A DNA stretch of 64,000 bases from NCBI GenBank assembly GCA_002316275.1, contig DCDE01000009.1:15349-79348 (forward strand), given 5' to 3'. The translations under genes and the position numbers were made by a program. Below are positions 1 to 64,000 of the stretch, piece by piece; position 1 is the first letter of the stretch; every line of letters starts with the position of its first letter. Origin of the DNA: a candidate division WOR-3 bacterium UBA1063 (lineage in GTDB: Bacteria; Hydrothermota; Hydrothermia; UBA1063). The notes under the pieces are model-generated. The model saw only the letters and a program-made list of their open reading frames with translations. It made no database searches and had not been told where the DNA came from.

Positions 1-1090
1 GTTCCAAAAATTCTTTTAGTCCCTCTACCAACTTTTGATTTTGTGAGGGTGTTCCTACCGTAATTCTAAGACAGGTAGGAAGGCTATAATTTTTAACTGG
101 TCTTACTATTATTCCCTTTTTGAGCAGGAAATTGTAAGGTTTATCGGAATTAATACCGAGATCTACAAGGATGAAGTTCCCCCATGATTTATAAAACTTC
201 AAATTCATTTTCGAAAATTCTTCATAAAGATATTCAAGGCCTTTTGAGTTCATCTCAACGGATTTTCTCACATGTTCGGTATCTTCCAGGGCATAGTAGG
301 CTGCTATTTGTGCCATTGTATTTACGTTAAAGGGAAGTCTTGTCCTCCCTAATGCATCAATAATTTCCTTCTTTGCGAATGCGTAGCCAAGTCTGAGCCC
401 AGCTAATCCGTAAACCTTAGAGAAGGTCCTGAGAACGATTACGTTTCTGCCTTGTTTGACGTAATCAATGGTTTCTTTAAAATGTTCTCCCCGTGCATAT
501 TCATAGTATGCTTCGTCCCAAACAACGATGACATCTTCGGGAACTCTTTTCATAAAATCTTCAACTTCGTCTTTTGGGCACAGGGTCCCCATAGGATTGG
601 TTGGGTTATCTATAAATACAACTTTTGTGTCCTCTTTGATGTCTTCTAAGATGAGGTTAAGGTCAATTTTGCCATCTTTCATTGGAGTTTCGATCACCCT
701 TGCGCCAACAATATCCCCTATTATCTTATACAATGAAAAAGATTTTTCTGATGTGACAATTGATTCTCCGGGATTCACAAAAGCAAGGTCTATCATCTGC
801 ATAATTTCAACAGAGCCATTACCTAAGATTACTTCATCGGTGCTAAGTCCATTCATTTCCGCAATTTTCTTTGTGAGACTGTATGCGGAATCATCGGGAT
901 ACAGGTTTAGTTCCTTTATATATCTTGACACCATTTCCATCGCCTTTGGAGAAGGGCCAAGAGGGTTTTCATTAGAGGCCAGTTTTATGATCTCACCCTT
1001 AATCCCGAGTTCCCTTGTAAGTTCTTCGATGGGTTTGCCCGGGACATAGGGCTTTACACTTCTGATTTTCCATCTGGCAAGATTATGCAT
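1..1090 (-). CDS. hisC: Histidinol-phosphate aminotransferase, 3' end truncated by the window edge
   Basis: The reverse-strand translation starting at ATG 1088-1090 reads MHNLARWKIRSVKPYVPGKPIEEL...IKLASNENPLGPSP, then TFSKVYGLAGLRLGY, and ends in ...TVGTPSQNQKLVEGLKEFLE. These are classic HisC class-II aminotransferase motifs. The ORF track omits it because no stop codon falls inside the window. Confidence 0.85.
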   Translation of the reverse strand, partial: MHNLARWKIRSVKPYVPGKPIEELTRELGIKGEIIKLASNENPLGPSPKAMEMVSRYIKELNLYPDDSAYSLTKKIAEMNGLSTDEVILGNGSVEIMQMIDLAFVNPGESIVTSEKSFSLYKIIGDIVGARVIETPMKDGKIDLNLILEDIKEDTKVVFIDNPTNPMGTLCPKDEVEDFMKRVPEDVIVVWDEAYYEYARGEHFKETIDYVKQGRNVIVLRTFSKVYGLAGLRLGYAFAKKEIIDALGRTRLPFNVNTMAQIAAYYALEDTEHVRKSVEMNSKGLEYLYEEFSKMNLKFYKSWGNFILVDLGINSDKPYNFLLKKGIIVRPVKNYSLPTCLRITVGTPSQNQKLVEGLKEFLE

Positions 1091-3153
1091 GTTCCCTCCA
1101 CAGGTTTATTTAAAATAAGCTGGTTTACACCGTCCAGATTTACAATAATTTTTGAATCAGGACGGGCAAAATGGAGCACCAAATGTCTACCTTTTAAAAT
1201 CGATATTGGGAAATCTTGGGAACGGATCTCCATCCCCATGATACTTTCCGTATAGTCATATTCCCTAAAATAAATTCCTGAAAATCCGAGATAAGAGAGT
1301 AGTCCAAGGAAGATTTTGAGTGCAGTGAACTTAGCAGAATCTTCTTCTGAAAAGTCACCCGCTGTGAGAAGGCCTCGCGTGTTAACTGCAATCCTTGGTC
1401 CCGGAAGTTGAATGATAAAATAGTTTCCATATTCGGACACTATCATCTCAGGCTCACTTTTAAGTGCTACCGATTCCTTTATCTTTTGAGCGAGCCTTTT
1501 TGATTCCTCGCTTCTTTCATAATAGAAGATGTAGAATCCGTCCTTAATACTCAATTTTGATGTGCTGATTTGAACGGCAAAGTCCACTTCTTGAAGTAGT
1601 GCATTCTTCACCTTTGTGTAATCATCTACCTCTTGCCAAGGGTATTTGCGTGTATTTATTGGTATACCACCTGCATATTTCAAGAGGCTTGTAAGATATT
1701 CGGATACCTTCCAACTGTGTCTCATGGCGATGCTGTCGAGAAGATCCCTGTTATCAACGTCTATGAGGACCTTCTTCCTCATAAAAACTCCGTTGTATGT
1801 TGGGGTTAAATAGACATCTTCGGGTTTCCCTTTAGTCAGGTTCTTATTAGTGTTATAATATCCGTCACAACAAAAGCTTACGTTTTCACCCTCACTATCC
1901 GTCGAGGATTCCAATTCGAAAATGCCAAATTCATTTGAAAAACTGGTTGTCCCTTCACAAGAGATCAGGGCCCCTTTTATAGGTTTTTTTGTCACTTCAT
2001 CGAAGACAAATCCTACCACATTCGACTTTCTATGTGCAACGTTTTCAACGCTGAGTCTTCCTTGTAAAGTTCCGACACTAAACTGAATCTGAATGTCGTC
2101 TTTAAGACCGCCAAGTAAGATATAAAAACAGCCATCACTGTCTGATATTTCCTTCTTTGCCTTGAGCGCACTTCCAACATCTTCCGGGCTGTAGATGCCT
2201 CTTCTCAAAGCCCTTATGCTTGCATCAAGTTTATCGATGCTCATTTTAACCCCTTCCGGGATAGGCATCAGATTCTTGTCCAGGACCTTGATCCTTATCA
2301 ATTGATGGTCTGTATAAGGGCTGATTGACGCTACAAAATAGTCCATTTTTGGATTCAGCTCTACGTCCTCAGTAACGTGGGGTATCCCTGCTCCATCTAT
2401 AGTTTTGCCAAGGATTTCGATCCGCCTTTTACCTGCTCTTAAAGTGCTTGTGTGGATTATCACGCTTTTTCTTCTCGTATAAAAAGTGTTAAATGTTTTT
2501 CCATCTATTCTTACATATACTAATTCTCGCGAAACTGGCTTTGAAAAGGTGAACCTAATTTCTTCATCCCTTATTTCAAACCCAAGATAGATGCATATTT
2601 TTTCTCTGCTAAGGTCGGAAAGGGCATCATAAATAATGTTTGCAACACGCTCAAGGCGACTAATATCTTTAAGTTTCTCTTCTTCCATAAGATTAGTTAA
2701 ATATGATACCTCGAGGAGTAGTCTTACCGGGATTTGACTATTTAAGACAGTATATCTTGAAGGTACGGGGAATTGGCATGGAATATCAAATTTAGAGCGA
2801 AAGCTTTCGTACAGTTTTTCAGCCAGATCCCGTGAAGGGCCTGTTTCTTCAAAGGGGTAGTATATTTCTGTTCTATTGATGTTAGTGTTGCCGAGGGAAT
2901 CGGCATTAAAATGAATGGATATAAAGACATCTGTTTCTTTTTCAGTTGCGAATGCAATTCTATTTTCAAGGGACAAAGATACATCCCCTTCTCTTGTGAG
3001 AAATACTTCAAAACGAGGCAAGAGCATCTCTTGCAGTATCTTAGAAAGTGAAAGATTAAGATCTTTTTCAAGAGTTCCAGAAAAACCTCTGCTGCCGGTA
3101 GCTTCCCCACCGTGACCAGGGTCAATTACAACTCGTAGTTTAGAAGAGCTCAT
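1054..3153 (-). CDS. Multidomain N-acetylmuramoyl-L-alanine amidase (N-terminal Amidase_3, a carboxypeptidase-regulatory-like beta-sandwich, large C-terminal region of unknown function)
   Basis: The N-terminus RVVIDPGHGGEATGS...DVFISIHFNA is the Amidase_3 (MurNAc-LAA) signature. Mid-protein GFVFDEVTKKPIKGALISCEGTTSFSNEFGIFELE looks like a CarboxypepD_reg domain. There is no N-terminal signal peptide, and a stop lies 4 codons upstream of the ATG. Confidence 0.7.
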   Translation of the reverse strand: MSSSKLRVVIDPGHGGEATGSRGFSGTLEKDLNLSLSKILQEMLLPRFEVFLTREGDVSLSLENRIAFATEKETDVFISIHFNADSLGNTNINRTEIYYPFEETGPSRDLAEKLYESFRSKFDIPCQFPVPSRYTVLNSQIPVRLLLEVSYLTNLMEEEKLKDISRLERVANIIYDALSDLSREKICIYLGFEIRDEEIRFTFSKPVSRELVYVRIDGKTFNTFYTRRKSVIIHTSTLRAGKRRIEILGKTIDGAGIPHVTEDVELNPKMDYFVASISPYTDHQLIRIKVLDKNLMPIPEGVKMSIDKLDASIRALRRGIYSPEDVGSALKAKKEISDSDGCFYILLGGLKDDIQIQFSVGTLQGRLSVENVAHRKSNVVGFVFDEVTKKPIKGALISCEGTTSFSNEFGIFELESSTDSEGENVSFCCDGYYNTNKNLTKGKPEDVYLTPTYNGVFMRKKVLIDVDNRDLLDSIAMRHSWKVSEYLTSLLKYAGGIPINTRKYPWQEVDDYTKVKNALLQEVDFAVQISTSKLSIKDGFYIFYYERSEESKRLAQKIKESVALKSEPEMIVSEYGNYFIIQLPGPRIAVNTRGLLTAGDFSEEDSAKFTALKIFLGLLSYLGFSGIYFREYDYTESIMGMEIRSQDFPISILKGRHLVLHFARPDSKIIVNLDGVNQLILNKPVEGTCIILPDGKSEV

Positions 3154-3397
3154 TTTATAATTCTAAAAGAAAAGGTTCGAATGTTCAAAAGTTCTTGCGA
3201 GTGTGAAGGATTTTAACCGTTATGCATTCCGTTAAACATCCATAGTGAAATTGATGATATTCAACGACAGAGGACCAAATTTGAAAAAACCTTTGAACTG
3301 GGCCATTTCGAAATAGTAATATCCTTTAACTGTTCTTGATATATCATGGCTTTGACGTTTTCTAATAGCTACATGACCTGTGATGGGGGATGTGTTA

Positions 3398-3613
3398 TTA
3401 TTTATTATTGCGTTTATATACCTCTATAAAGTGCTCTATCGATCTATCGTAAGTTCTCTCTGCTTCTTCAGGGAAATAGCAGGCGGGCAGCTCTCCGCTC
3501 CTTCTATGGTAGGCAATGCAGTCACAACACATCCCTTTCCTTTCACAGACGGGATAGGAACAATTGCACCTTTTACTTAAATTGGATTCTTTTTTACATT
3601 CCATCAGTCTCAT
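3398..3613 (-). CDS. Small Cys-rich protein (DUF6485-like, CxC...CxxxGxCCxC...H...LPACYF)
   Basis: The 71-aa ORF carries a dense Cys/His pattern, [32 protein letters not shown]. This resembles a conserved small cytoplasmic metal-binding family in anaerobes. It sits alone in an 850-bp gap. Confidence 0.4.
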
Positions 3614-3993
3614 CCTCCTTTCAGAGATTATAATTTATAGGAAAATCGTTAAATATGCAATTATTTCTCATATTTCGCTTTTCCACGGCCTAAGACCTGA
3701 TTGCATGTTTCATATTTGCTCCTCTTAGCCATTTTTCAAGCCTCCATCCACTGTAGGATAGCCGTCTTGACTGATTTGTTTTTAAAGTTTCTCTTGGCAT
3801 TTACCCTTGTAATCCTTTACATAGCTTATTTCTACTTTACCTTGATAAGAGATTGTGCCCCACACCAACTAAATTATGATATTGTATTAAAGACTTTAGT
3901 ATCTGCTGAAGATACCTCTTACGGGTGGCTATTGTTGGAGGAGTCTCGTTTTTTGATGTTTCGTTTACTGCTCCTTATAATGCTTTTATATTT

Positions 3994-6191
<2,198 letters not shown>

Positions 6192-6195
<4 letters not shown>

Positions 6196-7022
6196 AAGAA
6201 GAACGAATAAAAAGGGTCCTGCTTATAGTTGGCATAGTACTTACCGTGTCGTTTTGCCTTTTGCCATTTATATATATGGTTATGGTGAGTTTTGCAAAGA
6301 ACGCCGATTTCTTATCTCTAAGTTCAAGATACGTATTTACAGTGAACAATTACAAAGAGGTATTGTTTAACGCAAACCTTCATTTTCTTGATTACCTAAA
6401 GAATAGTGCTATTGTTTCAGTTGTAAGTGCGGGTGTTGCAGTTCTTCTTGGAAGTTTAGCCGCTTTTTCCATTACTAGATTACCGTTGCCATTTAAAGGT
6501 CTCGTTCTCTTCGTTACCCTTTCTATGTCGATGTTTCCCCAGGTCAGCCTCGTAGGATTCCTTTTTAGTTTTATGACAAAACTAGGCTGGATTAATACTT
6601 ACCTTGCACTTATATTCCCATACATTGCGTGGGTTCTGCCACTTTCACTGTGGATTCTTGTCAGCTATTTTGCCAGTATTCCAAGGGATATTGATAAACA
6701 GGCTTTTATCGATGGTTGCTCTTCATGGCAGATTCTTTTTAAGGTCATTTGGCCCCTCGCGAGACCCGGTATCTTTTCAACCTTTCTTTTAGCTTTTATA
6801 TTTTCCTTTAATGAGTTTATGTTTGCACTCCTATTTACTACTGATCATAGGACGAGGACTGTTCCTGTGGGAATTGCACTGTTTCAAGGACTTCATGGTG
6901 AGATTCCATGGGGAACCATCATGGCTGCTGCTACAGTATCAACGTTACCTATAATTGTTCTGGTCCTTGTGTTTCAAAGGAATATTATTCAAGGTTTAAC
7001 AAGGGGAGCTGTAAAAGGATGA
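6192..7022 (+). CDS. Carbohydrate ABC transporter permease (MalG/ThuG-like)
   Basis: Polytopic permease of the same family, with a 4-bp overlap with the upstream permease. Confidence 0.85.
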
Positions 7023-8110
7023 GGCTGAGTTTATATGGGGTCACAAAGAAGTTTTTTTCTTTAAGGCGTATTATCACTGCTGTTGACGATGTCACTTTTG
7101 ACGTGCATAACGGAGAGTTTTTTGTGCTTTTAGGTCCGAGTGGCTGTGGAAAGTCTACGATTTTGAATCTTATTGCAGGCCTTGAGAAGCCTACAAAGGG
7201 TGAAATCTATTTCGACGATGAACTTGTAGCTTCTCCTGAGAAGAAGGTTTTCCTTTCACCCCGAGAAAGAAATGTAGCAATGGTATTCCAAAGTTATGCT
7301 CTTTATCCACATCTTTCTGTATTCGATAACATTGCGTTTCCTTTGAGGATTGCGAAAGAAAAAGAAGATACTATTGTTAAAGCGATTAATGACGTAGCTG
7401 AGATGCTCGGAATAACTGAGCTCCTTAAAGCAAAACCGGGCGAACTCTCTGGTGGCCAGAGGCAGAGAGTTGCAATAGCCAGAGCTATTGTTCGAAGACC
7501 AAGGATTTTTCTGCTGGACGAACCACTTTCAAACTTGGATGCTCAGTTGAGGCACACGATGCGTACGGAATTAAAATCTTTACAGAAAGAAATAGGAATC
7601 ACAACATTGTATGTAACTCACGATCAGATCGAAGCTATGACCCTTGGTGATAGGATAGCAGTACTGAAGGATGGCAAGGTCATTCAGGTTGGGACTCCAG
7701 AGGAGCTTTACGACTCTCCTTTAAATACTTTTGTTGCGACCTTTATTGGTACGCCGCAGATGAATCTTTTTAAAGCTGAACTAATGGAAGAAGATGGCAA
7801 ATTTTATATCATATTCGAGAGGAGTAAGATACTTGTACCATCACGCCGCATTACCTTAGGCACTTTTAGAAGTGGGCAAGAGATTATTGTTGGGATTCGG
7901 CCTGAGGATATTGAATTACTATCAACATCTGAAGGTGGGCATTTTCAAGGAAAGGTAGCTTCTGTTGAATACCTGGGGAGAGAACTACTTGTTCATTTTA
8001 CTACTAAAACAAGTAGGTTCAACGCCTTAGTAAGCGAGCGAATGGTGAAAGAAGGAGATGAAATAGTAGCGAGGATAAATGTTAATAGCTTGCATTTGTT
8101 TGAGGAATAG
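7019..8110 (+). CDS. Sugar ABC transporter ATP-binding protein (MalK/UgpC family with C-terminal regulatory/TOBE domain)
   Basis: Walker A GPSGCGKST, the ABC signature LSGGQRQR and Walker B IFLLDEP are all present. I place the start at ATG 7019 (MRLSLYGVTKKF), giving an ATGA overlap with the upstream stop. The track's longer 6908 start is unlikely. Confidence 0.9.
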   Translation: MRLSLYGVTKKFFSLRRIITAVDDVTFDVHNGEFFVLLGPSGCGKSTILNLIAGLEKPTKGEIYFDDELVASPEKKVFLSPRERNVAMVFQSYALYPHLSVFDNIAFPLRIAKEKEDTIVKAINDVAEMLGITELLKAKPGELSGGQRQRVAIARAIVRRPRIFLLDEPLSNLDAQLRHTMRTELKSLQKEIGITTLYVTHDQIEAMTLGDRIAVLKDGKVIQVGTPEELYDSPLNTFVATFIGTPQMNLFKAELMEEDGKFYIIFERSKILVPSRRITLGTFRSGQEIIVGIRPEDIELLSTSEGGHFQGKVASVEYLGRELLVHFTTKTSRFNALVSERMVKEGDEIVARINVNSLHLFEE

Positions 8111-8234
8111 TGAGATGCTACTGCTTTTGCGAAAGGTGAAGAGGTTCTTATGTGGATTTATCTATTAAAATTTGCTTAGAATATGGGAACCTATTATAAT
8201 CTAAACGTAAATATTTTTTGTAAAAGGGATAGGT

Positions 8235-9296
8235 ATGTTTAGTGAACTAAGATTACTAATCAAAATTGCGATTTATATCGGAGGTAGTTTAGTCTTAGGA
8301 CTTTTGATCGATAATGTTCTTGTGAAAAGATGGGTAGAATATTTTGCGAAAACTCAAAAGAGAATCCAAGAAATCTTATTTTCATCTTTGCGCTATTGGG
8401 TGGTGCTTTGGACTGTCTTAATTGGTACTAACTTACTTTTGAGGACGTTAGAACTAAGTGAAGTCTCATACGGATATATAAAAACCATATCCACAATATT
8501 GACTATAGCCTCAATTTCACTGGTTGTGGCAAGAGTTGTTGGGAAGCTTATAGACTTAAGTACAGAAAAGGTTCGTGGTGCGGTTCCAAAAGTAAGTCTC
8601 CTTTCTACTTTAGCAAAACTCCTGGTCTTATTTTTAGGTATTCTAGTCATATTAAATAGTATAGGAGTTTCAATTACACCTATTCTCGCCAGCCTTGGTA
8701 TTGGCGGGTTGGCAGTAGCCCTCGCACTTCAAGATACTCTTACGAATGTTATTGCAGGGTTACACATTATTCTCTCTAGAAATATTAAAGTGGGTGATTA
8801 TGTGGTGCTTGAAACTGGTGAGGAAGGATTTGTCGCGGACATTAGCTGGAGAAACACCGAAATACGTGAATTATCGAATAACTTAATAATTGTTCCCAAT
8901 TCTAAAGTTTCATCGTCGATAGTGAAAAATTATAACCTTCCCGAAGCCGAACTGTCAGTGCTTGTTCAGATAGGTGTAAGCTATGATAGCGATCTAAAGA
9001 AAGTTGAAAGGGTTACGATTGAAGTCGCAAGAGAAGTGCTAAGAGAAGTTTCCGGCGGGGTTCCAGAATTCGATCCACTTATAAGATTTCATACATTCTC
9101 TGAGTATTCGATTAAGTTTAGTGTTATTCTAAGAGCTAAACAGTATACAGATAACTTCCTTTTAAAACATGAGTTTATCAAAAGGCTTCATGAGCGCTAC
9201 AAGGAGGAAGGGATAGTAATCCCTTATCCTATAAGAACGGTTTATCTATCGGAATCTTCTGGCGTCTGGGCTCGTAAAAAAGAAGAGGGTACGTAA
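8235..9296 (+). CDS. Small-conductance mechanosensitive channel (MscS family)
   Basis: N-terminal TM helices precede the conserved MscS core LASLGIGGLAVALALQDTLTNVIAGLHIIL...VGDYVVL and a C-terminal beta domain. Confidence 0.85.
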   Translation: MFSELRLLIKIAIYIGGSLVLGLLIDNVLVKRWVEYFAKTQKRIQEILFSSLRYWVVLWTVLIGTNLLLRTLELSEVSYGYIKTISTILTIASISLVVARVVGKLIDLSTEKVRGAVPKVSLLSTLAKLLVLFLGILVILNSIGVSITPILASLGIGGLAVALALQDTLTNVIAGLHIILSRNIKVGDYVVLETGEEGFVADISWRNTEIRELSNNLIIVPNSKVSSSIVKNYNLPEAELSVLVQIGVSYDSDLKKVERVTIEVAREVLREVSGGVPEFDPLIRFHTFSEYSIKFSVILRAKQYTDNFLLKHEFIKRLHERYKEEGIVIPYPIRTVYLSESSGVWARKKEEGT

Positions 9297-9340
9297 ATTT
9301 TAAAGTTTGAAATAGTGTTTCTGGAATTAAAGAGAGTGCT

Positions 9341-11545
9341 GTGAGACTTGTGATCGTTTCAAACAGGCTTCCGTTTACCATTAAAGAGGAGATGGGTCGT
9401 TTTACATTTAAACCTTCTGCTGGGGGTCTTGTTTCTGGATTAAGTGCCTACCTTGACTCTCTCAGAGGTTCTTCTATTACAAGAAAACCATATCTTTGGA
9501 TTGGTTGGCCTGGTACTTATCTTAAAAAGGAGCATAGGGAAGAGATAAAAAAAGTGGCTTATTCAGAGTACCTCGCTTATCCGATTTTTATACCAGAAAA
9601 GTCAATGGACCAGTTTTATCATGGTTTTTGTAATAAGACTATATGGCCTCTTTTCCATTATTTCCCTTCTTATGTAGTTTATGAAGAGGGTTACTGGGAC
9701 CAATATAAAAAGGTAAATGAACTGTTTTGTGATGCTATGACCGAGGTTTTAAAGCCAGGGGATGCTGTTTGGGTGCATGATTATCACTTGATGCTTCTTC
9801 CAGGGCTTCTCAGAAATAGGTTCAGTGATATTCCAATAGGATTTTTCCTTCATATTCCCTTCCCTGCTTACGACATTTTCAGTCTCCTGCCCGGGAAATG
9901 GAGGTACGAAATCCTCTATGGCTTGTTGGGAGCTGATCTTATTGGTTTTCATACCTTTGAGTATACTCAGCATTTCTTGAACTGCGTATTGAGGATCCTT
10001 GGGTTAGAACACAACATGGGAGCTATTGAAGTAGAAGGAAGGTCGGTGAAGGTGGATGCTTTTCCCATGGGTATTGACTTCAAACGGTATAATAAATCTA
10101 GTTCATCGAAAAGCGTAAAGGCTCAAATGTTGGATCTGAAAAAGAACCTTGGTAGTCTTAAAACAATCATGTCCATTGACCGCCTTGATTATTCAAAGGG
10201 GGTTGTAAATAGGCTTCGTGGCTATGAAGTTTTCCTTGAGAAACATCCTGAGTGGCACGGAAAAGTAGTTCTTCTTCTTGTAGTAGTTCCTTCAAGAGTA
10301 GGGGTAGAGCACTATCAGCTGATGAAGAGACAAATTGACGAGCTGGTTGGCAAGATTAACGGAAGATTCGGTAGTATACAATGGGTTCCGATTATATATC
10401 AGTATAGACATTTGCCCCTCGAGCCTCTCACAGCTATATATAATGTCAGTGATATTGCACTTATTACACCTTTAAGGGATGGTATGAATTTAGTATGCAA
10501 GGAGTACGTTGCCTCGAGAGCTGATAAGAAAGGAGTTCTGATTTTGAGTGAAACTTGTGGCGCAGCCCGAGAACTTCTTGAGGCTATTATAATAAATCCT
10601 AACCATGAAGAAGAGGTTGCTGATGCTATTTTAAAAGGCCTTGAGATGAACGAAGAAGAACAACGGAAAAGAATGGATGCTATGCAATCAAGGCTCAAGT
10701 TATATGATGTGAATCAATGGGCTGGTACCTTTATTCATGTTTTAAACCAGGTTAAAAAGGATCAGAAGATTTTTCCCAATAGGATTTTAGGAGATACTGT
10801 GAGAAAGAGGATGGTTCAGGCATTCTCGAATGCTAAAAGCAGGGCTATCTTCCTCGACTATGATGGTACTTTAGCACCGTTTTCTCCTGCTCCTCGTTTC
10901 GCGGGACCTGACGCAGAAACCATGGAAATTCTTGAGGCTTTATCGAAGGACGAGAAAAATGTGGTGGTAATAGTTAGTGGGCGGGACAAAGGGACCCTCG
11001 ACGAGTGGTTCGGCAGCCTGAAAGTTAACCTTGTTGCTGAGCATGGGGCCTGGATAAAAGAAGAAGGAAAGGAGTGGAAGTTGATAAGACCCCTTGTTAA
11101 AAGCTGGAAGAATGGAATCAGGAGAATTCTTGATATTTACTCGCATCGCCTTCAAGGGTCTTTTGTAGAAGAAAAAGAATATTCCATCGCATGGCATTAT
11201 AGAGAAGCTAACCCAGAGAGTGCCTCAGCGGTAGTTAAGGAGTTAATTGATTATTTGGTTTATTTTACTTCAAATATAGATGTTCAAATCATAAGGGGCA
11301 GTAAAGTGGTTGAAGTGAGATGCGCCAGTGTTGACAAAGGGATTGCAGCAGTTTATTTCTTGTCACTAAAGCCGTTTGATTTTACGATGGCTATTGGGGA
11401 TGATTATACTGATGAGGATCTTTTCCGTGCTTTACCTCAGAAATCTTGGACAATTAAGGTTGGCACTGGAAAGACTGTCGCAAGGTATAACCTTAAGAAT
11501 TTCATGGAAGTGCGGGAACTCCTTCATTCGATTGTAAGACAATGA
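9341..11545 (+). CDS. otsAB: Bifunctional trehalose-6-phosphate synthase/phosphatase (OtsA-OtsB fusion, GT20 + HAD)
   Basis: The N-terminal GT20 domain shows VIVSNRLPF...AGGLVSGL...WVHDYHLMLLP. The C-terminal HAD trehalose-phosphatase domain shows AIFLDYDGTLAPF...VVIVSGRD...IGDDYTDEDLF. The start codon is GTG. Confidence 0.85.
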   Translation: MRLVIVSNRLPFTIKEEMGRFTFKPSAGGLVSGLSAYLDSLRGSSITRKPYLWIGWPGTYLKKEHREEIKKVAYSEYLAYPIFIPEKSMDQFYHGFCNKTIWPLFHYFPSYVVYEEGYWDQYKKVNELFCDAMTEVLKPGDAVWVHDYHLMLLPGLLRNRFSDIPIGFFLHIPFPAYDIFSLLPGKWRYEILYGLLGADLIGFHTFEYTQHFLNCVLRILGLEHNMGAIEVEGRSVKVDAFPMGIDFKRYNKSSSSKSVKAQMLDLKKNLGSLKTIMSIDRLDYSKGVVNRLRGYEVFLEKHPEWHGKVVLLLVVVPSRVGVEHYQLMKRQIDELVGKINGRFGSIQWVPIIYQYRHLPLEPLTAIYNVSDIALITPLRDGMNLVCKEYVASRADKKGVLILSETCGAARELLEAIIINPNHEEEVADAILKGLEMNEEEQRKRMDAMQSRLKLYDVNQWAGTFIHVLNQVKKDQKIFPNRILGDTVRKRMVQAFSNAKSRAIFLDYDGTLAPFSPAPRFAGPDAETMEILEALSKDEKNVVVIVSGRDKGTLDEWFGSLKVNLVAEHGAWIKEEGKEWKLIRPLVKSWKNGIRRILDIYSHRLQGSFVEEKEYSIAWHYREANPESASAVVKELIDYLVYFTSNIDVQIIRGSKVVEVRCASVDKGIAAVYFLSLKPFDFTMAIGDDYTDEDLFRALPQKSWTIKVGTGKTVARYNLKNFMEVRELLHSIVRQ

Positions 11546-12192
11546 ATCCCTTTGTATTTTATACGAAATTGAACCTTACATTTTTAACAAATGTGAGGGC
11601 AAGAAATATAGTGGAACTCCTGGAAGGGCTCAAGATATCTCCTGATTCGGTAATCTATCACCATACTCATAGATTCTTACAGCAGCATGTTTACATTTCT
11701 CCCGAGCCTCCGAATGATTTCGCTTTCTGGACTCAAAATACGCTGCATGAGAGCATTCTCGCTGAGAGACTCGAGGCTATTAATATTATTGAATTTAAAA
11801 CTCTTGCCGAGTTAAAAGAAAGATTGATAAAAACTATTGAAGATTATTTAAAGGAAGGTCCAGAGATTAGGAATGCTCCACCCGGTATGGAGTTCCATTT
11901 TATGAAGTCAAAGAGCTTCGTTATTAAAACAGGATTTAATGCAAGTAATCTCTTAGAGTTTTATGAAACTTTAAAAATTGTTGATATACAAACGCTGTAT
12001 TTCCATATGTTTGAGGCGAGAATGCGCATGGGAAAGGGGGACAATGATTTTTCTATATGGCTTCGCAATACCTTAGGAGAGAAGGAAATTGCTGATGCTA
12101 TTTCAAAACTTGATCCATACACAGTTACCCTTGAAGGGTTGAGAAAAAATATATTGAATATCATAGAAGAGAGGATACATGAGAAGGATTGA
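11542..12192 (+). CDS. Conserved hypothetical protein embedded in the trehalose synthesis operon
   Basis: This 216-aa ORF has an ATGA overlap with the otsAB stop, and its stop overlaps the start of the downstream GT4 gene by 14 bp. I see no recognisable catalytic or HTH motif. Confidence 0.5.
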   Translation: MNPFVFYTKLNLTFLTNVRARNIVELLEGLKISPDSVIYHHTHRFLQQHVYISPEPPNDFAFWTQNTLHESILAERLEAINIIEFKTLAELKERLIKTIEDYLKEGPEIRNAPPGMEFHFMKSKSFVIKTGFNASNLLEFYETLKIVDIQTLYFHMFEARMRMGKGDNDFSIWLRNTLGEKEIADAISKLDPYTVTLEGLRKNILNIIEERIHEKD

Positions 12193-13405
12193 AGACTATG
12201 AGCCGATAGTCGGAAGGTTCCGAATACACGAGTTATACAAGTTAGGGGAGAAACTGAATGGGAAAATCATTCAAAATATAAATTCCACTGCAGTTGGTGG
12301 GGGTGTTGCCGAGATTCTGGATCGTATGGTTCCGCTTCTTAGACAGCTTGGCATTAATGCCAGGTGGGATGTGATAAAAGGTGGAGAAGAATTTTTTAAA
12401 ATTACGAAGAGATTTCACAATGCCTTACATGGGGTCAAATTGGATTTTCATGAGAAGGAATTTGAATATTTCCTTGAGGTGAATAGAGAGAATGCTGAGA
12501 TGATGGATCTCGTTGGAGATGTGATCTTTATCCATGACCCGCAACCTATTGCCCTTGTTGAGAAAAAGAAGGAAATTGGGAGAAACTGGCTCTGGAGATG
12601 TCACATTGATTTTTCTACACCCATACCGCAGATATGGGAGTTTTTGAAGGGGTACATTGAAGAGTATGATGCAGCCATTTTTTCTGCCCCTGCTTTTTCT
12701 AGAGAACTTAAAATTCCACAGGTCCTCATCTCCCCCTCCATAGATCCACTAAGTGACAAAAATAAAGAGTTATCTACTGAAGAAGTGAGAAGTGTCTTTG
12801 AGAGTTTTAAGATTGACTTATCGAGGCCAGTGGTAACTCAAATTTCGCGATTTGACTATCTAAAGGACCCGTTGGGGGTCATCGATGCGTATAAAATGGC
12901 AAAAAAGTACGTAGATTGCCAGCTGGTCCTCGCTGGTGGCCCCGCCACTGACGATCCAGAGGGAGAGATTGTCTTTAATGCAATAAAAGAAAGGGCTGCT
13001 TCAGATCCTGATATATTTATTCTTCTTTTGCCTCCTGCTAGTGACATAGAAATTAATGCCTTACAGAGAGGATCAACTATTGTATTGCAAAAATCTCTAA
13101 AAGAGGGATTTGGATTGACTGTTGCGGAGGCGCTTTGGAAAGAGAGACCAGTGATTGCCAGTGCAGTTGGTGGAATTCCGCTTCAGATTACCCACAAGTA
13201 CTCTGGAATTCTCACCCGTACCGTTGAAGGGACATCTTTTTGGATTAAGCAATTGATTCAAGAGCCCGATTTTGCAAGGATGCTTGGCAAGAATGGGAAG
13301 GAGCGTATCAAGAATAACTTTCTCATCACTAGGCACCTTACGGATTATATGTTGACCTTTCTCCATCTTATGGAGGGTGGAGCAGAAGATATAGTTTATC
13401 TATGA
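12179..13405 (+). CDS. GT4-family glycosyltransferase, TreT-like (candidate trehalose glycosyltransferring synthase)
   Basis: The N-terminal NSTAVGGGVAEILDRMVPLLRQLGINARWDVI and C-terminal EGFGLTVAEALWKERPVIASAVGGIP are GT-B/GT4 signatures resembling archaeal TreT. The context is trehalose genes. Confidence 0.6.
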   Translation: MRRIEDYEPIVGRFRIHELYKLGEKLNGKIIQNINSTAVGGGVAEILDRMVPLLRQLGINARWDVIKGGEEFFKITKRFHNALHGVKLDFHEKEFEYFLEVNRENAEMMDLVGDVIFIHDPQPIALVEKKKEIGRNWLWRCHIDFSTPIPQIWEFLKGYIEEYDAAIFSAPAFSRELKIPQVLISPSIDPLSDKNKELSTEEVRSVFESFKIDLSRPVVTQISRFDYLKDPLGVIDAYKMAKKYVDCQLVLAGGPATDDPEGEIVFNAIKERAASDPDIFILLLPPASDIEINALQRGSTIVLQKSLKEGFGLTVAEALWKERPVIASAVGGIPLQITHKYSGILTRTVEGTSFWIKQLIQEPDFARMLGKNGKERIKNNFLITRHLTDYMLTFLHLMEGGAEDIVYL

Positions 13406-13721
13406 GTATTTAAATATTGCTTAAACTAAATATCCAACAGTATGCATTAATAAAAAAATAAAAGAAGAGTAGATTATTTGGGAATATGTTTTTCGTCTTG
13501 TTTAGCTGAAATCAGAATTTTTAACTGAACTACTCCGGTTTGATGTAGAATTTGACTATACCTCAAGTCCCCCTTTGATTTAGGTTAAAGCAGCCTAAGG
13601 TAAAAGCAAAGTTTGAGAAAGGTAGGATATAAAGAAATTGAAGAAGTGTTAGAGTGAGGTTATACTCTATCATATACATGTAAAGTTGGTTAAAACATTC
13701 TTATGTGTAAAGGAGGGAGAG

Positions 13722-14729
13722 ATGGTAAGTGGGAACATAAATAGAGTGTTCTTAGTACTTATCGTTGTGTTTCTCGCAAGTTGTGCCCCACGATATGGGG
13801 AGTATTGGCGTACGGTTGTAGATCCTCAAGAAGGTGGTCGGAGGTTATCCAAGGTTACAGAGAAAGAAGACCTTGTAGATACAGAGGCGCGCTTCGCAGT
13901 GAGCAAAGATGGTCAAAGGCTAGCTTTTACATCGTGGAAGAGCGGAAATGGTGACATCTATGTGAAAAGCTTAATTGGGGGTAAGGCGCTATTGCAGCGT
14001 ACGTACCGACCCGAGACCGAACTTGCCCCTTCATTTTCGCCCGATGGGACCAATCTGGTGTATTATGCTTACAGGGATGGTAACTATCACATTTATATGA
14101 TAGGAGCGGAATCTGGAATGGCAATTCAACAGATAACTACAAATACCCCCACTCATGCAGTTTATCCTACTTTCTCTCCTGATGGTAAAGTCATTGTATT
14201 TAACTCTGTTGATTTCATATGGAACTCTCAAACTGGCAACTATCAGTATGTTCAGAATAGTGAGATCATCTGGACCTATGACCTAACTACGGGTAGGTTA
14301 ACGCAGTATACTTTGGGTTTGATGCCCAGGTTTACACCTGATGGAAAAGGTATTATGTTTAAGAGAGCCTCTAAGACGGGTAGCGGCTACTATAGTTTAT
14401 GGGTAATGGACGTAGTGTCAGGTGCAGAAACTGAATTAATTTCAGGGTTTGACTTTGGAGTTGGGGATTTTGACATATCGCCAGACGGGAAGAAGATTGT
14501 TTTTTCAACAGATAAAGGCACTGGCAATACAACCAGTGAGCCGAGAAATTCAAATATTTGGGTCATAAATATAGATGGTACAGGTCTGACTCAGCTTACA
14601 TATCATTTAAGTGATGACCTGCACCCGATTTGGGCTCCTGACATGTCTGGGATTTATTTTTTATCCTGTCGAGGTGAAGAAAGAAAAGATGTTATGAATA
14701 TCTGGAGGATGGAATATGAGACAAAGTAA
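13722..14729 (+). CDS. TolB-like PD40 beta-propeller lipoprotein
   Basis: A strong RBS (AAGGAGGG) precedes ATG 13722. The signal has a lipobox (VFLASC). Repeated PD40 motifs are present (FSPDGTNLVYY, FSPDGKVIVF, FTPDGKGIMF, ISPDGKKIVF). Confidence 0.6.
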   Translation: MVSGNINRVFLVLIVVFLASCAPRYGEYWRTVVDPQEGGRRLSKVTEKEDLVDTEARFAVSKDGQRLAFTSWKSGNGDIYVKSLIGGKALLQRTYRPETELAPSFSPDGTNLVYYAYRDGNYHIYMIGAESGMAIQQITTNTPTHAVYPTFSPDGKVIVFNSVDFIWNSQTGNYQYVQNSEIIWTYDLTTGRLTQYTLGLMPRFTPDGKGIMFKRASKTGSGYYSLWVMDVVSGAETELISGFDFGVGDFDISPDGKKIVFSTDKGTGNTTSEPRNSNIWVINIDGTGLTQLTYHLSDDLHPIWAPDMSGIYFLSCRGEERKDVMNIWRMEYETK

Positions 14730-15486
14730 TTTTGTAAAAAGTGGAATGGTCATAATGATGTGCATGTCTTTCGTTAGAGGCCTGATGGCTGGAGCACCTC
14801 CAGGTACCTCTGAGTATGCGCCGGCCAAAAAGCCTTCATATGAACGACTGGACAAACTGACAGGCATAGTGTTCGATCTTGGTTTTTATTCTCCATCACT
14901 GAAAATGGTCAGGGAGGATTTAGAATACTATGGCTTTGCTCCTATGAAGAACAAACTTGTATATAACATTGGTATTTCGAATCATAATAAAGGGCTAATA
15001 TCCCAACACTTTTTTTCCTACTGGTCGGGTATTTCGGAGAGAGCGGATTTTGTCGAAAAAATGGACTTTTATATGTATCATGCTAATGTTTATTTTGAAA
15101 TTACAGCTATTTCTGACCTAATATCGCCTGAGAGAATCTTTAAACCTGAATTGGGTATCACAATAAGAGATGTGGTTGCAGTAATGCAAGATAAGTATCC
15201 TCTCTTTGACCCTGATCAGTACGTAACTACTGTTGGTATGACTATGGACTTTGGACCCTCCCTCAGATTTGAGATTTTCCTACCTGTAGAGCCGTTGAAA
15301 AATATTGCGTTCACATTGGCAGCAGATTATATCGTGTTGAGTTTACCACTTATGAAGCTTGATATTTTTGACACGAATATTCCCGATATGGACGTTACAG
15401 ATGATTATGTAAATCATAATAGCGAGAAATTTAAGGTGGAGACTAACGGATTAATTCTTAAGGGTGGGATAGGCATATATTTCTGA
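14716..15486 (+). CDS. Putative small outer-membrane beta-barrel protein
   Basis: It has a signal-like N-terminus, alternating amphipathic beta patterns and a C-terminal ...GGIGIYF with terminal Phe. The start overlaps the upstream lipoprotein gene by 14 bp. Confidence 0.35.
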   Translation: MRQSNFVKSGMVIMMCMSFVRGLMAGAPPGTSEYAPAKKPSYERLDKLTGIVFDLGFYSPSLKMVREDLEYYGFAPMKNKLVYNIGISNHNKGLISQHFFSYWSGISERADFVEKMDFYMYHANVYFEITAISDLISPERIFKPELGITIRDVVAVMQDKYPLFDPDQYVTTVGMTMDFGPSLRFEIFLPVEPLKNIAFTLAADYIVLSLPLMKLDIFDTNIPDMDVTDDYVNHNSEKFKVETNGLILKGGIGIYF

Positions 15487-15739
15487 ATGCGCGGTAAATA
15501 GAGAAACTAAGGATTGGTGCTTTGTAAAGTATCAAATTTGAACTAATAGATTAATGGTTTTCCATCAATTAAAATTGATGACAAGTTTTATCATATTTTC
15601 CCTAAACTCTTCAGGAATTTTTAAGACAGGTTTAAATATAATTAGCTTAAAGTAGACTACCTTTTCGTTACCCCAAGATTTTGTCAGATTTCTTTAATGC
15701 TTTGACAATATAAAGTTTTTGCTTTACTCTATTTACACT

Positions 15740-17152
15740 ATGTTACGCAATTTCTTAGTAATGTTAGTAGTTTATCCTATTTCATTCAATGGATATTTTG
15801 AGGGGGAATATCTCGCGCAAAAGTCAAGGCTCCCAGTGAGATGGGACATGTGGAATCCAAAGAATTATTTCGAGATGAAGTTTACGGTAAACCCATCTCC
15901 TGGTGTCACAGGATTTTTCTCCCTCGCGGCCCTTTCGAATTCTAATGGAATGAGGTTCTATATGAACCAGGGTCACCTAACCTATCGTGCTTCAAATACG
16001 GAGTTCACTGCCTTTTCCAGGGAAGACCGTTTTTGGATTTCCAGCCCATTATTATTTCTGGTAAACACTGATAGAATAAAAGATGATTCTTACGGACCAA
16101 AGGCAGAGGGTATCAGGTTTGATTTGTGGGAATGGAAAGGCTTTTACGGTGCCCTGATTGCGTCTAAATTCAGAACCTGGGATGGTGAAGCCTATCTTGG
16201 TTCGATCTCAAAGATGTTTGGGCAGAACTTTGAGCTCGGAGGTATTTACCTCAAAAAAGACTGGAGAGGAGAGGGGGCTTCTTTTAACAGTATTTATTCT
16301 CTGAATGGGAGGAGTCACATTAAGGGCCCACTCAACTTACGCTTTGAGATAGCAAAAAGTATTCATCCTTCCCAGCTTACACCGGAGAAGTCTGATGATT
16401 ATGCCGTTGAACTTGAATTCAGGAGGATTAAGATCCAGAATTTGTCGGTAGCATGGAGTCTTTTCAATTATGGGATTGACTTTATTGATGAGTTTTCGAA
16501 CAAATTTAATTTGAGTTATGATAGAGAATTTGATAGAAGGGGTGTATATGGTGAGTTTGTATATATGGTCCCTTATAAAGCTGTGAATTTGATTTATAAA
16601 ACTCGATACTGGCAATCGCGCTTTGACGAAACCTATCCAGGGTTTCAGCTTCCAGAAACTTACAGCAAATGGTGGAATTATGGTGAGATATACATTGAAT
16701 ACTACGGTGGAGTTTCTTCAAAGTTCTATGTCGAATCTACGAAGGATACTGCAGAGACCTGGAATCATCTATTTTTTGAAATAGGAGGGGAGAATAGTAC
16801 GATGAAACTCCGCCTTCAGTACAAAATCATGGACATTGGTATAAATAAGAACGGGCAAGCAGTTTATTATTCGATTGGAGAGAGGAATTTGGTTGGAGCT
16901 GAGTTTAGAGTAAATTTAACTCAGAATTTATTTTTTTATGGGAGAGCCTCGGTAGGTATGGGTGTGGGTAGGTCATGGGAAAGCGTTTTTCTACAGCTCG
17001 GGTATAGGGGAATCAAAAACACTGAGATATTTTTAGAGTATGGGGAGCCTGGTCATACCGATGGAGATCTGGTGAACGACTGGGATTTCTCCAATAACCC
17101 TTATCTTAGAACCGATGATAAGGTTAAACTCCTTGCAAAATATTGGTTCTGA
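15740..17152 (+). CDS. Putative outer-membrane beta-barrel protein (first gene of the CBM48 surface locus)
   Basis: A signal-like MLRNFLVMLVVYPISF is followed by Tyr/Gly-rich alternating strands and a C-terminus ...KLLAKYWF with terminal Phe. The start is uncertain; the track gives a TTG at 15719. Confidence 0.4.
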   Translation: MLRNFLVMLVVYPISFNGYFEGEYLAQKSRLPVRWDMWNPKNYFEMKFTVNPSPGVTGFFSLAALSNSNGMRFYMNQGHLTYRASNTEFTAFSREDRFWISSPLLFLVNTDRIKDDSYGPKAEGIRFDLWEWKGFYGALIASKFRTWDGEAYLGSISKMFGQNFELGGIYLKKDWRGEGASFNSIYSLNGRSHIKGPLNLRFEIAKSIHPSQLTPEKSDDYAVELEFRRIKIQNLSVAWSLFNYGIDFIDEFSNKFNLSYDREFDRRGVYGEFVYMVPYKAVNLIYKTRYWQSRFDETYPGFQLPETYSKWWNYGEIYIEYYGGVSSKFYVESTKDTAETWNHLFFEIGGENSTMKLRLQYKIMDIGINKNGQAVYYSIGERNLVGAEFRVNLTQNLFFYGRASVGMGVGRSWESVFLQLGYRGIKNTEIFLEYGEPGHTDGDLVNDWDFSNNPYLRTDDKVKLLAKYWF

Positions 17153-17166
17153 AAAGGAGTGGGACT

Positions 17167-19005
17167 ATGCGAAATTTCATTGCTCTTTTGTTTTTAGTGC
17201 AGGCAGTTAAAACTACGCCCCAGGGGGTTAGATTTGAGTATTACAACCCCAAGGCGATGGAAGTTTATCTTGCTGGTGATTTCAATGATTGGTCAACTAC
17301 ATTAAGCCCAATGAAGAAGGAGAGTGATGGGACCTTTTGGCTCACTCTAAAGCTATCGCCTGGTAAGTATGAGTACAAATTTATCGTTGATGGTCAGTGG
17401 ACTGCGGATCCGGACAATCCAGTAACTGCTGGTGTTTATGGTAATTCTCTCATTAGAGTTGGTGAGGGGTACACCATACTGCCACCAGAAATGGCTACAA
17501 ATACCCCGATAAGTTCTATTGTAAATTTCAACATCGATGCCAGGGGTAATCTTACCCTGGATAGAGATACTCTTGAGAGCGGTAAATGGCAATATAGAGC
17601 CTATGATTATATGCAAGATCTGAAACTGGACATGGATGCAAATCTCGAGGATAAGGCAGACCTATGGGTGAGGATTAGATACAATACTAAATTATACAGG
17701 GAGCAATCAACGCAGCTCATTCCTCTTAAGTTTGAGAGAGGATTCTTTACTATGAATGGAGGGACTTTTAAATTTCATGCGTTTTACAATGCGGTAAAGG
17801 TCAAAGGTCCTGATCCTTTTAAGCTTCTTGCTGAGGTGGGTGAATTTCGTAGGGATTTTGGTGATGGGGAACAAGGAATACTGCTATCTTTTGACAGAGC
17901 CCTTGTCCTACAAGATGTGCATCTGGCTTATTCGAATAATATACTTAACGATAGGGATTTACTCTATGCTCATATCGGGAGAGAATTTGGGCGGTTCAGC
18001 CTGGGTGCATTGTATAGGGGTCAGAGGGGACTTGAGAAGCTTTACAGGGTTCCATCGCCAGATAGTCTTGAAGAGGAAGGAAGCTTACTTTACTTCAATA
18101 CTTATGAAAATGAGAACCTATATGGAGCCTATTTAAATTATTTAGGGAATGGTTTTAGCCTTTCCCTTGGCGGTATTTTAGGGGATCGCCAACTTATTGC
18201 GGGCGAAAGGTATCGAGATGATACTCCTTATCCGGTAAATCGAAGCTGGCCTAAATCTGATATTCTTAAAGGCCTTTTTGAATTACAGGCTCTTACGGGC
18301 AAATGGATTCACAAAGCTTTTATTAACTATGAAAGGCACTCTTACGATGATCTTTTTGTGCAAGCAGGAAATAGATACTTTGAGTATATCAGGGCTGGCG
18401 CGTGTACAGACTACAATGGCTATTTTGGGTTAAATTTCAAATATACCTTATTGAATACTGATTCTCTTATGAAATGGGAGTATCTATTCGAAGATATTGA
18501 AAACCAGAGGCTGGAATATGGTGAATTTCCTTTTATAGGATACGAACACTATTTAACCCTTAATCCATTTTTTAAGGTTCAATTTAAAGGTATAAACCTC
18601 AGGTATGATGGTAAATTCTCTTCGTACGCAATAAACCAAAAACCCTATACCTTTGAAAATATATTCCACATGGATTTTGTTTTATTTAAGCCAGTGATTA
18701 CTTACGAACTTAGAGCTTTCACTATTAAGAGCACTTTCCTCGATGTTGACAAGACTTTTTTTGATCATTTCGCGGAAATAGCGTATCCAGTAGCTAAGAA
18801 TGTTCAACTTTCATTAAATTATGGTTATATGCCATGGAATTTGGAAGACGAGTACATCGCAAGAAGAGAGTACTTGGCAACCCAAGGTGTGGATTATTCT
18901 CTTATCAAGAATAATTTCAAAGGTCTCGGCAGTTTCTTAGAGATTGCGGAGTCAGCGCTTTCGGAGCAAAAGGGAGTTCAGTTATGGCTAAAAATTGCGT
19001 TTTGA
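17167..19005 (+). CDS. Secreted protein with an N-terminal AMPK-beta-type glycogen-binding module (CBM48) fused to a large predicted outer-membrane beta-barrel
   Basis: An RBS (aaaaggag) precedes ATG 17167 and the signal MRNFIALLFLVQAV. Residues around 25-105, EVYLAGDFNDW...GKYEYKFIVDGQWTADPDNPVTAGVYGNSLIRV, closely match the AMPK beta GBD/CBM48 (EVYLSGSFNNW...GEHQYKFFVDGQWTHDPSEPIVTSQLGTVNNIIQV). The roughly 500-aa beta-rich C-terminus ends ...LWLKIAF. Confidence 0.6.
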   Translation: MRNFIALLFLVQAVKTTPQGVRFEYYNPKAMEVYLAGDFNDWSTTLSPMKKESDGTFWLTLKLSPGKYEYKFIVDGQWTADPDNPVTAGVYGNSLIRVGEGYTILPPEMATNTPISSIVNFNIDARGNLTLDRDTLESGKWQYRAYDYMQDLKLDMDANLEDKADLWVRIRYNTKLYREQSTQLIPLKFERGFFTMNGGTFKFHAFYNAVKVKGPDPFKLLAEVGEFRRDFGDGEQGILLSFDRALVLQDVHLAYSNNILNDRDLLYAHIGREFGRFSLGALYRGQRGLEKLYRVPSPDSLEEEGSLLYFNTYENENLYGAYLNYLGNGFSLSLGGILGDRQLIAGERYRDDTPYPVNRSWPKSDILKGLFELQALTGKWIHKAFINYERHSYDDLFVQAGNRYFEYIRAGACTDYNGYFGLNFKYTLLNTDSLMKWEYLFEDIENQRLEYGEFPFIGYEHYLTLNPFFKVQFKGINLRYDGKFSSYAINQKPYTFENIFHMDFVLFKPVITYELRAFTIKSTFLDVDKTFFDHFAEIAYPVAKNVQLSLNYGYMPWNLEDEYIARREYLATQGVDYSLIKNNFKGLGSFLEIAESALSEQKGVQLWLKIAF

Positions 19006-19385
19006 GCATGATCATTTTACTGAGTAGCTGTGTGGTTCTGAATCAGATTAAGCCAAGGGTTCCTGCACCATATAAAACCCCTGAAGGTATCCTATTCCAG
19101 TTCTATGCTCCATCGGCTATGTATGTTAATCTAGCCGGGGACTTCAATAGATGGTGTGGAACTCAAGATGGTCCCTTTAATCCAACCCTGGGCAAGATGT
19201 ATGATGACGGATCGAACGGTGATAAAAAAGCTGGCGATGGGATTTGGACTGTGGTACTTCCGCTAAGGCCCGGCACTTATCAGTACAAGTATGTTGTAAA
19301 TGGCTCAAGCTGGTACTTGGATCCATCGAATCCTGAAAATATACAATCGGGTTCGTTTACGAACTCTCTTTTAAGGGTAGAATGA
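18984..19385 (+). CDS. Small lipoprotein consisting of a single CBM48 / glycogen-binding domain
   Basis: It has a lipobox (LLSSC) and NLAGDFNRW...GTYQYKYVVNGSSWYLDPSNPENIQSGSFTNSLLRVE, the same GBD signature. Its start overlaps the upstream stop region, and its stop overlaps the next start (ATGA). Confidence 0.65.
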   Translation: MAKNCVLSMIILLSSCVVLNQIKPRVPAPYKTPEGILFQFYAPSAMYVNLAGDFNRWCGTQDGPFNPTLGKMYDDGSNGDKKAGDGIWTVVLPLRPGTYQYKYVVNGSSWYLDPSNPENIQSGSFTNSLLRVE

Positions 19386-19771
19386 AACGTGTGAAAATCT
19401 TGAAATACTTTGCGGTAGTTATCCTTGTGGTTCAGATTGTTCTTCTTGTATACTCCCGTATTTATTTTCGTGAACCTGTTGCTGGAGAAGTTCACAGTAA
19501 TTTTCTAAGGATATCACTCTTGATTGGCAGCGCTATGATGGTTATATTGACGAGGTATTTTTTGCGTTTCGTGAGTATGTTAAATGAATCAAAGGGTATT
19601 TTCCTTTTACAACTTTTGTGTTTTATTCCTGCACTTTTAATTCCCATTGGTGGGTTTGCCTTTGCGTATTTCACACGTTCGGGAGATGAATATCTTCTTT
19701 TCTTTATTATAGGGCTTTATCATCTTGTAAGATATTATAGCCCTATAACTAAAATGGGAGGAGCATTATGA
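19382..19771 (+). CDS. Small integral membrane protein (3-4 predicted TM helices)
   Basis: The 129-aa product is hydrophobic and helix-rich. It is translationally coupled to both neighbours (ATGA upstream, 4-bp overlap downstream). Confidence 0.4.
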   Translation: MKRVKILKYFAVVILVVQIVLLVYSRIYFREPVAGEVHSNFLRISLLIGSAMMVILTRYFLRFVSMLNESKGIFLLQLLCFIPALLIPIGGFAFAYFTRSGDEYLLFFIIGLYHLVRYYSPITKMGGAL

Positions 19772-21144
19772 AGAAGTTATTTCCGTTAGTAATATTTGTA
19801 AGTCTTATGGCCTGTGCCAAGGAGGAGGGTGACCCTTTGATAAATCCCCCTGGGCAGACCCATAGAACCCAGTACAATTCGATCCAAATTGTTGGTGATT
19901 TCCAGGGCTGGAATCTTAACGATTTTGAAAATACAAAGATGGACCTGGTGCAAGATTACAAGTGGGAGAGGCTCACATACTTCAATGCACCTCAGGATAG
20001 CATAAGATTTAAGATAGTCGCCAACAGGGACTGGAATTACGCTTTTGGCACTGTTGGAGCAGATACGGGGCTCACCGGATATGCCGAACCTAATTGTAAC
20101 GGGCTTGGAGATCATATTACTGCGGGGCCCATCTATCGAGCTGGTTACTGGAAATTTGAATTTAATGAAAATACGCTATTTTATAGAATCTCCCTTGTTT
20201 CGACACCACAGGGTAAAATATACGGTAAAGTGGCGTTTCAAGATGATAGTTTACCCCCGTTACCTGAGGCTACTATCAGAGTTTACAGAGATACTGTTAG
20301 TATCGTTTCTGTGAAGAGCGATACACTGACGGGGAATTACGAAGTTAGTAATCTCGAGGATGGAAATTACAGACTCTACTTTGAAGCTGCGGGTTATAAA
20401 CCAGATTCTATTTCACTAACCATAAGTGGTTGGAGCACCATTGATGCAGGGACCGTTGTGTTAGTGCCAGAGGCTGGAAATGAATATGCATTTGCAGATG
20501 GTCCTTTTGTCAGCATCCAAGTGGACGGGAATCTAAGTGATTGGCCCTATACTGCAGTCCAAGACACCATAGGAGATAGTCCGTGGGCGGCTTCAGGTGA
20601 CTTAGGTGCCCTATATGTAGGGCATGATGAAAGGAACTTATATATTGCTGTGGACTATGTTGCATCAAATAATGCTATAATTATTTACATTAATGTCAAT
20701 AATGCCGACACTACCGATGGAACACTCAATGGGAATACGCTGGATTGGTTTGCCCGTAATTTCCTGTTTGCCGATTCCACGCCTGCAGAGTTTATTGTTG
20801 CAAAGTGGGTAGGCGAGGGTGCTCCCGAGCCTGCATTGAGGCATATTTTATCTGGGACAACTACTCAGGAAGTACCTCAAGGTGATTACGAAGTTATTAA
20901 CACTGTCCCACCCTCAGGCGGACGGGGCGTAGTGGAAGTAAGGATACCTTATGATGTGCTTTATAACTTAGGTCAAGATAGAGTGATGCCTTATGCAAAA
21001 GCCCGTGTGGTAGTGGTGATTGCAGGTGGAGATAACTGGAATGGACCGGAGAGTTTGCCTGAAAACAGTGGAACAGATGGTTCGGGCGCCCCAACCCTTC
21101 TTGAAAATATGTATGTAGAAGAAATTGACTCAGATGGTCAATAA
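19768..21144 (+). CDS. Multidomain surface lipoprotein with a starch-binding-like N-domain, a CarboxypepD_reg-like domain and a DOMON/CBM9-like domain
   Basis: It has RBS GGGAGGAG and a lipobox (LMAC). The N-domain is IVGDFQGWN...W...RDWNYAFG. A second domain reads IRVYRDTVSIVSVKSDTLTGNYEVSNLEDGNYRLYFEAAGYKPDS. The C-terminal domain carries a VDGNLSDW motif shared with the ORF at 61423..62445. Confidence 0.5.
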   Translation: MKKLFPLVIFVSLMACAKEEGDPLINPPGQTHRTQYNSIQIVGDFQGWNLNDFENTKMDLVQDYKWERLTYFNAPQDSIRFKIVANRDWNYAFGTVGADTGLTGYAEPNCNGLGDHITAGPIYRAGYWKFEFNENTLFYRISLVSTPQGKIYGKVAFQDDSLPPLPEATIRVYRDTVSIVSVKSDTLTGNYEVSNLEDGNYRLYFEAAGYKPDSISLTISGWSTIDAGTVVLVPEAGNEYAFADGPFVSIQVDGNLSDWPYTAVQDTIGDSPWAASGDLGALYVGHDERNLYIAVDYVASNNAIIIYINVNNADTTDGTLNGNTLDWFARNFLFADSTPAEFIVAKWVGEGAPEPALRHILSGTTTQEVPQGDYEVINTVPPSGGRGVVEVRIPYDVLYNLGQDRVMPYAKARVVVVIAGGDNWNGPESLPENSGTDGSGAPTLLENMYVEEIDSDGQ

Positions 21145-21829
21145 GGAGGGCGATAAATTAAGTGACTACCCTTATACGAAAGTGGATGAAGATACCGTTA
21201 AGAAGATATTAGAGATCCTCGAAAGCGAGTCAAGTAAGTGGAATGCTCCAGTTAAAGTCCTTAAAAGTAAGACAAGTGAACCCTTTAGAGTTCTGATAAG
21301 TGCTATTATTAGTACGAGAACCAAGGATGAAGTTACGGTGGAGAGTACGGAAAGGCTTTTTTCCCTTGCGAAAACTCCTTATGAGCTTGCGCGGTTAGAT
21401 GTAATTGAAATCGAAAAAGCAATTTACCCGTGTGGTTTTTTTCGGACCAAGGCAAAGAATATAAAAGAAACTTCAAGGATCCTCTTTGAAGAGTTTAATT
21501 CCAGGGTGCCGGATAATATGGAGGACCTCTTAAGGCTTCCTGGTGTAGGCAGAAAAGTCGCTAATATTGTATTATCGCGAGTATATGGGCAGAAGGCTAT
21601 TGCAGTGGATACCCATGTGCACAGGATTTCCAATAGGGTTGGGCTTGTTAACACAAAAACGCCCGAGGAAACGGAACTTGAGCTTACAAAGGTTTTACCC
21701 CAAGAGTGGCAATCGAGGTTTAATGAGCTTATGGTTGCCTTTGGACAAGTGATATGTAGGCCCATAAAACCATGGTGTGACGAGTGCCCAATTTCAAAAT
21801 ATTGCCCTAAAATACGAGTGAAAAGGTGA
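21134..21829 (+). CDS. nth: Endonuclease III (HhH-GPD DNA glycosylase with 4Fe-4S cluster)
   Basis: The HhH-GPD motif LLRLPGVGRKVANIVL...VDTHVHRISNRVG and a C-terminal CRPIKPWCDECPISKYC cluster loop are present. The start is ATG 21134 or the TTG at 21125. Confidence 0.85.
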   Translation: MVNKEGDKLSDYPYTKVDEDTVKKILEILESESSKWNAPVKVLKSKTSEPFRVLISAIISTRTKDEVTVESTERLFSLAKTPYELARLDVIEIEKAIYPCGFFRTKAKNIKETSRILFEEFNSRVPDNMEDLLRLPGVGRKVANIVLSRVYGQKAIAVDTHVHRISNRVGLVNTKTPEETELELTKVLPQEWQSRFNELMVAFGQVICRPIKPWCDECPISKYCPKIRVKR

Positions 21830-22809
21830 AAGGGAAGATTAGAAAGGTGCTCCTTATCCGTCTTTCGTCCCTTGGAGACCTTGTAATAATGTCCTCGCTG
21901 ATCGAGTTTTTGTTTCATAAAGGTGTTAGAATACACATTGCGCTTTATGAGCGATTTTCTGATTTGTTTGAAGGAGATCCGCGCGTAGAGAAGTTAATAA
22001 AGATAAAAAGGGATTTCAATGGGAAGTGGCGCGGTTTAGAAGATGTGCGGAAGGTGAAATACGATCTTGTAGTAGATTTACATAGGAAACTTTACCCTTC
22101 AGTTATTGCTCTTGCTTCGCGGACAAAATATAGAGCATACGTGAGAAAGAATTCCATTGTAAGGAGATTTGCTGTCCTTTACAAGAGGGGAATTAAAGAG
22201 GATCCCATTTATGTAAGGTACGTAAAAGCTGTGTCAAAATACTTTGAAATTGACAGGATACCTTATCCCAAGCTGGTATCTTTTAAAGAACCGGAATTTT
22301 CTTTGCCTTACAATTATACTGTAATTGTTCCCGGTGCTAGTAAACATACAAAACGCTGGCCCATCGACTATTACATAGATTTAGGGAAAAGGATCAATAC
22401 TTCATACAATCTACCTGTTGTTGTCGTTGGAAATGAAAGGCTTGCCGACTCTTACCCCGAGGGATTCATTAATTTGGCACGCTCTACGACCTTAAGAGAA
22501 CTTTTGTATATTTTAAAGAATGCGCATTTTGTGGTTTCAAATGATACAGGACCAGCACATATGGCTGCAGCAGTGGGTACGCCTCTCTTTGTGATTTTTG
22601 GGCCTACGATCCCGGAATTTGGATTTCGGCCTGCGGGTGAGGGATTTATCAGAACCCTTGAGAAGGATTTGCCTTGCAGACCCTGCACTCTCCACGGTGG
22701 GGACAAATGTCCATTGGGGCATTTTCGATGTATGTTAGAGATAAAACCTGAAGAGGTATTCGATGAAATTGGAAAGTTTTACAGCCGAGAAATTAATCAG
22801 AATTTTTGA
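21826..22809 (+). CDS. Glycosyltransferase family 9 (LPS heptosyltransferase-like)
   Basis: The GTG start overlaps the nth stop (GTGA). It has the GT9 hallmarks LSSLGDLV, the pattern VIVPGAS...KRWP and DTGPAHMAAAVGTPLFVIFGPT. Confidence 0.75.
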   Translation: MKGKIRKVLLIRLSSLGDLVIMSSLIEFLFHKGVRIHIALYERFSDLFEGDPRVEKLIKIKRDFNGKWRGLEDVRKVKYDLVVDLHRKLYPSVIALASRTKYRAYVRKNSIVRRFAVLYKRGIKEDPIYVRYVKAVSKYFEIDRIPYPKLVSFKEPEFSLPYNYTVIVPGASKHTKRWPIDYYIDLGKRINTSYNLPVVVVGNERLADSYPEGFINLARSTTLRELLYILKNAHFVVSNDTGPAHMAAAVGTPLFVIFGPTIPEFGFRPAGEGFIRTLEKDLPCRPCTLHGGDKCPLGHFRCMLEIKPEEVFDEIGKFYSREINQNF

Positions 22810-22922
22810 CCTTTTTGGTGTCTTTTTGGGCCTTCTGCTCTATTATCTCACAAGAAGTTGGAAATATGCACTTTTGGGACTTGGGGGGGTAACGCTTATA
22901 ACATCTTTTTTAAGGGGCTACC

Positions 22923-23690
22923 TTATATTTTCAAAAAGAAAGTTTCACTAATATATCCTGAAAAAATAAAGACGGGGGTTCCAGAAACTTTGAAGTAGTT
23001 TTTATCCTCTTGGATGTGTAACTTGCCCCCCTTCGAAACGAATGTCGCCTCCTTACTTTGAAGGTTCAATTTTCTTAATACGGCGAATGATGAGATTGCA
23101 CCTGAAGCACAGGAAAGGGTTTCGCCGACCCCACGCTCCCATACCCTATAAATTATACCCTTGGGTGTTATATTCAAGAAATTTACATTGGTTCTGTCAT
23201 GAAAGACAGGGTGGGTCTCAATCTTTGGTGCAAGATCGAAGGGTACCTCTTTGAGTATAATAAAATGAGGATTTCCAGCGAACTTGGTAAAGAATCCCTC
23301 GATTGTTCTGTGTGTAACAGATATTTTAATTGGTTCAAATTCAAACCCATCGTAGGGGAAATATACTGATATGTGCTCGCCTATTTCTATCTGCCTTTTT
23401 CCTGATATCGTACTTATTGAAACAATGCCCTTTGTCTTTTTGAATTTTCGCAAGTACTCGCCATAACATAGGAGTGAATTGACGCAAATTTCAGCTTCTG
23501 AGCCGTCGGCATTGAAGAAGCGAAGTGATCGGTTTGAATCATTGTGAATCACTAAAGTATCTCCACCTACACCGAAGTGACGGTCGAGGATCTTCAGGGC
23601 TAGTGTTTTATCCTCGGTCGTTGGAGTAAACTCCGAGTTCAAAAACACAAAATCATTACCTTGGGCTTGAAATTTTATAAAAGGAATCAT
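22923..23690 (-). CDS. dapF: Diaminopimelate epimerase
   Basis: The N-terminus [13 protein letters not shown] (the DapF 'GNDF' motif) is present, and a second active-site Cys is present. Confidence 0.8.
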
Positions 23691-24664
23691 AAGAAGTTCT
23701 TAGATCGCATCCATTCATCGTTATAAAATTTAGAAAGGTATTTAAATCCTGTGTCTGGGAGTACTGTTACGATAACGGATCCAGCGGGTGCAGTTTCGTA
23801 AACTTTTAATGCAGCCCAGACGTTAGCACCGGAAGAGCCACCGACAAAAAGTCCTTCTTCCTTTGCTAAACTTCTTGCCATAAGGAAAGCCTCTTTGTCC
23901 GAAATCTGAAACATCTCATCGATTACAGAGAAATCGACATTTTTAATTAAAGCATCATCACCGAGACCTTCCAGCTCGTACTCACCCGCTTCTACCACTT
24001 TCCTCTCTTTATAGTATGGATAGAATACGGAGCCAGCAGGATCTAAAGTTATACATCTAATGTTTTTGTTTTTATCTTTGAGGAATTTTGCAACCCCAGT
24101 AAATGTTCCACCTGTTCCGACTCCTGCAACGAAATGGGTAATTTTGCCATCGGTAGCTTCCCATATTTCCATTGCTGTAGTTTCATAATGAGCTTTCCAG
24201 TTGTCCTCGTTTTCGTGTTGGTTGACGTAATAGGAGTTCGGAGTAGTCATGGCAAGTTTTTCTGCAACAGCGTTTCTACTTTCAGGCGAGCCATGCCTTG
24301 CGCTGCCTGGGCAAATAATTACTTCTGCACCAAAGGCTCTTAAGTGGTCTATCTTTTCCCTTGAGACCTTTTCAGTAACCGTAAGTATAACTTTAAATCC
24401 TTTAATTGCTCCATACATAGCGAGGGCTACGCCGGTGTTACCAGAAGTAGCTTCTATTATGGTACCGCCGGGCTTTAGATCTCCTCGTTCTACTGCCTTT
24501 TCGATCATATAAATTGCCATCCGATCCTTAATACTACCACCAGGATTCAGGAATTCCGCTTTAGCCAGCAGTAACTTGTTTTTCCCGTTATCTTGAACGA
24601 TTTTGTTTAGCTTTACAAGTGGTGTATTTCCGACTGCACCAATGATTGAATTTAAATATTTCAT
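23687..24664 (-). CDS. PLP-dependent cysteine synthase / cystathionine beta-synthase family enzyme
   Basis: Contains [11 protein letters not shown] (PLP-lysine motif), TSGNTG and GVGTGGT glycine loops. Confidence 0.8.
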
Positions 24665-24677
24665 TTCGTATTATTTT

Positions 24678-24770
<93 letters not shown>

Positions 24771-24880
24771 TCCTACTGTAGAAATTATATCGTGCTGGCG
24801 TTGTATTATCAAATTCAGGTACTTCCTTGACTATAACCCCTTTACCAATTAAAATAATTGTATATCTAAAAGGAGGTTGT

Positions 24881-25381
24881 ATGGCGGGTAGAAAGGACAG
24901 GCTCTTAGATGAGAAGGTGCAAGACCCGTATATGGACCGTAATCTATACAGGGATCCCACCATTTGTCCGACGTGTAATCTTGTGTTTCATAATAAAACT
25001 TGGCATCAGGATACAGCCATGCTGGAGAAGTATAAAAAGTTGGATTCTACTGATTACAAAGACTGTCCAGCCTGCAGGAAAATTAAAGATAACTATCCCC
25101 TTGGTATTTTGATAATTGAGGGGAAGATCTTGGAAGATGAAAGCAAGGTTGAGGAGCTTTTAAATTTAGTAAAGCATGAGGAAGAAAAAGAGATGAATAG
25201 TAATCCACTAGCTCGGATTATGAAAATTGAAAGGCTTGGAAATGGAATAGAAATTGGAACAACTACAATGGGCCTTGCAAAGAGAATTGGGAAAGCGCTG
25301 TATAAGGCACGTCAAGGCACACTCGATGTTGTTTTTTTTGAAGGTGAGAAATTTTTGAGGGTAATCTGGAAAAAAGATTAG
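24881..25381 (+). CDS. Conserved hypothetical zinc-ribbon protein
   Basis: RBS aaaaggagg precedes ATG 24881. The product MAGRKDRLLDE... contains two CPxC pairs (ICPTCNLVFHNKTWH ... CPACRKI). The family is unknown. Confidence 0.4.
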   Translation: MAGRKDRLLDEKVQDPYMDRNLYRDPTICPTCNLVFHNKTWHQDTAMLEKYKKLDSTDYKDCPACRKIKDNYPLGILIIEGKILEDESKVEELLNLVKHEEEKEMNSNPLARIMKIERLGNGIEIGTTTMGLAKRIGKALYKARQGTLDVVFFEGEKFLRVIWKKD

Positions 25382-25399
25382 CGGAGATTCACTAATAAA

Positions 25400-26779
25400 T
25401 TGAGCCAGTTTTTTGATATAATTGTTATTGGTAGTGGTCCAGCTGGCATCTTTTCAGCCCTGGAACTTGCTGATAAGGGACTTTCAGTATTAATGATAGA
25501 GCGGGGGCGTGAATTAGAAAGGAGGAAGTGTCCCGCCTTAGATAAGCAAATTCCCTGCGTGAGGTGCTCTCACTGTGCTATTACATCTGGTTTTGGGGGA
25601 GCTGGTGCTTTTTCTGATGGAAAGGTAACACTTAGTTCCTCAGTTGGTGGAAATTTAAGAGAGTTCCTCAGTGATATTGAACTTGAAAAGATGTTTAACC
25701 ACATTATGAAGAAACTTTTGGAGTTTGGTGCTCCAGAAAGGATTATGGGTACCGATACGGAGGGAGTTGATAAGATTTCTTTTGAAGCACAAAAGTACGG
25801 AATTGAACTTGTGAGATCAAAAATACTCCACATGGGTACAGACAAGGGGTTTCGGGTACTCTTGAATATGAGAGAAGCGTTGATAAGTAGAAGAGTTGAT
25901 TTACATCTTAGGGAAGCCGTTGAAGATTTGATTGTAGAAAACCATGAGGTAAAGGGTGTAAAGACATCTAAGGGTAAATATTTTGCAAAATATGTGATTA
26001 TGGCACCAGGACGGTCAGGAACCGAGTGGGCTTTTGAAATGTGCCAAAAGTATGGAATTGTGACCGATACGAACCCTGTTGATATTGGAGTTAGGCTTGA
26101 AGTGCCTTTTGAGGTTCTTAAACCTTTAACAGATGTACTCTATGAGCCAAAACTGGTCTATTATTCAAGGAGCTTTGATGATAGAGTCCGTACTTTTTGT
26201 GTTAACCCACATGGGGTTGTAGTCCCTGAAATGACTGAGGATGTTGTGACTGTGAATGGTCATAGTTTCACTTATCCTGTATCGGATTACACCAATCTTG
26301 CAATTTTAGTTTCTACAAGGTTCACGGAGCCGTTTAAGGATCCCGTCAGTTATGGTAAATCAATAGCAAGACTCGCAAATTTGCTTACTGGGAGTATAAT
26401 CATTCAAAGATACGGTGATCTGAAGCTTGGGAGGCGCTCCACCGAGGAGCGCATCAGGAAAAGTATAGTCAAGTCAACATATAGGGGAGCGGTTCCGGGT
26501 GATCTAAGCTTTGCACTTCCGTACAGGTACCTTTCCAGTATAAAAGAGATGCTGGACCAGTTAGATAGGCTCGCTCCTGGGTTTGCAGATGACGGGAACC
26601 TTTTGTATGGTGCTGAGGTGAAATTCTATTCTGCAAGAATAATGGTTTCAGGCGAGTTTGAAGTGGAACACATGAAGAATCTATTTGCAATTGGTGATGG
26701 GGCGGGCATCACACGCGGGCTTTCTCAAGCGGCTATTTCTGGAATACTGGCAGCAAGATCCATTTTAAACAGGAGGTAG
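25400..26779 (+). CDS. FAD-dependent oxidoreductase (COG2509-like uncharacterised FAD-dependent dehydrogenase)
   Basis: A TTG start is followed by the dinucleotide-binding motif DIIVIGSGPAGIFSALELA and a C-terminal GDGAGITRG. Confidence 0.65.
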   Translation: MSQFFDIIVIGSGPAGIFSALELADKGLSVLMIERGRELERRKCPALDKQIPCVRCSHCAITSGFGGAGAFSDGKVTLSSSVGGNLREFLSDIELEKMFNHIMKKLLEFGAPERIMGTDTEGVDKISFEAQKYGIELVRSKILHMGTDKGFRVLLNMREALISRRVDLHLREAVEDLIVENHEVKGVKTSKGKYFAKYVIMAPGRSGTEWAFEMCQKYGIVTDTNPVDIGVRLEVPFEVLKPLTDVLYEPKLVYYSRSFDDRVRTFCVNPHGVVVPEMTEDVVTVNGHSFTYPVSDYTNLAILVSTRFTEPFKDPVSYGKSIARLANLLTGSIIIQRYGDLKLGRRSTEERIRKSIVKSTYRGAVPGDLSFALPYRYLSSIKEMLDQLDRLAPGFADDGNLLYGAEVKFYSARIMVSGEFEVEHMKNLFAIGDGAGITRGLSQAAISGILAARSILNRR

Positions 26780-26780
26780 T

Positions 26781-27491
26781 ATGAAAAGCCCTATCTCTTT
26801 TAGAAAGTTGAAAGGATCTTTTAAAAAAGAGACTGTAAGGGAAGACTTTATAACTGGACTGTTAGTTCTTGGGCCACTTCTTGTTACGATTTATTTAGTG
26901 GTTTTCTTAGTATCTGTCATAGGTAATTTTTTTGCTCGTATCGTTGCCCCTGTGCCATTTGTAGGCAGTGTACCCCCATTTTTGAAGACGATATTTGGCC
27001 TTGTAATTGGTATACTTTTGATATATATTGCCGGCCTTTTGGTAAGGCTTGTATTTGGGTTAGAACTTGAAAGCTTTGTTAATCGTACTGTAAATCGAAT
27101 ACCTGTTGTGAAGACCATTTATAGTGCTGTTAGAGAATTTTTAAAGTATATTACAAACCCTCGTAGCATTAAGATCTCTTCCGGTCGTGTAGTGCTTTTT
27201 ACTATTTCAGATGGAGGGCCTTTTCTAATGGGGTTCTTAACCCGTGATGAGCCGTTAGAAGTAGAGGGGAAGCGTTTTTATATGGTTTTTATGCCCACAA
27301 CGCCAAATCCAACGACGGGTTTCTATTTTGTTGTAGAAGAAAGCAGATTAAGTTTTGTTGATATGAGTTTTGAAGAGGGCACTAAAATTGCAATGACTGC
27401 AGGTATTAGCATGAACACACAAGGAGGTGAGATAATTCAAAATGGGATTGCAGAGGTTCTTAAGAAGAATGGTAAGAAAAATTCAGAATAG
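26781..27491 (+). CDS. DUF502 family membrane protein
   Basis: It has two N-terminal TM helices and the conserved MPTTPNPTTGFYFVV motif. Confidence 0.7.
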   Translation: MKSPISFRKLKGSFKKETVREDFITGLLVLGPLLVTIYLVVFLVSVIGNFFARIVAPVPFVGSVPPFLKTIFGLVIGILLIYIAGLLVRLVFGLELESFVNRTVNRIPVVKTIYSAVREFLKYITNPRSIKISSGRVVLFTISDGGPFLMGFLTRDEPLEVEGKRFYMVFMPTTPNPTTGFYFVVEESRLSFVDMSFEEGTKIAMTAGISMNTQGGEIIQNGIAEVLKKNGKKNSE

Positions 27492-28260
27492 GGAACTCGA
27501 TGTTGAAGAATTAATAGAGTTTTTTGAAAAAGCAAGGACTGAAAAGGTACTTTCTGACACTGTTACAGAGATTATACAGCAAATCCTTGAAGTGAGTGAT
27601 AGAGAGGTGGAAGAGATCATGGTTCCCCGAATTGATATGGTTGTGATAAATGGTGATGCGACGCTTAATGAAGCGGTTAGGATTTACAAAAAGAGAGGGT
27701 TTTCGAAAATTCCCGTCGTAAGAGAACGTACCGATAATGTCATAGGAATTTTGTATATAAAGGAACTTTTGAAACACCTGGATGAGCTCCATAGTTTGAA
27801 AGCACAAGATCTGGCAAAGCCTGCCCACTACATACCCTATTCCAAGAAAGTACTTGATACTCTCAAAGAAATGCAGATGAAGAGGATTTCAATTGCAATT
27901 GTTGTGGATGAATTTGGCTCTGTTTCGGGGCTTGTAACCCTCGAGGATATCCTCGAAGAGATTGTGGGAGAAATATATGAGGAATTCGATAAAGAAGAGG
28001 TTCTTGTAAGAGAGCTGGAAGATGGGTCGTTTATTGTAAACGCTAAAATTGACCTGTATGAAGCTTCAGAGAAGTTTGGGGTAGAACTCGAAAGTGAAGA
28101 GGTGAATACACTTGGGGGATATATTATTGAAAATCTAGAAAGGGTTCCAGAAGCTGGTGAGAAGTTTACTATAGGTCCAATTGAAGTTGAAGTTCTTGAT
28201 GCAACTCAACAGAGAATCAAGGAGCTAAAGGTAAGAATTATCAAAAAAACCGAAGAATAG
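27442..28260 (+). CDS. CBS-pair + CorC_HlyC domain protein (CorC/HlyC-like, no DUF21 membrane domain)
   Basis: RBS AGGAGG precedes ATG 27442. A CBS pair is present (IMVPRIDMVVING...IPVV and IAIVVDEFGSVSGLVTLEDILEEIVGEI), followed by a transporter-associated C-terminal domain. Confidence 0.75.
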   Translation: MGLQRFLRRMVRKIQNRELDVEELIEFFEKARTEKVLSDTVTEIIQQILEVSDREVEEIMVPRIDMVVINGDATLNEAVRIYKKRGFSKIPVVRERTDNVIGILYIKELLKHLDELHSLKAQDLAKPAHYIPYSKKVLDTLKEMQMKRISIAIVVDEFGSVSGLVTLEDILEEIVGEIYEEFDKEEVLVRELEDGSFIVNAKIDLYEASEKFGVELESEEVNTLGGYIIENLERVPEAGEKFTIGPIEVEVLDATQQRIKELKVRIIKKTEE

Positions 28261-28268
28261 GAGGATCG

Positions 28269-28523
28269 GTGGCAAAATACAGAGTGAGTGTAATAGTAAG
28301 AATGAGGGAGGATTTGCCTGAACCCCAGGGGATTGCATTGGAGAAGGTCCTCAAGAGGATGGGGTACAAAGAAATAAGTGATATCAGAGTTGGTAAAATA
28401 CTTGAAATGAATGTGGAGGGGGACAACAAAGAAAAAGTGGTTGAGACAATTACCAACCTCTCAAATGATCTTTTTTCCAATCCTGTAATTGAAAACTTTG
28501 AGTTAAAGGTTATGGAACTATGA
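28269..28523 (+). CDS. purS: Phosphoribosylformylglycinamidine synthase subunit PurS
   Basis: The 84-aa PurS fold sequence sits upstream of purQ/purL. The start is GTG. Confidence 0.85.
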   Translation: MAKYRVSVIVRMREDLPEPQGIALEKVLKRMGYKEISDIRVGKILEMNVEGDNKEKVVETITNLSNDLFSNPVIENFELKVMEL

Positions 28524-29194
28524 AAGTAGGTGTTGTGATCTTCCCGGGTACAAACTGTGATAGCGAAACATATTATGCACTTAAGGAACTTGTGGGCTTT
28601 GACACGGGCTTTGTCTGGCATGAAGAGGTGGATATAAGAAAATATTCCCTGATAATCCTACCCGGTGGTTTCTCCTACGGAGATTATTTAAGGCCTGGTG
28701 CTCTAGCGAAGGTTTCTCCTGTAGTGGAGAGCCTTTACGAATATGTCGAAAAGGAGCGCGGTATTGTAGTTGGTATATGTAATGGTTTTCAGATATTAAC
28801 AGAGTCGCGGCTTTTAAAAGGTGGGCTAATAAGGAATAGTGGCTTGAAATTTATCTGCAAGACTGTGCCTCTCAGGGTGGTGAACAATAACTTACCTTTT
28901 ACCAGAAAATTTAGCAAGGGTGAAGTTATAAAACTTACCATAGCCCATATGGATGGCAGGTATGTGGCTCCCCCGCAGGAGCTTGAGGAGCTAAATAGGG
29001 ATGGGCTTGTATTTCTAGAATATGACAAGGAAAATCCGAATGGTTCAATTTTAAATATTGCGGGGATTACAAATGAAAGAAGAAATGTTTTTGGTCTCAT
29101 GCCTCATCCTGAGAGAAATGTCGAAAAAATACATGGTACGAGGGATGGCCTCAAGTTTTTCCAGTCGCTGAAGGAGTTTTATTATTATGGATAA
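28520..29194 (+). CDS. purQ: Phosphoribosylformylglycinamidine synthase I (glutaminase subunit)
   Basis: MKVGVVIFPGTNCD..., the class-I GATase Cys in GICNGFQ and His in MPHPER are present. Confidence 0.9.
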   Translation: MKVGVVIFPGTNCDSETYYALKELVGFDTGFVWHEEVDIRKYSLIILPGGFSYGDYLRPGALAKVSPVVESLYEYVEKERGIVVGICNGFQILTESRLLKGGLIRNSGLKFICKTVPLRVVNNNLPFTRKFSKGEVIKLTIAHMDGRYVAPPQELEELNRDGLVFLEYDKENPNGSILNIAGITNERRNVFGLMPHPERNVEKIHGTRDGLKFFQSLKEFYYYG

Positions 29195-31382
29195 AGAAGT
29201 GGTAAAAAGACACGGTTTCACCGATGACGAATACAATAAAATTTTAGAAATTTTAGGTAGAGAGCCAAATCTTTTGGAGCTGGGTATCTTTTCTACGCAG
29301 TGGTCTGAGCACTGTAGCTATAAATCATCAAAGAAACTTTTAAAAGAGCTTCCAAATGAAGGGAAGAATGTATTGCAGGGTCCTGGAGAAAATGCGGGGG
29401 TAGTTGCGCTTAAGAATGGATACATTCTTGCATTTAAAGTGGAAAGCCACAATCATCCTTCAGCTGTGGAGCCATTTCATGGGGCTGCAACTGGTATAGG
29501 GGGGATCGTTAGGGACATTTTATCTATGGGTGTAAGGCCTATTGCTCTTATGGATTCTTTGAGATTTGGTGAACTTAGAGATCCTCATGTAGTGCACCTT
29601 TTTGATGGGGTTGTGAGCGGGATTTCTTTTTACGGAAACTGTATTGGGGTTCCATGCATCGGAGGAGAGGTTTATTTTGATGAGCCTTATGGAGAGAACT
29701 GTCTTGTGAATGTGTGTTGTGCGGGCATTGGGAGAGAGGGGGATTTGAAAACGGGGATTGCAAAAGGGAAGGGGAATAAGCTAATCCTCGTCGGATCGAA
29801 GACGGGAAGAGAAGGTATCCACGGTGCTACCTTTGCTTCAGATGCTTTAGAGGGTTCAAAGCAGGAAAAGAGGCCCAGTGTACAAATCGGAGACCCATTC
29901 TATGAAAAACTCTTAATTGAGGCAATTCTTGAGGTTAGAAAATTCAAAGAACTAATTGGTATGCAAGATCTTGGTGCTGGTGGCCTGTCCACCACTCCCG
30001 CCGAGATGGCAGAGAGGGGTGGGGTTGGTATAGAAATTGATATTGGTAAGATTCCAGTAAAATCAATAGAGATGACTCCTTATGAGATTATGCTTTCTGA
30101 AACCCAAGAGAGGGCATTACTCTGCGTTAAGGATGGCAGTGAGAAGAAGTTTATTGATCTGTTCAAAAAGTGGGGTCTTGAGGCTGAGGTGATAGGCAAG
30201 GTAATAGAGAAAAGAGTTTTTAGAGTTGTTAAAGGAATGGATATGCTTGCAGAAATCCCTGTAGAGGGCCTTGTTAATGGAGTTCCACAAAAGGTTATGG
30301 GATCAAGAGAGCCAGCTTACATAAGTAAACTTAGGACCCTTCAAATCAAGGAGTCGAATAGAGAAGACCTTAATACATCTTTCAAAAGGATACTTGCCTC
30401 TCCTAATATTGCATCCAAAAAGTGGGTTTATGAACAGTATGACTACACCGTTAGAGGTGATACAGTGTTTGTACCTGGTTTTAGTGACGCTGCAATTTTA
30501 AGGATAAAAGGGGAAGATTTTGGGGTTGCAATGACCATCGATGGGAACGGAAGGTTATGTTACCTCAACCCTTATGAGGGAGGTAAGATAGCGGTTGCTG
30601 AAGCGGCAAGGAACCTTGTCGCTGTCGGAGCCGACCCCATTGCCGTTACGGATGGTCTGAATTTTGGTAATCCAGAGATTCCGGAAGTCTATTGGTCTTT
30701 CGAAAAAGTAATTGAAGGAATCTCAGAGTCTGCGAGAGGCCTTGATATACCAGTTATCTCTGGTAACGTGAGTTTTTATAATGAAACGGAGACGCTGAGA
30801 ATTTTTCCGACCCCTATTATAGGAATGGTAGGTATCATAGACCCACTGGAGTATGCAGTAGATATGACAGTAAAGATGCCAGGAGACTATATTAATTTAG
30901 TAGGCAAACTTGAGGGTAACGTTGGTGGAAGCGAGTACTTAAAGGTCCTTTACGGCTTAGTGGGTGGTGAGGTAGATGTTCTTGACCTTGACTTTGAGAA
31001 GAAGCTTCAACAAGTTGTTCTTAAGCTCATCAAGTCAAAGCTTATAAAAAGCGCTCATGATGTTTCGGAAGGAGGATTACTTACTGCAATTTTTGAGAAA
31101 TTTTTGCTTGCTGAAAGACTCGGAGTTCTTATAGAGATTGATGTATGTTCAGAAAGATTCCTCTTTGGAGAATGGCAGTCGAGATTTGTTGTCTCTTACG
31201 GCGTAGCGGAAAGGCCGCAGGTTATTGAAATCCTCAAAAAAGAAGGGGTTCCATATATTGAACTGGGATTATGTACAAGCGGGCGGGAATTCATTTTGAA
31301 TACTAATAATAAATCGTTTGAATGGGACCTTCGTGAACTCAGGGCTATTTATAATGGAGCCATTGAATCCCTTGTTTCTTGA
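29187..31382 (+). CDS. purL: Phosphoribosylformylglycinamidine synthase II
   Basis: The N-terminus FSTQWSEHCSYKSSK, a length typical of small PurL and the operon context all fit. Confidence 0.9.
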   Translation: MDKEVVKRHGFTDDEYNKILEILGREPNLLELGIFSTQWSEHCSYKSSKKLLKELPNEGKNVLQGPGENAGVVALKNGYILAFKVESHNHPSAVEPFHGAATGIGGIVRDILSMGVRPIALMDSLRFGELRDPHVVHLFDGVVSGISFYGNCIGVPCIGGEVYFDEPYGENCLVNVCCAGIGREGDLKTGIAKGKGNKLILVGSKTGREGIHGATFASDALEGSKQEKRPSVQIGDPFYEKLLIEAILEVRKFKELIGMQDLGAGGLSTTPAEMAERGGVGIEIDIGKIPVKSIEMTPYEIMLSETQERALLCVKDGSEKKFIDLFKKWGLEAEVIGKVIEKRVFRVVKGMDMLAEIPVEGLVNGVPQKVMGSREPAYISKLRTLQIKESNREDLNTSFKRILASPNIASKKWVYEQYDYTVRGDTVFVPGFSDAAILRIKGEDFGVAMTIDGNGRLCYLNPYEGGKIAVAEAARNLVAVGADPIAVTDGLNFGNPEIPEVYWSFEKVIEGISESARGLDIPVISGNVSFYNETETLRIFPTPIIGMVGIIDPLEYAVDMTVKMPGDYINLVGKLEGNVGGSEYLKVLYGLVGGEVDVLDLDFEKKLQQVVLKLIKSKLIKSAHDVSEGGLLTAIFEKFLLAERLGVLIEIDVCSERFLFGEWQSRFVVSYGVAERPQVIEILKKEGVPYIELGLCTSGREFILNTNNKSFEWDLRELRAIYNGAIESLVS

Positions 31383-31383
31383 A

Positions 31384-32793
31384 ATGAGAGAGTTTTGTGG
31401 TATAGTAGGGGCAGTTAGTAAAAAGGGTAAAGATGTATCTGAACTTCTTTACAAGTCCCTTTTTACACTCCAACATCGGGGTCAGGAATCAGCTGGGATT
31501 GTTACTTTTGGTGAATCTGGATTTAATACCCACAGAGGGTTCGGACAGGTTAAAGATGTGTTCTCGAAGGATATATTAAAAGAATTGACAGGGCACATAG
31601 GTATTGGCCACACTAGATATTCAACCTTTGGTGATTACAGGAATGTTAATAATATTCAGCCTCTTTTCGTTTCCTCAAGGGAAGGTTTTATGGCGGTTGC
31701 GCACAATGGTACTCTCACCAATTATGATGAGTTAAGGGCTGAACTTGAAGAGAACGGCTATGTTTTCCATTCTTCAACAGATTCTGAGATTTTCCTTTAC
31801 TTGTTTTTAATTAGTGAAGGTAATAATCCAGAGGAGAAATTTAAAGAGATAATGAAGAAGGTTAAAGGTGCATACTCTCTTCTTTTTCTTATCAATGATA
31901 GGCTATACTTTCTGAGGGACCCATGGGGGTTTAGGCCGCTGGTTTTTGGGGAAAGTGAAGATTATTTTGTGGTGGCTTCTGAGACTGCCGCTCTGAAACA
32001 GGCTGGAATAAATGTTTATGAGGAGGTTCAGCCAGGTGATGTAGGCATTTACGAGGGGCATAACTTGAAAATTTTTAACGTTGGCAAGGTATTGAAGAAA
32101 GAGCAGTGTGTTTTTGAACTTATATATTTTTCCAGGCCTGACTCCATAATCTTCGGAGAAAATGTTTATAGATTTCGGAAAGAGTGTGGGGAAAGGTTAG
32201 CCATGCGCGAAAAACGGGAAATTGACATCGTAATGCCTGTTCCTGATTCGGGGATTCCTGCGAGTGTGGGATATTCTAAAGCTCTCGGTAAACCTTTGGA
32301 ATTCGGACTTATGAGGAGTCATTTTACTGGTAGGAGCTTCATTGAGCCTTCAGAGAGGGATAAAAAAGTGAGGATGAAGCTAATTCCTATACAAGAAGCA
32401 CTGTATGGCATGCGTATTGCTCTTATAGATGACTCACTGGTCAGAGGCACGACTTCGAGAGAAATTGTGAAACTTCTCAGAGAAAATGGTGCAAAGGAAG
32501 TCCATTTGCGTTTTGCCTCACCACCTATTGTCGCGCCATGTTTCTTTGGTATTGATATTCCTACTGTTGAAGAACTAATGGCATCTTCTGTGAAATTGAG
32601 GGACTTGGAAGAGGTGTTGGATGCTGACTCTGTGCAGTATTTACCTCTGAAGGTCTTGAAAGATATATTAGGGCAAAGAAGTGAAGAGTTCTGTTTTTCT
32701 TGCTTTTCCGGATTGTATAATCCTGAAACTGTAGGAGAAGGTATTTTAAGTAGGTTTAAAGGATATCACCCGAGGATCTTAGACGAAGTGTAA
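31384..32793 (+). CDS. purF: Amidophosphoribosyltransferase
   Basis: ATG 31384 gives MREFCGIVGAV (the N-terminal nucleophile Cys after Met processing). A PRTase motif IALIDDSLVRGTT and a C-terminal Cys cluster are present. Confidence 0.9.
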   Translation: MREFCGIVGAVSKKGKDVSELLYKSLFTLQHRGQESAGIVTFGESGFNTHRGFGQVKDVFSKDILKELTGHIGIGHTRYSTFGDYRNVNNIQPLFVSSREGFMAVAHNGTLTNYDELRAELEENGYVFHSSTDSEIFLYLFLISEGNNPEEKFKEIMKKVKGAYSLLFLINDRLYFLRDPWGFRPLVFGESEDYFVVASETAALKQAGINVYEEVQPGDVGIYEGHNLKIFNVGKVLKKEQCVFELIYFSRPDSIIFGENVYRFRKECGERLAMREKREIDIVMPVPDSGIPASVGYSKALGKPLEFGLMRSHFTGRSFIEPSERDKKVRMKLIPIQEALYGMRIALIDDSLVRGTTSREIVKLLRENGAKEVHLRFASPPIVAPCFFGIDIPTVEELMASSVKLRDLEEVLDADSVQYLPLKVLKDILGQRSEEFCFSCFSGLYNPETVGEGILSRFKGYHPRILDEV

Positions 32794-32883
32794 CAGGATA
32801 GCAATGCTATTCATAAATTTGAAAATCTGTGGTTTAGTTTGACTCTACGAAGGGGTTGTGATATATTTTACCAAGTTCGCAAA

Positions 32884-32955
32884 GCGGGAGTAGTTCAGCG
32901 GTAGAACATCACCTTGCCAAGGTGAGGGTCGCGGGTTCAAGTCCCGTCTCCCGCT
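32884..32955 (+). tRNA. tRNA-Gly(GCC)
   Basis: GCGGGAGTAGTTCAGCGGTAGAACATCACCTTGCCAAGGTGAGGGTCGCGGGTTCAAGTCCCGTCTCCCGCT folds into a cloverleaf. The anticodon loop CTTGCCAAG gives GCC. No CCA is encoded, and a T-run follows. Confidence 0.9.
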
Positions 32956-33039
32956 TTTTATTTAATTATGGAGTTGAATTTTCATCCTTGCAGTTACTGT
33001 ATTTTTGAATATTCTTAATTATTTCATCATAATTATTGT

Positions 33040-34014
33040 ATGTCTATCGCTCTCATTGGTGTAGGTTATTGGGGTAAAAATATACTGAGAAATCTCGTTG
33101 AGCTTGGCGTTCTGGAAAAGGTTCTGGATACATCACCCGAAAGGGTTAATGAATTAAAAAAACAGTACCCTAAAATTGATTTTGTTCAGGCTATTGATGA
33201 TATTCTCAGTGATAAAGACATAAAAGGCGTATGTGTAGCTACTCCCGCATTTACCCATTATCAAGTAGTTAAGCTCCTTCTACTTGCTGATAAGGATGTA
33301 TTTGTCGAGAAGCCACTTTCACTTTCTGTTTCGGAGGCAGAGGAGCTTGTTGAACTCTCAAAACTACACAACAGGATACTTATGGTTGGTCATATATTAA
33401 GGTATCACCCTGCGGTAGTAAAACTGAAGGAACTTATTAAGCAAGGCGATTTAGGGCAGATATATTATATTTACTCGAACAGACTGAATATGGGCAAGCT
33501 GCGGACCGAAGAGAACATTCTGTGGAGTTTTGCACCCCACGACATTTCTGTAATCCTCTTCCTTGTTGATGAAGAACCCTTAAAAGTTGAGGCATTCGGT
33601 GGTGCATATGTGCAGAATGGGGTCTATGACGTTACGATTACGCACTTGGAGTTTAATGGCGGAGTGAAGGGACACATATTTGTGAGCTGGTTACATCCTT
33701 TCAAAGAACAGAAACTTGTCATTGTAGGTTCAAAAAATATGGCAGTTTTCGATGATTTATCTGAAGAGAAACTATTTCTCTTCCCTCATAAGATAAGGTG
33801 GGAGCAAAGTGGGCTTCCTGTTGCAGAGAAAGCAGAAAGAATTGTGGTCCCCACTGAAAAGAAAGAACCATTAAAAGAGGAATTAATGCATTTTTTAGAG
33901 TGCATTGAAACTCGTAAAACACCGTATACTGATGCTCAGGAAGGTGTTCGGGTTCTGCGTGTACTGGAAAAGGCTCAAGAATCGTTGATTTCAGGAGGAA
34001 AAAAATATGAATAG
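33040..34014 (+). CDS. Gfo/Idh/MocA family NAD-dependent oxidoreductase (WbpB-like UDP-sugar dehydrogenase candidate)
   Basis: The Rossmann motif IALIGVGYWGKN is present, and the architecture matches the Gfo/Idh/MocA family. It is paired with a downstream hexapeptide acetyltransferase. Confidence 0.75.
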   Translation: MSIALIGVGYWGKNILRNLVELGVLEKVLDTSPERVNELKKQYPKIDFVQAIDDILSDKDIKGVCVATPAFTHYQVVKLLLLADKDVFVEKPLSLSVSEAEELVELSKLHNRILMVGHILRYHPAVVKLKELIKQGDLGQIYYIYSNRLNMGKLRTEENILWSFAPHDISVILFLVDEEPLKVEAFGGAYVQNGVYDVTITHLEFNGGVKGHIFVSWLHPFKEQKLVIVGSKNMAVFDDLSEEKLFLFPHKIRWEQSGLPVAEKAERIVVPTEKKEPLKEELMHFLECIETRKTPYTDAQEGVRVLRVLEKAQESLISGGKKYE

Positions 34015-34603
34015 CAAGGAGAAGAGGTATTTTGTCCACCCTTCAAGTTATATTGATGAAAATGTGGAAATAGGTGATGATACGAAGATATGGCATTTCT
34101 GCCACGTGATGAGAAATACAAAGATCGGAGAGAAGTGCGTATTAGGTCAAAATGTAATGGCGGGCCCGAATGTATCAATAGGAAATAGGGTTAAAATCCA
34201 AAATAATGTTAGTGTCTACGAGGGAGTGAAGCTTGAAGATGATGTGTTCTGTGGGCCATCGATGGTTTTTACTAATGTAATTAATCCGAGGTCGTTCATT
34301 GAGAGAAAACATGAGTTTAAGGAGACTCTTGTGAAAAGAGGGGCTACAATTGGTGCAAATGCTACGATTGTGTGTGGAGTTACCATAGGTAGATATGCTC
34401 TAGTAGCGGCAGGTTCTGTAGTAACGAAGGATGTCCCTGACTATGGTCTGGTAATGGGTGTCCCTGCGCGTAGAGTAGGTTGGGTGTGCAAATGCGGAAG
34501 TACCCTCAAAGTGAAAAGGGATGAGAACTTTGTATGCCAAGCATGCAGCAGTGAGTATTTGGAGAAGGGGAACAGTTTAATACCTATAGTTGAAAGGGTT
34601 TGA
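34007..34603 (+). CDS. Hexapeptide-repeat N-acetyltransferase (WbpD/WxcM-like) with a C-terminal zinc-ribbon extension
   Basis: Left-handed beta-helix repeats are present (IGDDTKIWHFCHV, IGEKCVLGQNV, IGNRVKIQNNV). The C-terminus reads CKCGSTLKVKRDENFVCQAC. It overlaps the upstream oxidoreductase by 8 bp. Confidence 0.7.
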   Translation: MNSKEKRYFVHPSSYIDENVEIGDDTKIWHFCHVMRNTKIGEKCVLGQNVMAGPNVSIGNRVKIQNNVSVYEGVKLEDDVFCGPSMVFTNVINPRSFIERKHEFKETLVKRGATIGANATIVCGVTIGRYALVAAGSVVTKDVPDYGLVMGVPARRVGWVCKCGSTLKVKRDENFVCQACSSEYLEKGNSLIPIVERV

Positions 34604-34659
34604 AGGATTGGAATTGTGAGAGTATAATATTTTATCATAGTAAAAGGAGGAATCGGAGA

Positions 34660-35892
34660 ATGAAGAAATGGATTGGTATTGTGGTAATCTTATTTGGTAT
34701 TTCAATGGCTCAGGAACCTGAACCAGTTGATTCAGCTAAAATATGGTTTTCCATTGGAGTTGACTACTTGAATAAAAACATGTATGAAGATGCACTCAGA
34801 AATTTTAAGAGGGCACTTAAGTTTAATCCCAATTTTATACCTGCTCATCTTGATATGGCAAGGGCTTATCTTGGCATTGGAACAAACTACCTTTCAAGAG
34901 GTTTGGCTGATAGTTCTAATATTTATATTGATTCTGCGGAGGTAGTTTACAGATCAATCTCTTCTATTGACTCTACGGATTCCAGAGGATGGCAAGGCTT
35001 GGGATTCATATACAGCACGATTAAGAACGATCCTCAAAAAGCTGTTGAATTTTATAATATGGCACTTTCTCTCGATCCAGAGAATGTGGATGCCGTTTAT
35101 GGATTAGCAAAGACTTACGAAAACTTAGGGGAAAAGGAGAAGGCTGATAGTGTATATAAAACGGCAATTACTAAAAACCCTAATAGTGTGAGTATTAATT
35201 ATTCTTATGGCTTATTTCTTGTGGAACTTTCAAGATTTGATGAGGCAATTCCATATCTTGAGAAAGCTTATGAAATTGGGATTGAAGATGTAGATAGGCT
35301 GAAGGAAGTTTTAAATGCAATTGTAAGGGCAAGTCTTCAAGTTGGTAAAACCAACAAGGACTACTTTAACAAGGCAGTTCATTATTCTAACATACTTATT
35401 GAGTTAGATTCTTTAAATTTCGTATACTACATTGACAGGGGTGATGCGTATGCAGGATTGGGGCGATCTAACCAGGCTCTCAAAGATTATGACAAGTCTA
35501 TAGAACTTTCCGGAGGTAACCCTGCTGCTTACATTAAAAAAGCAATGTACCTTACATATGACTTAAAAAGGTATAACGATGCGATTTCCGTACTCCAGAA
35601 CTTATTAGAATCAGAAAATTTAAGCGATTATTATAGAGCTCTCGGCAATTTCCTTCTTGGTGATTGTTATTTTAACGTTGGAAATGCGAACTATCAGGCT
35701 GCTAAAGCCCGTAGCAATAGAGATGGTGCCGGAGATGCTGTTAGGTATTATGAAAGGGCAAAGGAGGCATATAACACTGCGCTCAGGTATGCAGACGCTT
35801 CACTAAGGGATCAAATTGCCAGGAGATTAGACCTTGCTGAAAGTAATAGATCCAAAGCCTTTGGGGTGTGGAAAGGCATTGAGCCATGGTGA
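34660..35892 (+). CDS. Secreted tetratricopeptide-repeat protein
   Basis: RBS aaaaggagg lies 9 nt before ATG 34660. The signal is MKKWIGIVVILFGISMAQ. Multiple TPR-like AL..Y..AL repeats follow. Confidence 0.7.
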   Translation: MKKWIGIVVILFGISMAQEPEPVDSAKIWFSIGVDYLNKNMYEDALRNFKRALKFNPNFIPAHLDMARAYLGIGTNYLSRGLADSSNIYIDSAEVVYRSISSIDSTDSRGWQGLGFIYSTIKNDPQKAVEFYNMALSLDPENVDAVYGLAKTYENLGEKEKADSVYKTAITKNPNSVSINYSYGLFLVELSRFDEAIPYLEKAYEIGIEDVDRLKEVLNAIVRASLQVGKTNKDYFNKAVHYSNILIELDSLNFVYYIDRGDAYAGLGRSNQALKDYDKSIELSGGNPAAYIKKAMYLTYDLKRYNDAISVLQNLLESENLSDYYRALGNFLLGDCYFNVGNANYQAAKARSNRDGAGDAVRYYERAKEAYNTALRYADASLRDQIARRLDLAESNRSKAFGVWKGIEPW

Positions 35893-36394
35893 TGTTTTAG
35901 TACTAAATTACGATTATACGCCTCTTGACGTTTTAAGCGTTAGAAAAGCGGTTAGGCTTGTTGTATTAAAAAAGGCTGAAGCGGTGTATTACCAGGATGG
36001 GCTTTATTGGAGAGCTGAAAACTTAACTGTAAGGCTTCCAAGTGTATTAAGGCTACGGTATCATATTCCTTTGAAATATAGAGAAGTCCCACTTACTAAG
36101 AAGAATATACTTAGAAGGGATGGTTTCACATGTCAGTATTGCGGCTCCAATCAGGGGCCAATGACCGTTGACCATGTAATTCCAAAGCGGCTTGGTGGGG
36201 CGGATACATGGAATAATCTTGTTTGTGCCTGTTTCAAATGTAACAATAGGAAAGGAGATAACGTTCCCGAAGAGGCTGGTATGAAGTTGTTAAGGGTACC
36301 GAAACGTCCAACATATTTAACTTTACTATTCACCAGCATCAAAGTTACCGATGACAGATGGAAGGAATTTTTGTTTGAATTGTGGTTACAATAA
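35834..36394 (+). CDS. HNH endonuclease family protein
   Basis: Has the HNH motif CQYCGSNQGPMTVDHVIPKRLGGADTWNNLVCACFKCNNRKGD. The exact start is uncertain and overlaps the 3' end of the TPR gene. Confidence 0.7.
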   Translation: MLKVIDPKPLGCGKALSHGDVLVLNYDYTPLDVLSVRKAVRLVVLKKAEAVYYQDGLYWRAENLTVRLPSVLRLRYHIPLKYREVPLTKKNILRRDGFTCQYCGSNQGPMTVDHVIPKRLGGADTWNNLVCACFKCNNRKGDNVPEEAGMKLLRVPKRPTYLTLLFTSIKVTDDRWKEFLFELWLQ

Positions 36395-37581
36395 TTGTAC
36401 TTTTATTGTGGGCTTCTCCCGAGTTTTTTGTGCGTTCGAGATTTATTAATGACAGTACACTGGATACGATTACAAGAGACGTTGATGTAACATTGCCTGA
36501 CACAGTATTGGCAAGACTTATCTCAGAGAGAATGATTTCATACCTTGAAAATTATGGGGTTATCAATCCAGAAATAAATGTTCAGATTGAGGATAGTAAC
36601 GATGAGCGGCATTTTATATTTGATGTTGAGAATGAAAACATCATTTTTTTTGACCGAGCATCTATTCAAATCGGCGACAAAATCAGAAGTTATAAATGGT
36701 GTTACAAGGATTTCTTATACAATGGGGTCTACCTTGGGAAAAAGTTTCAGGAGACTTCTAACTTTCTCTCAACTCTTGGCGTCTTTGAAGTGAAGGATTA
36801 TTATTTTGCGAAGAATGAGGATAACGAGTGGAATTTTGTTGTTGTGGGGAACCGTGATTTCAGTCCCCCGGTTTTTCTATGTGCCTATGAGCAAAATGTT
36901 TTTTCCGCATTTGCAAAGATTGGGATGACTTCATTAAATATTTACCCATTAAAATTTGCGTTTTCTTTCAATTTAAAAGGGAAAGACTTTAATAACCTTA
37001 ATGCTGAAATTTTGTTCCCCCTGTCTATTTCCCGTGGGCTATATCTTAAATTGAAAGGTGGTTACGGTGCTTCAGCAAGTTTTTTTAACGTATCGACAGG
37101 AGGAGCGTCAAATAATGTGGATATCAGCGCTAATTTTGGATGGAAGATGGGACAGCCATTTATAGGTTTTAAAGCTGCTTTAGATAGAAAAGAATTTCGA
37201 ACTATTATTAATGGTCAGTACGGAGCAGCCCTTCAACACTTGATTTTTGTGGAGTATGAGAAGCAGGGGACCTTCTCTCCTGGGTTTACCATATTAAAGA
37301 CAAACATAATTGAGAAATATCCGTTCAAAACTGGGTATGTGTCAGTTAAATTAGGTAAACCGATTATCGAACTCTCCTTGAAACTTTTTGGAGTTGTACT
37401 TTCAAGAACTTTTACTAATCCCGGAAGCACAGGACTTGGATTCTCTCTACCGATAAGTTTCGGGAACATTTACTTTGGGTTTTCCTTAAATGATGGTGGC
37501 GACTTTCTACGGGACCTTAATATTGAATTTTTTTTGTTTAGGAAATCGCTTTCATTTGATTATCTTTCAGAGTTTAATTAA
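36382..37581 (+). CDS. Hypothetical beta-strand-rich protein (possible outer-membrane protein)
   Basis: The 399-aa product has alternating hydrophobic strands and Gly/Asn/Ser-rich turns. I recognised no known domain. Confidence 0.35.
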   Translation: MVTIIVLLLWASPEFFVRSRFINDSTLDTITRDVDVTLPDTVLARLISERMISYLENYGVINPEINVQIEDSNDERHFIFDVENENIIFFDRASIQIGDKIRSYKWCYKDFLYNGVYLGKKFQETSNFLSTLGVFEVKDYYFAKNEDNEWNFVVVGNRDFSPPVFLCAYEQNVFSAFAKIGMTSLNIYPLKFAFSFNLKGKDFNNLNAEILFPLSISRGLYLKLKGGYGASASFFNVSTGGASNNVDISANFGWKMGQPFIGFKAALDRKEFRTIINGQYGAALQHLIFVEYEKQGTFSPGFTILKTNIIEKYPFKTGYVSVKLGKPIIELSLKLFGVVLSRTFTNPGSTGLGFSLPISFGNIYFGFSLNDGGDFLRDLNIEFFLFRKSLSFDYLSEFN

Positions 37582-37609
37582 AATTATCTAACTTCCGAGG
37601 GAGGGAAGA

Positions 37610-39760
37610 ATGGAGTATAGTTATTTATTCTGGTTTGCACCATTGGGATCAATTCTTGCCTTACTATTTGCAGTATATCTAAGTAAATCTGTCTACAAGG
37701 AAGATGAAGGACTTCCAGTGATGAGGGAAATCGCCAATGCTGTTCGAGAAGGTGCAACGGCTTACTTAAAGAGGCAATATCTTGTAGTTACAATATTTTT
37801 TGTCATAACATTTTTAATACTTCTGGTTTTGGCTCTTTATGATTTTCAGCCAATTTTCGTTCCCTTCGCTTTCATCACCGGGGGCTTCTTCTCCGGACTT
37901 TCTGGGTACATAGGCATGAGTGTTGCTACACGTGCAAGTTCCAGAACTGCAAATGCTGCGAGGAGCAGTTTAAATAAGGCTCTTCGGGTCGCCTTCAAGG
38001 CTGGTGCAGTTATGGGGATGGTGGTAGTGGGACTCGCCCTTCTTGATATTAGTATATGGTTTTCTTTCCTTAAATGGTACTATGGAACAGTGCAGGGATT
38101 TGCTGGAAATGAACTTATGGATGCTATTACTTTTACAATGCTGAGTTTTGGAATGGGTGCCTCTTCTCAGGCTCTTTTTGCACGTGTAGGAGGTGGCATA
38201 TTTACAAAAGCTGCTGATGTTGGGGCAGATCTTGTCGGAAAGGCTGAGATAGGTATTCCCGAAGATGACCCGCGGAACCCTGCAGTTATTGCTGATAATG
38301 TGGGAGATAATGTGGGGGATGTTGCTGGCATGGGGGCAGATCTTTATGAATCTTATGCAGGTTCTTTGATTGCTACCATGTCTCTTGCTGCTTCTGCAAA
38401 ACTTGGTTTTAGAGGAGTTGTGCTTCCAATGGTTATTGCAGGAATTGGAGTGATAGCATCTATCATAGGTACTTTCTTTGTTAGCACAAAGGAGGATGTC
38501 TCGCAAAAAGCACTCCTTGCGGCCTTAAGACGTGGAGTATGGGGCACGTCTTTACTTGTGGTTATTTTTTCATATTTAGCATGCCGTTTTATATTGCCAC
38601 CGGAGCACTTCGGTATATACTGGGCAATAGTTGCTGGGCTTGTGGCAGGTGTCCTAATAGGGTTCTTCACCGAGTATTACACTTCCGATAATTATAAGCC
38701 TACCATTTTAGTCGCAAGGTCATCCTTGACGGGGCATGCGACGGTTGTAATAGAGGGGATTGCAAATGGGATGTTTTCTACGTTAATTCCAGTGATTTCA
38801 GTTGTAGCTGCTATTTTAGTTAGTTTCTTCGTTTCAGGTGGCTTACATAGTGCTTCTCTTGGTCTTTATGGGATTGGCCTTGCTGCAGTTGGTATGCTCT
38901 CAACACTTGGGATCACCCTTGCTACAGATGCTTATGGTCCTGTTGCTGATAACGCCGGTGGAAATGCAGAAATGTCACACTTACCAGAGGAGGTGAGGAA
39001 GAGGACCGATGCCCTTGATGGCCTCGGTAATACCACGGCGGCTACTGGTAAAGGTTTTGCAATAGGTTCTGCGGCTTTGACAGCCCTTGCGTTAATTGCA
39101 GCATACTGGAATGATGTTTCTCTGTGGGTAGAAAAGCTTGGCCTTTCAAGTAATGATAATTTCATGACATTTATTGTACCCGTGCTTACGGATCCGCTAA
39201 CTATTTGTGGTGTTTTCATTGGGGCAATGATGCCGTTTCTATTTTCTTCAATGACTTTAAAAGCTGTTGGGAGAGCTGCTCAGAGCATAGTAGAAGAAGT
39301 AAGAAGGCAGTTTAAGGAGATAGTTGGCCTCCTTGAGGGTTCTGCGAAGCCTGACTATGCAAGGGCGGTTTATATTTGTACTCGAACTGCTCAAAAAGAA
39401 ATGATTGCACCAGCTCTTACGGCTATCGTTGTTCCTATAATTGTTGGTCTTCTGATGGGGCCATCCGGTGTTATAGGTCTTCTCTGTGGAGCTCTTGCAA
39501 GTGGGTTTGTGGTGGCACTTTTTATGGCTAATTCAGGTGCTTCATGGGACAATGCAAAAAAGTATATTGAGAAAGGTAATTTTGGCGGGAAGGGAAGTGA
39601 AGCCCATAGAGCAGGCATTACAGGTGATACAGTGGGTGATCCCTTTAAGGATACTGCTGGGCCTTCACTTAATATTCTTATAAAGCTGATGTCTATGGTT
39701 TCAATAGTTTTTGCAGGGTTTGTAGTTAAGTATTCACTTGTGAGGTTTATAATAAAATGA
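37610..39760 (+). CDS. hppA: Membrane-bound K+-dependent-type ion-translocating pyrophosphatase (V-PPase)
   Basis: It has 15-16 TM helices and the hallmarks GGGIFTKAADVGADLVGK, DNVGDNVGDVAGMGADL and GNTTAATGKGFAIGSAAL. GNTTAA rather than GNTTKA suggests the K+-dependent subclass. Confidence 0.9.
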   Translation: MEYSYLFWFAPLGSILALLFAVYLSKSVYKEDEGLPVMREIANAVREGATAYLKRQYLVVTIFFVITFLILLVLALYDFQPIFVPFAFITGGFFSGLSGYIGMSVATRASSRTANAARSSLNKALRVAFKAGAVMGMVVVGLALLDISIWFSFLKWYYGTVQGFAGNELMDAITFTMLSFGMGASSQALFARVGGGIFTKAADVGADLVGKAEIGIPEDDPRNPAVIADNVGDNVGDVAGMGADLYESYAGSLIATMSLAASAKLGFRGVVLPMVIAGIGVIASIIGTFFVSTKEDVSQKALLAALRRGVWGTSLLVVIFSYLACRFILPPEHFGIYWAIVAGLVAGVLIGFFTEYYTSDNYKPTILVARSSLTGHATVVIEGIANGMFSTLIPVISVVAAILVSFFVSGGLHSASLGLYGIGLAAVGMLSTLGITLATDAYGPVADNAGGNAEMSHLPEEVRKRTDALDGLGNTTAATGKGFAIGSAALTALALIAAYWNDVSLWVEKLGLSSNDNFMTFIVPVLTDPLTICGVFIGAMMPFLFSSMTLKAVGRAAQSIVEEVRRQFKEIVGLLEGSAKPDYARAVYICTRTAQKEMIAPALTAIVVPIIVGLLMGPSGVIGLLCGALASGFVVALFMANSGASWDNAKKYIEKGNFGGKGSEAHRAGITGDTVGDPFKDTAGPSLNILIKLMSMVSIVFAGFVVKYSLVRFIIK

Positions 39761-40701
39761 CAAATCCCGGAGAAATTAAGTTAATCAGCGGCACTCATTC
39801 CAGAGTGTTATTAGAAGCCGTTTCAAAATACCTTGGCATTGACCTATGTGACCACGAGGTGACGCGTTTTAGAGACGGTGAAATTAGGGTTCAAGTTAAG
39901 GAGAGTGTTAGAGGTCATGATGTGTTTGTAATCCAGTCGACAGAGCCACCGTCGGATAACCTGCTGGAATTGTTACTCTTAGTTGATGCTGTGAAGCGTG
40001 CTTCTGCAAAAAGGATTACTGCTGTTGTCCCCTACTTTGGATATGCTCGCCAGGACAGAAAGGATCAGCCCAGAGTCCCAATTTCTGCGAAACTTATTGC
40101 GAATTTGATACAGGTTGCCGGTACTTCAAGGGTTCTTTCCTTAGACTTACATGCGGACCAAATTCAAGGTTTTTTTGATATACCAGTTGATAATCTTTAT
40201 GCGACACCAGTTTTTAAAGGGTACTTTGATAATCTGGACGCGAATGAAGACCTTGTTGTCGCTCCTGATGTTGGGGCTACTAAGAGAGCCAGGGCATTTG
40301 CGAGGAGACTCGGGAATGTCCCTATTGCACTTATTGATAAGAGGCGTCCCGAACCCAACAAGGCTGAGGTAGTTAATGTTGTTGGAGATGTTGCAGGTAA
40401 AAGGTGCCTTCTAGTCGATGATATTATTGATACTGGAAGTACCATTGTAGAGGCAGCAAAAGCACTGATTGAAAATGGTGCTAAAGAGGTTAGGGTAGTT
40501 GCCACCCATGCATTATTTTCAGATGATTGTGTGGAAAAGATAGAAAAGTCTGAAATTGCAGAAGTCGTAGTAACTGATTCGGTCCCGAGGGTGCTTACTC
40601 TGAATCATGATAAAATTAAAGTTCTATCGATAGCACCTTTAATTGGGGATGCAATTAGAAGAATTCATGAAGAACTCTCCGTAAGTTCGCTGTTTATTTA
40701 A
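39757..40701 (+). CDS. prs: Ribose-phosphate pyrophosphokinase
   Basis: The motifs DLHADQIQGFFDIPVDNL and the PRPP-binding loop LLVDDIIDTGSTI are present. Confidence 0.9.
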   Translation: MTNPGEIKLISGTHSRVLLEAVSKYLGIDLCDHEVTRFRDGEIRVQVKESVRGHDVFVIQSTEPPSDNLLELLLLVDAVKRASAKRITAVVPYFGYARQDRKDQPRVPISAKLIANLIQVAGTSRVLSLDLHADQIQGFFDIPVDNLYATPVFKGYFDNLDANEDLVVAPDVGATKRARAFARRLGNVPIALIDKRRPEPNKAEVVNVVGDVAGKRCLLVDDIIDTGSTIVEAAKALIENGAKEVRVVATHALFSDDCVEKIEKSEIAEVVVTDSVPRVLTLNHDKIKVLSIAPLIGDAIRRIHEELSVSSLFI

Positions 40702-40719
40702 ATTTTAGAGGAGGATATT

Positions 40720-41349
40720 ATGGAGCTTGAAGTAAAATTGAGAGATAAAACAGGGAAGGAGGCTTCTAAGAAACTAAGAAGGAATGGCTGGATTCCCGGA
40801 GTAGTCTATGGTGCTGGTGAAAAAAATCTTCATGTTATGGCTTCAGCTGATCAAATTCAGAATATTATGAAAGAGATGCACGGTGCGACGAAGGTATTAA
40901 AGATGAAACTTGGTGGGAAGCATAAAGATGTTTTTTTGAAACATATTGACAGAGATCCGGTGACAGGTAAAGTAATTCATGTTGATCTTCAAGTGGTACA
41001 CAAAGGCGAGGAGATCCATGTTGAGGTACCTGTGGAAATTCAGGGCACTGCCAAAGGTACAAAGCTGGGAGGTGTACTTGAAGTTATACACTGGCGCATT
41101 CCTGTAAGAGGTGATATTACAAAAATTCCGCCAAGTATAGAAATCGATGTATCTGATCTTGATATTAATGATTCAATTCATGTAAGAGATTTGAAACTCG
41201 ATGTGGTGAAACCCTTACTGAATGAAGACGAGGCAATTGTTGTTGTCTTACCTCCTAAGAAGATGGAAGAAGAGAAACCCGTTGAAGCTGAGATAGAGGC
41301 TGAAGAAGCTGCGGGAGAAGAAGAGGAAGAGGGCGAAGGCGAAAAGTAG
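40720..41349 (+). CDS. rplY: 50S ribosomal protein L25 / general stress protein Ctc
   Basis: The N-terminus KLRRNGWIPGVVYG matches. An acidic C-terminal tail is present. Confidence 0.85.
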   Translation: MELEVKLRDKTGKEASKKLRRNGWIPGVVYGAGEKNLHVMASADQIQNIMKEMHGATKVLKMKLGGKHKDVFLKHIDRDPVTGKVIHVDLQVVHKGEEIHVEVPVEIQGTAKGTKLGGVLEVIHWRIPVRGDITKIPPSIEIDVSDLDINDSIHVRDLKLDVVKPLLNEDEAIVVVLPPKKMEEEKPVEAEIEAEEAAGEEEEEGEGEK

Positions 41350-41359
41350 ACACTTCAGT

Positions 41360-41935
41360 GTGAGGATATTTCTTGTTGGTTTAGGAAATGCAGATAAGTT
41401 GTATGTGAATACAAGGCATAATATTGGTCATATCTTTATAGATTACGTTGTAAAGGAGCTTGGTTTAAATTTAATTGCTGGAAAAGGTGAATATGCCTAT
41501 ACGGGCGTTGGTAACTTCTTTATATTCAAAAATCTCACGTATATGAACGTTTCAGGATCTGCTGTTAAGAAGATTGCACAAGATTTTAATATCGAAGTTG
41601 AAAAGGAGCTGTTTATCTGTCACGATGATCTTGATATGGCTCCTTACACTGTGAAGGCAAAGTACGGGGGAGGTTCCGGAGGGCATAAAGGGATTGAATC
41701 GTGTATTTTCCACCTCGAGACAGAAAACTTCTACAGAGTAAAATTTGGGATAGGTAAATCGGTGTCTCTTGAGCCTAAAGAATATGTGCTCTCACCACTG
41801 AGTCCCGACGAATTGATTCTCTTTGAAGAATCCTTTAAGATTGCCTTTGATGGTTTGAATATTATGGTGAAAGAAGGCATTGGTAAAGGAATTACCTATA
41901 TCAACACAAAGGGAAGACGTTTGGCTGATGGATAA
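41360..41935 (+). CDS. pth: Peptidyl-tRNA hydrolase
   Basis: MRIFLVGLGNADKLYVNTRHNIGHIFIDYV and ICHDDLD are present. Confidence 0.9.
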   Translation: MRIFLVGLGNADKLYVNTRHNIGHIFIDYVVKELGLNLIAGKGEYAYTGVGNFFIFKNLTYMNVSGSAVKKIAQDFNIEVEKELFICHDDLDMAPYTVKAKYGGGSGGHKGIESCIFHLETENFYRVKFGIGKSVSLEPKEYVLSPLSPDELILFEESFKIAFDGLNIMVKEGIGKGITYINTKGRRLADG

Positions 41936-42158
41936 CTTAGATTTCAGATTTTGTTATGAGAGAGGCCTTAAGTTTTACCGCGCAGGGAAACTATTCGAAG
42001 CGAAATCTTATCTGAGGAGAGCCTTTTTAATATGGCCTTGGGATGCGAATTTAAAGAGATTGCTTGAAGAAATAGATAAGGAAATAAGCGGTAGATCGAA
42101 ACAAAAAGGAGTAGAAAACTATGCCAGGGATACGACCAGGAATGGCTTTGAGATATGA
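41928..42158 (+). CDS. Small hypothetical protein (single TPR-like motif), possibly spurious
   Basis: The 76-aa ORF runs from ATG 41928. It overlaps pth by 8 bp and efp by 38 bp, and it has no RBS. It could equally be the efp 5' leader. Confidence 0.25.
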   Translation: MDNLDFRFCYERGLKFYRAGKLFEAKSYLRRAFLIWPWDANLKRLLEEIDKEISGRSKQKGVENYARDTTRNGFEI

Positions 42159-42669
42159 GGGTGAGCTTTATCTTGTAGTGAATTATCAGCATATTCACAT
42201 GGGTAGGGGTGGCGCAACCATTAGAACAAGGCTGAAGAACCTGATAACAGGTCAAGTAAAAGAGATTAGCTTGCGAGATTCTGACGAATTTGAGGAAGTG
42301 TCATTAGAAAGAAAAAGTGCGCATTTATCCTATATTGAGGGAGAAAATTATCATTTTTTAGAATCGGATACGTTCGAGGACATTACATTTACACGGGATC
42401 ACCTTGGGGATGCAATATACTATCTTAAGGAGGGGGATGAAGTAACCGTTCTTTATGCTGATGGTGGTCCAATCAATATCGAACTCCCTACTTATGTTGT
42501 TCTCGAGGTGGTGGAAACGGACCCGGGGCTTAGGGGTGACACTGCCTCTGGTGGGTCCAAGCCTGCTAAGCTTGAGACTGGTCTTGTTATTCAGGTGCCA
42601 CTGTTTGTTAAGGTTGGAGATAAGTTGAAGATTGATACAAGAACAGGGGAGTACATTGAGAGGGTTTAG
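42121..42669 (+). CDS. efp: Elongation factor P
   Basis: ...[29 protein letters not shown] matches the EF-P KOW-like N-domain, and three OB-fold domains follow. Confidence 0.9.
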
Positions 42670-42671
42670 TT

Positions 42672-43118
42672 ATGAAAACTAAGGATTTAGAAAAGTTGCT
42701 CGCCTTTATGGATGAGCATGGGCTTCAGGAACTTGAACTCAGCCGCCTTTTTTATCGTATAAGGATTAAAAAGTGTTCTGGGTTGGAAAATGAAAGGGTG
42801 TATGAAATCTCGAGTGGTAAAGCGGGAAATGTAAGGGTAGTTGAAGCAGAGAGAAAAGAGGAAGCTGATGATCGTTATCACAAAATTCTTTCCCCTATGG
42901 TAGGCACCTTTTATAGGAGTCCTTCTCCCGGTGCAGAGCCTTTCGTAAACGAAGGTGATACGGTTAAAAAGGGCCAGGTGCTCTGTATTATTGAGGCAAT
43001 GAAAGTGATGAACGAGATTGAGTCTGATGTTTCAGGTAGAGTGGTAAAGATACTAGTTGAAAACGGTAAACCCGTGGAGTATAACCAACCTCTTTTCCTG
43101 ATTGAAGCAGAAATTTGA
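42672..43118 (+). CDS. accB: Biotin carboxyl carrier protein of acetyl-CoA carboxylase
   Basis: The C-terminal biotinyl domain [41 protein letters not shown] carries the AMK biotinylation motif. Confidence 0.85.
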
Positions 43119-44284
43119 GAATTGCTTTAGATAGTATATCACAATATTCGATTATAAGAAGCCTTCTTTATGTTGAGAATGAAAACCTATATATTGTCGG
43201 CGGATGCGTTAGGGATCTACTATTGAATGTACCACTTACAGATTTGGATGTCGTCCTTGAAAGGAAGAGTCTTTCGATAATAAATAATTTAGAACAAATA
43301 TTTGGTGTTACGAAGAAAACCTTGAGCCAATTTCTTACCTTTAAACTAAAGTCACCTAAGATTGTAATTGATGTTGCACAGGCGAGAAGTGAAAGATATG
43401 AGCATCCTGGCGCATTACCGGAGGTAACGCCATGTTATGATATAGTCAAAGACCTTAAAAGGCGAGATTTCACGATAAACTCTATGGCAATACAATTATA
43501 CCCAAGAACATTTTATCTGATGGACCCTCTGGGCGGATTTGAGGATTTAAAGAAGAGAATTTTGAGAGTAAATAAGCAAGGGAGCTTCATGGATGACCCA
43601 ACAAGGGCGTTCCGGGCTATAAAGTATACGTATAGATTTAATCTTTACCTTGATGCATCAACTGAAAGAGAGTTTGAGAATGCAAAGAAGTCCTTACCCA
43701 TGGTTTCTTTTCCACGGATTAAGAGGGAAGTTGAATTGTATGCAGCCGAGGAACGACGACTACTGATGTTTGCTGAGCTTGGTAAGAGGAACATCCTTTT
43801 TCATTGGAACAATATGTTTGATACTTTTGATTATGATCTACTTGTTGAAATGGATCGGATTTTACCCAGGAAGCAATCGGTTTGGTGTTTATTCCTGATA
43901 CCCTTTGGCTTAGAGCATTATTTTATTCATAATAAAGACAAATTTACAGTTTCCGAAAGGAGAACTCTTGAAAAAATATTTGGGCACGGAACTCCAGAAA
44001 TAACTGTTGGGGCTTTACACAAGATTTTCAAGGATGAGGCGCCAGAAGGCGTAAGGGCGTGGGGATTGCTGAATGGTGTGGATGAACGCATTATTGATAA
44101 GTACATTACGGAGAGAGGAAAATTGAACCCTTCTATTTCTATTCAATACATTATAGAGAGGGTCAAAGACCCTAAATTATCGAGGGAGTTTTACGAGAAG
44201 ATAGAGGAAGCGCTTCTTGAAGGGATTATAAGACCAGGGGAAGAAAAGGAATTTCTTGAAAAGCTACTTACTAGACTTTGTTAA
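43115..44284 (+). CDS. tRNA nucleotidyltransferase / poly(A) polymerase family protein (short CCA- or CC/A-adding-type enzyme)
   Basis: The head domain GGCVRDLLL...DLDV has catalytic carboxylates, and the [10 protein letters not shown] motif is present. At 389 aa it is a short form. Confidence 0.7.
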
Positions 44285-44995
44285 TAGTTTTTCGATTTTT
44301 TTAATATCTTCGGGGACATCAACGGGAATGGATTTGAAATCCACCTCAACAAGTTTAATCTTCATCCCATTTTCAAGAGCTCTCAGTTGCTCGAGTTTTT
44401 CAGTTTTTTCAAGCTCTGACTGGGGCAATGAGACGAACCTCTCAAGGCTTTCTCTTTTGAAACCGTAAATCCCTGTATGGATTTTGTAACGTATAGTGGA
44501 ATTAGCGTCCCTTTCGAAGGGTATGGGACTTCTTGAAAAGTAAAGAGCGTAATCTCTTTTATCAGAGACAATTTTTATTCTGTTAGGGTCATTAATTTCT
44601 CGTTTGTCACGAGTCTTGTAGTACGGGGTTACGATGTCAGCATCGGTGTCAAATAGCACCTCAAAGATCGTATCAAGTACGGTACCTCGAATTAGAGGTT
44701 CATCACCTTGGAGATTAACGATGTACTTTGCGCTTAGATCTCTAACTGCCGCATAGACTCGATCTGTCCCCGATGGTAGTTCAGAAGGGGTTAGTATTGC
44801 TTCGCCCCCGAATCCTTTAACTACTTCTAAGACTTCGCTGGAATCCGTCGCTACGAGGACCTTCTCGACTATTTTTGATTCTCTTGCTCCATCGTACACA
44901 TAATGAATCATGGGTTTTCCAAGGATAGGCGCCAGCACCTTTCCGGGGAATCTCGTAGACCCGATTCTTGCAGGTATTACAATTATTGTACGCAT
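44264..44995 (-). CDS. kdsB: 3-deoxy-manno-octulosonate cytidylyltransferase (CMP-Kdo synthetase)
   Basis: MRTIIVIPARIGSTRFPGKVLAPILGKPMI... is present. It converges on, and overlaps by 21 bp, the upstream plus-strand gene. Confidence 0.9.
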   Translation of the reverse strand: MRTIIVIPARIGSTRFPGKVLAPILGKPMIHYVYDGARESKIVEKVLVATDSSEVLEVVKGFGGEAILTPSELPSGTDRVYAAVRDLSAKYIVNLQGDEPLIRGTVLDTIFEVLFDTDADIVTPYYKTRDKREINDPNRIKIVSDKRDYALYFSRSPIPFERDANSTIRYKIHTGIYGFKRESLERFVSLPQSELEKTEKLEQLRALENGMKIKLVEVDFKSIPVDVPEDIKKIEKLLTKSSK

Positions 44996-44998
44996 ACT

Positions 44999-45034
44999 TT
45001 TTAGGGCGTCCCCCGAACGGGGGACGCCCTAAAA
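44999..45034. repeat. Perfect 36-bp inverted repeat (17-bp GC-rich arms TTTTAGGGCGTCCCCCG / CGGGGGACGCCCTAAAA, 2-nt centre)
   Basis: Read directly from the sequence. It lies 4 nt downstream of the esterase stop (45039-41) and 3 nt upstream of the kdsB ATG (44995) on the minus strand. On both strands it is flanked by T-run 5' and A-run 3', which is the wrong polarity for a canonical intrinsic terminator. Confidence 0.8.
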
Positions 45035-45038
45035 CTTC

Positions 45039-46205
45039 TTACCTCCCGAGTAAATACTTCAAAGATTCTGAAACTCTTAACTGTAGATGGGTAACGTGTC
45101 CTGGCGGAAAATCTTCTGCTGGATATCCTGGTGCGTCGGTAAAGACCTTAAAGTAGTGAGTGTAGTTTAATGTGTTCAAGAGATTACTGCACATAACTGC
45201 GTGGGGGGTCAGAAACAAATCATCTTCATATCCACAGTCAATATAAATTTTTAAGTTTTTGCTTTGCACCGATGCAAAGTTTGATTGAATTAGGTTGAAT
45301 ACATCATCATTATGGAGCCAGTCGTGAAAAATACTGTTTGTGTCTCCTGATGGAGTTAACGGAAGCCTTACGCCAGCCCAGATGGTCCCTCCCGTACCTG
45401 GCACTGTATCCAGTGGTATTTCGTAATTTAGAGTATCAAAGGTATTTAACGGACCTATTTTAGGGCTGAATGCACCTGCCATAGCGAATAGCATAGTAGA
45501 GAGCGGCCTTGAAGCACCAAGGTAAAGAGCCGCCGTTGAGGGGATATGGTAGCCAAAGTCTGCCCATTCTGTCAGAACCGCCTGGATCATATTAACTCCA
45601 ATTCCCGGTATTTCTGTGAGAAACTGCTCGAAGGCGATGGGACCAGAATGAGATGCACAACCCTTAAATATATCAGGATATTTAACTCCCAGTTTCATTG
45701 CCCCATAACCGCCCATAGAGATGCCGATGATGTAAATTTCCGATGTATCTACGGGGTAGTTACCCTTGAGAAAGTTCAGAACATCATGAACCAAGTAATC
45801 TTCATATCTACCAAAAACTGAGTGAGCAAAGGGAGGGTATTCGCTATTGGTGTAAAAGCTTCCACCGAGAACATTGTCCCCGTTTGGCATCAGGGCAATG
45901 CATTTATTTATTTTTCCTGCTGAAATCATATAATCGAGGATGCCCTTTATATCCTCTACACTCTGCCAGAATAAGTGGTTACTACCAAAACCATGAAGGA
46001 AGATCACTACTGGATATTTGTACGAAGGATCATAATCTGGTGGGAGGTATAGCATTGCGGGTTTTGTTCCAATATTTGGGTCGGTGGCAGAAATGCTCAC
46101 GAGTTCTACATACCCTGAGTCAATGTCAGGTCCTATAATTTCATCAACTTTCTGGCACGAGAAAGCCAGAACCAATAAAGGTATAGACCACAAAATTTTT
46201 TTCAT
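45039..46205 (-). CDS. Lipoprotein alpha/beta-hydrolase (putative esterase, PF00756-like)
   Basis: A signal with lipobox (LVLAFSC) is present. YPVVIFLHGFGSN and the nucleophile elbow GISMGG are present. Confidence 0.7.
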   Translation of the reverse strand: MKKILWSIPLLVLAFSCQKVDEIIGPDIDSGYVELVSISATDPNIGTKPAMLYLPPDYDPSYKYPVVIFLHGFGSNHLFWQSVEDIKGILDYMISAGKINKCIALMPNGDNVLGGSFYTNSEYPPFAHSVFGRYEDYLVHDVLNFLKGNYPVDTSEIYIIGISMGGYGAMKLGVKYPDIFKGCASHSGPIAFEQFLTEIPGIGVNMIQAVLTEWADFGYHIPSTAALYLGASRPLSTMLFAMAGAFSPKIGPLNTFDTLNYEIPLDTVPGTGGTIWAGVRLPLTPSGDTNSIFHDWLHNDDVFNLIQSNFASVQSKNLKIYIDCGYEDDLFLTPHAVMCSNLLNTLNYTHYFKVFTDAPGYPAEDFPPGHVTHLQLRVSESLKYLLGR

Positions 46206-46215
46206 TTTGTCCTCC

Positions 46216-47652
46216 TTAGAATTTGAAGTTTACGTTAAGCCCGAGGGCATTTATGAACATTGAGTATTTGCCTGGAAGATAGTCGGATTTATAGCTGTAA
46301 CTTTCACCCCTCTCGACTTCATGGGACACGGGCAGCAGATATTCGTAATTTAAGTTGAGCTCAACATTTTTCATTATATACCCGATTCCGAGGTTTATGC
46401 TGTATTTTTCTCCAGGGTCTGGTATAAGGACAGTTGTTGTGGTGGCAGGTACAGGTGACTGGTCCCAGTAAGCCCCCGCTCTTAAAAATAGGTTCGGGAA
46501 GAGCGCATACTCAGCTCCGATGCTTACTCTATAAGTATTGTTCCACAGGAAATTTAATGTGTCGGTCTTTAGAGTATCCAAGGGTATCATCCCACCGATC
46601 TTAAGAACAAGGTTTTGAAAATCTACTCCGAGCCTGTCCATAGTAAACCATCGTGTCCAGTCTACGTCAAGGGCTAAGAGTAAGGTCTCTGTCAGTTTGT
46701 AAGAGAGTCCAGCCCCGAAGTTCATGGGGAGGTTTAGTGTAGTCTTCAAACCCCCTGAACCGCTGGCTGTGGAGCCGTTAAAAATAAACTGAGCCTCGGG
46801 CGGCACCTGAGAAAGCAAGTAGTCATTATAGGGAAAGTAAAGCACTAAGTCAGCGGTGCCCTCAATATTTATTTTGGAATACAACCTCGCTGATGCTCCC
46901 ATTTTGAGTTTGTCAGAAAGGTTCCAGAGGACGCCAATGTTTCCACCAAGTCCCCATCCAGTACCTTCAATTTTCGTGTCAATGGGGAAAAGCCTGTACT
47001 GGATGGGTAGGGAAGTGAGAGATGGATCGATGGTCGCCGGGTCTAAGAAGTTTACTTTCCGAAGCATTATGTTAGTAAGAGTAACACCTCCTGAAATGCC
47101 AACCATAAGGGGCCCAAATGCTTTTCCGTAGGATAGGTACATATTGTAGATTGAAAGATTGCTCTGCCAGTCGTGTTTTTCGTACTCTGGTATATGAAAT
47201 GACGTATCTGTGGTGTTGTAGTATCCAATGGGGAAGTCGTATAGATCCCATTTAGAGCCTAGCCCGAAGGGGACAGTGAAGGAAATGGCGACCCTGCTCT
47301 CAGCGATCTCAAAGGGTGTTACATATACAAAAGCCGGGATATAAAAGTTCTGGGGCACGGAATTTACCTTTTCTCGTAGAGAATAGGGTCCATCGTATCC
47401 GAGGATACCTGTATTGGGTTCAAACGAGCTACGAGGCCCTACGGCAATTCCATTAAGGGCGATCTGAGTCTCGGTTAGATACGATACACCTGCAGGGTTC
47501 CAGTATACGGCTGACCAGTCGTTGGCAATTGCTCTAAAGGCTCCGCCCATCGATAAAGCTCTTGCTCCAACTCCAGAAAGTGCGAACCCTCCTGCGTTGA
47601 GGGATGTTACCAGTATCACTACCGGTAATACATTTTTAATGGATCTCTGCAT
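46216..47652 (-). CDS. FadL/TodX/OMPP1-family outer-membrane hydrophobic-compound channel
   Basis: A signal peptide is followed by the N-terminal hatch motif GARALSMGGAFRAIANDWSAVYWNPAGVSYL, a roughly 450-aa barrel and a C-terminus ...GLNVNFKF with terminal Phe. It lies 10 bp upstream of the esterase gene on the same strand. Confidence 0.6.
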   Translation of the reverse strand: MQRSIKNVLPVVILVTSLNAGGFALSGVGARALSMGGAFRAIANDWSAVYWNPAGVSYLTETQIALNGIAVGPRSSFEPNTGILGYDGPYSLREKVNSVPQNFYIPAFVYVTPFEIAESRVAISFTVPFGLGSKWDLYDFPIGYYNTTDTSFHIPEYEKHDWQSNLSIYNMYLSYGKAFGPLMVGISGGVTLTNIMLRKVNFLDPATIDPSLTSLPIQYRLFPIDTKIEGTGWGLGGNIGVLWNLSDKLKMGASARLYSKINIEGTADLVLYFPYNDYLLSQVPPEAQFIFNGSTASGSGGLKTTLNLPMNFGAGLSYKLTETLLLALDVDWTRWFTMDRLGVDFQNLVLKIGGMIPLDTLKTDTLNFLWNNTYRVSIGAEYALFPNLFLRAGAYWDQSPVPATTTTVLIPDPGEKYSINLGIGYIMKNVELNLNYEYLLPVSHEVERGESYSYKSDYLPGKYSMFINALGLNVNFKF

Positions 47653-47945
47653 ATATACCTCCGTTAATAGATGGATAACTTACTCTATTCATAGACTTCG
47701 TCTGAGTATACCTACTTTGTTTTTATTTCTCTCTACCATTTTATACTGCAACCTTCTAAAGTTATAACTGCAAAATTGTTGAGCATTATTCAAGCAGAGT
47801 CAAAAATTCTCCGGGTTTTCCTATTTTGTGGCAAGGGACATGATTATAAAAAAAAATTTATTCAATAGTACTCAATTAAGATATAAAATTACTTTTTGCT
47901 TACAGTTTTTGCATTACCGGTATTGTTGTTTTTACTAAAGGCTTA

Positions 47946-48704
47946 CTATTGAGCTATCCAACCCCCATCTACCACAAGGGTGTGGCCAATCATGTATTCG
48001 CTGTCATCACTAGCAAGGAAGGCTACTGCATTAGCTATATCTTGAGGAGTTCCCACTCTCCCATATGGTATCTTGTTAAGAAGTGCTTTTGAGACCTCAT
48101 TATTAGCTAACAGATTGCCGGTCATAGGGGTTTCAATGACGCCGGGGGCTACTGCATTAACATTGATCTTGAATCTTGCAAGTTCGGTAGCTAATTCCCT
48201 TGTAAGATTTACGATGGCGCCCTTAGTTGCACAGTAGATGCTGGATATATCGAAACTTACAAATCCTGCGATACTGGCGATATTGATTATCTTACCATAG
48301 TTTTGTTTCTTCATGATGGGAATCACATATTTTGAGCAGAGAATTAAGCCTCTCAAGTTTATATTGAGGATTCTGTCAATTACGCTCGTTTCCATCTTGT
48401 CTAATTCTCCTTGGGCGAAGATGCCGGCATTATTAACGAGTATGTCGATTCTGCCGTAGGTTTCTGAAACTCTATCGATGACATTTTTGATATTTTTTTC
48501 GTCAGTTACATCCAATTTTAGTGCAAGGCCTCTACCACCTGCTGTAGCGATTTTGTCTACCACTTTTTGACAATCATTTTCATCTATGTCTGTTACTACC
48601 ACCCTTGCCCCATTAGCAGCAAGCTTTAGAGCAATACCTTCACCTATACCCCTACGTGCCCCTGTTACAATGGCAACTTTATCTTTTAAATCGTATCTAT
48701 TCAT
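47946..48704 (-). CDS. SDR-family oxidoreductase (FabG-like 3-oxoacyl reductase)
   Basis: RBS AGGAGG lies 5 nt before ATG at 48704 (MNRYDLKDKVAIVTGARRGIGEGIA). The catalytic YxxxK motif YCATK is present. The longer track start at 48740 is unlikely. Confidence 0.8.
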   Translation of the reverse strand: MNRYDLKDKVAIVTGARRGIGEGIALKLAANGARVVVTDIDENDCQKVVDKIATAGGRGLALKLDVTDEKNIKNVIDRVSETYGRIDILVNNAGIFAQGELDKMETSVIDRILNINLRGLILCSKYVIPIMKKQNYGKIINIASIAGFVSFDISSIYCATKGAIVNLTRELATELARFKINVNAVAPGVIETPMTGNLLANNEVSKALLNKIPYGRVGTPQDIANAVAFLASDDSEYMIGHTLVVDGGWIAQ

Positions 48705-48917
48705 TTGACCTCCTTTCCTACCTTTATCGGTCATAAACAATTGCTTACTACCTACTCCACAATTCTAAGACTTGATATTGTATTTGTTATAAAATAACAC
48801 TAATAGCAGGTGTTGTCAATAGTTAAATTTAATATTTGTTTTTCTATTATTTTCTGAAAATCCGATAATGATTAAAGCTGACACCTTCTGTGTAGGACAA
48901 TAAGCTTGAATTCAGTC

Positions 48918-50696
48918 TTAGCTATTATTGCGTTGAATATATTCCCTCAAACCTCGATATATCTTTAGTGCCATCTTTTCGCCTATACCCTGCACACTTT
49001 TGATTTCTTCGAGGGATGCTTCTCTAATCTTTTTCATGGAGCCAAAGTGTTGTATAAGTTTTGATGTTGTTTTTGGTCCTACTCCATCAATTTTTAGAGA
49101 TGTTTCGTGAATCTTCTTACTTCTCAATTTCCTGTGGTAGGTAATAGCGAAACGATGGGCTTCGTCTCTCAAGACTTTCATAAGGCTAAATAGGTGGCTT
49201 CTTTTGGGTATCATTACACGCCTTCCATCTTCGAGATAGATGTCATCAAACCGTTTTGCAAAGGCAATAAGGGGTATATCCTTCCCCAGTTCTTTCTTTG
49301 CTTTCTTTGCAAGGCTGAGTTGTGGTAGTCCACCGTCGATTATGATCACATCGGGCAGGGGTTCGTCGTCGAGCCGCCTCTTTACGATCTCGTATATCAT
49401 ATGTGGGTCATCTTCGCGGTAAGTTTGGATTTTGTATCTCCTATAGTTAGACTTCGAGAGGCTTTTCTTTAAAAAGCAAACAAAAGATCCTACCTTTTCT
49501 GAGCCGAATAATTGGGAAATGTCACAAGCTTCGACTCTCTCTGGAACTTGTGGCAAGTTCAACAGTTCCGAAAGCTCAATAAGACCTGGATGAATGTCTC
49601 TTACGCCTTTCTTTTTACTTACTTCTTCTTCGAGTTCATTCCGAGCATTTTCGTAAGCCATTTCGATTAATCTACGATCTTCTGTGGATTCTGTAACTCT
49701 GATGTCGAGCTTCAGTGCTGAAGAGACCACTTTTAAATCTTTAATTTTTTTGTCGATCACCACAAGTTGTGGAGGGACGGCTGAAGTTGAATAGTATTGT
49801 ACGAGAAATCCTGAAAGTATTTCCTCATCTTTATCATTTTCAGAAGTTTCAAGGAAGTAAGACTCTCGATCGACAACAGTACCCTCTCTGACTTTAATTA
49901 TATATGCAATGGCATTGCGGTAGATTCTATATACCACGCAGATGTCTTTGTTCTCTCCGCCAAGTCTTTGGACTGCTTGCTCCTTTGAAAGCTTACGGAT
50001 TGCGAGGAGCTCATCTCGAAAGATTTTTGCCTTCTCATATTCGAGATTACGAGAAGCCTGTTTCATTTTTTCCTCAAGCTCGGCTTCAATCTCGTCAGTG
50101 TCTCCCTTAAGAAACTTTGTCACATTTTGGATAATCTGCCCATAGATTTCTGCGTCAACTTTCCCGGGTATACACGGAGCAAGACATTTACCTATGTGGT
50201 AATCGATACAGGGTGTAATCTTTCTACTTGTGGGGAGCTTATATTTGCACACCCTTATTGGGAAAATCTTTCTCAGTGCCCTTATGGTTTTCCTAACGGC
50301 CTGTGCATTGACATATGGACCAAAAATGGTAATACCTGACTCTTTTAAGTTTCGTGTCAGTGCTATTGCTGGGTACGGTCCACCGGTGATTTTTATGTAA
50401 GGGTATTTTTTATCGTCTTTTAATCTTATGTTGTATTTTGGCTTATGTATCTTAATTAGATTTGCTTCGAGGAGTAGTGCTTCTTCTTCACTGCCCGTTA
50501 CTATGTACTCAAGATCGTCGGACCTTTTAACAATGGCCCTGATACGCGGGTCGGCCTTAATAGAAAGGTAGTATTTAAGGCGGTTTTTTAAATCTCTTGC
50601 CTTTCCAACATACAGAATCTCCTTGCCCCTGCGAAATATGTAAACCCCTGGAGAGTGTGGCGCAGCATTAATCTTCCCCGTTTTTGGCTCATACAT
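48918..50696 (-). CDS. uvrC: Excinuclease ABC subunit C
   Basis: The N-terminal GIY-YIG motif GVYIFRRGKEILYVGKARDLKNRLKYY is present. A UvrBC-interaction region, the Endo V-like nuclease and a C-terminal (HhH)2 GVGPKTTSKLIQHFGS follow. Confidence 0.9.
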   Translation of the reverse strand: MYEPKTGKINAAPHSPGVYIFRRGKEILYVGKARDLKNRLKYYLSIKADPRIRAIVKRSDDLEYIVTGSEEEALLLEANLIKIHKPKYNIRLKDDKKYPYIKITGGPYPAIALTRNLKESGITIFGPYVNAQAVRKTIRALRKIFPIRVCKYKLPTSRKITPCIDYHIGKCLAPCIPGKVDAEIYGQIIQNVTKFLKGDTDEIEAELEEKMKQASRNLEYEKAKIFRDELLAIRKLSKEQAVQRLGGENKDICVVYRIYRNAIAYIIKVREGTVVDRESYFLETSENDKDEEILSGFLVQYYSTSAVPPQLVVIDKKIKDLKVVSSALKLDIRVTESTEDRRLIEMAYENARNELEEEVSKKKGVRDIHPGLIELSELLNLPQVPERVEACDISQLFGSEKVGSFVCFLKKSLSKSNYRRYKIQTYREDDPHMIYEIVKRRLDDEPLPDVIIIDGGLPQLSLAKKAKKELGKDIPLIAFAKRFDDIYLEDGRRVMIPKRSHLFSLMKVLRDEAHRFAITYHRKLRSKKIHETSLKIDGVGPKTTSKLIQHFGSMKKIREASLEEIKSVQGIGEKMALKIYRGLREYIQRNNS

Positions 50697-50935
50697 AAGT
50701 AAATTTTAAAACAATGTGTTGGTATTTTCTTGTAGTGCAGAGTTCAGCATAGTCGCTTGAAAAAACTAAAAGATCCGTGTAATTAAAAAGGGGGGGTGCT
50801 TAAAAGAAAATAATATGGGATTCCTCCATTTAGAAGCAGCGTAAGGAATTATATCAGGGTTGTTGTGGTAATTTAGAATAAAGGCTTCCTCCTTTAGCGT
50901 TTTATGGGTTAGAGATTTGGGTTTAAAATGGTAGT

Positions 50936-52861
50936 ATGAAGAAGTCTGTGTGTATGAGGGATTGTTTTGATACTTGTTTTTTCAAGACTGATTATAATGG
51001 TTCTCAACTTCTATTACGCCCAGACTGCAAAAACCCAATAACAGCATGCTTTCTCTGTTATAAGGGCAGACATATGGGGGAATGGGCTCTGTCGAGCGAT
51101 AGGCTCAGAACGCCACTTTTTAACGTGAAAAAAGGTTCAGAAGAACTTCAGCCCATCTCTTGGGATAGCGCCTTTCTTATCTTCAGAGATGCTCTTAGAG
51201 GCGTGCAGAGGGACTTTGGGACAGATAAAGTGCTGGTCTTTGAATTTGCAGGAACAAGGGGCATTATAAATCGATTCTTCCCATACAGGTTTTTCAATAA
51301 GGTGAATGCTTCTTTTGTTAAACATAACCTATGTGATGCTGGGGGAGATGAGGCGTTGAAAGATGTTTATGGTACTTCCGTTGGTCTGTCACCTGAAGAT
51401 GTAGAAGGTTCCAATCTCGTGGTTTATTGGGGGATGAACCCTGTTAAGACCAATTTGCATGGTTACAGTTTTTTCAAAAGAAGAGGATTCGAAATTGGTG
51501 TAGTAGACGTGAGAAAGAGTGAAACCGCGCGTAACGCCAATTATTTTCTGAAGATTAGTCCATCTTCAGATCTACATTTGGCTTTGCTGCTTTCTAAGAT
51601 TCTTGTGGAGAAGGGCTTATATGCTGAAGATTTTGTATTAAAAAATTCAATAGGCTTCGATGCTTTTAGAGATTATCTGAAAGGTCTTTCCTTTAGTACT
51701 CTCACGGATAGGTGCGGTGTAACTTATGAGGAGGCGGAAAACTTTGCTCGCGTTTTTTTCGAGAGGAAGGGTATAATACACATAGGATATGGGTTCCAGC
51801 GAAGTCAGGATGGCCCTATGGCAGTTGCTATGATCTCCTATCTTCCTTTTCTTGTGGGACATCTTCCCGGTTTTATCTATAATATGGATGTTGGACTTGA
51901 TAAGGAATATGTGAAGGGGTCTCACCTGAGGAGCTGCGAGAATAACTTCATTTATCAGTCGGATCTTGCTGAAGCCATTGAGAATGGTGACGTTAAGTTT
52001 CTTTTTATTTACAATGCTAACCCCCTTGTAACTAACCCCAATGTGAATCGGCTGAAGAGAGCAATATTGAATAATAATGTCTTTGTGGTCACTCATGATT
52101 TATTTCTTACCGATACGGCATTATATTCAGATATAGTTTTCCCCGCAAAATCCTTTTTTGAGTACTTCGATATTGTGGATTCGTACTATCACCAGTATGT
52201 TGGGATTAACGAAAAGGTTTTTGAAGGTTGGGGGATGAGTAATTATGAATTAGTCAGAAAACTTGCCAATTACTTTGGATACAGTGACCCCGAGCTACAG
52301 GAAGATGAGAGAAACATAGCTAAGGAAGTTTTAAAATCCGTAGATATAAACATTGATCAACTGAGTAAGAAGGGTTATTTAAAGGTAGAGAGGAAGTTTC
52401 AAATTGGGACTCCCTCTGGAAAGGTGGAATTTGTTTCCCGTAGAAGAAAAAAGAGAAATATTCCTGACTTTCCGGATATCAGTTTAGAAAGAATTGAGTT
52501 GAAACAGGAGAGGTTCCCTTTGAGGCTCCTTTCCCTTACGTGCGATAAGACCATAACGAGCCAATATAGTAATACACTCGGTGAAGTTGATGCGAGGGTA
52601 TTTATTAACCCTAAAGATGCCGAAACTCGTGGCCTTGTAGAGGGCGAGAGAGTTAATGTGTTTAACGATAAGGGAAGCATATTTACTACTGTCCACATCG
52701 ATGATTCACTGCCACAGGGCTCTGTAGTTATGTTTAAAGCTTTTTGGCCAAGTATTACGGGATTTACTGTAAATGAGCTTACTGACGATCATACTGTAAA
52801 GGAGTTCGGTTCTCAGGCGGCCTACCACGACACGTATGTCGAAGTAATGAAGGTCCCGTAG
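50936..52861 (+). CDS. Molybdopterin-dependent oxidoreductase (bis-MGD family catalytic subunit, specificity unknown)
   Basis: The N-terminal Cys cluster VCMRDCFDTC ... C resembles the Molybdop_Fe4S4 domain. The C-terminal molybdopterin dinucleotide-binding barrel reads VFINPKDAETRGLVEGERVNVFNDKGSIFTTVHIDDSLPQGSV. No partner Fe-S or cytochrome subunit gene is adjacent. Confidence 0.7.
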   Translation: MKKSVCMRDCFDTCFFKTDYNGSQLLLRPDCKNPITACFLCYKGRHMGEWALSSDRLRTPLFNVKKGSEELQPISWDSAFLIFRDALRGVQRDFGTDKVLVFEFAGTRGIINRFFPYRFFNKVNASFVKHNLCDAGGDEALKDVYGTSVGLSPEDVEGSNLVVYWGMNPVKTNLHGYSFFKRRGFEIGVVDVRKSETARNANYFLKISPSSDLHLALLLSKILVEKGLYAEDFVLKNSIGFDAFRDYLKGLSFSTLTDRCGVTYEEAENFARVFFERKGIIHIGYGFQRSQDGPMAVAMISYLPFLVGHLPGFIYNMDVGLDKEYVKGSHLRSCENNFIYQSDLAEAIENGDVKFLFIYNANPLVTNPNVNRLKRAILNNNVFVVTHDLFLTDTALYSDIVFPAKSFFEYFDIVDSYYHQYVGINEKVFEGWGMSNYELVRKLANYFGYSDPELQEDERNIAKEVLKSVDINIDQLSKKGYLKVERKFQIGTPSGKVEFVSRRRKKRNIPDFPDISLERIELKQERFPLRLLSLTCDKTITSQYSNTLGEVDARVFINPKDAETRGLVEGERVNVFNDKGSIFTTVHIDDSLPQGSVVMFKAFWPSITGFTVNELTDDHTVKEFGSQAAYHDTYVEVMKVP

Positions 52862-52907
52862 GTATTGATCTATTGATGGTTCGGAAAGCTCGCATTATTA
52901 TTTATCT

Positions 52908-53240
52908 ATGTATGTTATGATTCTAAAATCTAAAATTCACCGGATAAAAATTACGGATAAGAATTTAAATTATGAGGGAAGTCTCACTGTTGATGCGGAC
53001 CTTCTGGAGCGAGCAGGATTTTTTCCATACGAGAGGGTTGAGGTTTATAACATCAACAATGGAGAAAGGTTTTCCACTTACGTAATCCCAGGTAAGCGTG
53101 GCACTTTAGAGTGTGTTCTCAACGGTGCAACAGCGAGGAAGGGGGAGCTGGGCGACCTTTTAATCGTTGTCTCTTTTGCCGTTGTCACGCCTGAAGAAGC
53201 GAAGAGTTTTAAGCCACAAGTTGTACTATTAGACAATTAG
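52908..53240 (+). CDS. panD: Aspartate 1-decarboxylase
   Basis: MILKSKIHRIKITDKNLNYEGSLTVD contains the Gly-Ser self-cleavage site that generates the pyruvoyl group. The start is either 52908 or 52917. Confidence 0.85.
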   Translation: MYVMILKSKIHRIKITDKNLNYEGSLTVDADLLERAGFFPYERVEVYNINNGERFSTYVIPGKRGTLECVLNGATARKGELGDLLIVVSFAVVTPEEAKSFKPQVVLLDN

Positions 53241-53272
53241 CCTGTACCCCTAGCTATCTATATAATTTCTTT

Positions 53273-56200
53273 ATGGGTAAGTTATTTATATTTTTTATAT
53301 CTACTGTGTTAACAGGGCAGCCCGTGCGATGGGCGTTGGGTCCGTCCCTTTCTCCCGATGGTCAATATGTTGCTTATTCATATCACGGTGACATATGGGT
53401 GGGTCCAGCTTCAGGTGGTCTTAGCGTTCGGCTAACCACATCCCCGGGGTTTGAAGGGTCACCTAAGTGGTCCCCTGACGGTAAATGGATCGCCTTCGTA
53501 TCTGATGAGAGTGGAACGAGCGAACTTTACATTGTCCCAGCCGATGGAAGCAGCCCTCCTCGACGCATCACCTTTCATCCTGCTTATGAGTATCCCTTGG
53601 CTTTTAGTCGAGACTCAAAGAGTATTTATTTCAGCTCTCAGATGTACGATTTCCGCGGAGGAGTTTATAGAATTTCGATTTTCGGAGGGAATCCTCAGAA
53701 AGTGCTGGATTTCGAAGTGAATAATGTTTCTTTTGTTGATAGTTTTACCATTCTGATTGAAAGGGGAAACGAACCATGGTATAGAAAAGGTTACCGAGGG
53801 CCAGCCGCAGCTGAGCTCTGGCTCTTCGATATGCGGAGTGGCACATTCAAAAGGCTGACAGAGAACAATCTAAGAGATTGTCGTCCTCTATATTCGAAAG
53901 CTTATGGAAAAGTATATTTTCTTTCTAATAGAGCAGAAAATGGTATAACGAACCTATTTGTTATGGACCTCAACGGTGGAAATGTTAAACAACTTACCAA
54001 TTTTAACGAAGAAATTGATTGGGCTTCAATTTCAGATGATGGAAGGAAGATTGTGATGGAATCTTTAGGTGAGCTTTATGTTTATGACTGTACAATAGGT
54101 AAGGTTTCGAAACCCGACATAAGGGTTATTGACGATTTTGACTGTCGTAAAGATGTGGTTTTTGACCTTGCAGGGAATGTGACGGATTTTGCCATATCAC
54201 CGAAAGGGGATGAGCTTGCATTTATAGCGTTGGGTGATGTTTTTTTAATGTGTCTTGATACCTCTTCTACGAAGTATGGAGAAGTCTTTAGAATTACGAA
54301 GACGCCCGCCCCCGAGGCGGACCTTACGTGGTCCCCGGACGGTCAATCCATGTACTTCAGTTCCCTTAGAGACGGGAATTACAACATCTACAAGGCTCGG
54401 CCCAGAAATGCGGAAAGGTTTTCTATGGCGTATTCTTTTTCTGAAGATGCTATCGTATCGGATTATGGGACCGATAGAAAACCTCTCGTATCACCTGACG
54501 GGCGCATGCTGGCATTTATGAAAAGTGGTGGAGCTCTATTTGTAAAAGATCTGAAAGAGGGGAAAATTTTTAGAGTTGGAGATCATAATGATATACTATG
54601 GTATTCATGGTCTCCTGACTCTCGGTGGATTGCTTATAGTAGGACAGAAATGGGACCGAGGGAGGATATTTATATTGCCCGTGCTGAGCCGGATGCAAAG
54701 CCTATTAACATCTCGAATCATCCGAATGATGATTACAAACCCCATTGGACTCGTGATGGCAAGCGGATTTTCTTTGCCTCTCGCAACTACGAAGGGGACT
54801 GGTGGGTAAAATATGCATTTTTGTCCGAAAGTACTTTTAAGGACATCGATAATTTCCTTAAAACGGTAAAAGAATCTGATACTCTTAAGGACCCGTTGAC
54901 GATTCACTTTGACCGGATTAGAGAGAGAACAGTGACGGTCCACAGGTTCAGAGCTTATTATAATTATTATGCAATTTCTCCAAACGGACTGTACATTGCT
55001 GTTCAAGCAGAAGACTTGGGCGGAAATGATCTGTGGATTGTAGACCATACGGGGATAAAGCCAAGAAGGGTAACGGAAGGCAACTTGGAACCCAAGAAAA
55101 TCGAATTTTCTCCAGATGGCTCGTGGGTGGTGTTCTTGTCGGGGAACGGTAAACTTTACAAGACCGAAGTTGAAGGGACAGGGTATGAAGAGATTAGAAC
55201 CAGTGGAAAAGTTTCACTTAGTTATGAAAATCTATATTCTAACTTAATGCGGGAGGGGTGGTGGCTCCTTGAAGATGGCTTCTATGACGAAAAAATGCAC
55301 GGTGCAAACTGGCCAGCAATGTTGGAAAAATATCAGCAGTATGTTCCTTTCGTGAAATCCTATTCGGAGTTTAACAACCTGGTTTCACGGATGCTGGGAG
55401 AATTGAATGCTTCTCATCTTGATATCTGGCAGGAATGGGATGCGCCCCGTGAGAGGTTCGGGGATTTGGGAATAATTGTTGACGACACTTATGCGGGTAC
55501 AGGAGTAAAAATAAAGAGGATTATCAAGGATTCTCCGGCTTTCTTTGCAGGCTTGAGTACCGGTGACATTATAACAAAAATTGGTGATATGGAAATTACC
55601 GATACCGTCCAATTTGGCTATTTCTTGAGAGATACGGAGAACAAAGAGATAGTGATTACTGTTTTAAGAGGTTCAAAGAAGGGGAGTCAAAGCGAAATAA
55701 AACTTAAGCCTGTTTCATACTTTAATGTACTAAATTTACTTTACAAGTCGTGGGTTGAAGGGAATCGCAGATATGTGGATAGTGTGAGTAGTGGTAAATT
55801 TGCTTATATTCACGTGCGGGGAATGGGTGACCAGGATTATTTAGAATTTGAGAAGGATATCTATGAAAATAGAGATAAACAAGGTTTGATCCTTGACATT
55901 AGGTATAATGGTGGAGGGAGTATTCATGACGAGCTCTTAAATTTCCTTCGGAGGACTCACTACATTGTACAAAAAGATAGAGACGAACTTCCTGAGTTCA
56001 ATTCTCTCTTTAGATGGGACAGACCAATTGTCCTGGTTACCAATGAGTTCTGCTTTTCAGATGCCGAAATATTTCCTGCGGGTTTTAAGAAGTTGGGATT
56101 AGGTAAGGTGGTTGGTATGCCTACCTTTGGTGGTGTTATTGGGACTAAAGATCATACCCTTTTTGACGGTAAGACCGTTTTTAGATTGCCCAGCGAGGGC

Positions 56201-56350
56201 TGGTTCTACGATGTTGATGGCCCCAGTCTCGAAAATACACCTGTTGAGCCCGATATTCTTGTGGAAGATGAGATAATTGAAGATAATCTACCAGCGAGTC
56301 GACAGTTAAGGGAAGCGGTGAGAGTTCTTATGGAGATTCTTGGTAACTAA
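53273..56350 (+). CDS. Tricorn-like protease (PD40 beta-propellers + PDZ + S41 peptidase)
   Basis: The 1025-aa product has N-terminal PD40 repeats (SPDGQYVAYS, SPDGKWIAFVSD, SPDGRMLAFM, SPDSRWIAYS, SPDGSWVVF), a PDZ domain (IIKDSPAFFAGLSTGDIITKIGDMEI) and S41 catalytic block LILDIRYNGGGS. Confidence 0.7.
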   Translation: MGKLFIFFISTVLTGQPVRWALGPSLSPDGQYVAYSYHGDIWVGPASGGLSVRLTTSPGFEGSPKWSPDGKWIAFVSDESGTSELYIVPADGSSPPRRITFHPAYEYPLAFSRDSKSIYFSSQMYDFRGGVYRISIFGGNPQKVLDFEVNNVSFVDSFTILIERGNEPWYRKGYRGPAAAELWLFDMRSGTFKRLTENNLRDCRPLYSKAYGKVYFLSNRAENGITNLFVMDLNGGNVKQLTNFNEEIDWASISDDGRKIVMESLGELYVYDCTIGKVSKPDIRVIDDFDCRKDVVFDLAGNVTDFAISPKGDELAFIALGDVFLMCLDTSSTKYGEVFRITKTPAPEADLTWSPDGQSMYFSSLRDGNYNIYKARPRNAERFSMAYSFSEDAIVSDYGTDRKPLVSPDGRMLAFMKSGGALFVKDLKEGKIFRVGDHNDILWYSWSPDSRWIAYSRTEMGPREDIYIARAEPDAKPINISNHPNDDYKPHWTRDGKRIFFASRNYEGDWWVKYAFLSESTFKDIDNFLKTVKESDTLKDPLTIHFDRIRERTVTVHRFRAYYNYYAISPNGLYIAVQAEDLGGNDLWIVDHTGIKPRRVTEGNLEPKKIEFSPDGSWVVFLSGNGKLYKTEVEGTGYEEIRTSGKVSLSYENLYSNLMREGWWLLEDGFYDEKMHGANWPAMLEKYQQYVPFVKSYSEFNNLVSRMLGELNASHLDIWQEWDAPRERFGDLGIIVDDTYAGTGVKIKRIIKDSPAFFAGLSTGDIITKIGDMEITDTVQFGYFLRDTENKEIVITVLRGSKKGSQSEIKLKPVSYFNVLNLLYKSWVEGNRRYVDSVSSGKFAYIHVRGMGDQDYLEFEKDIYENRDKQGLILDIRYNGGGSIHDELLNFLRRTHYIVQKDRDELPEFNSLFRWDRPIVLVTNEFCFSDAEIFPAGFKKLGLGKVVGMPTFGGVIGTKDHTLFDGKTVFRLPSEGWFYDVDGPSLENTPVEPDILVEDEIIEDNLPASRQLREAVRVLMEILGN

Positions 56351-57324
56351 CTCTCAACCATTTCTGAAGAATCGCCGAGGTTTACTACCTTTGCAGAGCC
56401 TTTTAAGTAGGAATCTTTCCCTATTATGGAGGATGTAATGATGATATTTTCTACTTCCGCACGTTCGTTTATAATGGAGTTCTGAATAATGGAGTTGAAG
56501 ATCTTTGCATCGTTCCCAATAGAAACATAGGGTCCGATAAGGCTGTTGCTGATTTCTGCGCCATCTCCTATATAGCAGGGTGGGATAATCAGGGCGTTAG
56601 GGAATTCCTTGATTATACTGTGTTTATGAAGAAGATACTTGTTGGTGGACAATAACGACTCCACTGTGCCGCAGTCACACCATTCTTCAATATAGATTGC
56701 CTTTGGCCGATAATTGCTATTTAGCATATATTGTATAGCGTCGGTAAGTTGGTATTCGCCCTTTGTTTTTATGTCGTTGTTTATGATATAGTTAAGAGCA
56801 TCACGGAGAACAGAGGGGTTCTTAAAAAAGTAGATCCCCGAAATAGCAAGGTCTGACACAAAGTGGTTTGGTTTTTCCACCACTTGCAATACATTTCTGT
56901 CCTGATCGATGACAGCAAGGCCGTAGCGGGACGGATTGTCCACTTTTTTGACGCCCATAAAATCGTTATTAAAATCCTCTTCTCTGAGGGTGATGTCTAT
57001 AATCGTATCCCCGAGTACTATGAGTAATTCTGAATCACCAACTAAATCGAGACCAACCCTAATTGCATGTCCAAGGCCGAGGGGCTGCTCCTGGACTGCA
57101 TAGCTTACTTTGATATGAGGAAATCCCTCTTTTACTGCTTTGAAAATATTTTCGCCGTCAGGAGGGATTACGAGAATGACCTCCTCAGGTTTGTAAGGTA
57201 GTATCCTATCGATAATGTGGAACAAGATGGGCTTTCCTGCAACAGTTATCAACGGTTTTGGGGTGGTTAGTGTATGGGGTCTTAGGCGTGTTCCTTTACC
57301 TCCAACGGGTATCATGGCTTTCAT
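56347..57324 (-). CDS. NDP-sugar pyrophosphorylase (sugar-1-phosphate nucleotidyltransferase with C-terminal left-handed beta-helix)
   Basis: The N-terminus MIPVGGKGTRLRPHTLTTPKPL carries the nucleotidyltransferase G-x-G-T-R motif, and hexapeptide repeats lie at the C-terminus. Its start overlaps the upstream PGI/PMI gene by 4 bp. Confidence 0.75.
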   Translation of the reverse strand: MKAMIPVGGKGTRLRPHTLTTPKPLITVAGKPILFHIIDRILPYKPEEVILVIPPDGENIFKAVKEGFPHIKVSYAVQEQPLGLGHAIRVGLDLVGDSELLIVLGDTIIDITLREEDFNNDFMGVKKVDNPSRYGLAVIDQDRNVLQVVEKPNHFVSDLAISGIYFFKNPSVLRDALNYIINNDIKTKGEYQLTDAIQYMLNSNYRPKAIYIEEWCDCGTVESLLSTNKYLLHKHSIIKEFPNALIIPPCYIGDGAEISNSLIGPYVSIGNDAKIFNSIIQNSIINERAEVENIIITSSIIGKDSYLKGSAKVVNLGDSSEMVES

Positions 57325-58307
57325 TCTGATAATCTCCTTTTTAGTTCTGTTATCCTGGGAATTTGAACGGGGTCTTCATTGTAGAACTTTGCTAAATAAT
57401 AACTCACATAGTCTCCGAGATATATAAGGTAAAAAAGCCTTTCAATGAAATTTGACCCGAAGGAGTCAAGGAATGTGTAACCCTGAATGCTTTCCTCTAT
57501 GAGGTCCTTTGTGATCTTGAACCTGAGTTTTATTCTGGGATTATCTTCCGCATCTTGTATGAATAATGCCCATATAGCTTCGCATCTAATATTGGGATTT
57601 TTTATGCCGTTTATTTCATTGTGATTCATTTCTGGGAATTCCATTGTATGGCAGAAGGCTTTTGCGTTCTCATTAATCTGTGCCTTCCATCGAAGGGCGA
57701 TGGGGTAGAGCGTTGAGGAAGTATATATAGCGGGGATCCTTTTGTAAAACTTCGATGCAATATCAATGGCAAGGGAATCTTCTTTTTCAAAAGAGTTTTG
57801 TAGTTCCCTGAGAAAAGAAGGGATATTTACGAAATCAGATGCCAAGTGCTTTTGAATTATACCGAGTTTATTAAGAAGCATTACAAGTGGTGTAAGCAAA
57901 TAGCCAAGTGCTGTTCGTGGGGGATAACCTTCAGGAATCTTTACGAAGGGTACATTGTAACTATTTGCAAGCTCAAAAAGCTTACCTCCGCTCGTGACTA
58001 CGAAGAGCGAGAGTCCCCTTTTTCTGCCATCTTCAAATGCTGAAAGGGTTTCTTCCGTATTCCCAGAGTAGCTTGAAGCGATTAGAAGATCAGATTTCTC
58101 GGCATAAGAAGGTAAGGAGTAATCTCTAACGACTTCGATGGGAACTTTTGTGTCCAGGGCAATAATCCTTGTAATATCACCTGCAATGGCAGACCCTCCC
58201 ATCCCGCAGACAAATACCCCTAAAGGCTTCGGAATATCAGGAATTTCGTAATTTATTGCCTCTTCTATCTGATCAGGAAGGTTTCTGATCAACTCCAACA
58301 TATCCAT
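57321..58307 (-). CDS. Bifunctional phosphoglucose/phosphomannose isomerase (archaeal-type SIS-domain PGI/PMI)
   Basis: SIS motifs VFVCGMGGSAIAG and LLIASSYSGNTEET are present. The size and architecture match the crenarchaeal-type PGI/PMI family. Confidence 0.65.
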   Translation of the reverse strand: MDMLELIRNLPDQIEEAINYEIPDIPKPLGVFVCGMGGSAIAGDITRIIALDTKVPIEVVRDYSLPSYAEKSDLLIASSYSGNTEETLSAFEDGRKRGLSLFVVTSGGKLFELANSYNVPFVKIPEGYPPRTALGYLLTPLVMLLNKLGIIQKHLASDFVNIPSFLRELQNSFEKEDSLAIDIASKFYKRIPAIYTSSTLYPIALRWKAQINENAKAFCHTMEFPEMNHNEINGIKNPNIRCEAIWALFIQDAEDNPRIKLRFKITKDLIEESIQGYTFLDSFGSNFIERLFYLIYLGDYVSYYLAKFYNEDPVQIPRITELKRRLSE

Positions 58308-59391
58308 TCTTTAAGACCTCCTCATAAATAGTCCTTGCAGCATTTTCCGCTGCACCGGGTTTTAAAATTTGTTTTAAATTTTTAAGCTTTTTTACCGTAT
58401 CAGTGTATAGTTTACTATTGTCAAGGAAACCAATGAGCTTTTGCAGAATTTCCTCTGTGTTTATCTTTTGAACGTACTCGGGGACGGCTTCTTCACCCAA
58501 GATCAGATTTACAAGGCTGATATAGTCAGTTTTAGCGAACATCTTTGCAATGACATAGCTTAAGTACGAGCCTTTATAAATGACAACCATGGGCTTTTCG
58601 AAAAGGCCAGCTTCGAGGGTGGCGGTTCCAGACTTAACGAGAAGGACATCGGAAGCCTTCATTATTGAGTATGGAGAGCCTTCGTAAAATGTGGTATTTT
58701 CGAGAGCCTTAATTTCATATGCTATTTTGCGTGATATGATGAAAAATAGGTCCTTTCTCTTTGAGTTTAATTCGGTGATGATCTCTTCAACATAAGGTAA
58801 TATGCGGTTTATCTCGGAGCCTCTCGAGCCTGGAAGGATACCGATGATCTTCTTGCCTTCAGGAATTTCTATTTCTTCAACATTTTCTCCTTCAGAGACG
58901 TATCTGTCAAAAACTGGGTTCCCACAAAAATGTGCCTTTACATTGTGCTTTTGAAAATATGCCTCTTCAAAAGGAAGGATTGATAATAGGAGGTCAAAGT
59001 CCTTCCTTAGGTTTTTTAATCTCCATGCGCCCCAAGCCCAAACCTGTGGTAGTATATAGTATATATTTTTTTTCCCAATTTTGCGGGTTCTCCTTGCGAG
59101 GCGGAGATTAAAACCAGGGTAATCTACAAAGATACAACAGTCTGCGTGCATTGCATGCTTATAGGCGATTTCGAGCTGGTGGTTAACTGTTGAAATGCTT
59201 TTAATAGCTTCCACGAAGCCGATGATCCCCATTTCGTTGATATCCAGTATGGTCTCAACGCCCTCGTCCCGAAGATAATCTCCACCAATACCTGTAAAAG
59301 TTGCGCTTGGGATGAGTTTCTTTAGCTCCTTTACAAGCGCAGAAGCATGCATATCACCGGAGATCTCACCGCACGAGATGAAAAAATTCAT
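58273..59391 (-). CDS. lpxB: Lipid-A-disaccharide synthase
   Basis: The N-terminus MNFFISCGEISGDMHASALVKELK and the GT19 architecture match. The C-terminal GTATLEAG is present. Confidence 0.85.
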   Translation of the reverse strand: MNFFISCGEISGDMHASALVKELKKLIPSATFTGIGGDYLRDEGVETILDINEMGIIGFVEAIKSISTVNHQLEIAYKHAMHADCCIFVDYPGFNLRLARRTRKIGKKNIYYILPQVWAWGAWRLKNLRKDFDLLLSILPFEEAYFQKHNVKAHFCGNPVFDRYVSEGENVEEIEIPEGKKIIGILPGSRGSEINRILPYVEEIITELNSKRKDLFFIISRKIAYEIKALENTTFYEGSPYSIMKASDVLLVKSGTATLEAGLFEKPMVVIYKGSYLSYVIAKMFAKTDYISLVNLILGEEAVPEYVQKINTEEILQKLIGFLDNSKLYTDTVKKLKNLKQILKPGAAENAARTIYEEVLKNGYVGVDQKPS

Positions 59392-59490
59392 TATTTTCTA
59401 AGTATAAAGAAGCCCAAGCTTTCATTCAAACTTCCATTATTTTTATTTGTTTGTTATTACTATTCCATCCCAATATAATTTAAAAGGTGT

Positions 59491-59566
59491 GGGGCTGTAG
59501 CTCAGTTGGGAGAGCGGTACGTTCGCAACGTACAGGTCGGGGGTTCGAGTCCCCTCAGCTCCACCA
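59491..59566 (+). tRNA. tRNA-Ala(CGC)
   Basis: GGGGCTGTAGCTCAGTTGGGAGAGCGGTACGTTCGCAACGTACAGGTCGGGGGTTCGAGTCCCCTCAGCTCCACCA has the G3:U70 Ala identity pair. The anticodon loop TTCGCAA gives CGC, and CCA is encoded. Confidence 0.9.
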
Positions 59567-59881
59567 TAATCAACAGAATTTGATTCCTAAAGACTTTTGC
59601 AGATGTTTTAGTTCAATTGTAAGTTATTAAGGTTATCTTAAATTTCCTAAATTACAATTTTAGGTTCGGCAGGGTCTGGTTGCAAGGTTGTATTCCAGTA
59701 GTTTACCAGGAAGACAGTAAGATTTTTCATAGTCGAATTGTGTGTGATGTGAGTTGCTGATATATAAGAATTGAAAGTTTTTGGAAGAAAAGAAGGGAAA
59801 GGCTAACTTTTACCCTTGATATTTTGAAAGTTTTATGCAAGATAGGATTAACTTGAAAGGGTTTCTAATACTGCATTAACT

Positions 59882-60877
59882 TTATCTATTAAAGTTACGT
59901 CCTTGGAATGTATTTCGCACTTCGAGTAGCTCCTCGATTTTTTGTACTCCGATGAACTTATTTGAAGTCCATGCCGGCGCGATAAGCCCACTCCGGGCAA
60001 ATCCCTGAAGCCTATGAATAATTACATTAGGACTTAAATGCTCGAGAAATTTTGCTGCAATATCTGCAAATTCATCCACATTTTCAAAGAGCTTTATTTC
60101 ACCTTTTTCATATAAGCTCGCAAGGAGAGTATTTTCAACAACGTAGAGGTGATGTATCTTTATTCCATCTATACCCAGTAGGGAAAGGGATCGTGCGTTT
60201 GACAAGATTTCTTCCTCTGATTCACCTGGCAAACCGATGATAACGTGAGCCAAAACCCTCGTGTTTGGTCTTGCTTTTGCCCTTTTAATTGCATCAATGT
60301 TTTCGGCAACACTGTGCCCTCGATTAAGAAACCTTAAAGTCTCGTCTTTCATAGTCTGGACGCCGAGCTCCAGCCAGAGGTACTTCTCCTTTGCTATATC
60401 CTCGATAAGATCAAGGATTTCATTGGGAACGAGGTCTGGCCTTGTAGAAATAGAAATTCCAACAACTTCATCGAACTTGACGACCGAGCGATAGAGCGCC
60501 TCTAATCTTTTGATGGGCGCGTAGGTATTAGAGAATGCTTGAAAATAGGCAATAAATTTCTTTGCCCCTGTCTGTCTTGAGATAGATTCCATGCCCCTTA
60601 TTAACTGGTCTTCGACGGGAATGTCAGGATCTACGTAACCCGCTCTGGATCCGCCGGCATCGCAAAAGATGCAACCCCCAGTACCAATACTGCCATCCCT
60701 GTTGGGGCATGTAAAACCCGCATCGAGAGCGACTTTATAAACCTTTTCACCAAATAAGCTTTTCAGGTGATAGTTAAAACTATTGTATCTTTTCCCTCCC
60801 CATTCCTCAAACATTTTCTTCTCACCATGGGACAAAAAGGCAGTACCCATCATTCCTGAAGGTTCTAAAAATTTCAA
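59882..60877 (-). CDS. Radical SAM protein, TIGR01212 (YhcC-like) family
   Basis: A second Cys cluster FTCPNRDGSIGTGGCIFCD is characteristic of TIGR01212. The canonical CxxxCxxC motif lies further N-terminal. Confidence 0.75.
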   Translation of the reverse strand: MKFLEPSGMMGTAFLSHGEKKMFEEWGGKRYNSFNYHLKSLFGEKVYKVALDAGFTCPNRDGSIGTGGCIFCDAGGSRAGYVDPDIPVEDQLIRGMESISRQTGAKKFIAYFQAFSNTYAPIKRLEALYRSVVKFDEVVGISISTRPDLVPNEILDLIEDIAKEKYLWLELGVQTMKDETLRFLNRGHSVAENIDAIKRAKARPNTRVLAHVIIGLPGESEEEILSNARSLSLLGIDGIKIHHLYVVENTLLASLYEKGEIKLFENVDEFADIAAKFLEHLSPNVIIHRLQGFARSGLIAPAWTSNKFIGVQKIEELLEVRNTFQGRNFNR

Positions 60878-61436
60878 ACTCCCATTTTTCGGTAAAGTAT
60901 GGCAGTGTACATAGTAGCGCGTCGATATGATGTCTATTCTTTACGATCTCGAGATTCGAGAACCCAAGTTCACTCATTAGTAGCTTCCATTTCTCCAAGA
61001 ATGCTCTTTTCTTTTTTACGTCAAAGACCAGTGTCGCATTTCCAAAGGCGTAACATTCAAAGAAACTATTCTCATCGTAGCTACCGCAATATTTAAAGCC
61101 CTTTCTCTCAAGGAATTCCCTTACCTGGAATCCCTTATAGGGCGAATACATTTTTTCTATTACCTTTCTATTAAAAGGTAATATGGGAATGCCCCTTTCT
61201 GCAAATTTTTTATCACAGAGTCTTGTGCCTTTTTCCTCGTTTAGGTGAAGTGGAGCGTCGATGAAAATGTTCACAATGTTCGGTTCCATGGATGTGAGAA
61301 CTTGATCCAGCTCTTTCATTGTTGTGAAGGTGAAAGTATTTCTTACATACATTTCCTCTAATATTTCAACGCCATAGGATGTGTGGCCCTCTTTCCAGGC
61401 AAGATCTACACCAACGAGTAGTCTATCTGTATACAA
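60822..61436 (-). CDS. Hypothetical protein (possible DUF429-like RNase H-fold)
   Basis: The 204-aa product has N-terminal LLVGVDLAWKEG... followed by acidic residues. I assign no confident family. It overlaps the radical SAM gene by 56 bp. Confidence 0.3.
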   Translation of the reverse strand: MYTDRLLVGVDLAWKEGHTSYGVEILEEMYVRNTFTFTTMKELDQVLTSMEPNIVNIFIDAPLHLNEEKGTRLCDKKFAERGIPILPFNRKVIEKMYSPYKGFQVREFLERKGFKYCGSYDENSFFECYAFGNATLVFDVKKKRAFLEKWKLLMSELGFSNLEIVKNRHHIDALLCTLPYFTEKWEFEIFRTFRNDGYCLFVPW

Positions 61437-62445
61437 AAACGGCTTTTTTCTCCCTTACATATTCTCCAGCTTTAACAACAATAATGTACCTACCCTGTGG
61501 AACAAAATTCCCGCTCTGGTTTTTCAGATCCCAATCGAAGGAATATTTACTACCTGGCTCGGCATTTTGTGTTACGAATCTCTTTACAAGTTCGCCCCGT
61601 TCCGTATAGATAGCTATATCTAAATTTGTGTAGTCTGTGACTGAAACCTCTATCCTTATTGTTTCGCCGATCCTTGCACTCCTCTGAGAAAGATCAAAAG
61701 CGGAAATTTTGAGAACCTGTTCTTCGGTGTAAATTGTATCGGTAACATCTACAGGTCTTACGCCTTCGTCGGGAATTCCGTCGCCGTCCGAGTCTAAAGT
61801 TATTTGAACGATCTTTCTTATAGCAGATGCCTGATAGGGGCGGACTGAAGGATTATCAGGTGCCGATTCAACTCCACCTTCGTTGTCCGACCCGGCTATT
61901 ACTGAAACCGCCTTGATACTGGCGCCCTGTGGTATTCCTTCAGGAAAAAGAGAAGTAAATGGCAGTGCTACTTCGATCCCGCCGGAATCTCCTGAGATTG
62001 CACGATTTTGAGTGAGAACGCCAGGGAACGGTACCGTCCTCACTTTATTATTGACAATTTCCCCTGTTATTGTTCTTACACCACCCGTTCCAAGGTCTGC
62101 ATTCCACAGAGCTATAAGAATATCTGCATTCATACCAAAAAACTGGAAGTTTCTTGGATACCAGTCCAGATTATTAATGTCGTGTACTCCCTTTCCTACC
62201 CCTCTATCAAGTACGACAAGTAGAGCTTTGTTCTGCACCTTATAGCTTGCCCCCACATAAAGGTAGTTGGCATCCCATGTCATATAGATGCTGTAGATTT
62301 CGTTACCGGTGACCGCGCAATCGTTGGGAGCGTCGGGTATTACAGACTCATCGAGAGTCCAGTCTTCTAAATTCCCATCCACTTGAATGGTTTTATAAGT
62401 TAAGTTACCAATGAGAAATAGAGTTAGAAAGAGATTCACCATCAA
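61423..62445 (-). CDS. Secreted DOMON/CBM9-like protein with a C-terminal FlgD-Ig/Por-tail-like domain
   Basis: RBS GGAGGA is present. The signal is MMVNLFLTLFLIG. The VDGNLEDW...YMTWDANYLYV region is paralogous to the C-domain of the ORF at 19768..21144 (VDGNLSDW...GHDERNLYIAV). The C-terminus is ...GRYIIVVKAGEYVREKKAVFVYR. It is coupled (4-bp overlap) to the upstream SBP gene. Confidence 0.5.
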   Translation of the reverse strand: MMVNLFLTLFLIGNLTYKTIQVDGNLEDWTLDESVIPDAPNDCAVTGNEIYSIYMTWDANYLYVGASYKVQNKALLVVLDRGVGKGVHDINNLDWYPRNFQFFGMNADILIALWNADLGTGGVRTITGEIVNNKVRTVPFPGVLTQNRAISGDSGGIEVALPFTSLFPEGIPQGASIKAVSVIAGSDNEGGVESAPDNPSVRPYQASAIRKIVQITLDSDGDGIPDEGVRPVDVTDTIYTEEQVLKISAFDLSQRSARIGETIRIEVSVTDYTNLDIAIYTERGELVKRFVTQNAEPGSKYSFDWDLKNQSGNFVPQGRYIIVVKAGEYVREKKAVFVYR

Positions 62446-63668
62446 TATTCCTCCTTGAGTACCCTTTCGTTTACCTTCTTCACAGCATCGTTCAATGCTT
62501 GTTCAGGACTCTTCTGCCCAGCAAGCGCAGCCTCCATCTCGCTGTTAAAGGTCAATTCAATCTCTGTATAGTTAGGATGCGGGGGTCTTGGAGTGGCGTA
62601 TTGCATTTGCGTTATGAAGGTCATAAGGTAAGGATGTTTTGTTGTATCCACAAGTGTTATGGCTTCTTCGCGGATGGGTATTTGGCCAAGTTCATTTGCC
62701 CAGTAAGCCTGAATTTCGGGTGAGAGGATGAACCTTAAGAATTTTAGTCCCAAATCTTTTGTTTCTTTATGAAACAGGACCATATTAGTCCCACCAACAG
62801 TTGTAGCTGAACCGGTTGGTCCCTCTGGGATGAGTGCCACCCCAAAGGGTATATTTGCTTCTGTCAGGGATTTTATAGCCCAGGGACCGCTAAATATCAT
62901 AGCATATTTGCCGTTCCGAAATCCTGCATCGGGGTTAATGGCACCGGCTTGCCACGCACCACCCTCAATCTTGTATTTCCTGTAAAGATCCACTTTAAGG
63001 GTGAATGCTTCTATAGCTTCAGGAGAGTTAAGTAGGCACGTTTTTCCATCTTCACTTAAGAATTTTGCTCCGTATGAGAAGAAGAAGGGGAATGTCCACC
63101 AGAGGGAATTGTTCATTCCAAAAGCGAAGATTTCTCCGTCGGTAATTTTCTTCCCCGCTTCGATAAACGCTTCCCAGGTTTTAGGTGGCTCTTTAATACC
63201 TTTTTCTGAAAATATCTTCTTGTTATAAAATAGCGCTATACAGGTTGACTGGTCAGGAAGACCATAGAAGTTACCTAAATAGTAGTTGGAGTAGAGAGCT
63301 GCTTTTAATAGATGATCCTTGATATCGGCAATTTCAGACTCCTCTATAGGTAAAATAGCATTCTTGCTTGCGAGTTTAGCAACAAAGGCATAGTCTACCC
63401 TGGCGATATCGGGGACACTTTTGGCTGCGAGTCCCGTAAGGATTTTCTGCTCCATACCGTCGAAGGGGATTCTCTGAACCTCTATTTCCGTCCCTGGGTT
63501 TTCTTTTTTGAACCTTTCCACAATATCCATAAATATTTTGTGTTCCTCGTCGTTATAGCTCTCCCATATCACCAGTTTGTTCGCCTGTCGTGCTCCTCTT
63601 CCAGAGCACGACATCGTAAAGATGCCAAAACCTAAAAGGGTAATTAAAGCTAACTTTTCCATCTTCAC
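62442..63668 (-). CDS. ABC transporter substrate-binding lipoprotein, family 1 (sugar-type)
   Basis: A signal with lipobox (GIFTMSC) is followed by an extracellular solute-binding family-1 fold. No cognate permease or ATPase gene appears in the window. Confidence 0.75.
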   Translation of the reverse strand: MKMEKLALITLLGFGIFTMSCSGRGARQANKLVIWESYNDEEHKIFMDIVERFKKENPGTEIEVQRIPFDGMEQKILTGLAAKSVPDIARVDYAFVAKLASKNAILPIEESEIADIKDHLLKAALYSNYYLGNFYGLPDQSTCIALFYNKKIFSEKGIKEPPKTWEAFIEAGKKITDGEIFAFGMNNSLWWTFPFFFSYGAKFLSEDGKTCLLNSPEAIEAFTLKVDLYRKYKIEGGAWQAGAINPDAGFRNGKYAMIFSGPWAIKSLTEANIPFGVALIPEGPTGSATTVGGTNMVLFHKETKDLGLKFLRFILSPEIQAYWANELGQIPIREEAITLVDTTKHPYLMTFITQMQYATPRPPHPNYTEIELTFNSEMEAALAGQKSPEQALNDAVKKVNERVLKEEY

Positions 63669-64000
63669 CTCCTCAATAATTTTAATGAAAACCTTTCAAA
63701 AATCAAAAGTTATGATTAATTATGGATGTTTCCCAAATGATAGGATTATAAGGGGAGTTATGACTTTTATTTAAAGTGGAGAAAGTATTGAACGCAAGAA
63801 AGTAGATAATGCAGGTCGAAGAAGTTCTTGATTTTTGAAATGACGTGTGATAATTTTTTGAAATCGAAGAAAGGAAGTAGGTATGGGTAGATGGATACGA
63901 TACAGTATTTATATGGTAAACTATGATTGTCATTACCCGAGGTTTTACTTTTTGTAGGTACTTGAGACATTTTTCATATTCACCTGTAGTGCAGAGGAGG

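What the first reader, a model, noticed from the sequence alone, without database searches (positions are those of the whole stretch)
15719..21144. Candidate undescribed alpha-glucan surface-capture locus: AMPK-beta-type glycogen-binding (CBM48) modules on lipoproteins and fused to an outer-membrane beta-barrel
Five co-oriented genes are tightly coupled by 4-22-bp overlaps or a 14-bp gap. They encode:
- a predicted OM beta-barrel (477 aa, ends ...YWF);
- a 612-aa protein whose first ~80 mature residues are an unmistakable AMPK-beta GBD/CBM48 fold, followed by a ~500-aa beta-barrel-like region ending in Phe;
- a 133-aa lipoprotein that is essentially a lone CBM48;
- a small polytopic membrane protein;
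- a 458-aa lipoprotein with a starch-binding-like N-domain, a CarboxypepD_reg domain and a DOMON/CBM9-like domain.

The 612-aa protein reads EVYLAGDFNDW...GKYEYKFIVDGQWTADPDNPVTAGVYGNSLIRV. This closely matches the AMPK-beta GBD, EVYLSGSFNNW...GEHQYKFFVDGQWTHDPSEPIVTSQLGTVNNIIQV.

A glycogen-binding module fused directly to an OM barrel, with no TonB-dependent transporter or SusD signature, is not an architecture I know to be described. It would be functionally analogous to the Bacteroidetes Sus system but structurally unrelated. It also lies just downstream of a trehalose/maltose-type ABC importer island. The organism is a diderm.
Basis: partly seen in the sequence, partly recalled or inferred. 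Interest (0 to 1): 0.8.

Follow-up and report, generated by a model that had tools for sequence, protein, structure and literature searches.

The report
Starch-binding outer-membrane barrel gene cluster
A five-gene cluster in an uncultured hot-environment bacterium (WOR-3 phylum) encodes two large outer-membrane barrels, one fused to a glycogen/starch-binding module, plus two starch-binding lipoproteins; it looks like an undescribed way for bacteria with two membranes to take up starch-like sugars without the transporters known from gut Bacteroides.

Summary
Five tightly packed co-oriented genes (15719-21144) encode:
- a 24-strand outer-membrane (OM) barrel;
- a 612-aa protein with a signal peptide, an AMPK-beta-type CBM48 and a 22-strand barrel;
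- a lone-CBM48 lipoprotein;
- a small membrane protein;
- a lipoprotein whose C-terminal domain matches starch-binding CBM74.

The CBM48-barrel fusion defines a rare family: 171 representatives among 1.84 billion proteins, and 96 of 98 long members carry 1-3 CBM48s. The sugar-contacting Trp/Lys/Trp/Asn are conserved.

The two barrels are paralogues (hhalign 96%, E 2e-9). The module therefore reads as one fused and one split "CBM48 + barrel" unit.

In Eisenbacteria, Krumholzibacteriia and unnamed lineages, the same core sits beside GH13 amylases carrying CBM48s, CBM20 proteins and MalEFGK-like ABC importers. An alpha-glucan role is well supported.

- Strand/loop topology places the fused CBM48 at the periplasmic face or in the lumen, not obviously on the surface.
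- The barrel's nearest structural neighbours are TonB-dependent transporter barrels, but it has no plug and no TonB box.

No Pfam or NCBIfam model and no paper found describes it. The mechanism is inferred; nothing has been tested experimentally.

The parts
15740..17152 (+). B477: 24-strand outer-membrane beta-barrel with no attached soluble domain. Paralogue of the barrel in the next gene. The ORF opens at TTG 15719; ATG 15740 fits the N-termini of homologues.
17167..19005 (+). CBM48-barrel fusion protein (612 aa): signal peptide, CBM48, linker, 22-strand barrel.
17215..17466 (+). CBM48 / AMPK-beta-type glycogen-binding module (residues 17-100 of the 612-aa protein).
   Evidence: Pfam AMPK1_CBM E 2.5e-16 and CBM_48 E 2.4e-10. 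AMPK beta GBD structures E 1.7e-18. W42, K71, W78 and N93 align with the AMPK sugar-contact positions. They are conserved in 93, 87, 80 and 66 of 97 family members.
17467..17520 (+). Linker between the CBM48 and strand 1, containing the conserved TNTPxSS motif. Low model confidence.
   Evidence: pLDDT below 50 for residues 108-121. N112, T113 and S116 are invariant or nearly so among full-length relatives.
17521..19002 (+). 22-strand outer-membrane barrel (residues 119-612) ending in the beta-signal ...QLWLKIAF.
18826..18975 (+). Last long loop (residues 554-603), three predicted helices. It contains some of the few well-conserved barrel positions. Candidate lumen plug or partner-docking element (inference).
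   Evidence: DSSP helices 564-572, 577-582 and 584-600. P556 and L598, with G553 at its N-terminal edge, are nearly invariant across 98 family members.
18984..19385 (+). L133: lipoprotein consisting of a single CBM48 with a loop insertion.
   Evidence: CBM_48 E 5.5e-8 and AMPK1_CBM E 4.2e-6. choice_anch_X motif at residues 72-101. Lipobox LSSC, conserved in homologues. W, K, W and N conserved 19/19. Always follows the CBM48-barrel gene.
19382..19771 (+). TM129: small polytopic membrane protein, function unknown. Found only in WOR-3 versions of the module.
   Evidence: Hydrophobic segments at 3-30, 40-57 and 70-98. No family match. Homologues occupy the same position in L004-L013 and L015 only.
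19768..21144 (+). L458: lipoprotein with three domains. N-terminal starch-CBM-like domain (19816-20217), CarboxypepD_reg Ig-like spacer (20218-20427), C-terminal CBM74-like domain (20464-21141).
   Evidence: Lipobox LMAC. CarboxypepD_reg E 2.8e-7. C-terminal profile against CBM74 7uwv E 1e-5 and Sas6 7uwu E 7e-5. N-domain profile hits only starch-binding proteins and amylases, weakly, and reaches CBM48s by iteration.
4005..8110 (+). Context only: CUT1-type sugar ABC importer (binding protein, two permeases, MalK-type ATPase). A possible inner-membrane partner.
   Evidence: Pfam SBP_bac_1, BPD_transp_1 x2, ABC_tran+OB_MalK+TOBE_2. Best NCBIfam matches are MalE/MalF/MalG, below cut-offs. Homologous importers directly abut the module in L003, L021-L024, L027, L028 and L029.
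13686..15486 (+). Probably not part of the module: a PD40/TolB-like beta-propeller lipoprotein (13686-14729) and a 256-aa secreted protein ending ...GIYF (14716-15486).
   Evidence: Present upstream only in the window and L005. Not homologous to the genes in that position in other lineages.

Best explanation
This is the outer-membrane part of an alpha-glucan (maltodextrin, glycogen or starch) acquisition system. It is built from a duplicated "large barrel + CBM48" unit.

**Components**
- Fused copy: the 612-aa protein, a CBM48 joined to a 22-strand barrel.
- Split copy: the 24-strand barrel B477 plus the lone-CBM48 lipoprotein L133.
- A third lipoprotein, L458, carries a CBM74-like domain and a second starch-CBM-like domain.

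**Proposed sequence of events (inference)**
1. L458 holds polymeric alpha-glucan at the cell envelope. In other lineages its T9SS-tagged equivalents do this.
2. Exported CBM48-bearing GH13 amylases cut the polymer. These are encoded next to the module in other phyla but not in this window.
3. Dextrin chains pass through the two plug-less barrels by TonB-independent diffusion.
4. The two CBM48s, held at the periplasmic mouths by covalent fusion and by a lipid anchor, bind the emerging chain. This stops it sliding back and hands it to a MalE-like binding protein and a MalFGK-type ABC importer.

**Shown**
- The domain identities and the barrel folds.
- The paralogy of the two barrels.
- Conservation of the sugar-binding residues.
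- The family-wide fusion.
- The genomic association with alpha-glucan genes.

**Inferred**
- The direction of transport.
- That the barrels are the conduits.
- The periplasmic position of the CBM48s.
- The ratchet and hand-off role.
For: **Domain identity**
- CBM48 matches are above Pfam cut-offs. AMPK beta GBD structures match at E 1.7e-18.
- The sugar-contact positions W/K/W/N are conserved 19/19 in the lipoprotein family and 66-93 of 97 in the barrel family.
- The L458 C-terminal domain matches CBM74/Sas6 at E 1e-5. CBM74 binds helical alpha-glucan of granular starch (10.1101/2022.11.20.514607).

**Barrels**
- The models have 22 and 24 strands with standard OMP turn/loop alternation.
- The C-terminal Phe beta-signal is conserved.

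**Paralogy**
- hhalign gives 96.2% probability, E 2.1e-9, starting at strand 1 in both proteins.
- L133's CBM48 is 34-40% identical to the barrel-fused CBM48s of three other loci.

**Family-wide architecture**
- 171 representatives among 1.84e9 proteins.
- 96 of 98 long members have 1-3 CBM48s between the signal peptide and the barrel.

**Context**
- The order B477 / CBM48-barrel / L133 holds in 22 of 26 loci mapped and in three further divergent loci.
- Neighbouring genes include GH13 amylases with CBM48s (L001, L027, L028, L029), CBM20 proteins (L027, L028) and SBP/permease/MalK genes (L001, L003, L021-L024, L027-L029).
- The linked amylases and CBM20 proteins have signal peptides or lipoboxes.

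**Envelope**
- The host lineage is a diderm.
Against: - There is no experimental evidence of any kind. All organisms carrying the system are uncultured.
Confidence in the CBM48 and linker region is low (pLDDT 37-80).
- Plug-less 22- and 24-strand barrels would be very wide pores and must be occluded by something that was not identified.
- Family members with two or three tandem CBM48s look more like surface capture arrays than periplasmic ratchets.
- In WOR-3 genomes, including this window, no amylase is linked to the module. The ABC importer lies 7.6 kb upstream and is syntenic only in L005.
- B477-type barrels also occur next to WD40 propeller proteins with no CBM48 nearby (L017-L020). B477 is therefore not intrinsically glucan-specific.
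Confidence: 0.55

Rival explanations
1. True surface capture. The N-terminal CBM48(s) are threaded outwards through their own barrel, as in an autotransporter passenger, and the lipoproteins are surface-exposed. The module is then a cell-surface alpha-glucan-binding platform sitting on or around an uptake pore.
For: - Six of 98 family members have 2-3 tandem CBM48s, typical of surface glycan-binding arrays.
- The ~18-residue linker with a conserved TNTPxSS motif could span a lumen.
- A 22-strand lumen is wide enough for a small beta-sandwich (inference from TBDT structures).
- The CBM74-like domain of L458 must meet insoluble starch outside the cell.
- Its homologues in L003 and L029 carry T9SS-tail-like ends.
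Against: - Standard OMP topology puts the segment before strand 1 at the periplasmic side.
- No known autotransporter has a 22-strand barrel, and no autotransporter family match was found.
- The residues after the lipobox Cys show no consistent surface-export signal.
- The split copy anchors its CBM48 by a lipid, which by default faces the periplasm (established Lol-pathway knowledge).
Confidence: 0.25
2. The barrels are not sugar channels. They are housings or export devices for the lipoproteins, in plug-and-barrel complexes like LptD-LptE or Slam-type surface-lipoprotein translocons. Their job is to display CBM-bearing lipoproteins, and sugar crosses the outer membrane elsewhere.
For: - B477 has almost no non-barrel sequence to fill a 24-strand lumen.
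- A lipoprotein gene always follows the barrels.
- B477 paralogues pair with unrelated secreted WD40 propeller proteins in L017-L020. This suggests a generic partner-handling barrel.
Against: - It does not explain why a CBM48 is covalently fused to one barrel in 96 of 98 members.
- No other OM sugar channel is encoded in any of the alpha-glucan loci examined.
Confidence: 0.12
3. Export rather than import. The module secretes or anchors a self-made alpha-glucan (capsule or biofilm glucan), with periplasmic CBM48s feeding the polymer into the barrels, as TPR domains do for BcsC, PgaA and AlgK/AlgE.
For: - The predicted periplasmic position of the CBM48 matches exporter logic.
- In this window the neighbours are biosynthetic: an OtsA-OtsB fusion and the TreT glycosyltransferase.
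Against: - No glucan synthase or polymerase is linked in any locus.
- In other phyla the neighbours are catabolic and uptake genes: exported GH13 amylases, CBM20 proteins and binding-protein-dependent importers.
- The trehalose genes are syntenic only in the closest relative.
Confidence: 0.06
4. The CBM48-like modules do not bind sugar here. They serve as generic Ig-like periplasmic extensions, like the N-terminal extension of SusC-type transporters, and the system handles some other substrate.
For: - SusC-like transporters carry an Ig-like CarboxypepD_reg domain in the same N-terminal position (established knowledge, not tested here).
- The WOR-3 loci lack linked amylases.
Against: - The sugar-contact residues are conserved across about 115 sequences.
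- Every soluble domain in the module that could be assigned is a starch-binding type.
- The module is repeatedly linked to GH13, CBM20 and MalK genes.
Confidence: 0.02

Closest known systems
Bacteroides starch utilisation system (SusCDEFG) and SusC/D-type polysaccharide utilisation loci
   Same: - Co-localised genes for exported amylase, non-catalytic starch-binding lipoproteins with tandem CBMs, and an outer-membrane barrel.
- The barrel has 22 strands and is structurally closest to TonB-dependent transporters.
- It has an Ig-like module at the N-terminus of the barrel protein.
- It occurs in lineages related to the FCB group, some with T9SS-tagged partners.
   Different: - No plug domain, no TonB box, no SusD, and no sequence similarity to TonB_dep_Rec.
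- The N-terminal module is a sugar-binding CBM48 rather than a CarboxypepD_reg extension.
- There are two paralogous barrels instead of one.
- It is coupled to ABC importers rather than an MFS transporter.
- Transport is presumably not energised by TonB.
E. coli maltose/maltodextrin system (LamB, MalE, MalFGK2, periplasmic MalS)
   Same: - The overall logic is the same: a passive substrate-specific OM channel, a periplasmic binding step that makes uptake directional, and a MalEFGK-type ABC importer.
- CUT1 importers abut the module in eight loci.
   Different: - LamB is an 18-strand trimeric porin with a greasy slide and no appended domain.
- Here the barrels have 22 and 24 strands, are unrelated in sequence, and carry or accompany CBM48 modules.
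AMPK beta-subunit glycogen-binding domain / CBM48
   Same: - The N-terminal module and L133 match it at E 1e-13 to 1e-18.
- The Trp, Lys, Trp and Asn sugar-contact positions are retained.
   Different: - Known CBM48s are attached to kinases, phosphatases and GH13 enzymes.
- Attachment to a membrane beta-barrel, or a free-standing lipoprotein form paired with a barrel, was not found in any library or paper searched.
Ruminococcus bromii Sas6 / CBM74
   Same: - The L458 C-terminal domain matches CBM74 in two co-linear stretches. These include the DGDLSDW...LY..WD..NLY start and the IP...L...GG...D..P.DP end.
- Like Sas6, L458 is non-catalytic and combines this domain with a second starch-CBM-like module and Ig-like spacers.
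   Different: - The match is marginal (E 1e-5).
- The domain is ~220 aa against ~300 for CBM74.
- CBM74 is known from Gram-positive amylases and amylosome proteins, not from diderm lipoproteins.
- Conservation of the key CBM74 Trp (W373) was not checked.
Plug-and-barrel complexes (LptD-LptE) and the cyclodextrin channel CymA
   Same: - Large barrels whose lumen is filled by a partner lipoprotein (LptE), or by the protein's own mobile N-terminus that the alpha-glucan substrate displaces (CymA).
- Both offer precedents for how a plug-less barrel with an N-terminal appendage and an adjacent lipoprotein could be gated.
   Different: - There is no sequence relationship.
- LptD has 26 strands and moves lipid; CymA has 14 strands and a short peptide plug.
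- Whether anything sits in these lumens is unknown.

Membership tests
CBM48 (AMPK-beta glycogen-binding-domain type) | Match to the family HMMs above the curated threshold | tested here: met
   612-aa protein: AMPK1_CBM 60.1 bits (cut-off 26.8) and CBM_48 41.1 bits (22.4). 133-aa protein: CBM_48 33.5 bits (22.4) and AMPK1_CBM 27.3 bits (26.8).
CBM48 (AMPK-beta glycogen-binding-domain type) | Conserved sugar-contact residues (AMPK beta-1 W100, K126, W133, N150; numbering from my own knowledge of the 1Z0M/1Z0N work) | tested here: met
   Aligned to W42, K71, W78 and N93. Conserved 19/19 in L133 homologues and 93, 87, 80 and 66 of 97 in barrel-fused modules.
CBM48 (AMPK-beta glycogen-binding-domain type) | Demonstrated binding to glycogen, starch or cyclodextrin | not testable with these tools
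   Requires recombinant protein.
Outer-membrane beta-barrel protein | Closed antiparallel barrel with an even strand number, short periplasmic turns alternating with longer loops, N-terminal signal peptide, and a C-terminal aromatic beta-signal | tested here: met
TonB-dependent transporter (including SusC/RagA type) | 22-strand barrel | tested here: met
TonB-dependent transporter (including SusC/RagA type) | N-terminal plug domain (PF07715) filling the barrel | tested here: not met
   No Plug match at E <= 0.1. Precomputed Pfam for 12 full-length relatives lists only CBM families. Only ~100 residues precede the barrel, and they are the CBM48.
TonB-dependent transporter (including SusC/RagA type) | Sequence membership (PF00593 TonB_dep_Rec) and a TonB box | tested here: not met
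   No TonB_dep_Rec match. The family profile finds only CBM-containing chains in the PDB. No TonB-box-like segment is recognisable before the CBM48 (direct reading).
SusC/SusD-type polysaccharide utilisation locus | Adjacent susC-like and susD-like gene pair | tested here: not met
   No SusD-family or SusC-type match in the window genes or in the Pfam tables of six related loci.
Maltoporin (LamB) / sugar porins | 18-strand LamB-family barrel (Pfam LamB) | tested here: not met
Type V autotransporter | 12-16-strand C-terminal barrel with an alpha-helical linker through the pore, and an N-terminal passenger | tested here: not met
   22 strands. The linker is predicted to be coil with low confidence, not helix. 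No autotransporter family match.
CBM74 | Sequence similarity to characterised CBM74 modules | tested here: inconclusive
   Profile of 14 domain copies against 7uwv E 1e-5 and 7uwu E 7e-5, in two co-linear stretches. Pfam gives nothing for the domain. The domain is ~220 aa rather than ~300 aa. The invariant CBM74 Trp (W373) was not mapped.
Bacterial lipoprotein | Signal peptide ending in a lipobox [LVI][ASTVI][GAS]C | tested here: met
   L133 has ...LLSSC and L458 has ...SLMAC. A lipobox was found by pattern in about half of the homologues of each family examined; the pattern missed the rest. No dedicated predictor was available.

The most novel reading that the evidence does not exclude
The module is a new class of outer-membrane glycan importer. 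It would be a TonB-independent polymer translocon made of two paralogous plug-less 22/24-strand barrels. Carbohydrate-binding modules tethered at the periplasmic mouths, one by fusion and one by a lipid anchor, would act as a Brownian ratchet. This would pull long alpha-glucan chains across the outer membrane without an energy source and hand them to an ABC importer.

It would be the non-Bacteroidota answer to SusCD in several uncultured phyla.
Probability: 0.3. Interest if true: 0.85.

Novelty: new variant of a known kind. Interest (0 to 1): 0.7.

Why it matters
**The gap it addresses.** Uptake of large glycans across the outer membrane is understood for only two designs: small specific porins such as LamB, and TonB-powered SusC/D-type transporters, which are confined to Bacteroidota.

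**What this adds.**
- This module is a third design, conserved across at least three candidate phyla (WOR-3/Hydrothermota, Eisenbacteria, Krumholzibacteriota).
- A binding module is physically attached to a large plug-less barrel.
- The family would give a testable model for how polymers can be moved through an outer membrane without TonB.
- It would add a recognisable marker for alpha-glucan scavenging in metagenomes of hot springs, vents and sediments. WOR-3 in particular has been described mainly through hydrogen and carbon-fixation metabolism (PMC12542636: no mention of starch, glycogen or CBMs).
- It extends CBM48 and CBM74-like modules to new structural contexts.

**Limits.** Everything rests on sequence, predicted structure and gene neighbourhood. 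None of the host organisms is in culture.

Tried and rejected
1. **PD40 propeller lipoprotein and 256-aa protein upstream as part of the module: rejected.**
   - They are syntenic only in L005.
   - They show no similarity to the genes in that position elsewhere.
2. **Window's 256-aa protein as the equivalent of the ~300-aa TraF_2-like family found upstream of B477 in other phyla: no similarity detected**.
3. **L458 C-terminal domain as Pfam Glucodextran_C or DOMON: not supported.**
   - Pfam finds nothing in the domain itself.
   - It also finds nothing in the matching regions of the Glucodextran_C-annotated giants of L027 and L028.
   - The better match is CBM74.
4. **Lipoprotein orientation from residues after the lipobox Cys: inconclusive.** There is no consistent acidic export signal.
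5. **Promoter and terminator scans over 13300-23000: at chance level.** 26 found against 24.2 expected, and 9 against 7.6.
6. **Rfam over the whole window: only three tRNAs**.
7. **First hhalign of the two barrels with the shallow alignment was ambiguous** (26%). It was resolved only with the 98-sequence alignment.
The B477 family was used instead.
9. **The afdb50 fold library was unavailable**.
10. **Variant loci L017-L020 as a "different CBM on a homologous barrel": rejected.** The partner protein is a WD40 double propeller, not a barrel.
11. **Literature searches** on CBM48 or glycogen-binding domain with outer membrane or beta-barrel, on TonB-independent starch uptake, and on Eisenbacteria, Krumholzibacteriota and WOR-3 found no description of the system.
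12. **Model coordinates could not be read.** The position of the CBM48 relative to the barrel, and the pore dimensions, were therefore not assessed.

Full report
**What is there**

With the 612-aa gene starting at ATG 17167, which has an AAAGGAG ribosome-binding site 8 nt upstream, the junctions are a 14-bp gap followed by 22-, 4- and 4-bp overlaps. A public protein 100% identical to this 612-aa product exists (P0001). Close relatives are labelled Candidatus Hydrothermia or candidate division WOR-3. The cultured WOR-3 isolate has inner and outer membranes (PMC12285271). The window also encodes a FadL-type OMP and an LPS heptosyltransferase. The diderm assumption is therefore reasonable.

**The binding modules**

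- The N-terminus of the 612-aa protein matches AMPK1_CBM (E 2.5e-16) and CBM_48 (E 2.4e-10), well above the curated cut-offs.
- Its nearest solved relatives are the AMPK beta-1 and beta-2 glycogen-binding domains (E 1.7e-18 with the family profile).
- In the residue alignment, the positions I know as sugar contacts of the AMPK beta-1 domain (W100, K126, W133, N150; my own knowledge of the 1Z0M/1Z0N work) correspond to W42, K71, W78 and N93.
- These four are conserved in 93, 87, 80 and 66 of 97 barrel-fused modules. Most exceptions are gaps or conservative changes. They are conserved in 19 of 19 homologues of the 133-aa lipoprotein.
- The 133-aa protein is a lipobox-bearing lone CBM48 with a loop insertion that NCBIfam recognises as a choice-of-anchor-X motif.

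**The 458-aa lipoprotein**

- It has a central CarboxypepD_reg-type Ig-like domain just under the Pfam cut-off.
- Pfam says nothing about its ends.
- A profile of its ~220-aa C-terminal domain matches CBM74 (7uwv, E 1e-5) and R. bromii Sas6 (7uwu, E 7e-5) in two co-linear stretches.
- CBM74 binds single- and double-helical alpha-glucan of granular starch and has a CBM9-like core (bioRxiv 10.1101/2022.11.20.514607).
- The N-terminal domain gives only weak hits, the best of which are starch-binding proteins (a Ruminococcus cohesin-containing protein at E 0.0024, SusF at E 0.11). By iteration it reaches CBM48 modules.

**The barrels**

- The model of the 612-aa protein (pLDDT 73.8, above 85 in the barrel core) has 22 long strands after residue 119.
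- The model of the 477-aa protein (pLDDT 86.2) has 24 strands.
- In both, connections alternate strictly between short turns (mean 2.6 and 3.4 residues) and longer loops (mean 16.8 and 11.8), which is the signature of outer-membrane barrels.
- Both families have hydrophobic signal-like N-termini and end in a Phe that is invariant in the B477 family and nearly invariant in the CBM48-barrel family.
- There is no plug, no TonB_dep_Rec match and no TonB box.
- With a 98-sequence alignment, the two barrels prove to be paralogues. hhalign gives 96.2%, E 2.1e-9, over 199 columns, beginning at strand 1 in both.
- The 477-aa protein is thus the barrel without a CBM48, and the 133-aa lipoprotein is a CBM48 without a barrel. 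The module contains one fused and one split version of the same unit.

**How general it is**

- An exhaustive profile search with the barrel region alone found only 171 representatives (E <= 0.001) among 1.84 billion proteins.
- Of 98 long members, 96 have one to three CBM48s between the signal peptide and the barrel. The two exceptions look like truncated gene calls.
- The fusion is therefore family-defining, not a one-off.
- Named members come from WOR-3/Hydrothermia, Eisenbacteria and Krumholzibacteriia. All are annotated "hypothetical" or "glycogen-binding domain-containing".

**Context**

- The order B477 / CBM48-barrel / L133 recurs in 22 of 26 loci mapped. It is usually followed by an L458 homologue and, in WOR-3 only, by the small membrane protein.
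- In the more distant lineages the module sits inside complete alpha-glucan loci:
  - GH13 amylases carrying two or three CBM48s, with an incomplete gene hitting X25 and CBM20 at the locus edge and MalK (Eisenbacteria L001);
  - Glucodextran_C proteins and an ABC binding protein plus permeases directly upstream (L003);
  - amylase, a double-CBM48 protein, binding protein, permeases and a CBM20 protein (L027);
  - two GH13s, CBM20, binding protein, a permease and MalK (Krumholzibacteriia L028);
  - T9SS-tagged CBM proteins and a 1081-aa GH13 (L029).
- The linked amylases and CBM20 proteins have signal peptides or lipoboxes.
- Outside WOR-3, a ~300-aa family (TraF_2 hit in L029) precedes the B477 homologue. 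The CBM74-like domain sits on the first gene of the module, in two cases with a T9SS-tail-like end.
- In this window the module is not linked to an amylase.
- The CUT1 sugar ABC importer (best matches MalE/F/G, below cut-offs) lies 7.6 kb upstream of the first gene of the module. It lies beyond MscS, an OtsA-OtsB fusion, DUF5752, TreT, a PD40 lipoprotein and a 256-aa protein. This arrangement is shared only with L005.

**How it most likely works**

Shown:
- the domain identities and barrel folds;
- the paralogy of the two barrels;
- conservation of the binding residues;
- the family-wide fusion;
- the genomic association with alpha-glucan breakdown and import.

Inferred:
- Standard OMP topology puts whatever precedes strand 1 on the periplasmic side, or in the lumen as with the plugs of TonB-dependent transporters. 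The fused CBM48 is therefore most simply periplasmic.
- The split copy fits this, because a lipid-anchored CBM48 faces the periplasm by default.
- Members with two or three tandem CBM48s argue against a lumen plug. They are, however, also what one would expect of a surface array.
- My preferred model has four steps. A CBM74-like lipoprotein, or its secreted equivalents, holds the polymer outside. Exported amylases cut it. Chains diffuse through the plug-less barrels. The periplasmic CBM48s prevent back-sliding and pass the chain to the MalE-like binding protein.
- I put about 0.8 on "alpha-glucan-dedicated outer-membrane module", about 0.65 on import, and about 0.35 on the periplasmic ratchet detail.

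Rivals:
- outward threading of the CBM48, giving true surface capture;
- barrels acting as lipoprotein housings or exporters;
- alpha-glucan export;
- a non-sugar role for the CBM48-like modules.

**Comparison with known systems**

- Functionally it resembles Sus loci (exported amylase, non-catalytic starch-binding lipoproteins, an outer-membrane barrel).
- In its coupling to an ABC importer and its probable lack of TonB energisation, it resembles the E. coli LamB-MalE-MalFGK system.
- It is not a member of either. It fails the plug, TonB-box, SusD and LamB family tests.
- The barrel's fold class is that of TonB-dependent transporters, so "structurally unrelated to Sus" is too strong.
- LptD-LptE and CymA are useful precedents for gating a large barrel with a lipoprotein or with the protein's own N-terminus.

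**Novelty and caveats**

- No Pfam (2025 copy) or NCBIfam (2026) model covers either barrel.
- No solved structure is related in sequence.
- No paper in the searchable library describes the architecture.
- I rate it a new variant of a known kind: a glycan-utilisation locus with a new outer-membrane apparatus.
- There is a 0.3 chance that it is a categorically new import mechanism.
- Caveats:
  - everything is computational;
  - all hosts are uncultured;
  - model coordinates could not be inspected;
  - what occludes the large lumens is unknown;
  - B477-type barrels also occur with unrelated WD40 partners;
  - the WOR-3 versions, including this one, lack a linked amylase.

Noticed in passing
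L017:9851-12951, L018:2943-5448, L019:899-4125, L020:10004-13232: In four WOR-3 loci a B477-type barrel (44-47% identical) is followed by a secreted ~600-aa WD40 double-propeller protein instead of a CBM48-barrel. No CBM48 was detected anywhere in the fetched loci. B477-like barrels may therefore be a general partner-handling outer-membrane component.
   Followed up: partly
L001:5457-6398, L003:5800-6540, L027:7552-8442, L028:7451-8347, L029:6743-7675: A homologous ~250-310-aa family sits directly upstream of the B477 homologue in every non-WOR-3 version of the module. The L029 member hits Pfam TraF_2. It is probably a third, small outer-membrane barrel. It is absent from this window.
   Followed up: partly
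window 8235-13405: An osmoadaptation-looking island: an MscS channel, an OtsA-OtsB fusion (GT20 + trehalose phosphatase, 734 aa), DUF5752 (216 aa, E 5e-67) and a TreT-type trehalose synthase, all co-oriented and overlapping. DUF5752 wedged between two trehalose-synthesis genes suggests a trehalose-related role for that unknown family.
   Followed up: no
window 13686-15486: A TolB-like PD40 beta-propeller lipoprotein overlaps a 256-aa secreted protein ending ...GIGIYF, a possible small OMP. The pair lies just upstream of the module and is shared only with the closest relative L005.
   Followed up: partly
window 18984-19385 (residues 72-101 of the 133-aa protein): The lone CBM48 carries a loop insertion (DDGSNGDKKAGDGIW) that matches the NCBIfam 'choice-of-anchor X' domain at E 1.5e-9. 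The insertion splits the Pfam CBM48 match in two.
   Followed up: no
L001:10931-15382: The Eisenbacteria counterpart of the 458-aa lipoprotein is a 1483-aa protein with six copies of the N-terminal starch-CBM-like domain interleaved with CarboxypepD_reg domains. It is a very long multivalent binder.
   Followed up: partly
window 21125-21829: The endonuclease III (nth) gene overlaps the end of the 458-aa lipoprotein gene by 20 bp if the TTG at 21125 is the start. nth and the following heptosyltransferase gene keep this position in L005 and L007 (nth also in L008), but with a gap between them and the lipoprotein gene. The overlap may therefore be an artefact of start-codon choice.
   Followed up: no
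window 53273-56350: A 1025-aa tricorn-like protease (PD40 propellers, Tricorn_C1, PDZ, Peptidase_S41).
   Followed up: no
window 46216-47652 (- strand): A FadL/TodX-family outer-membrane transporter (E 4.7e-35) next to a putative esterase. It was useful as independent evidence that the organism has an outer membrane.
   Followed up: no
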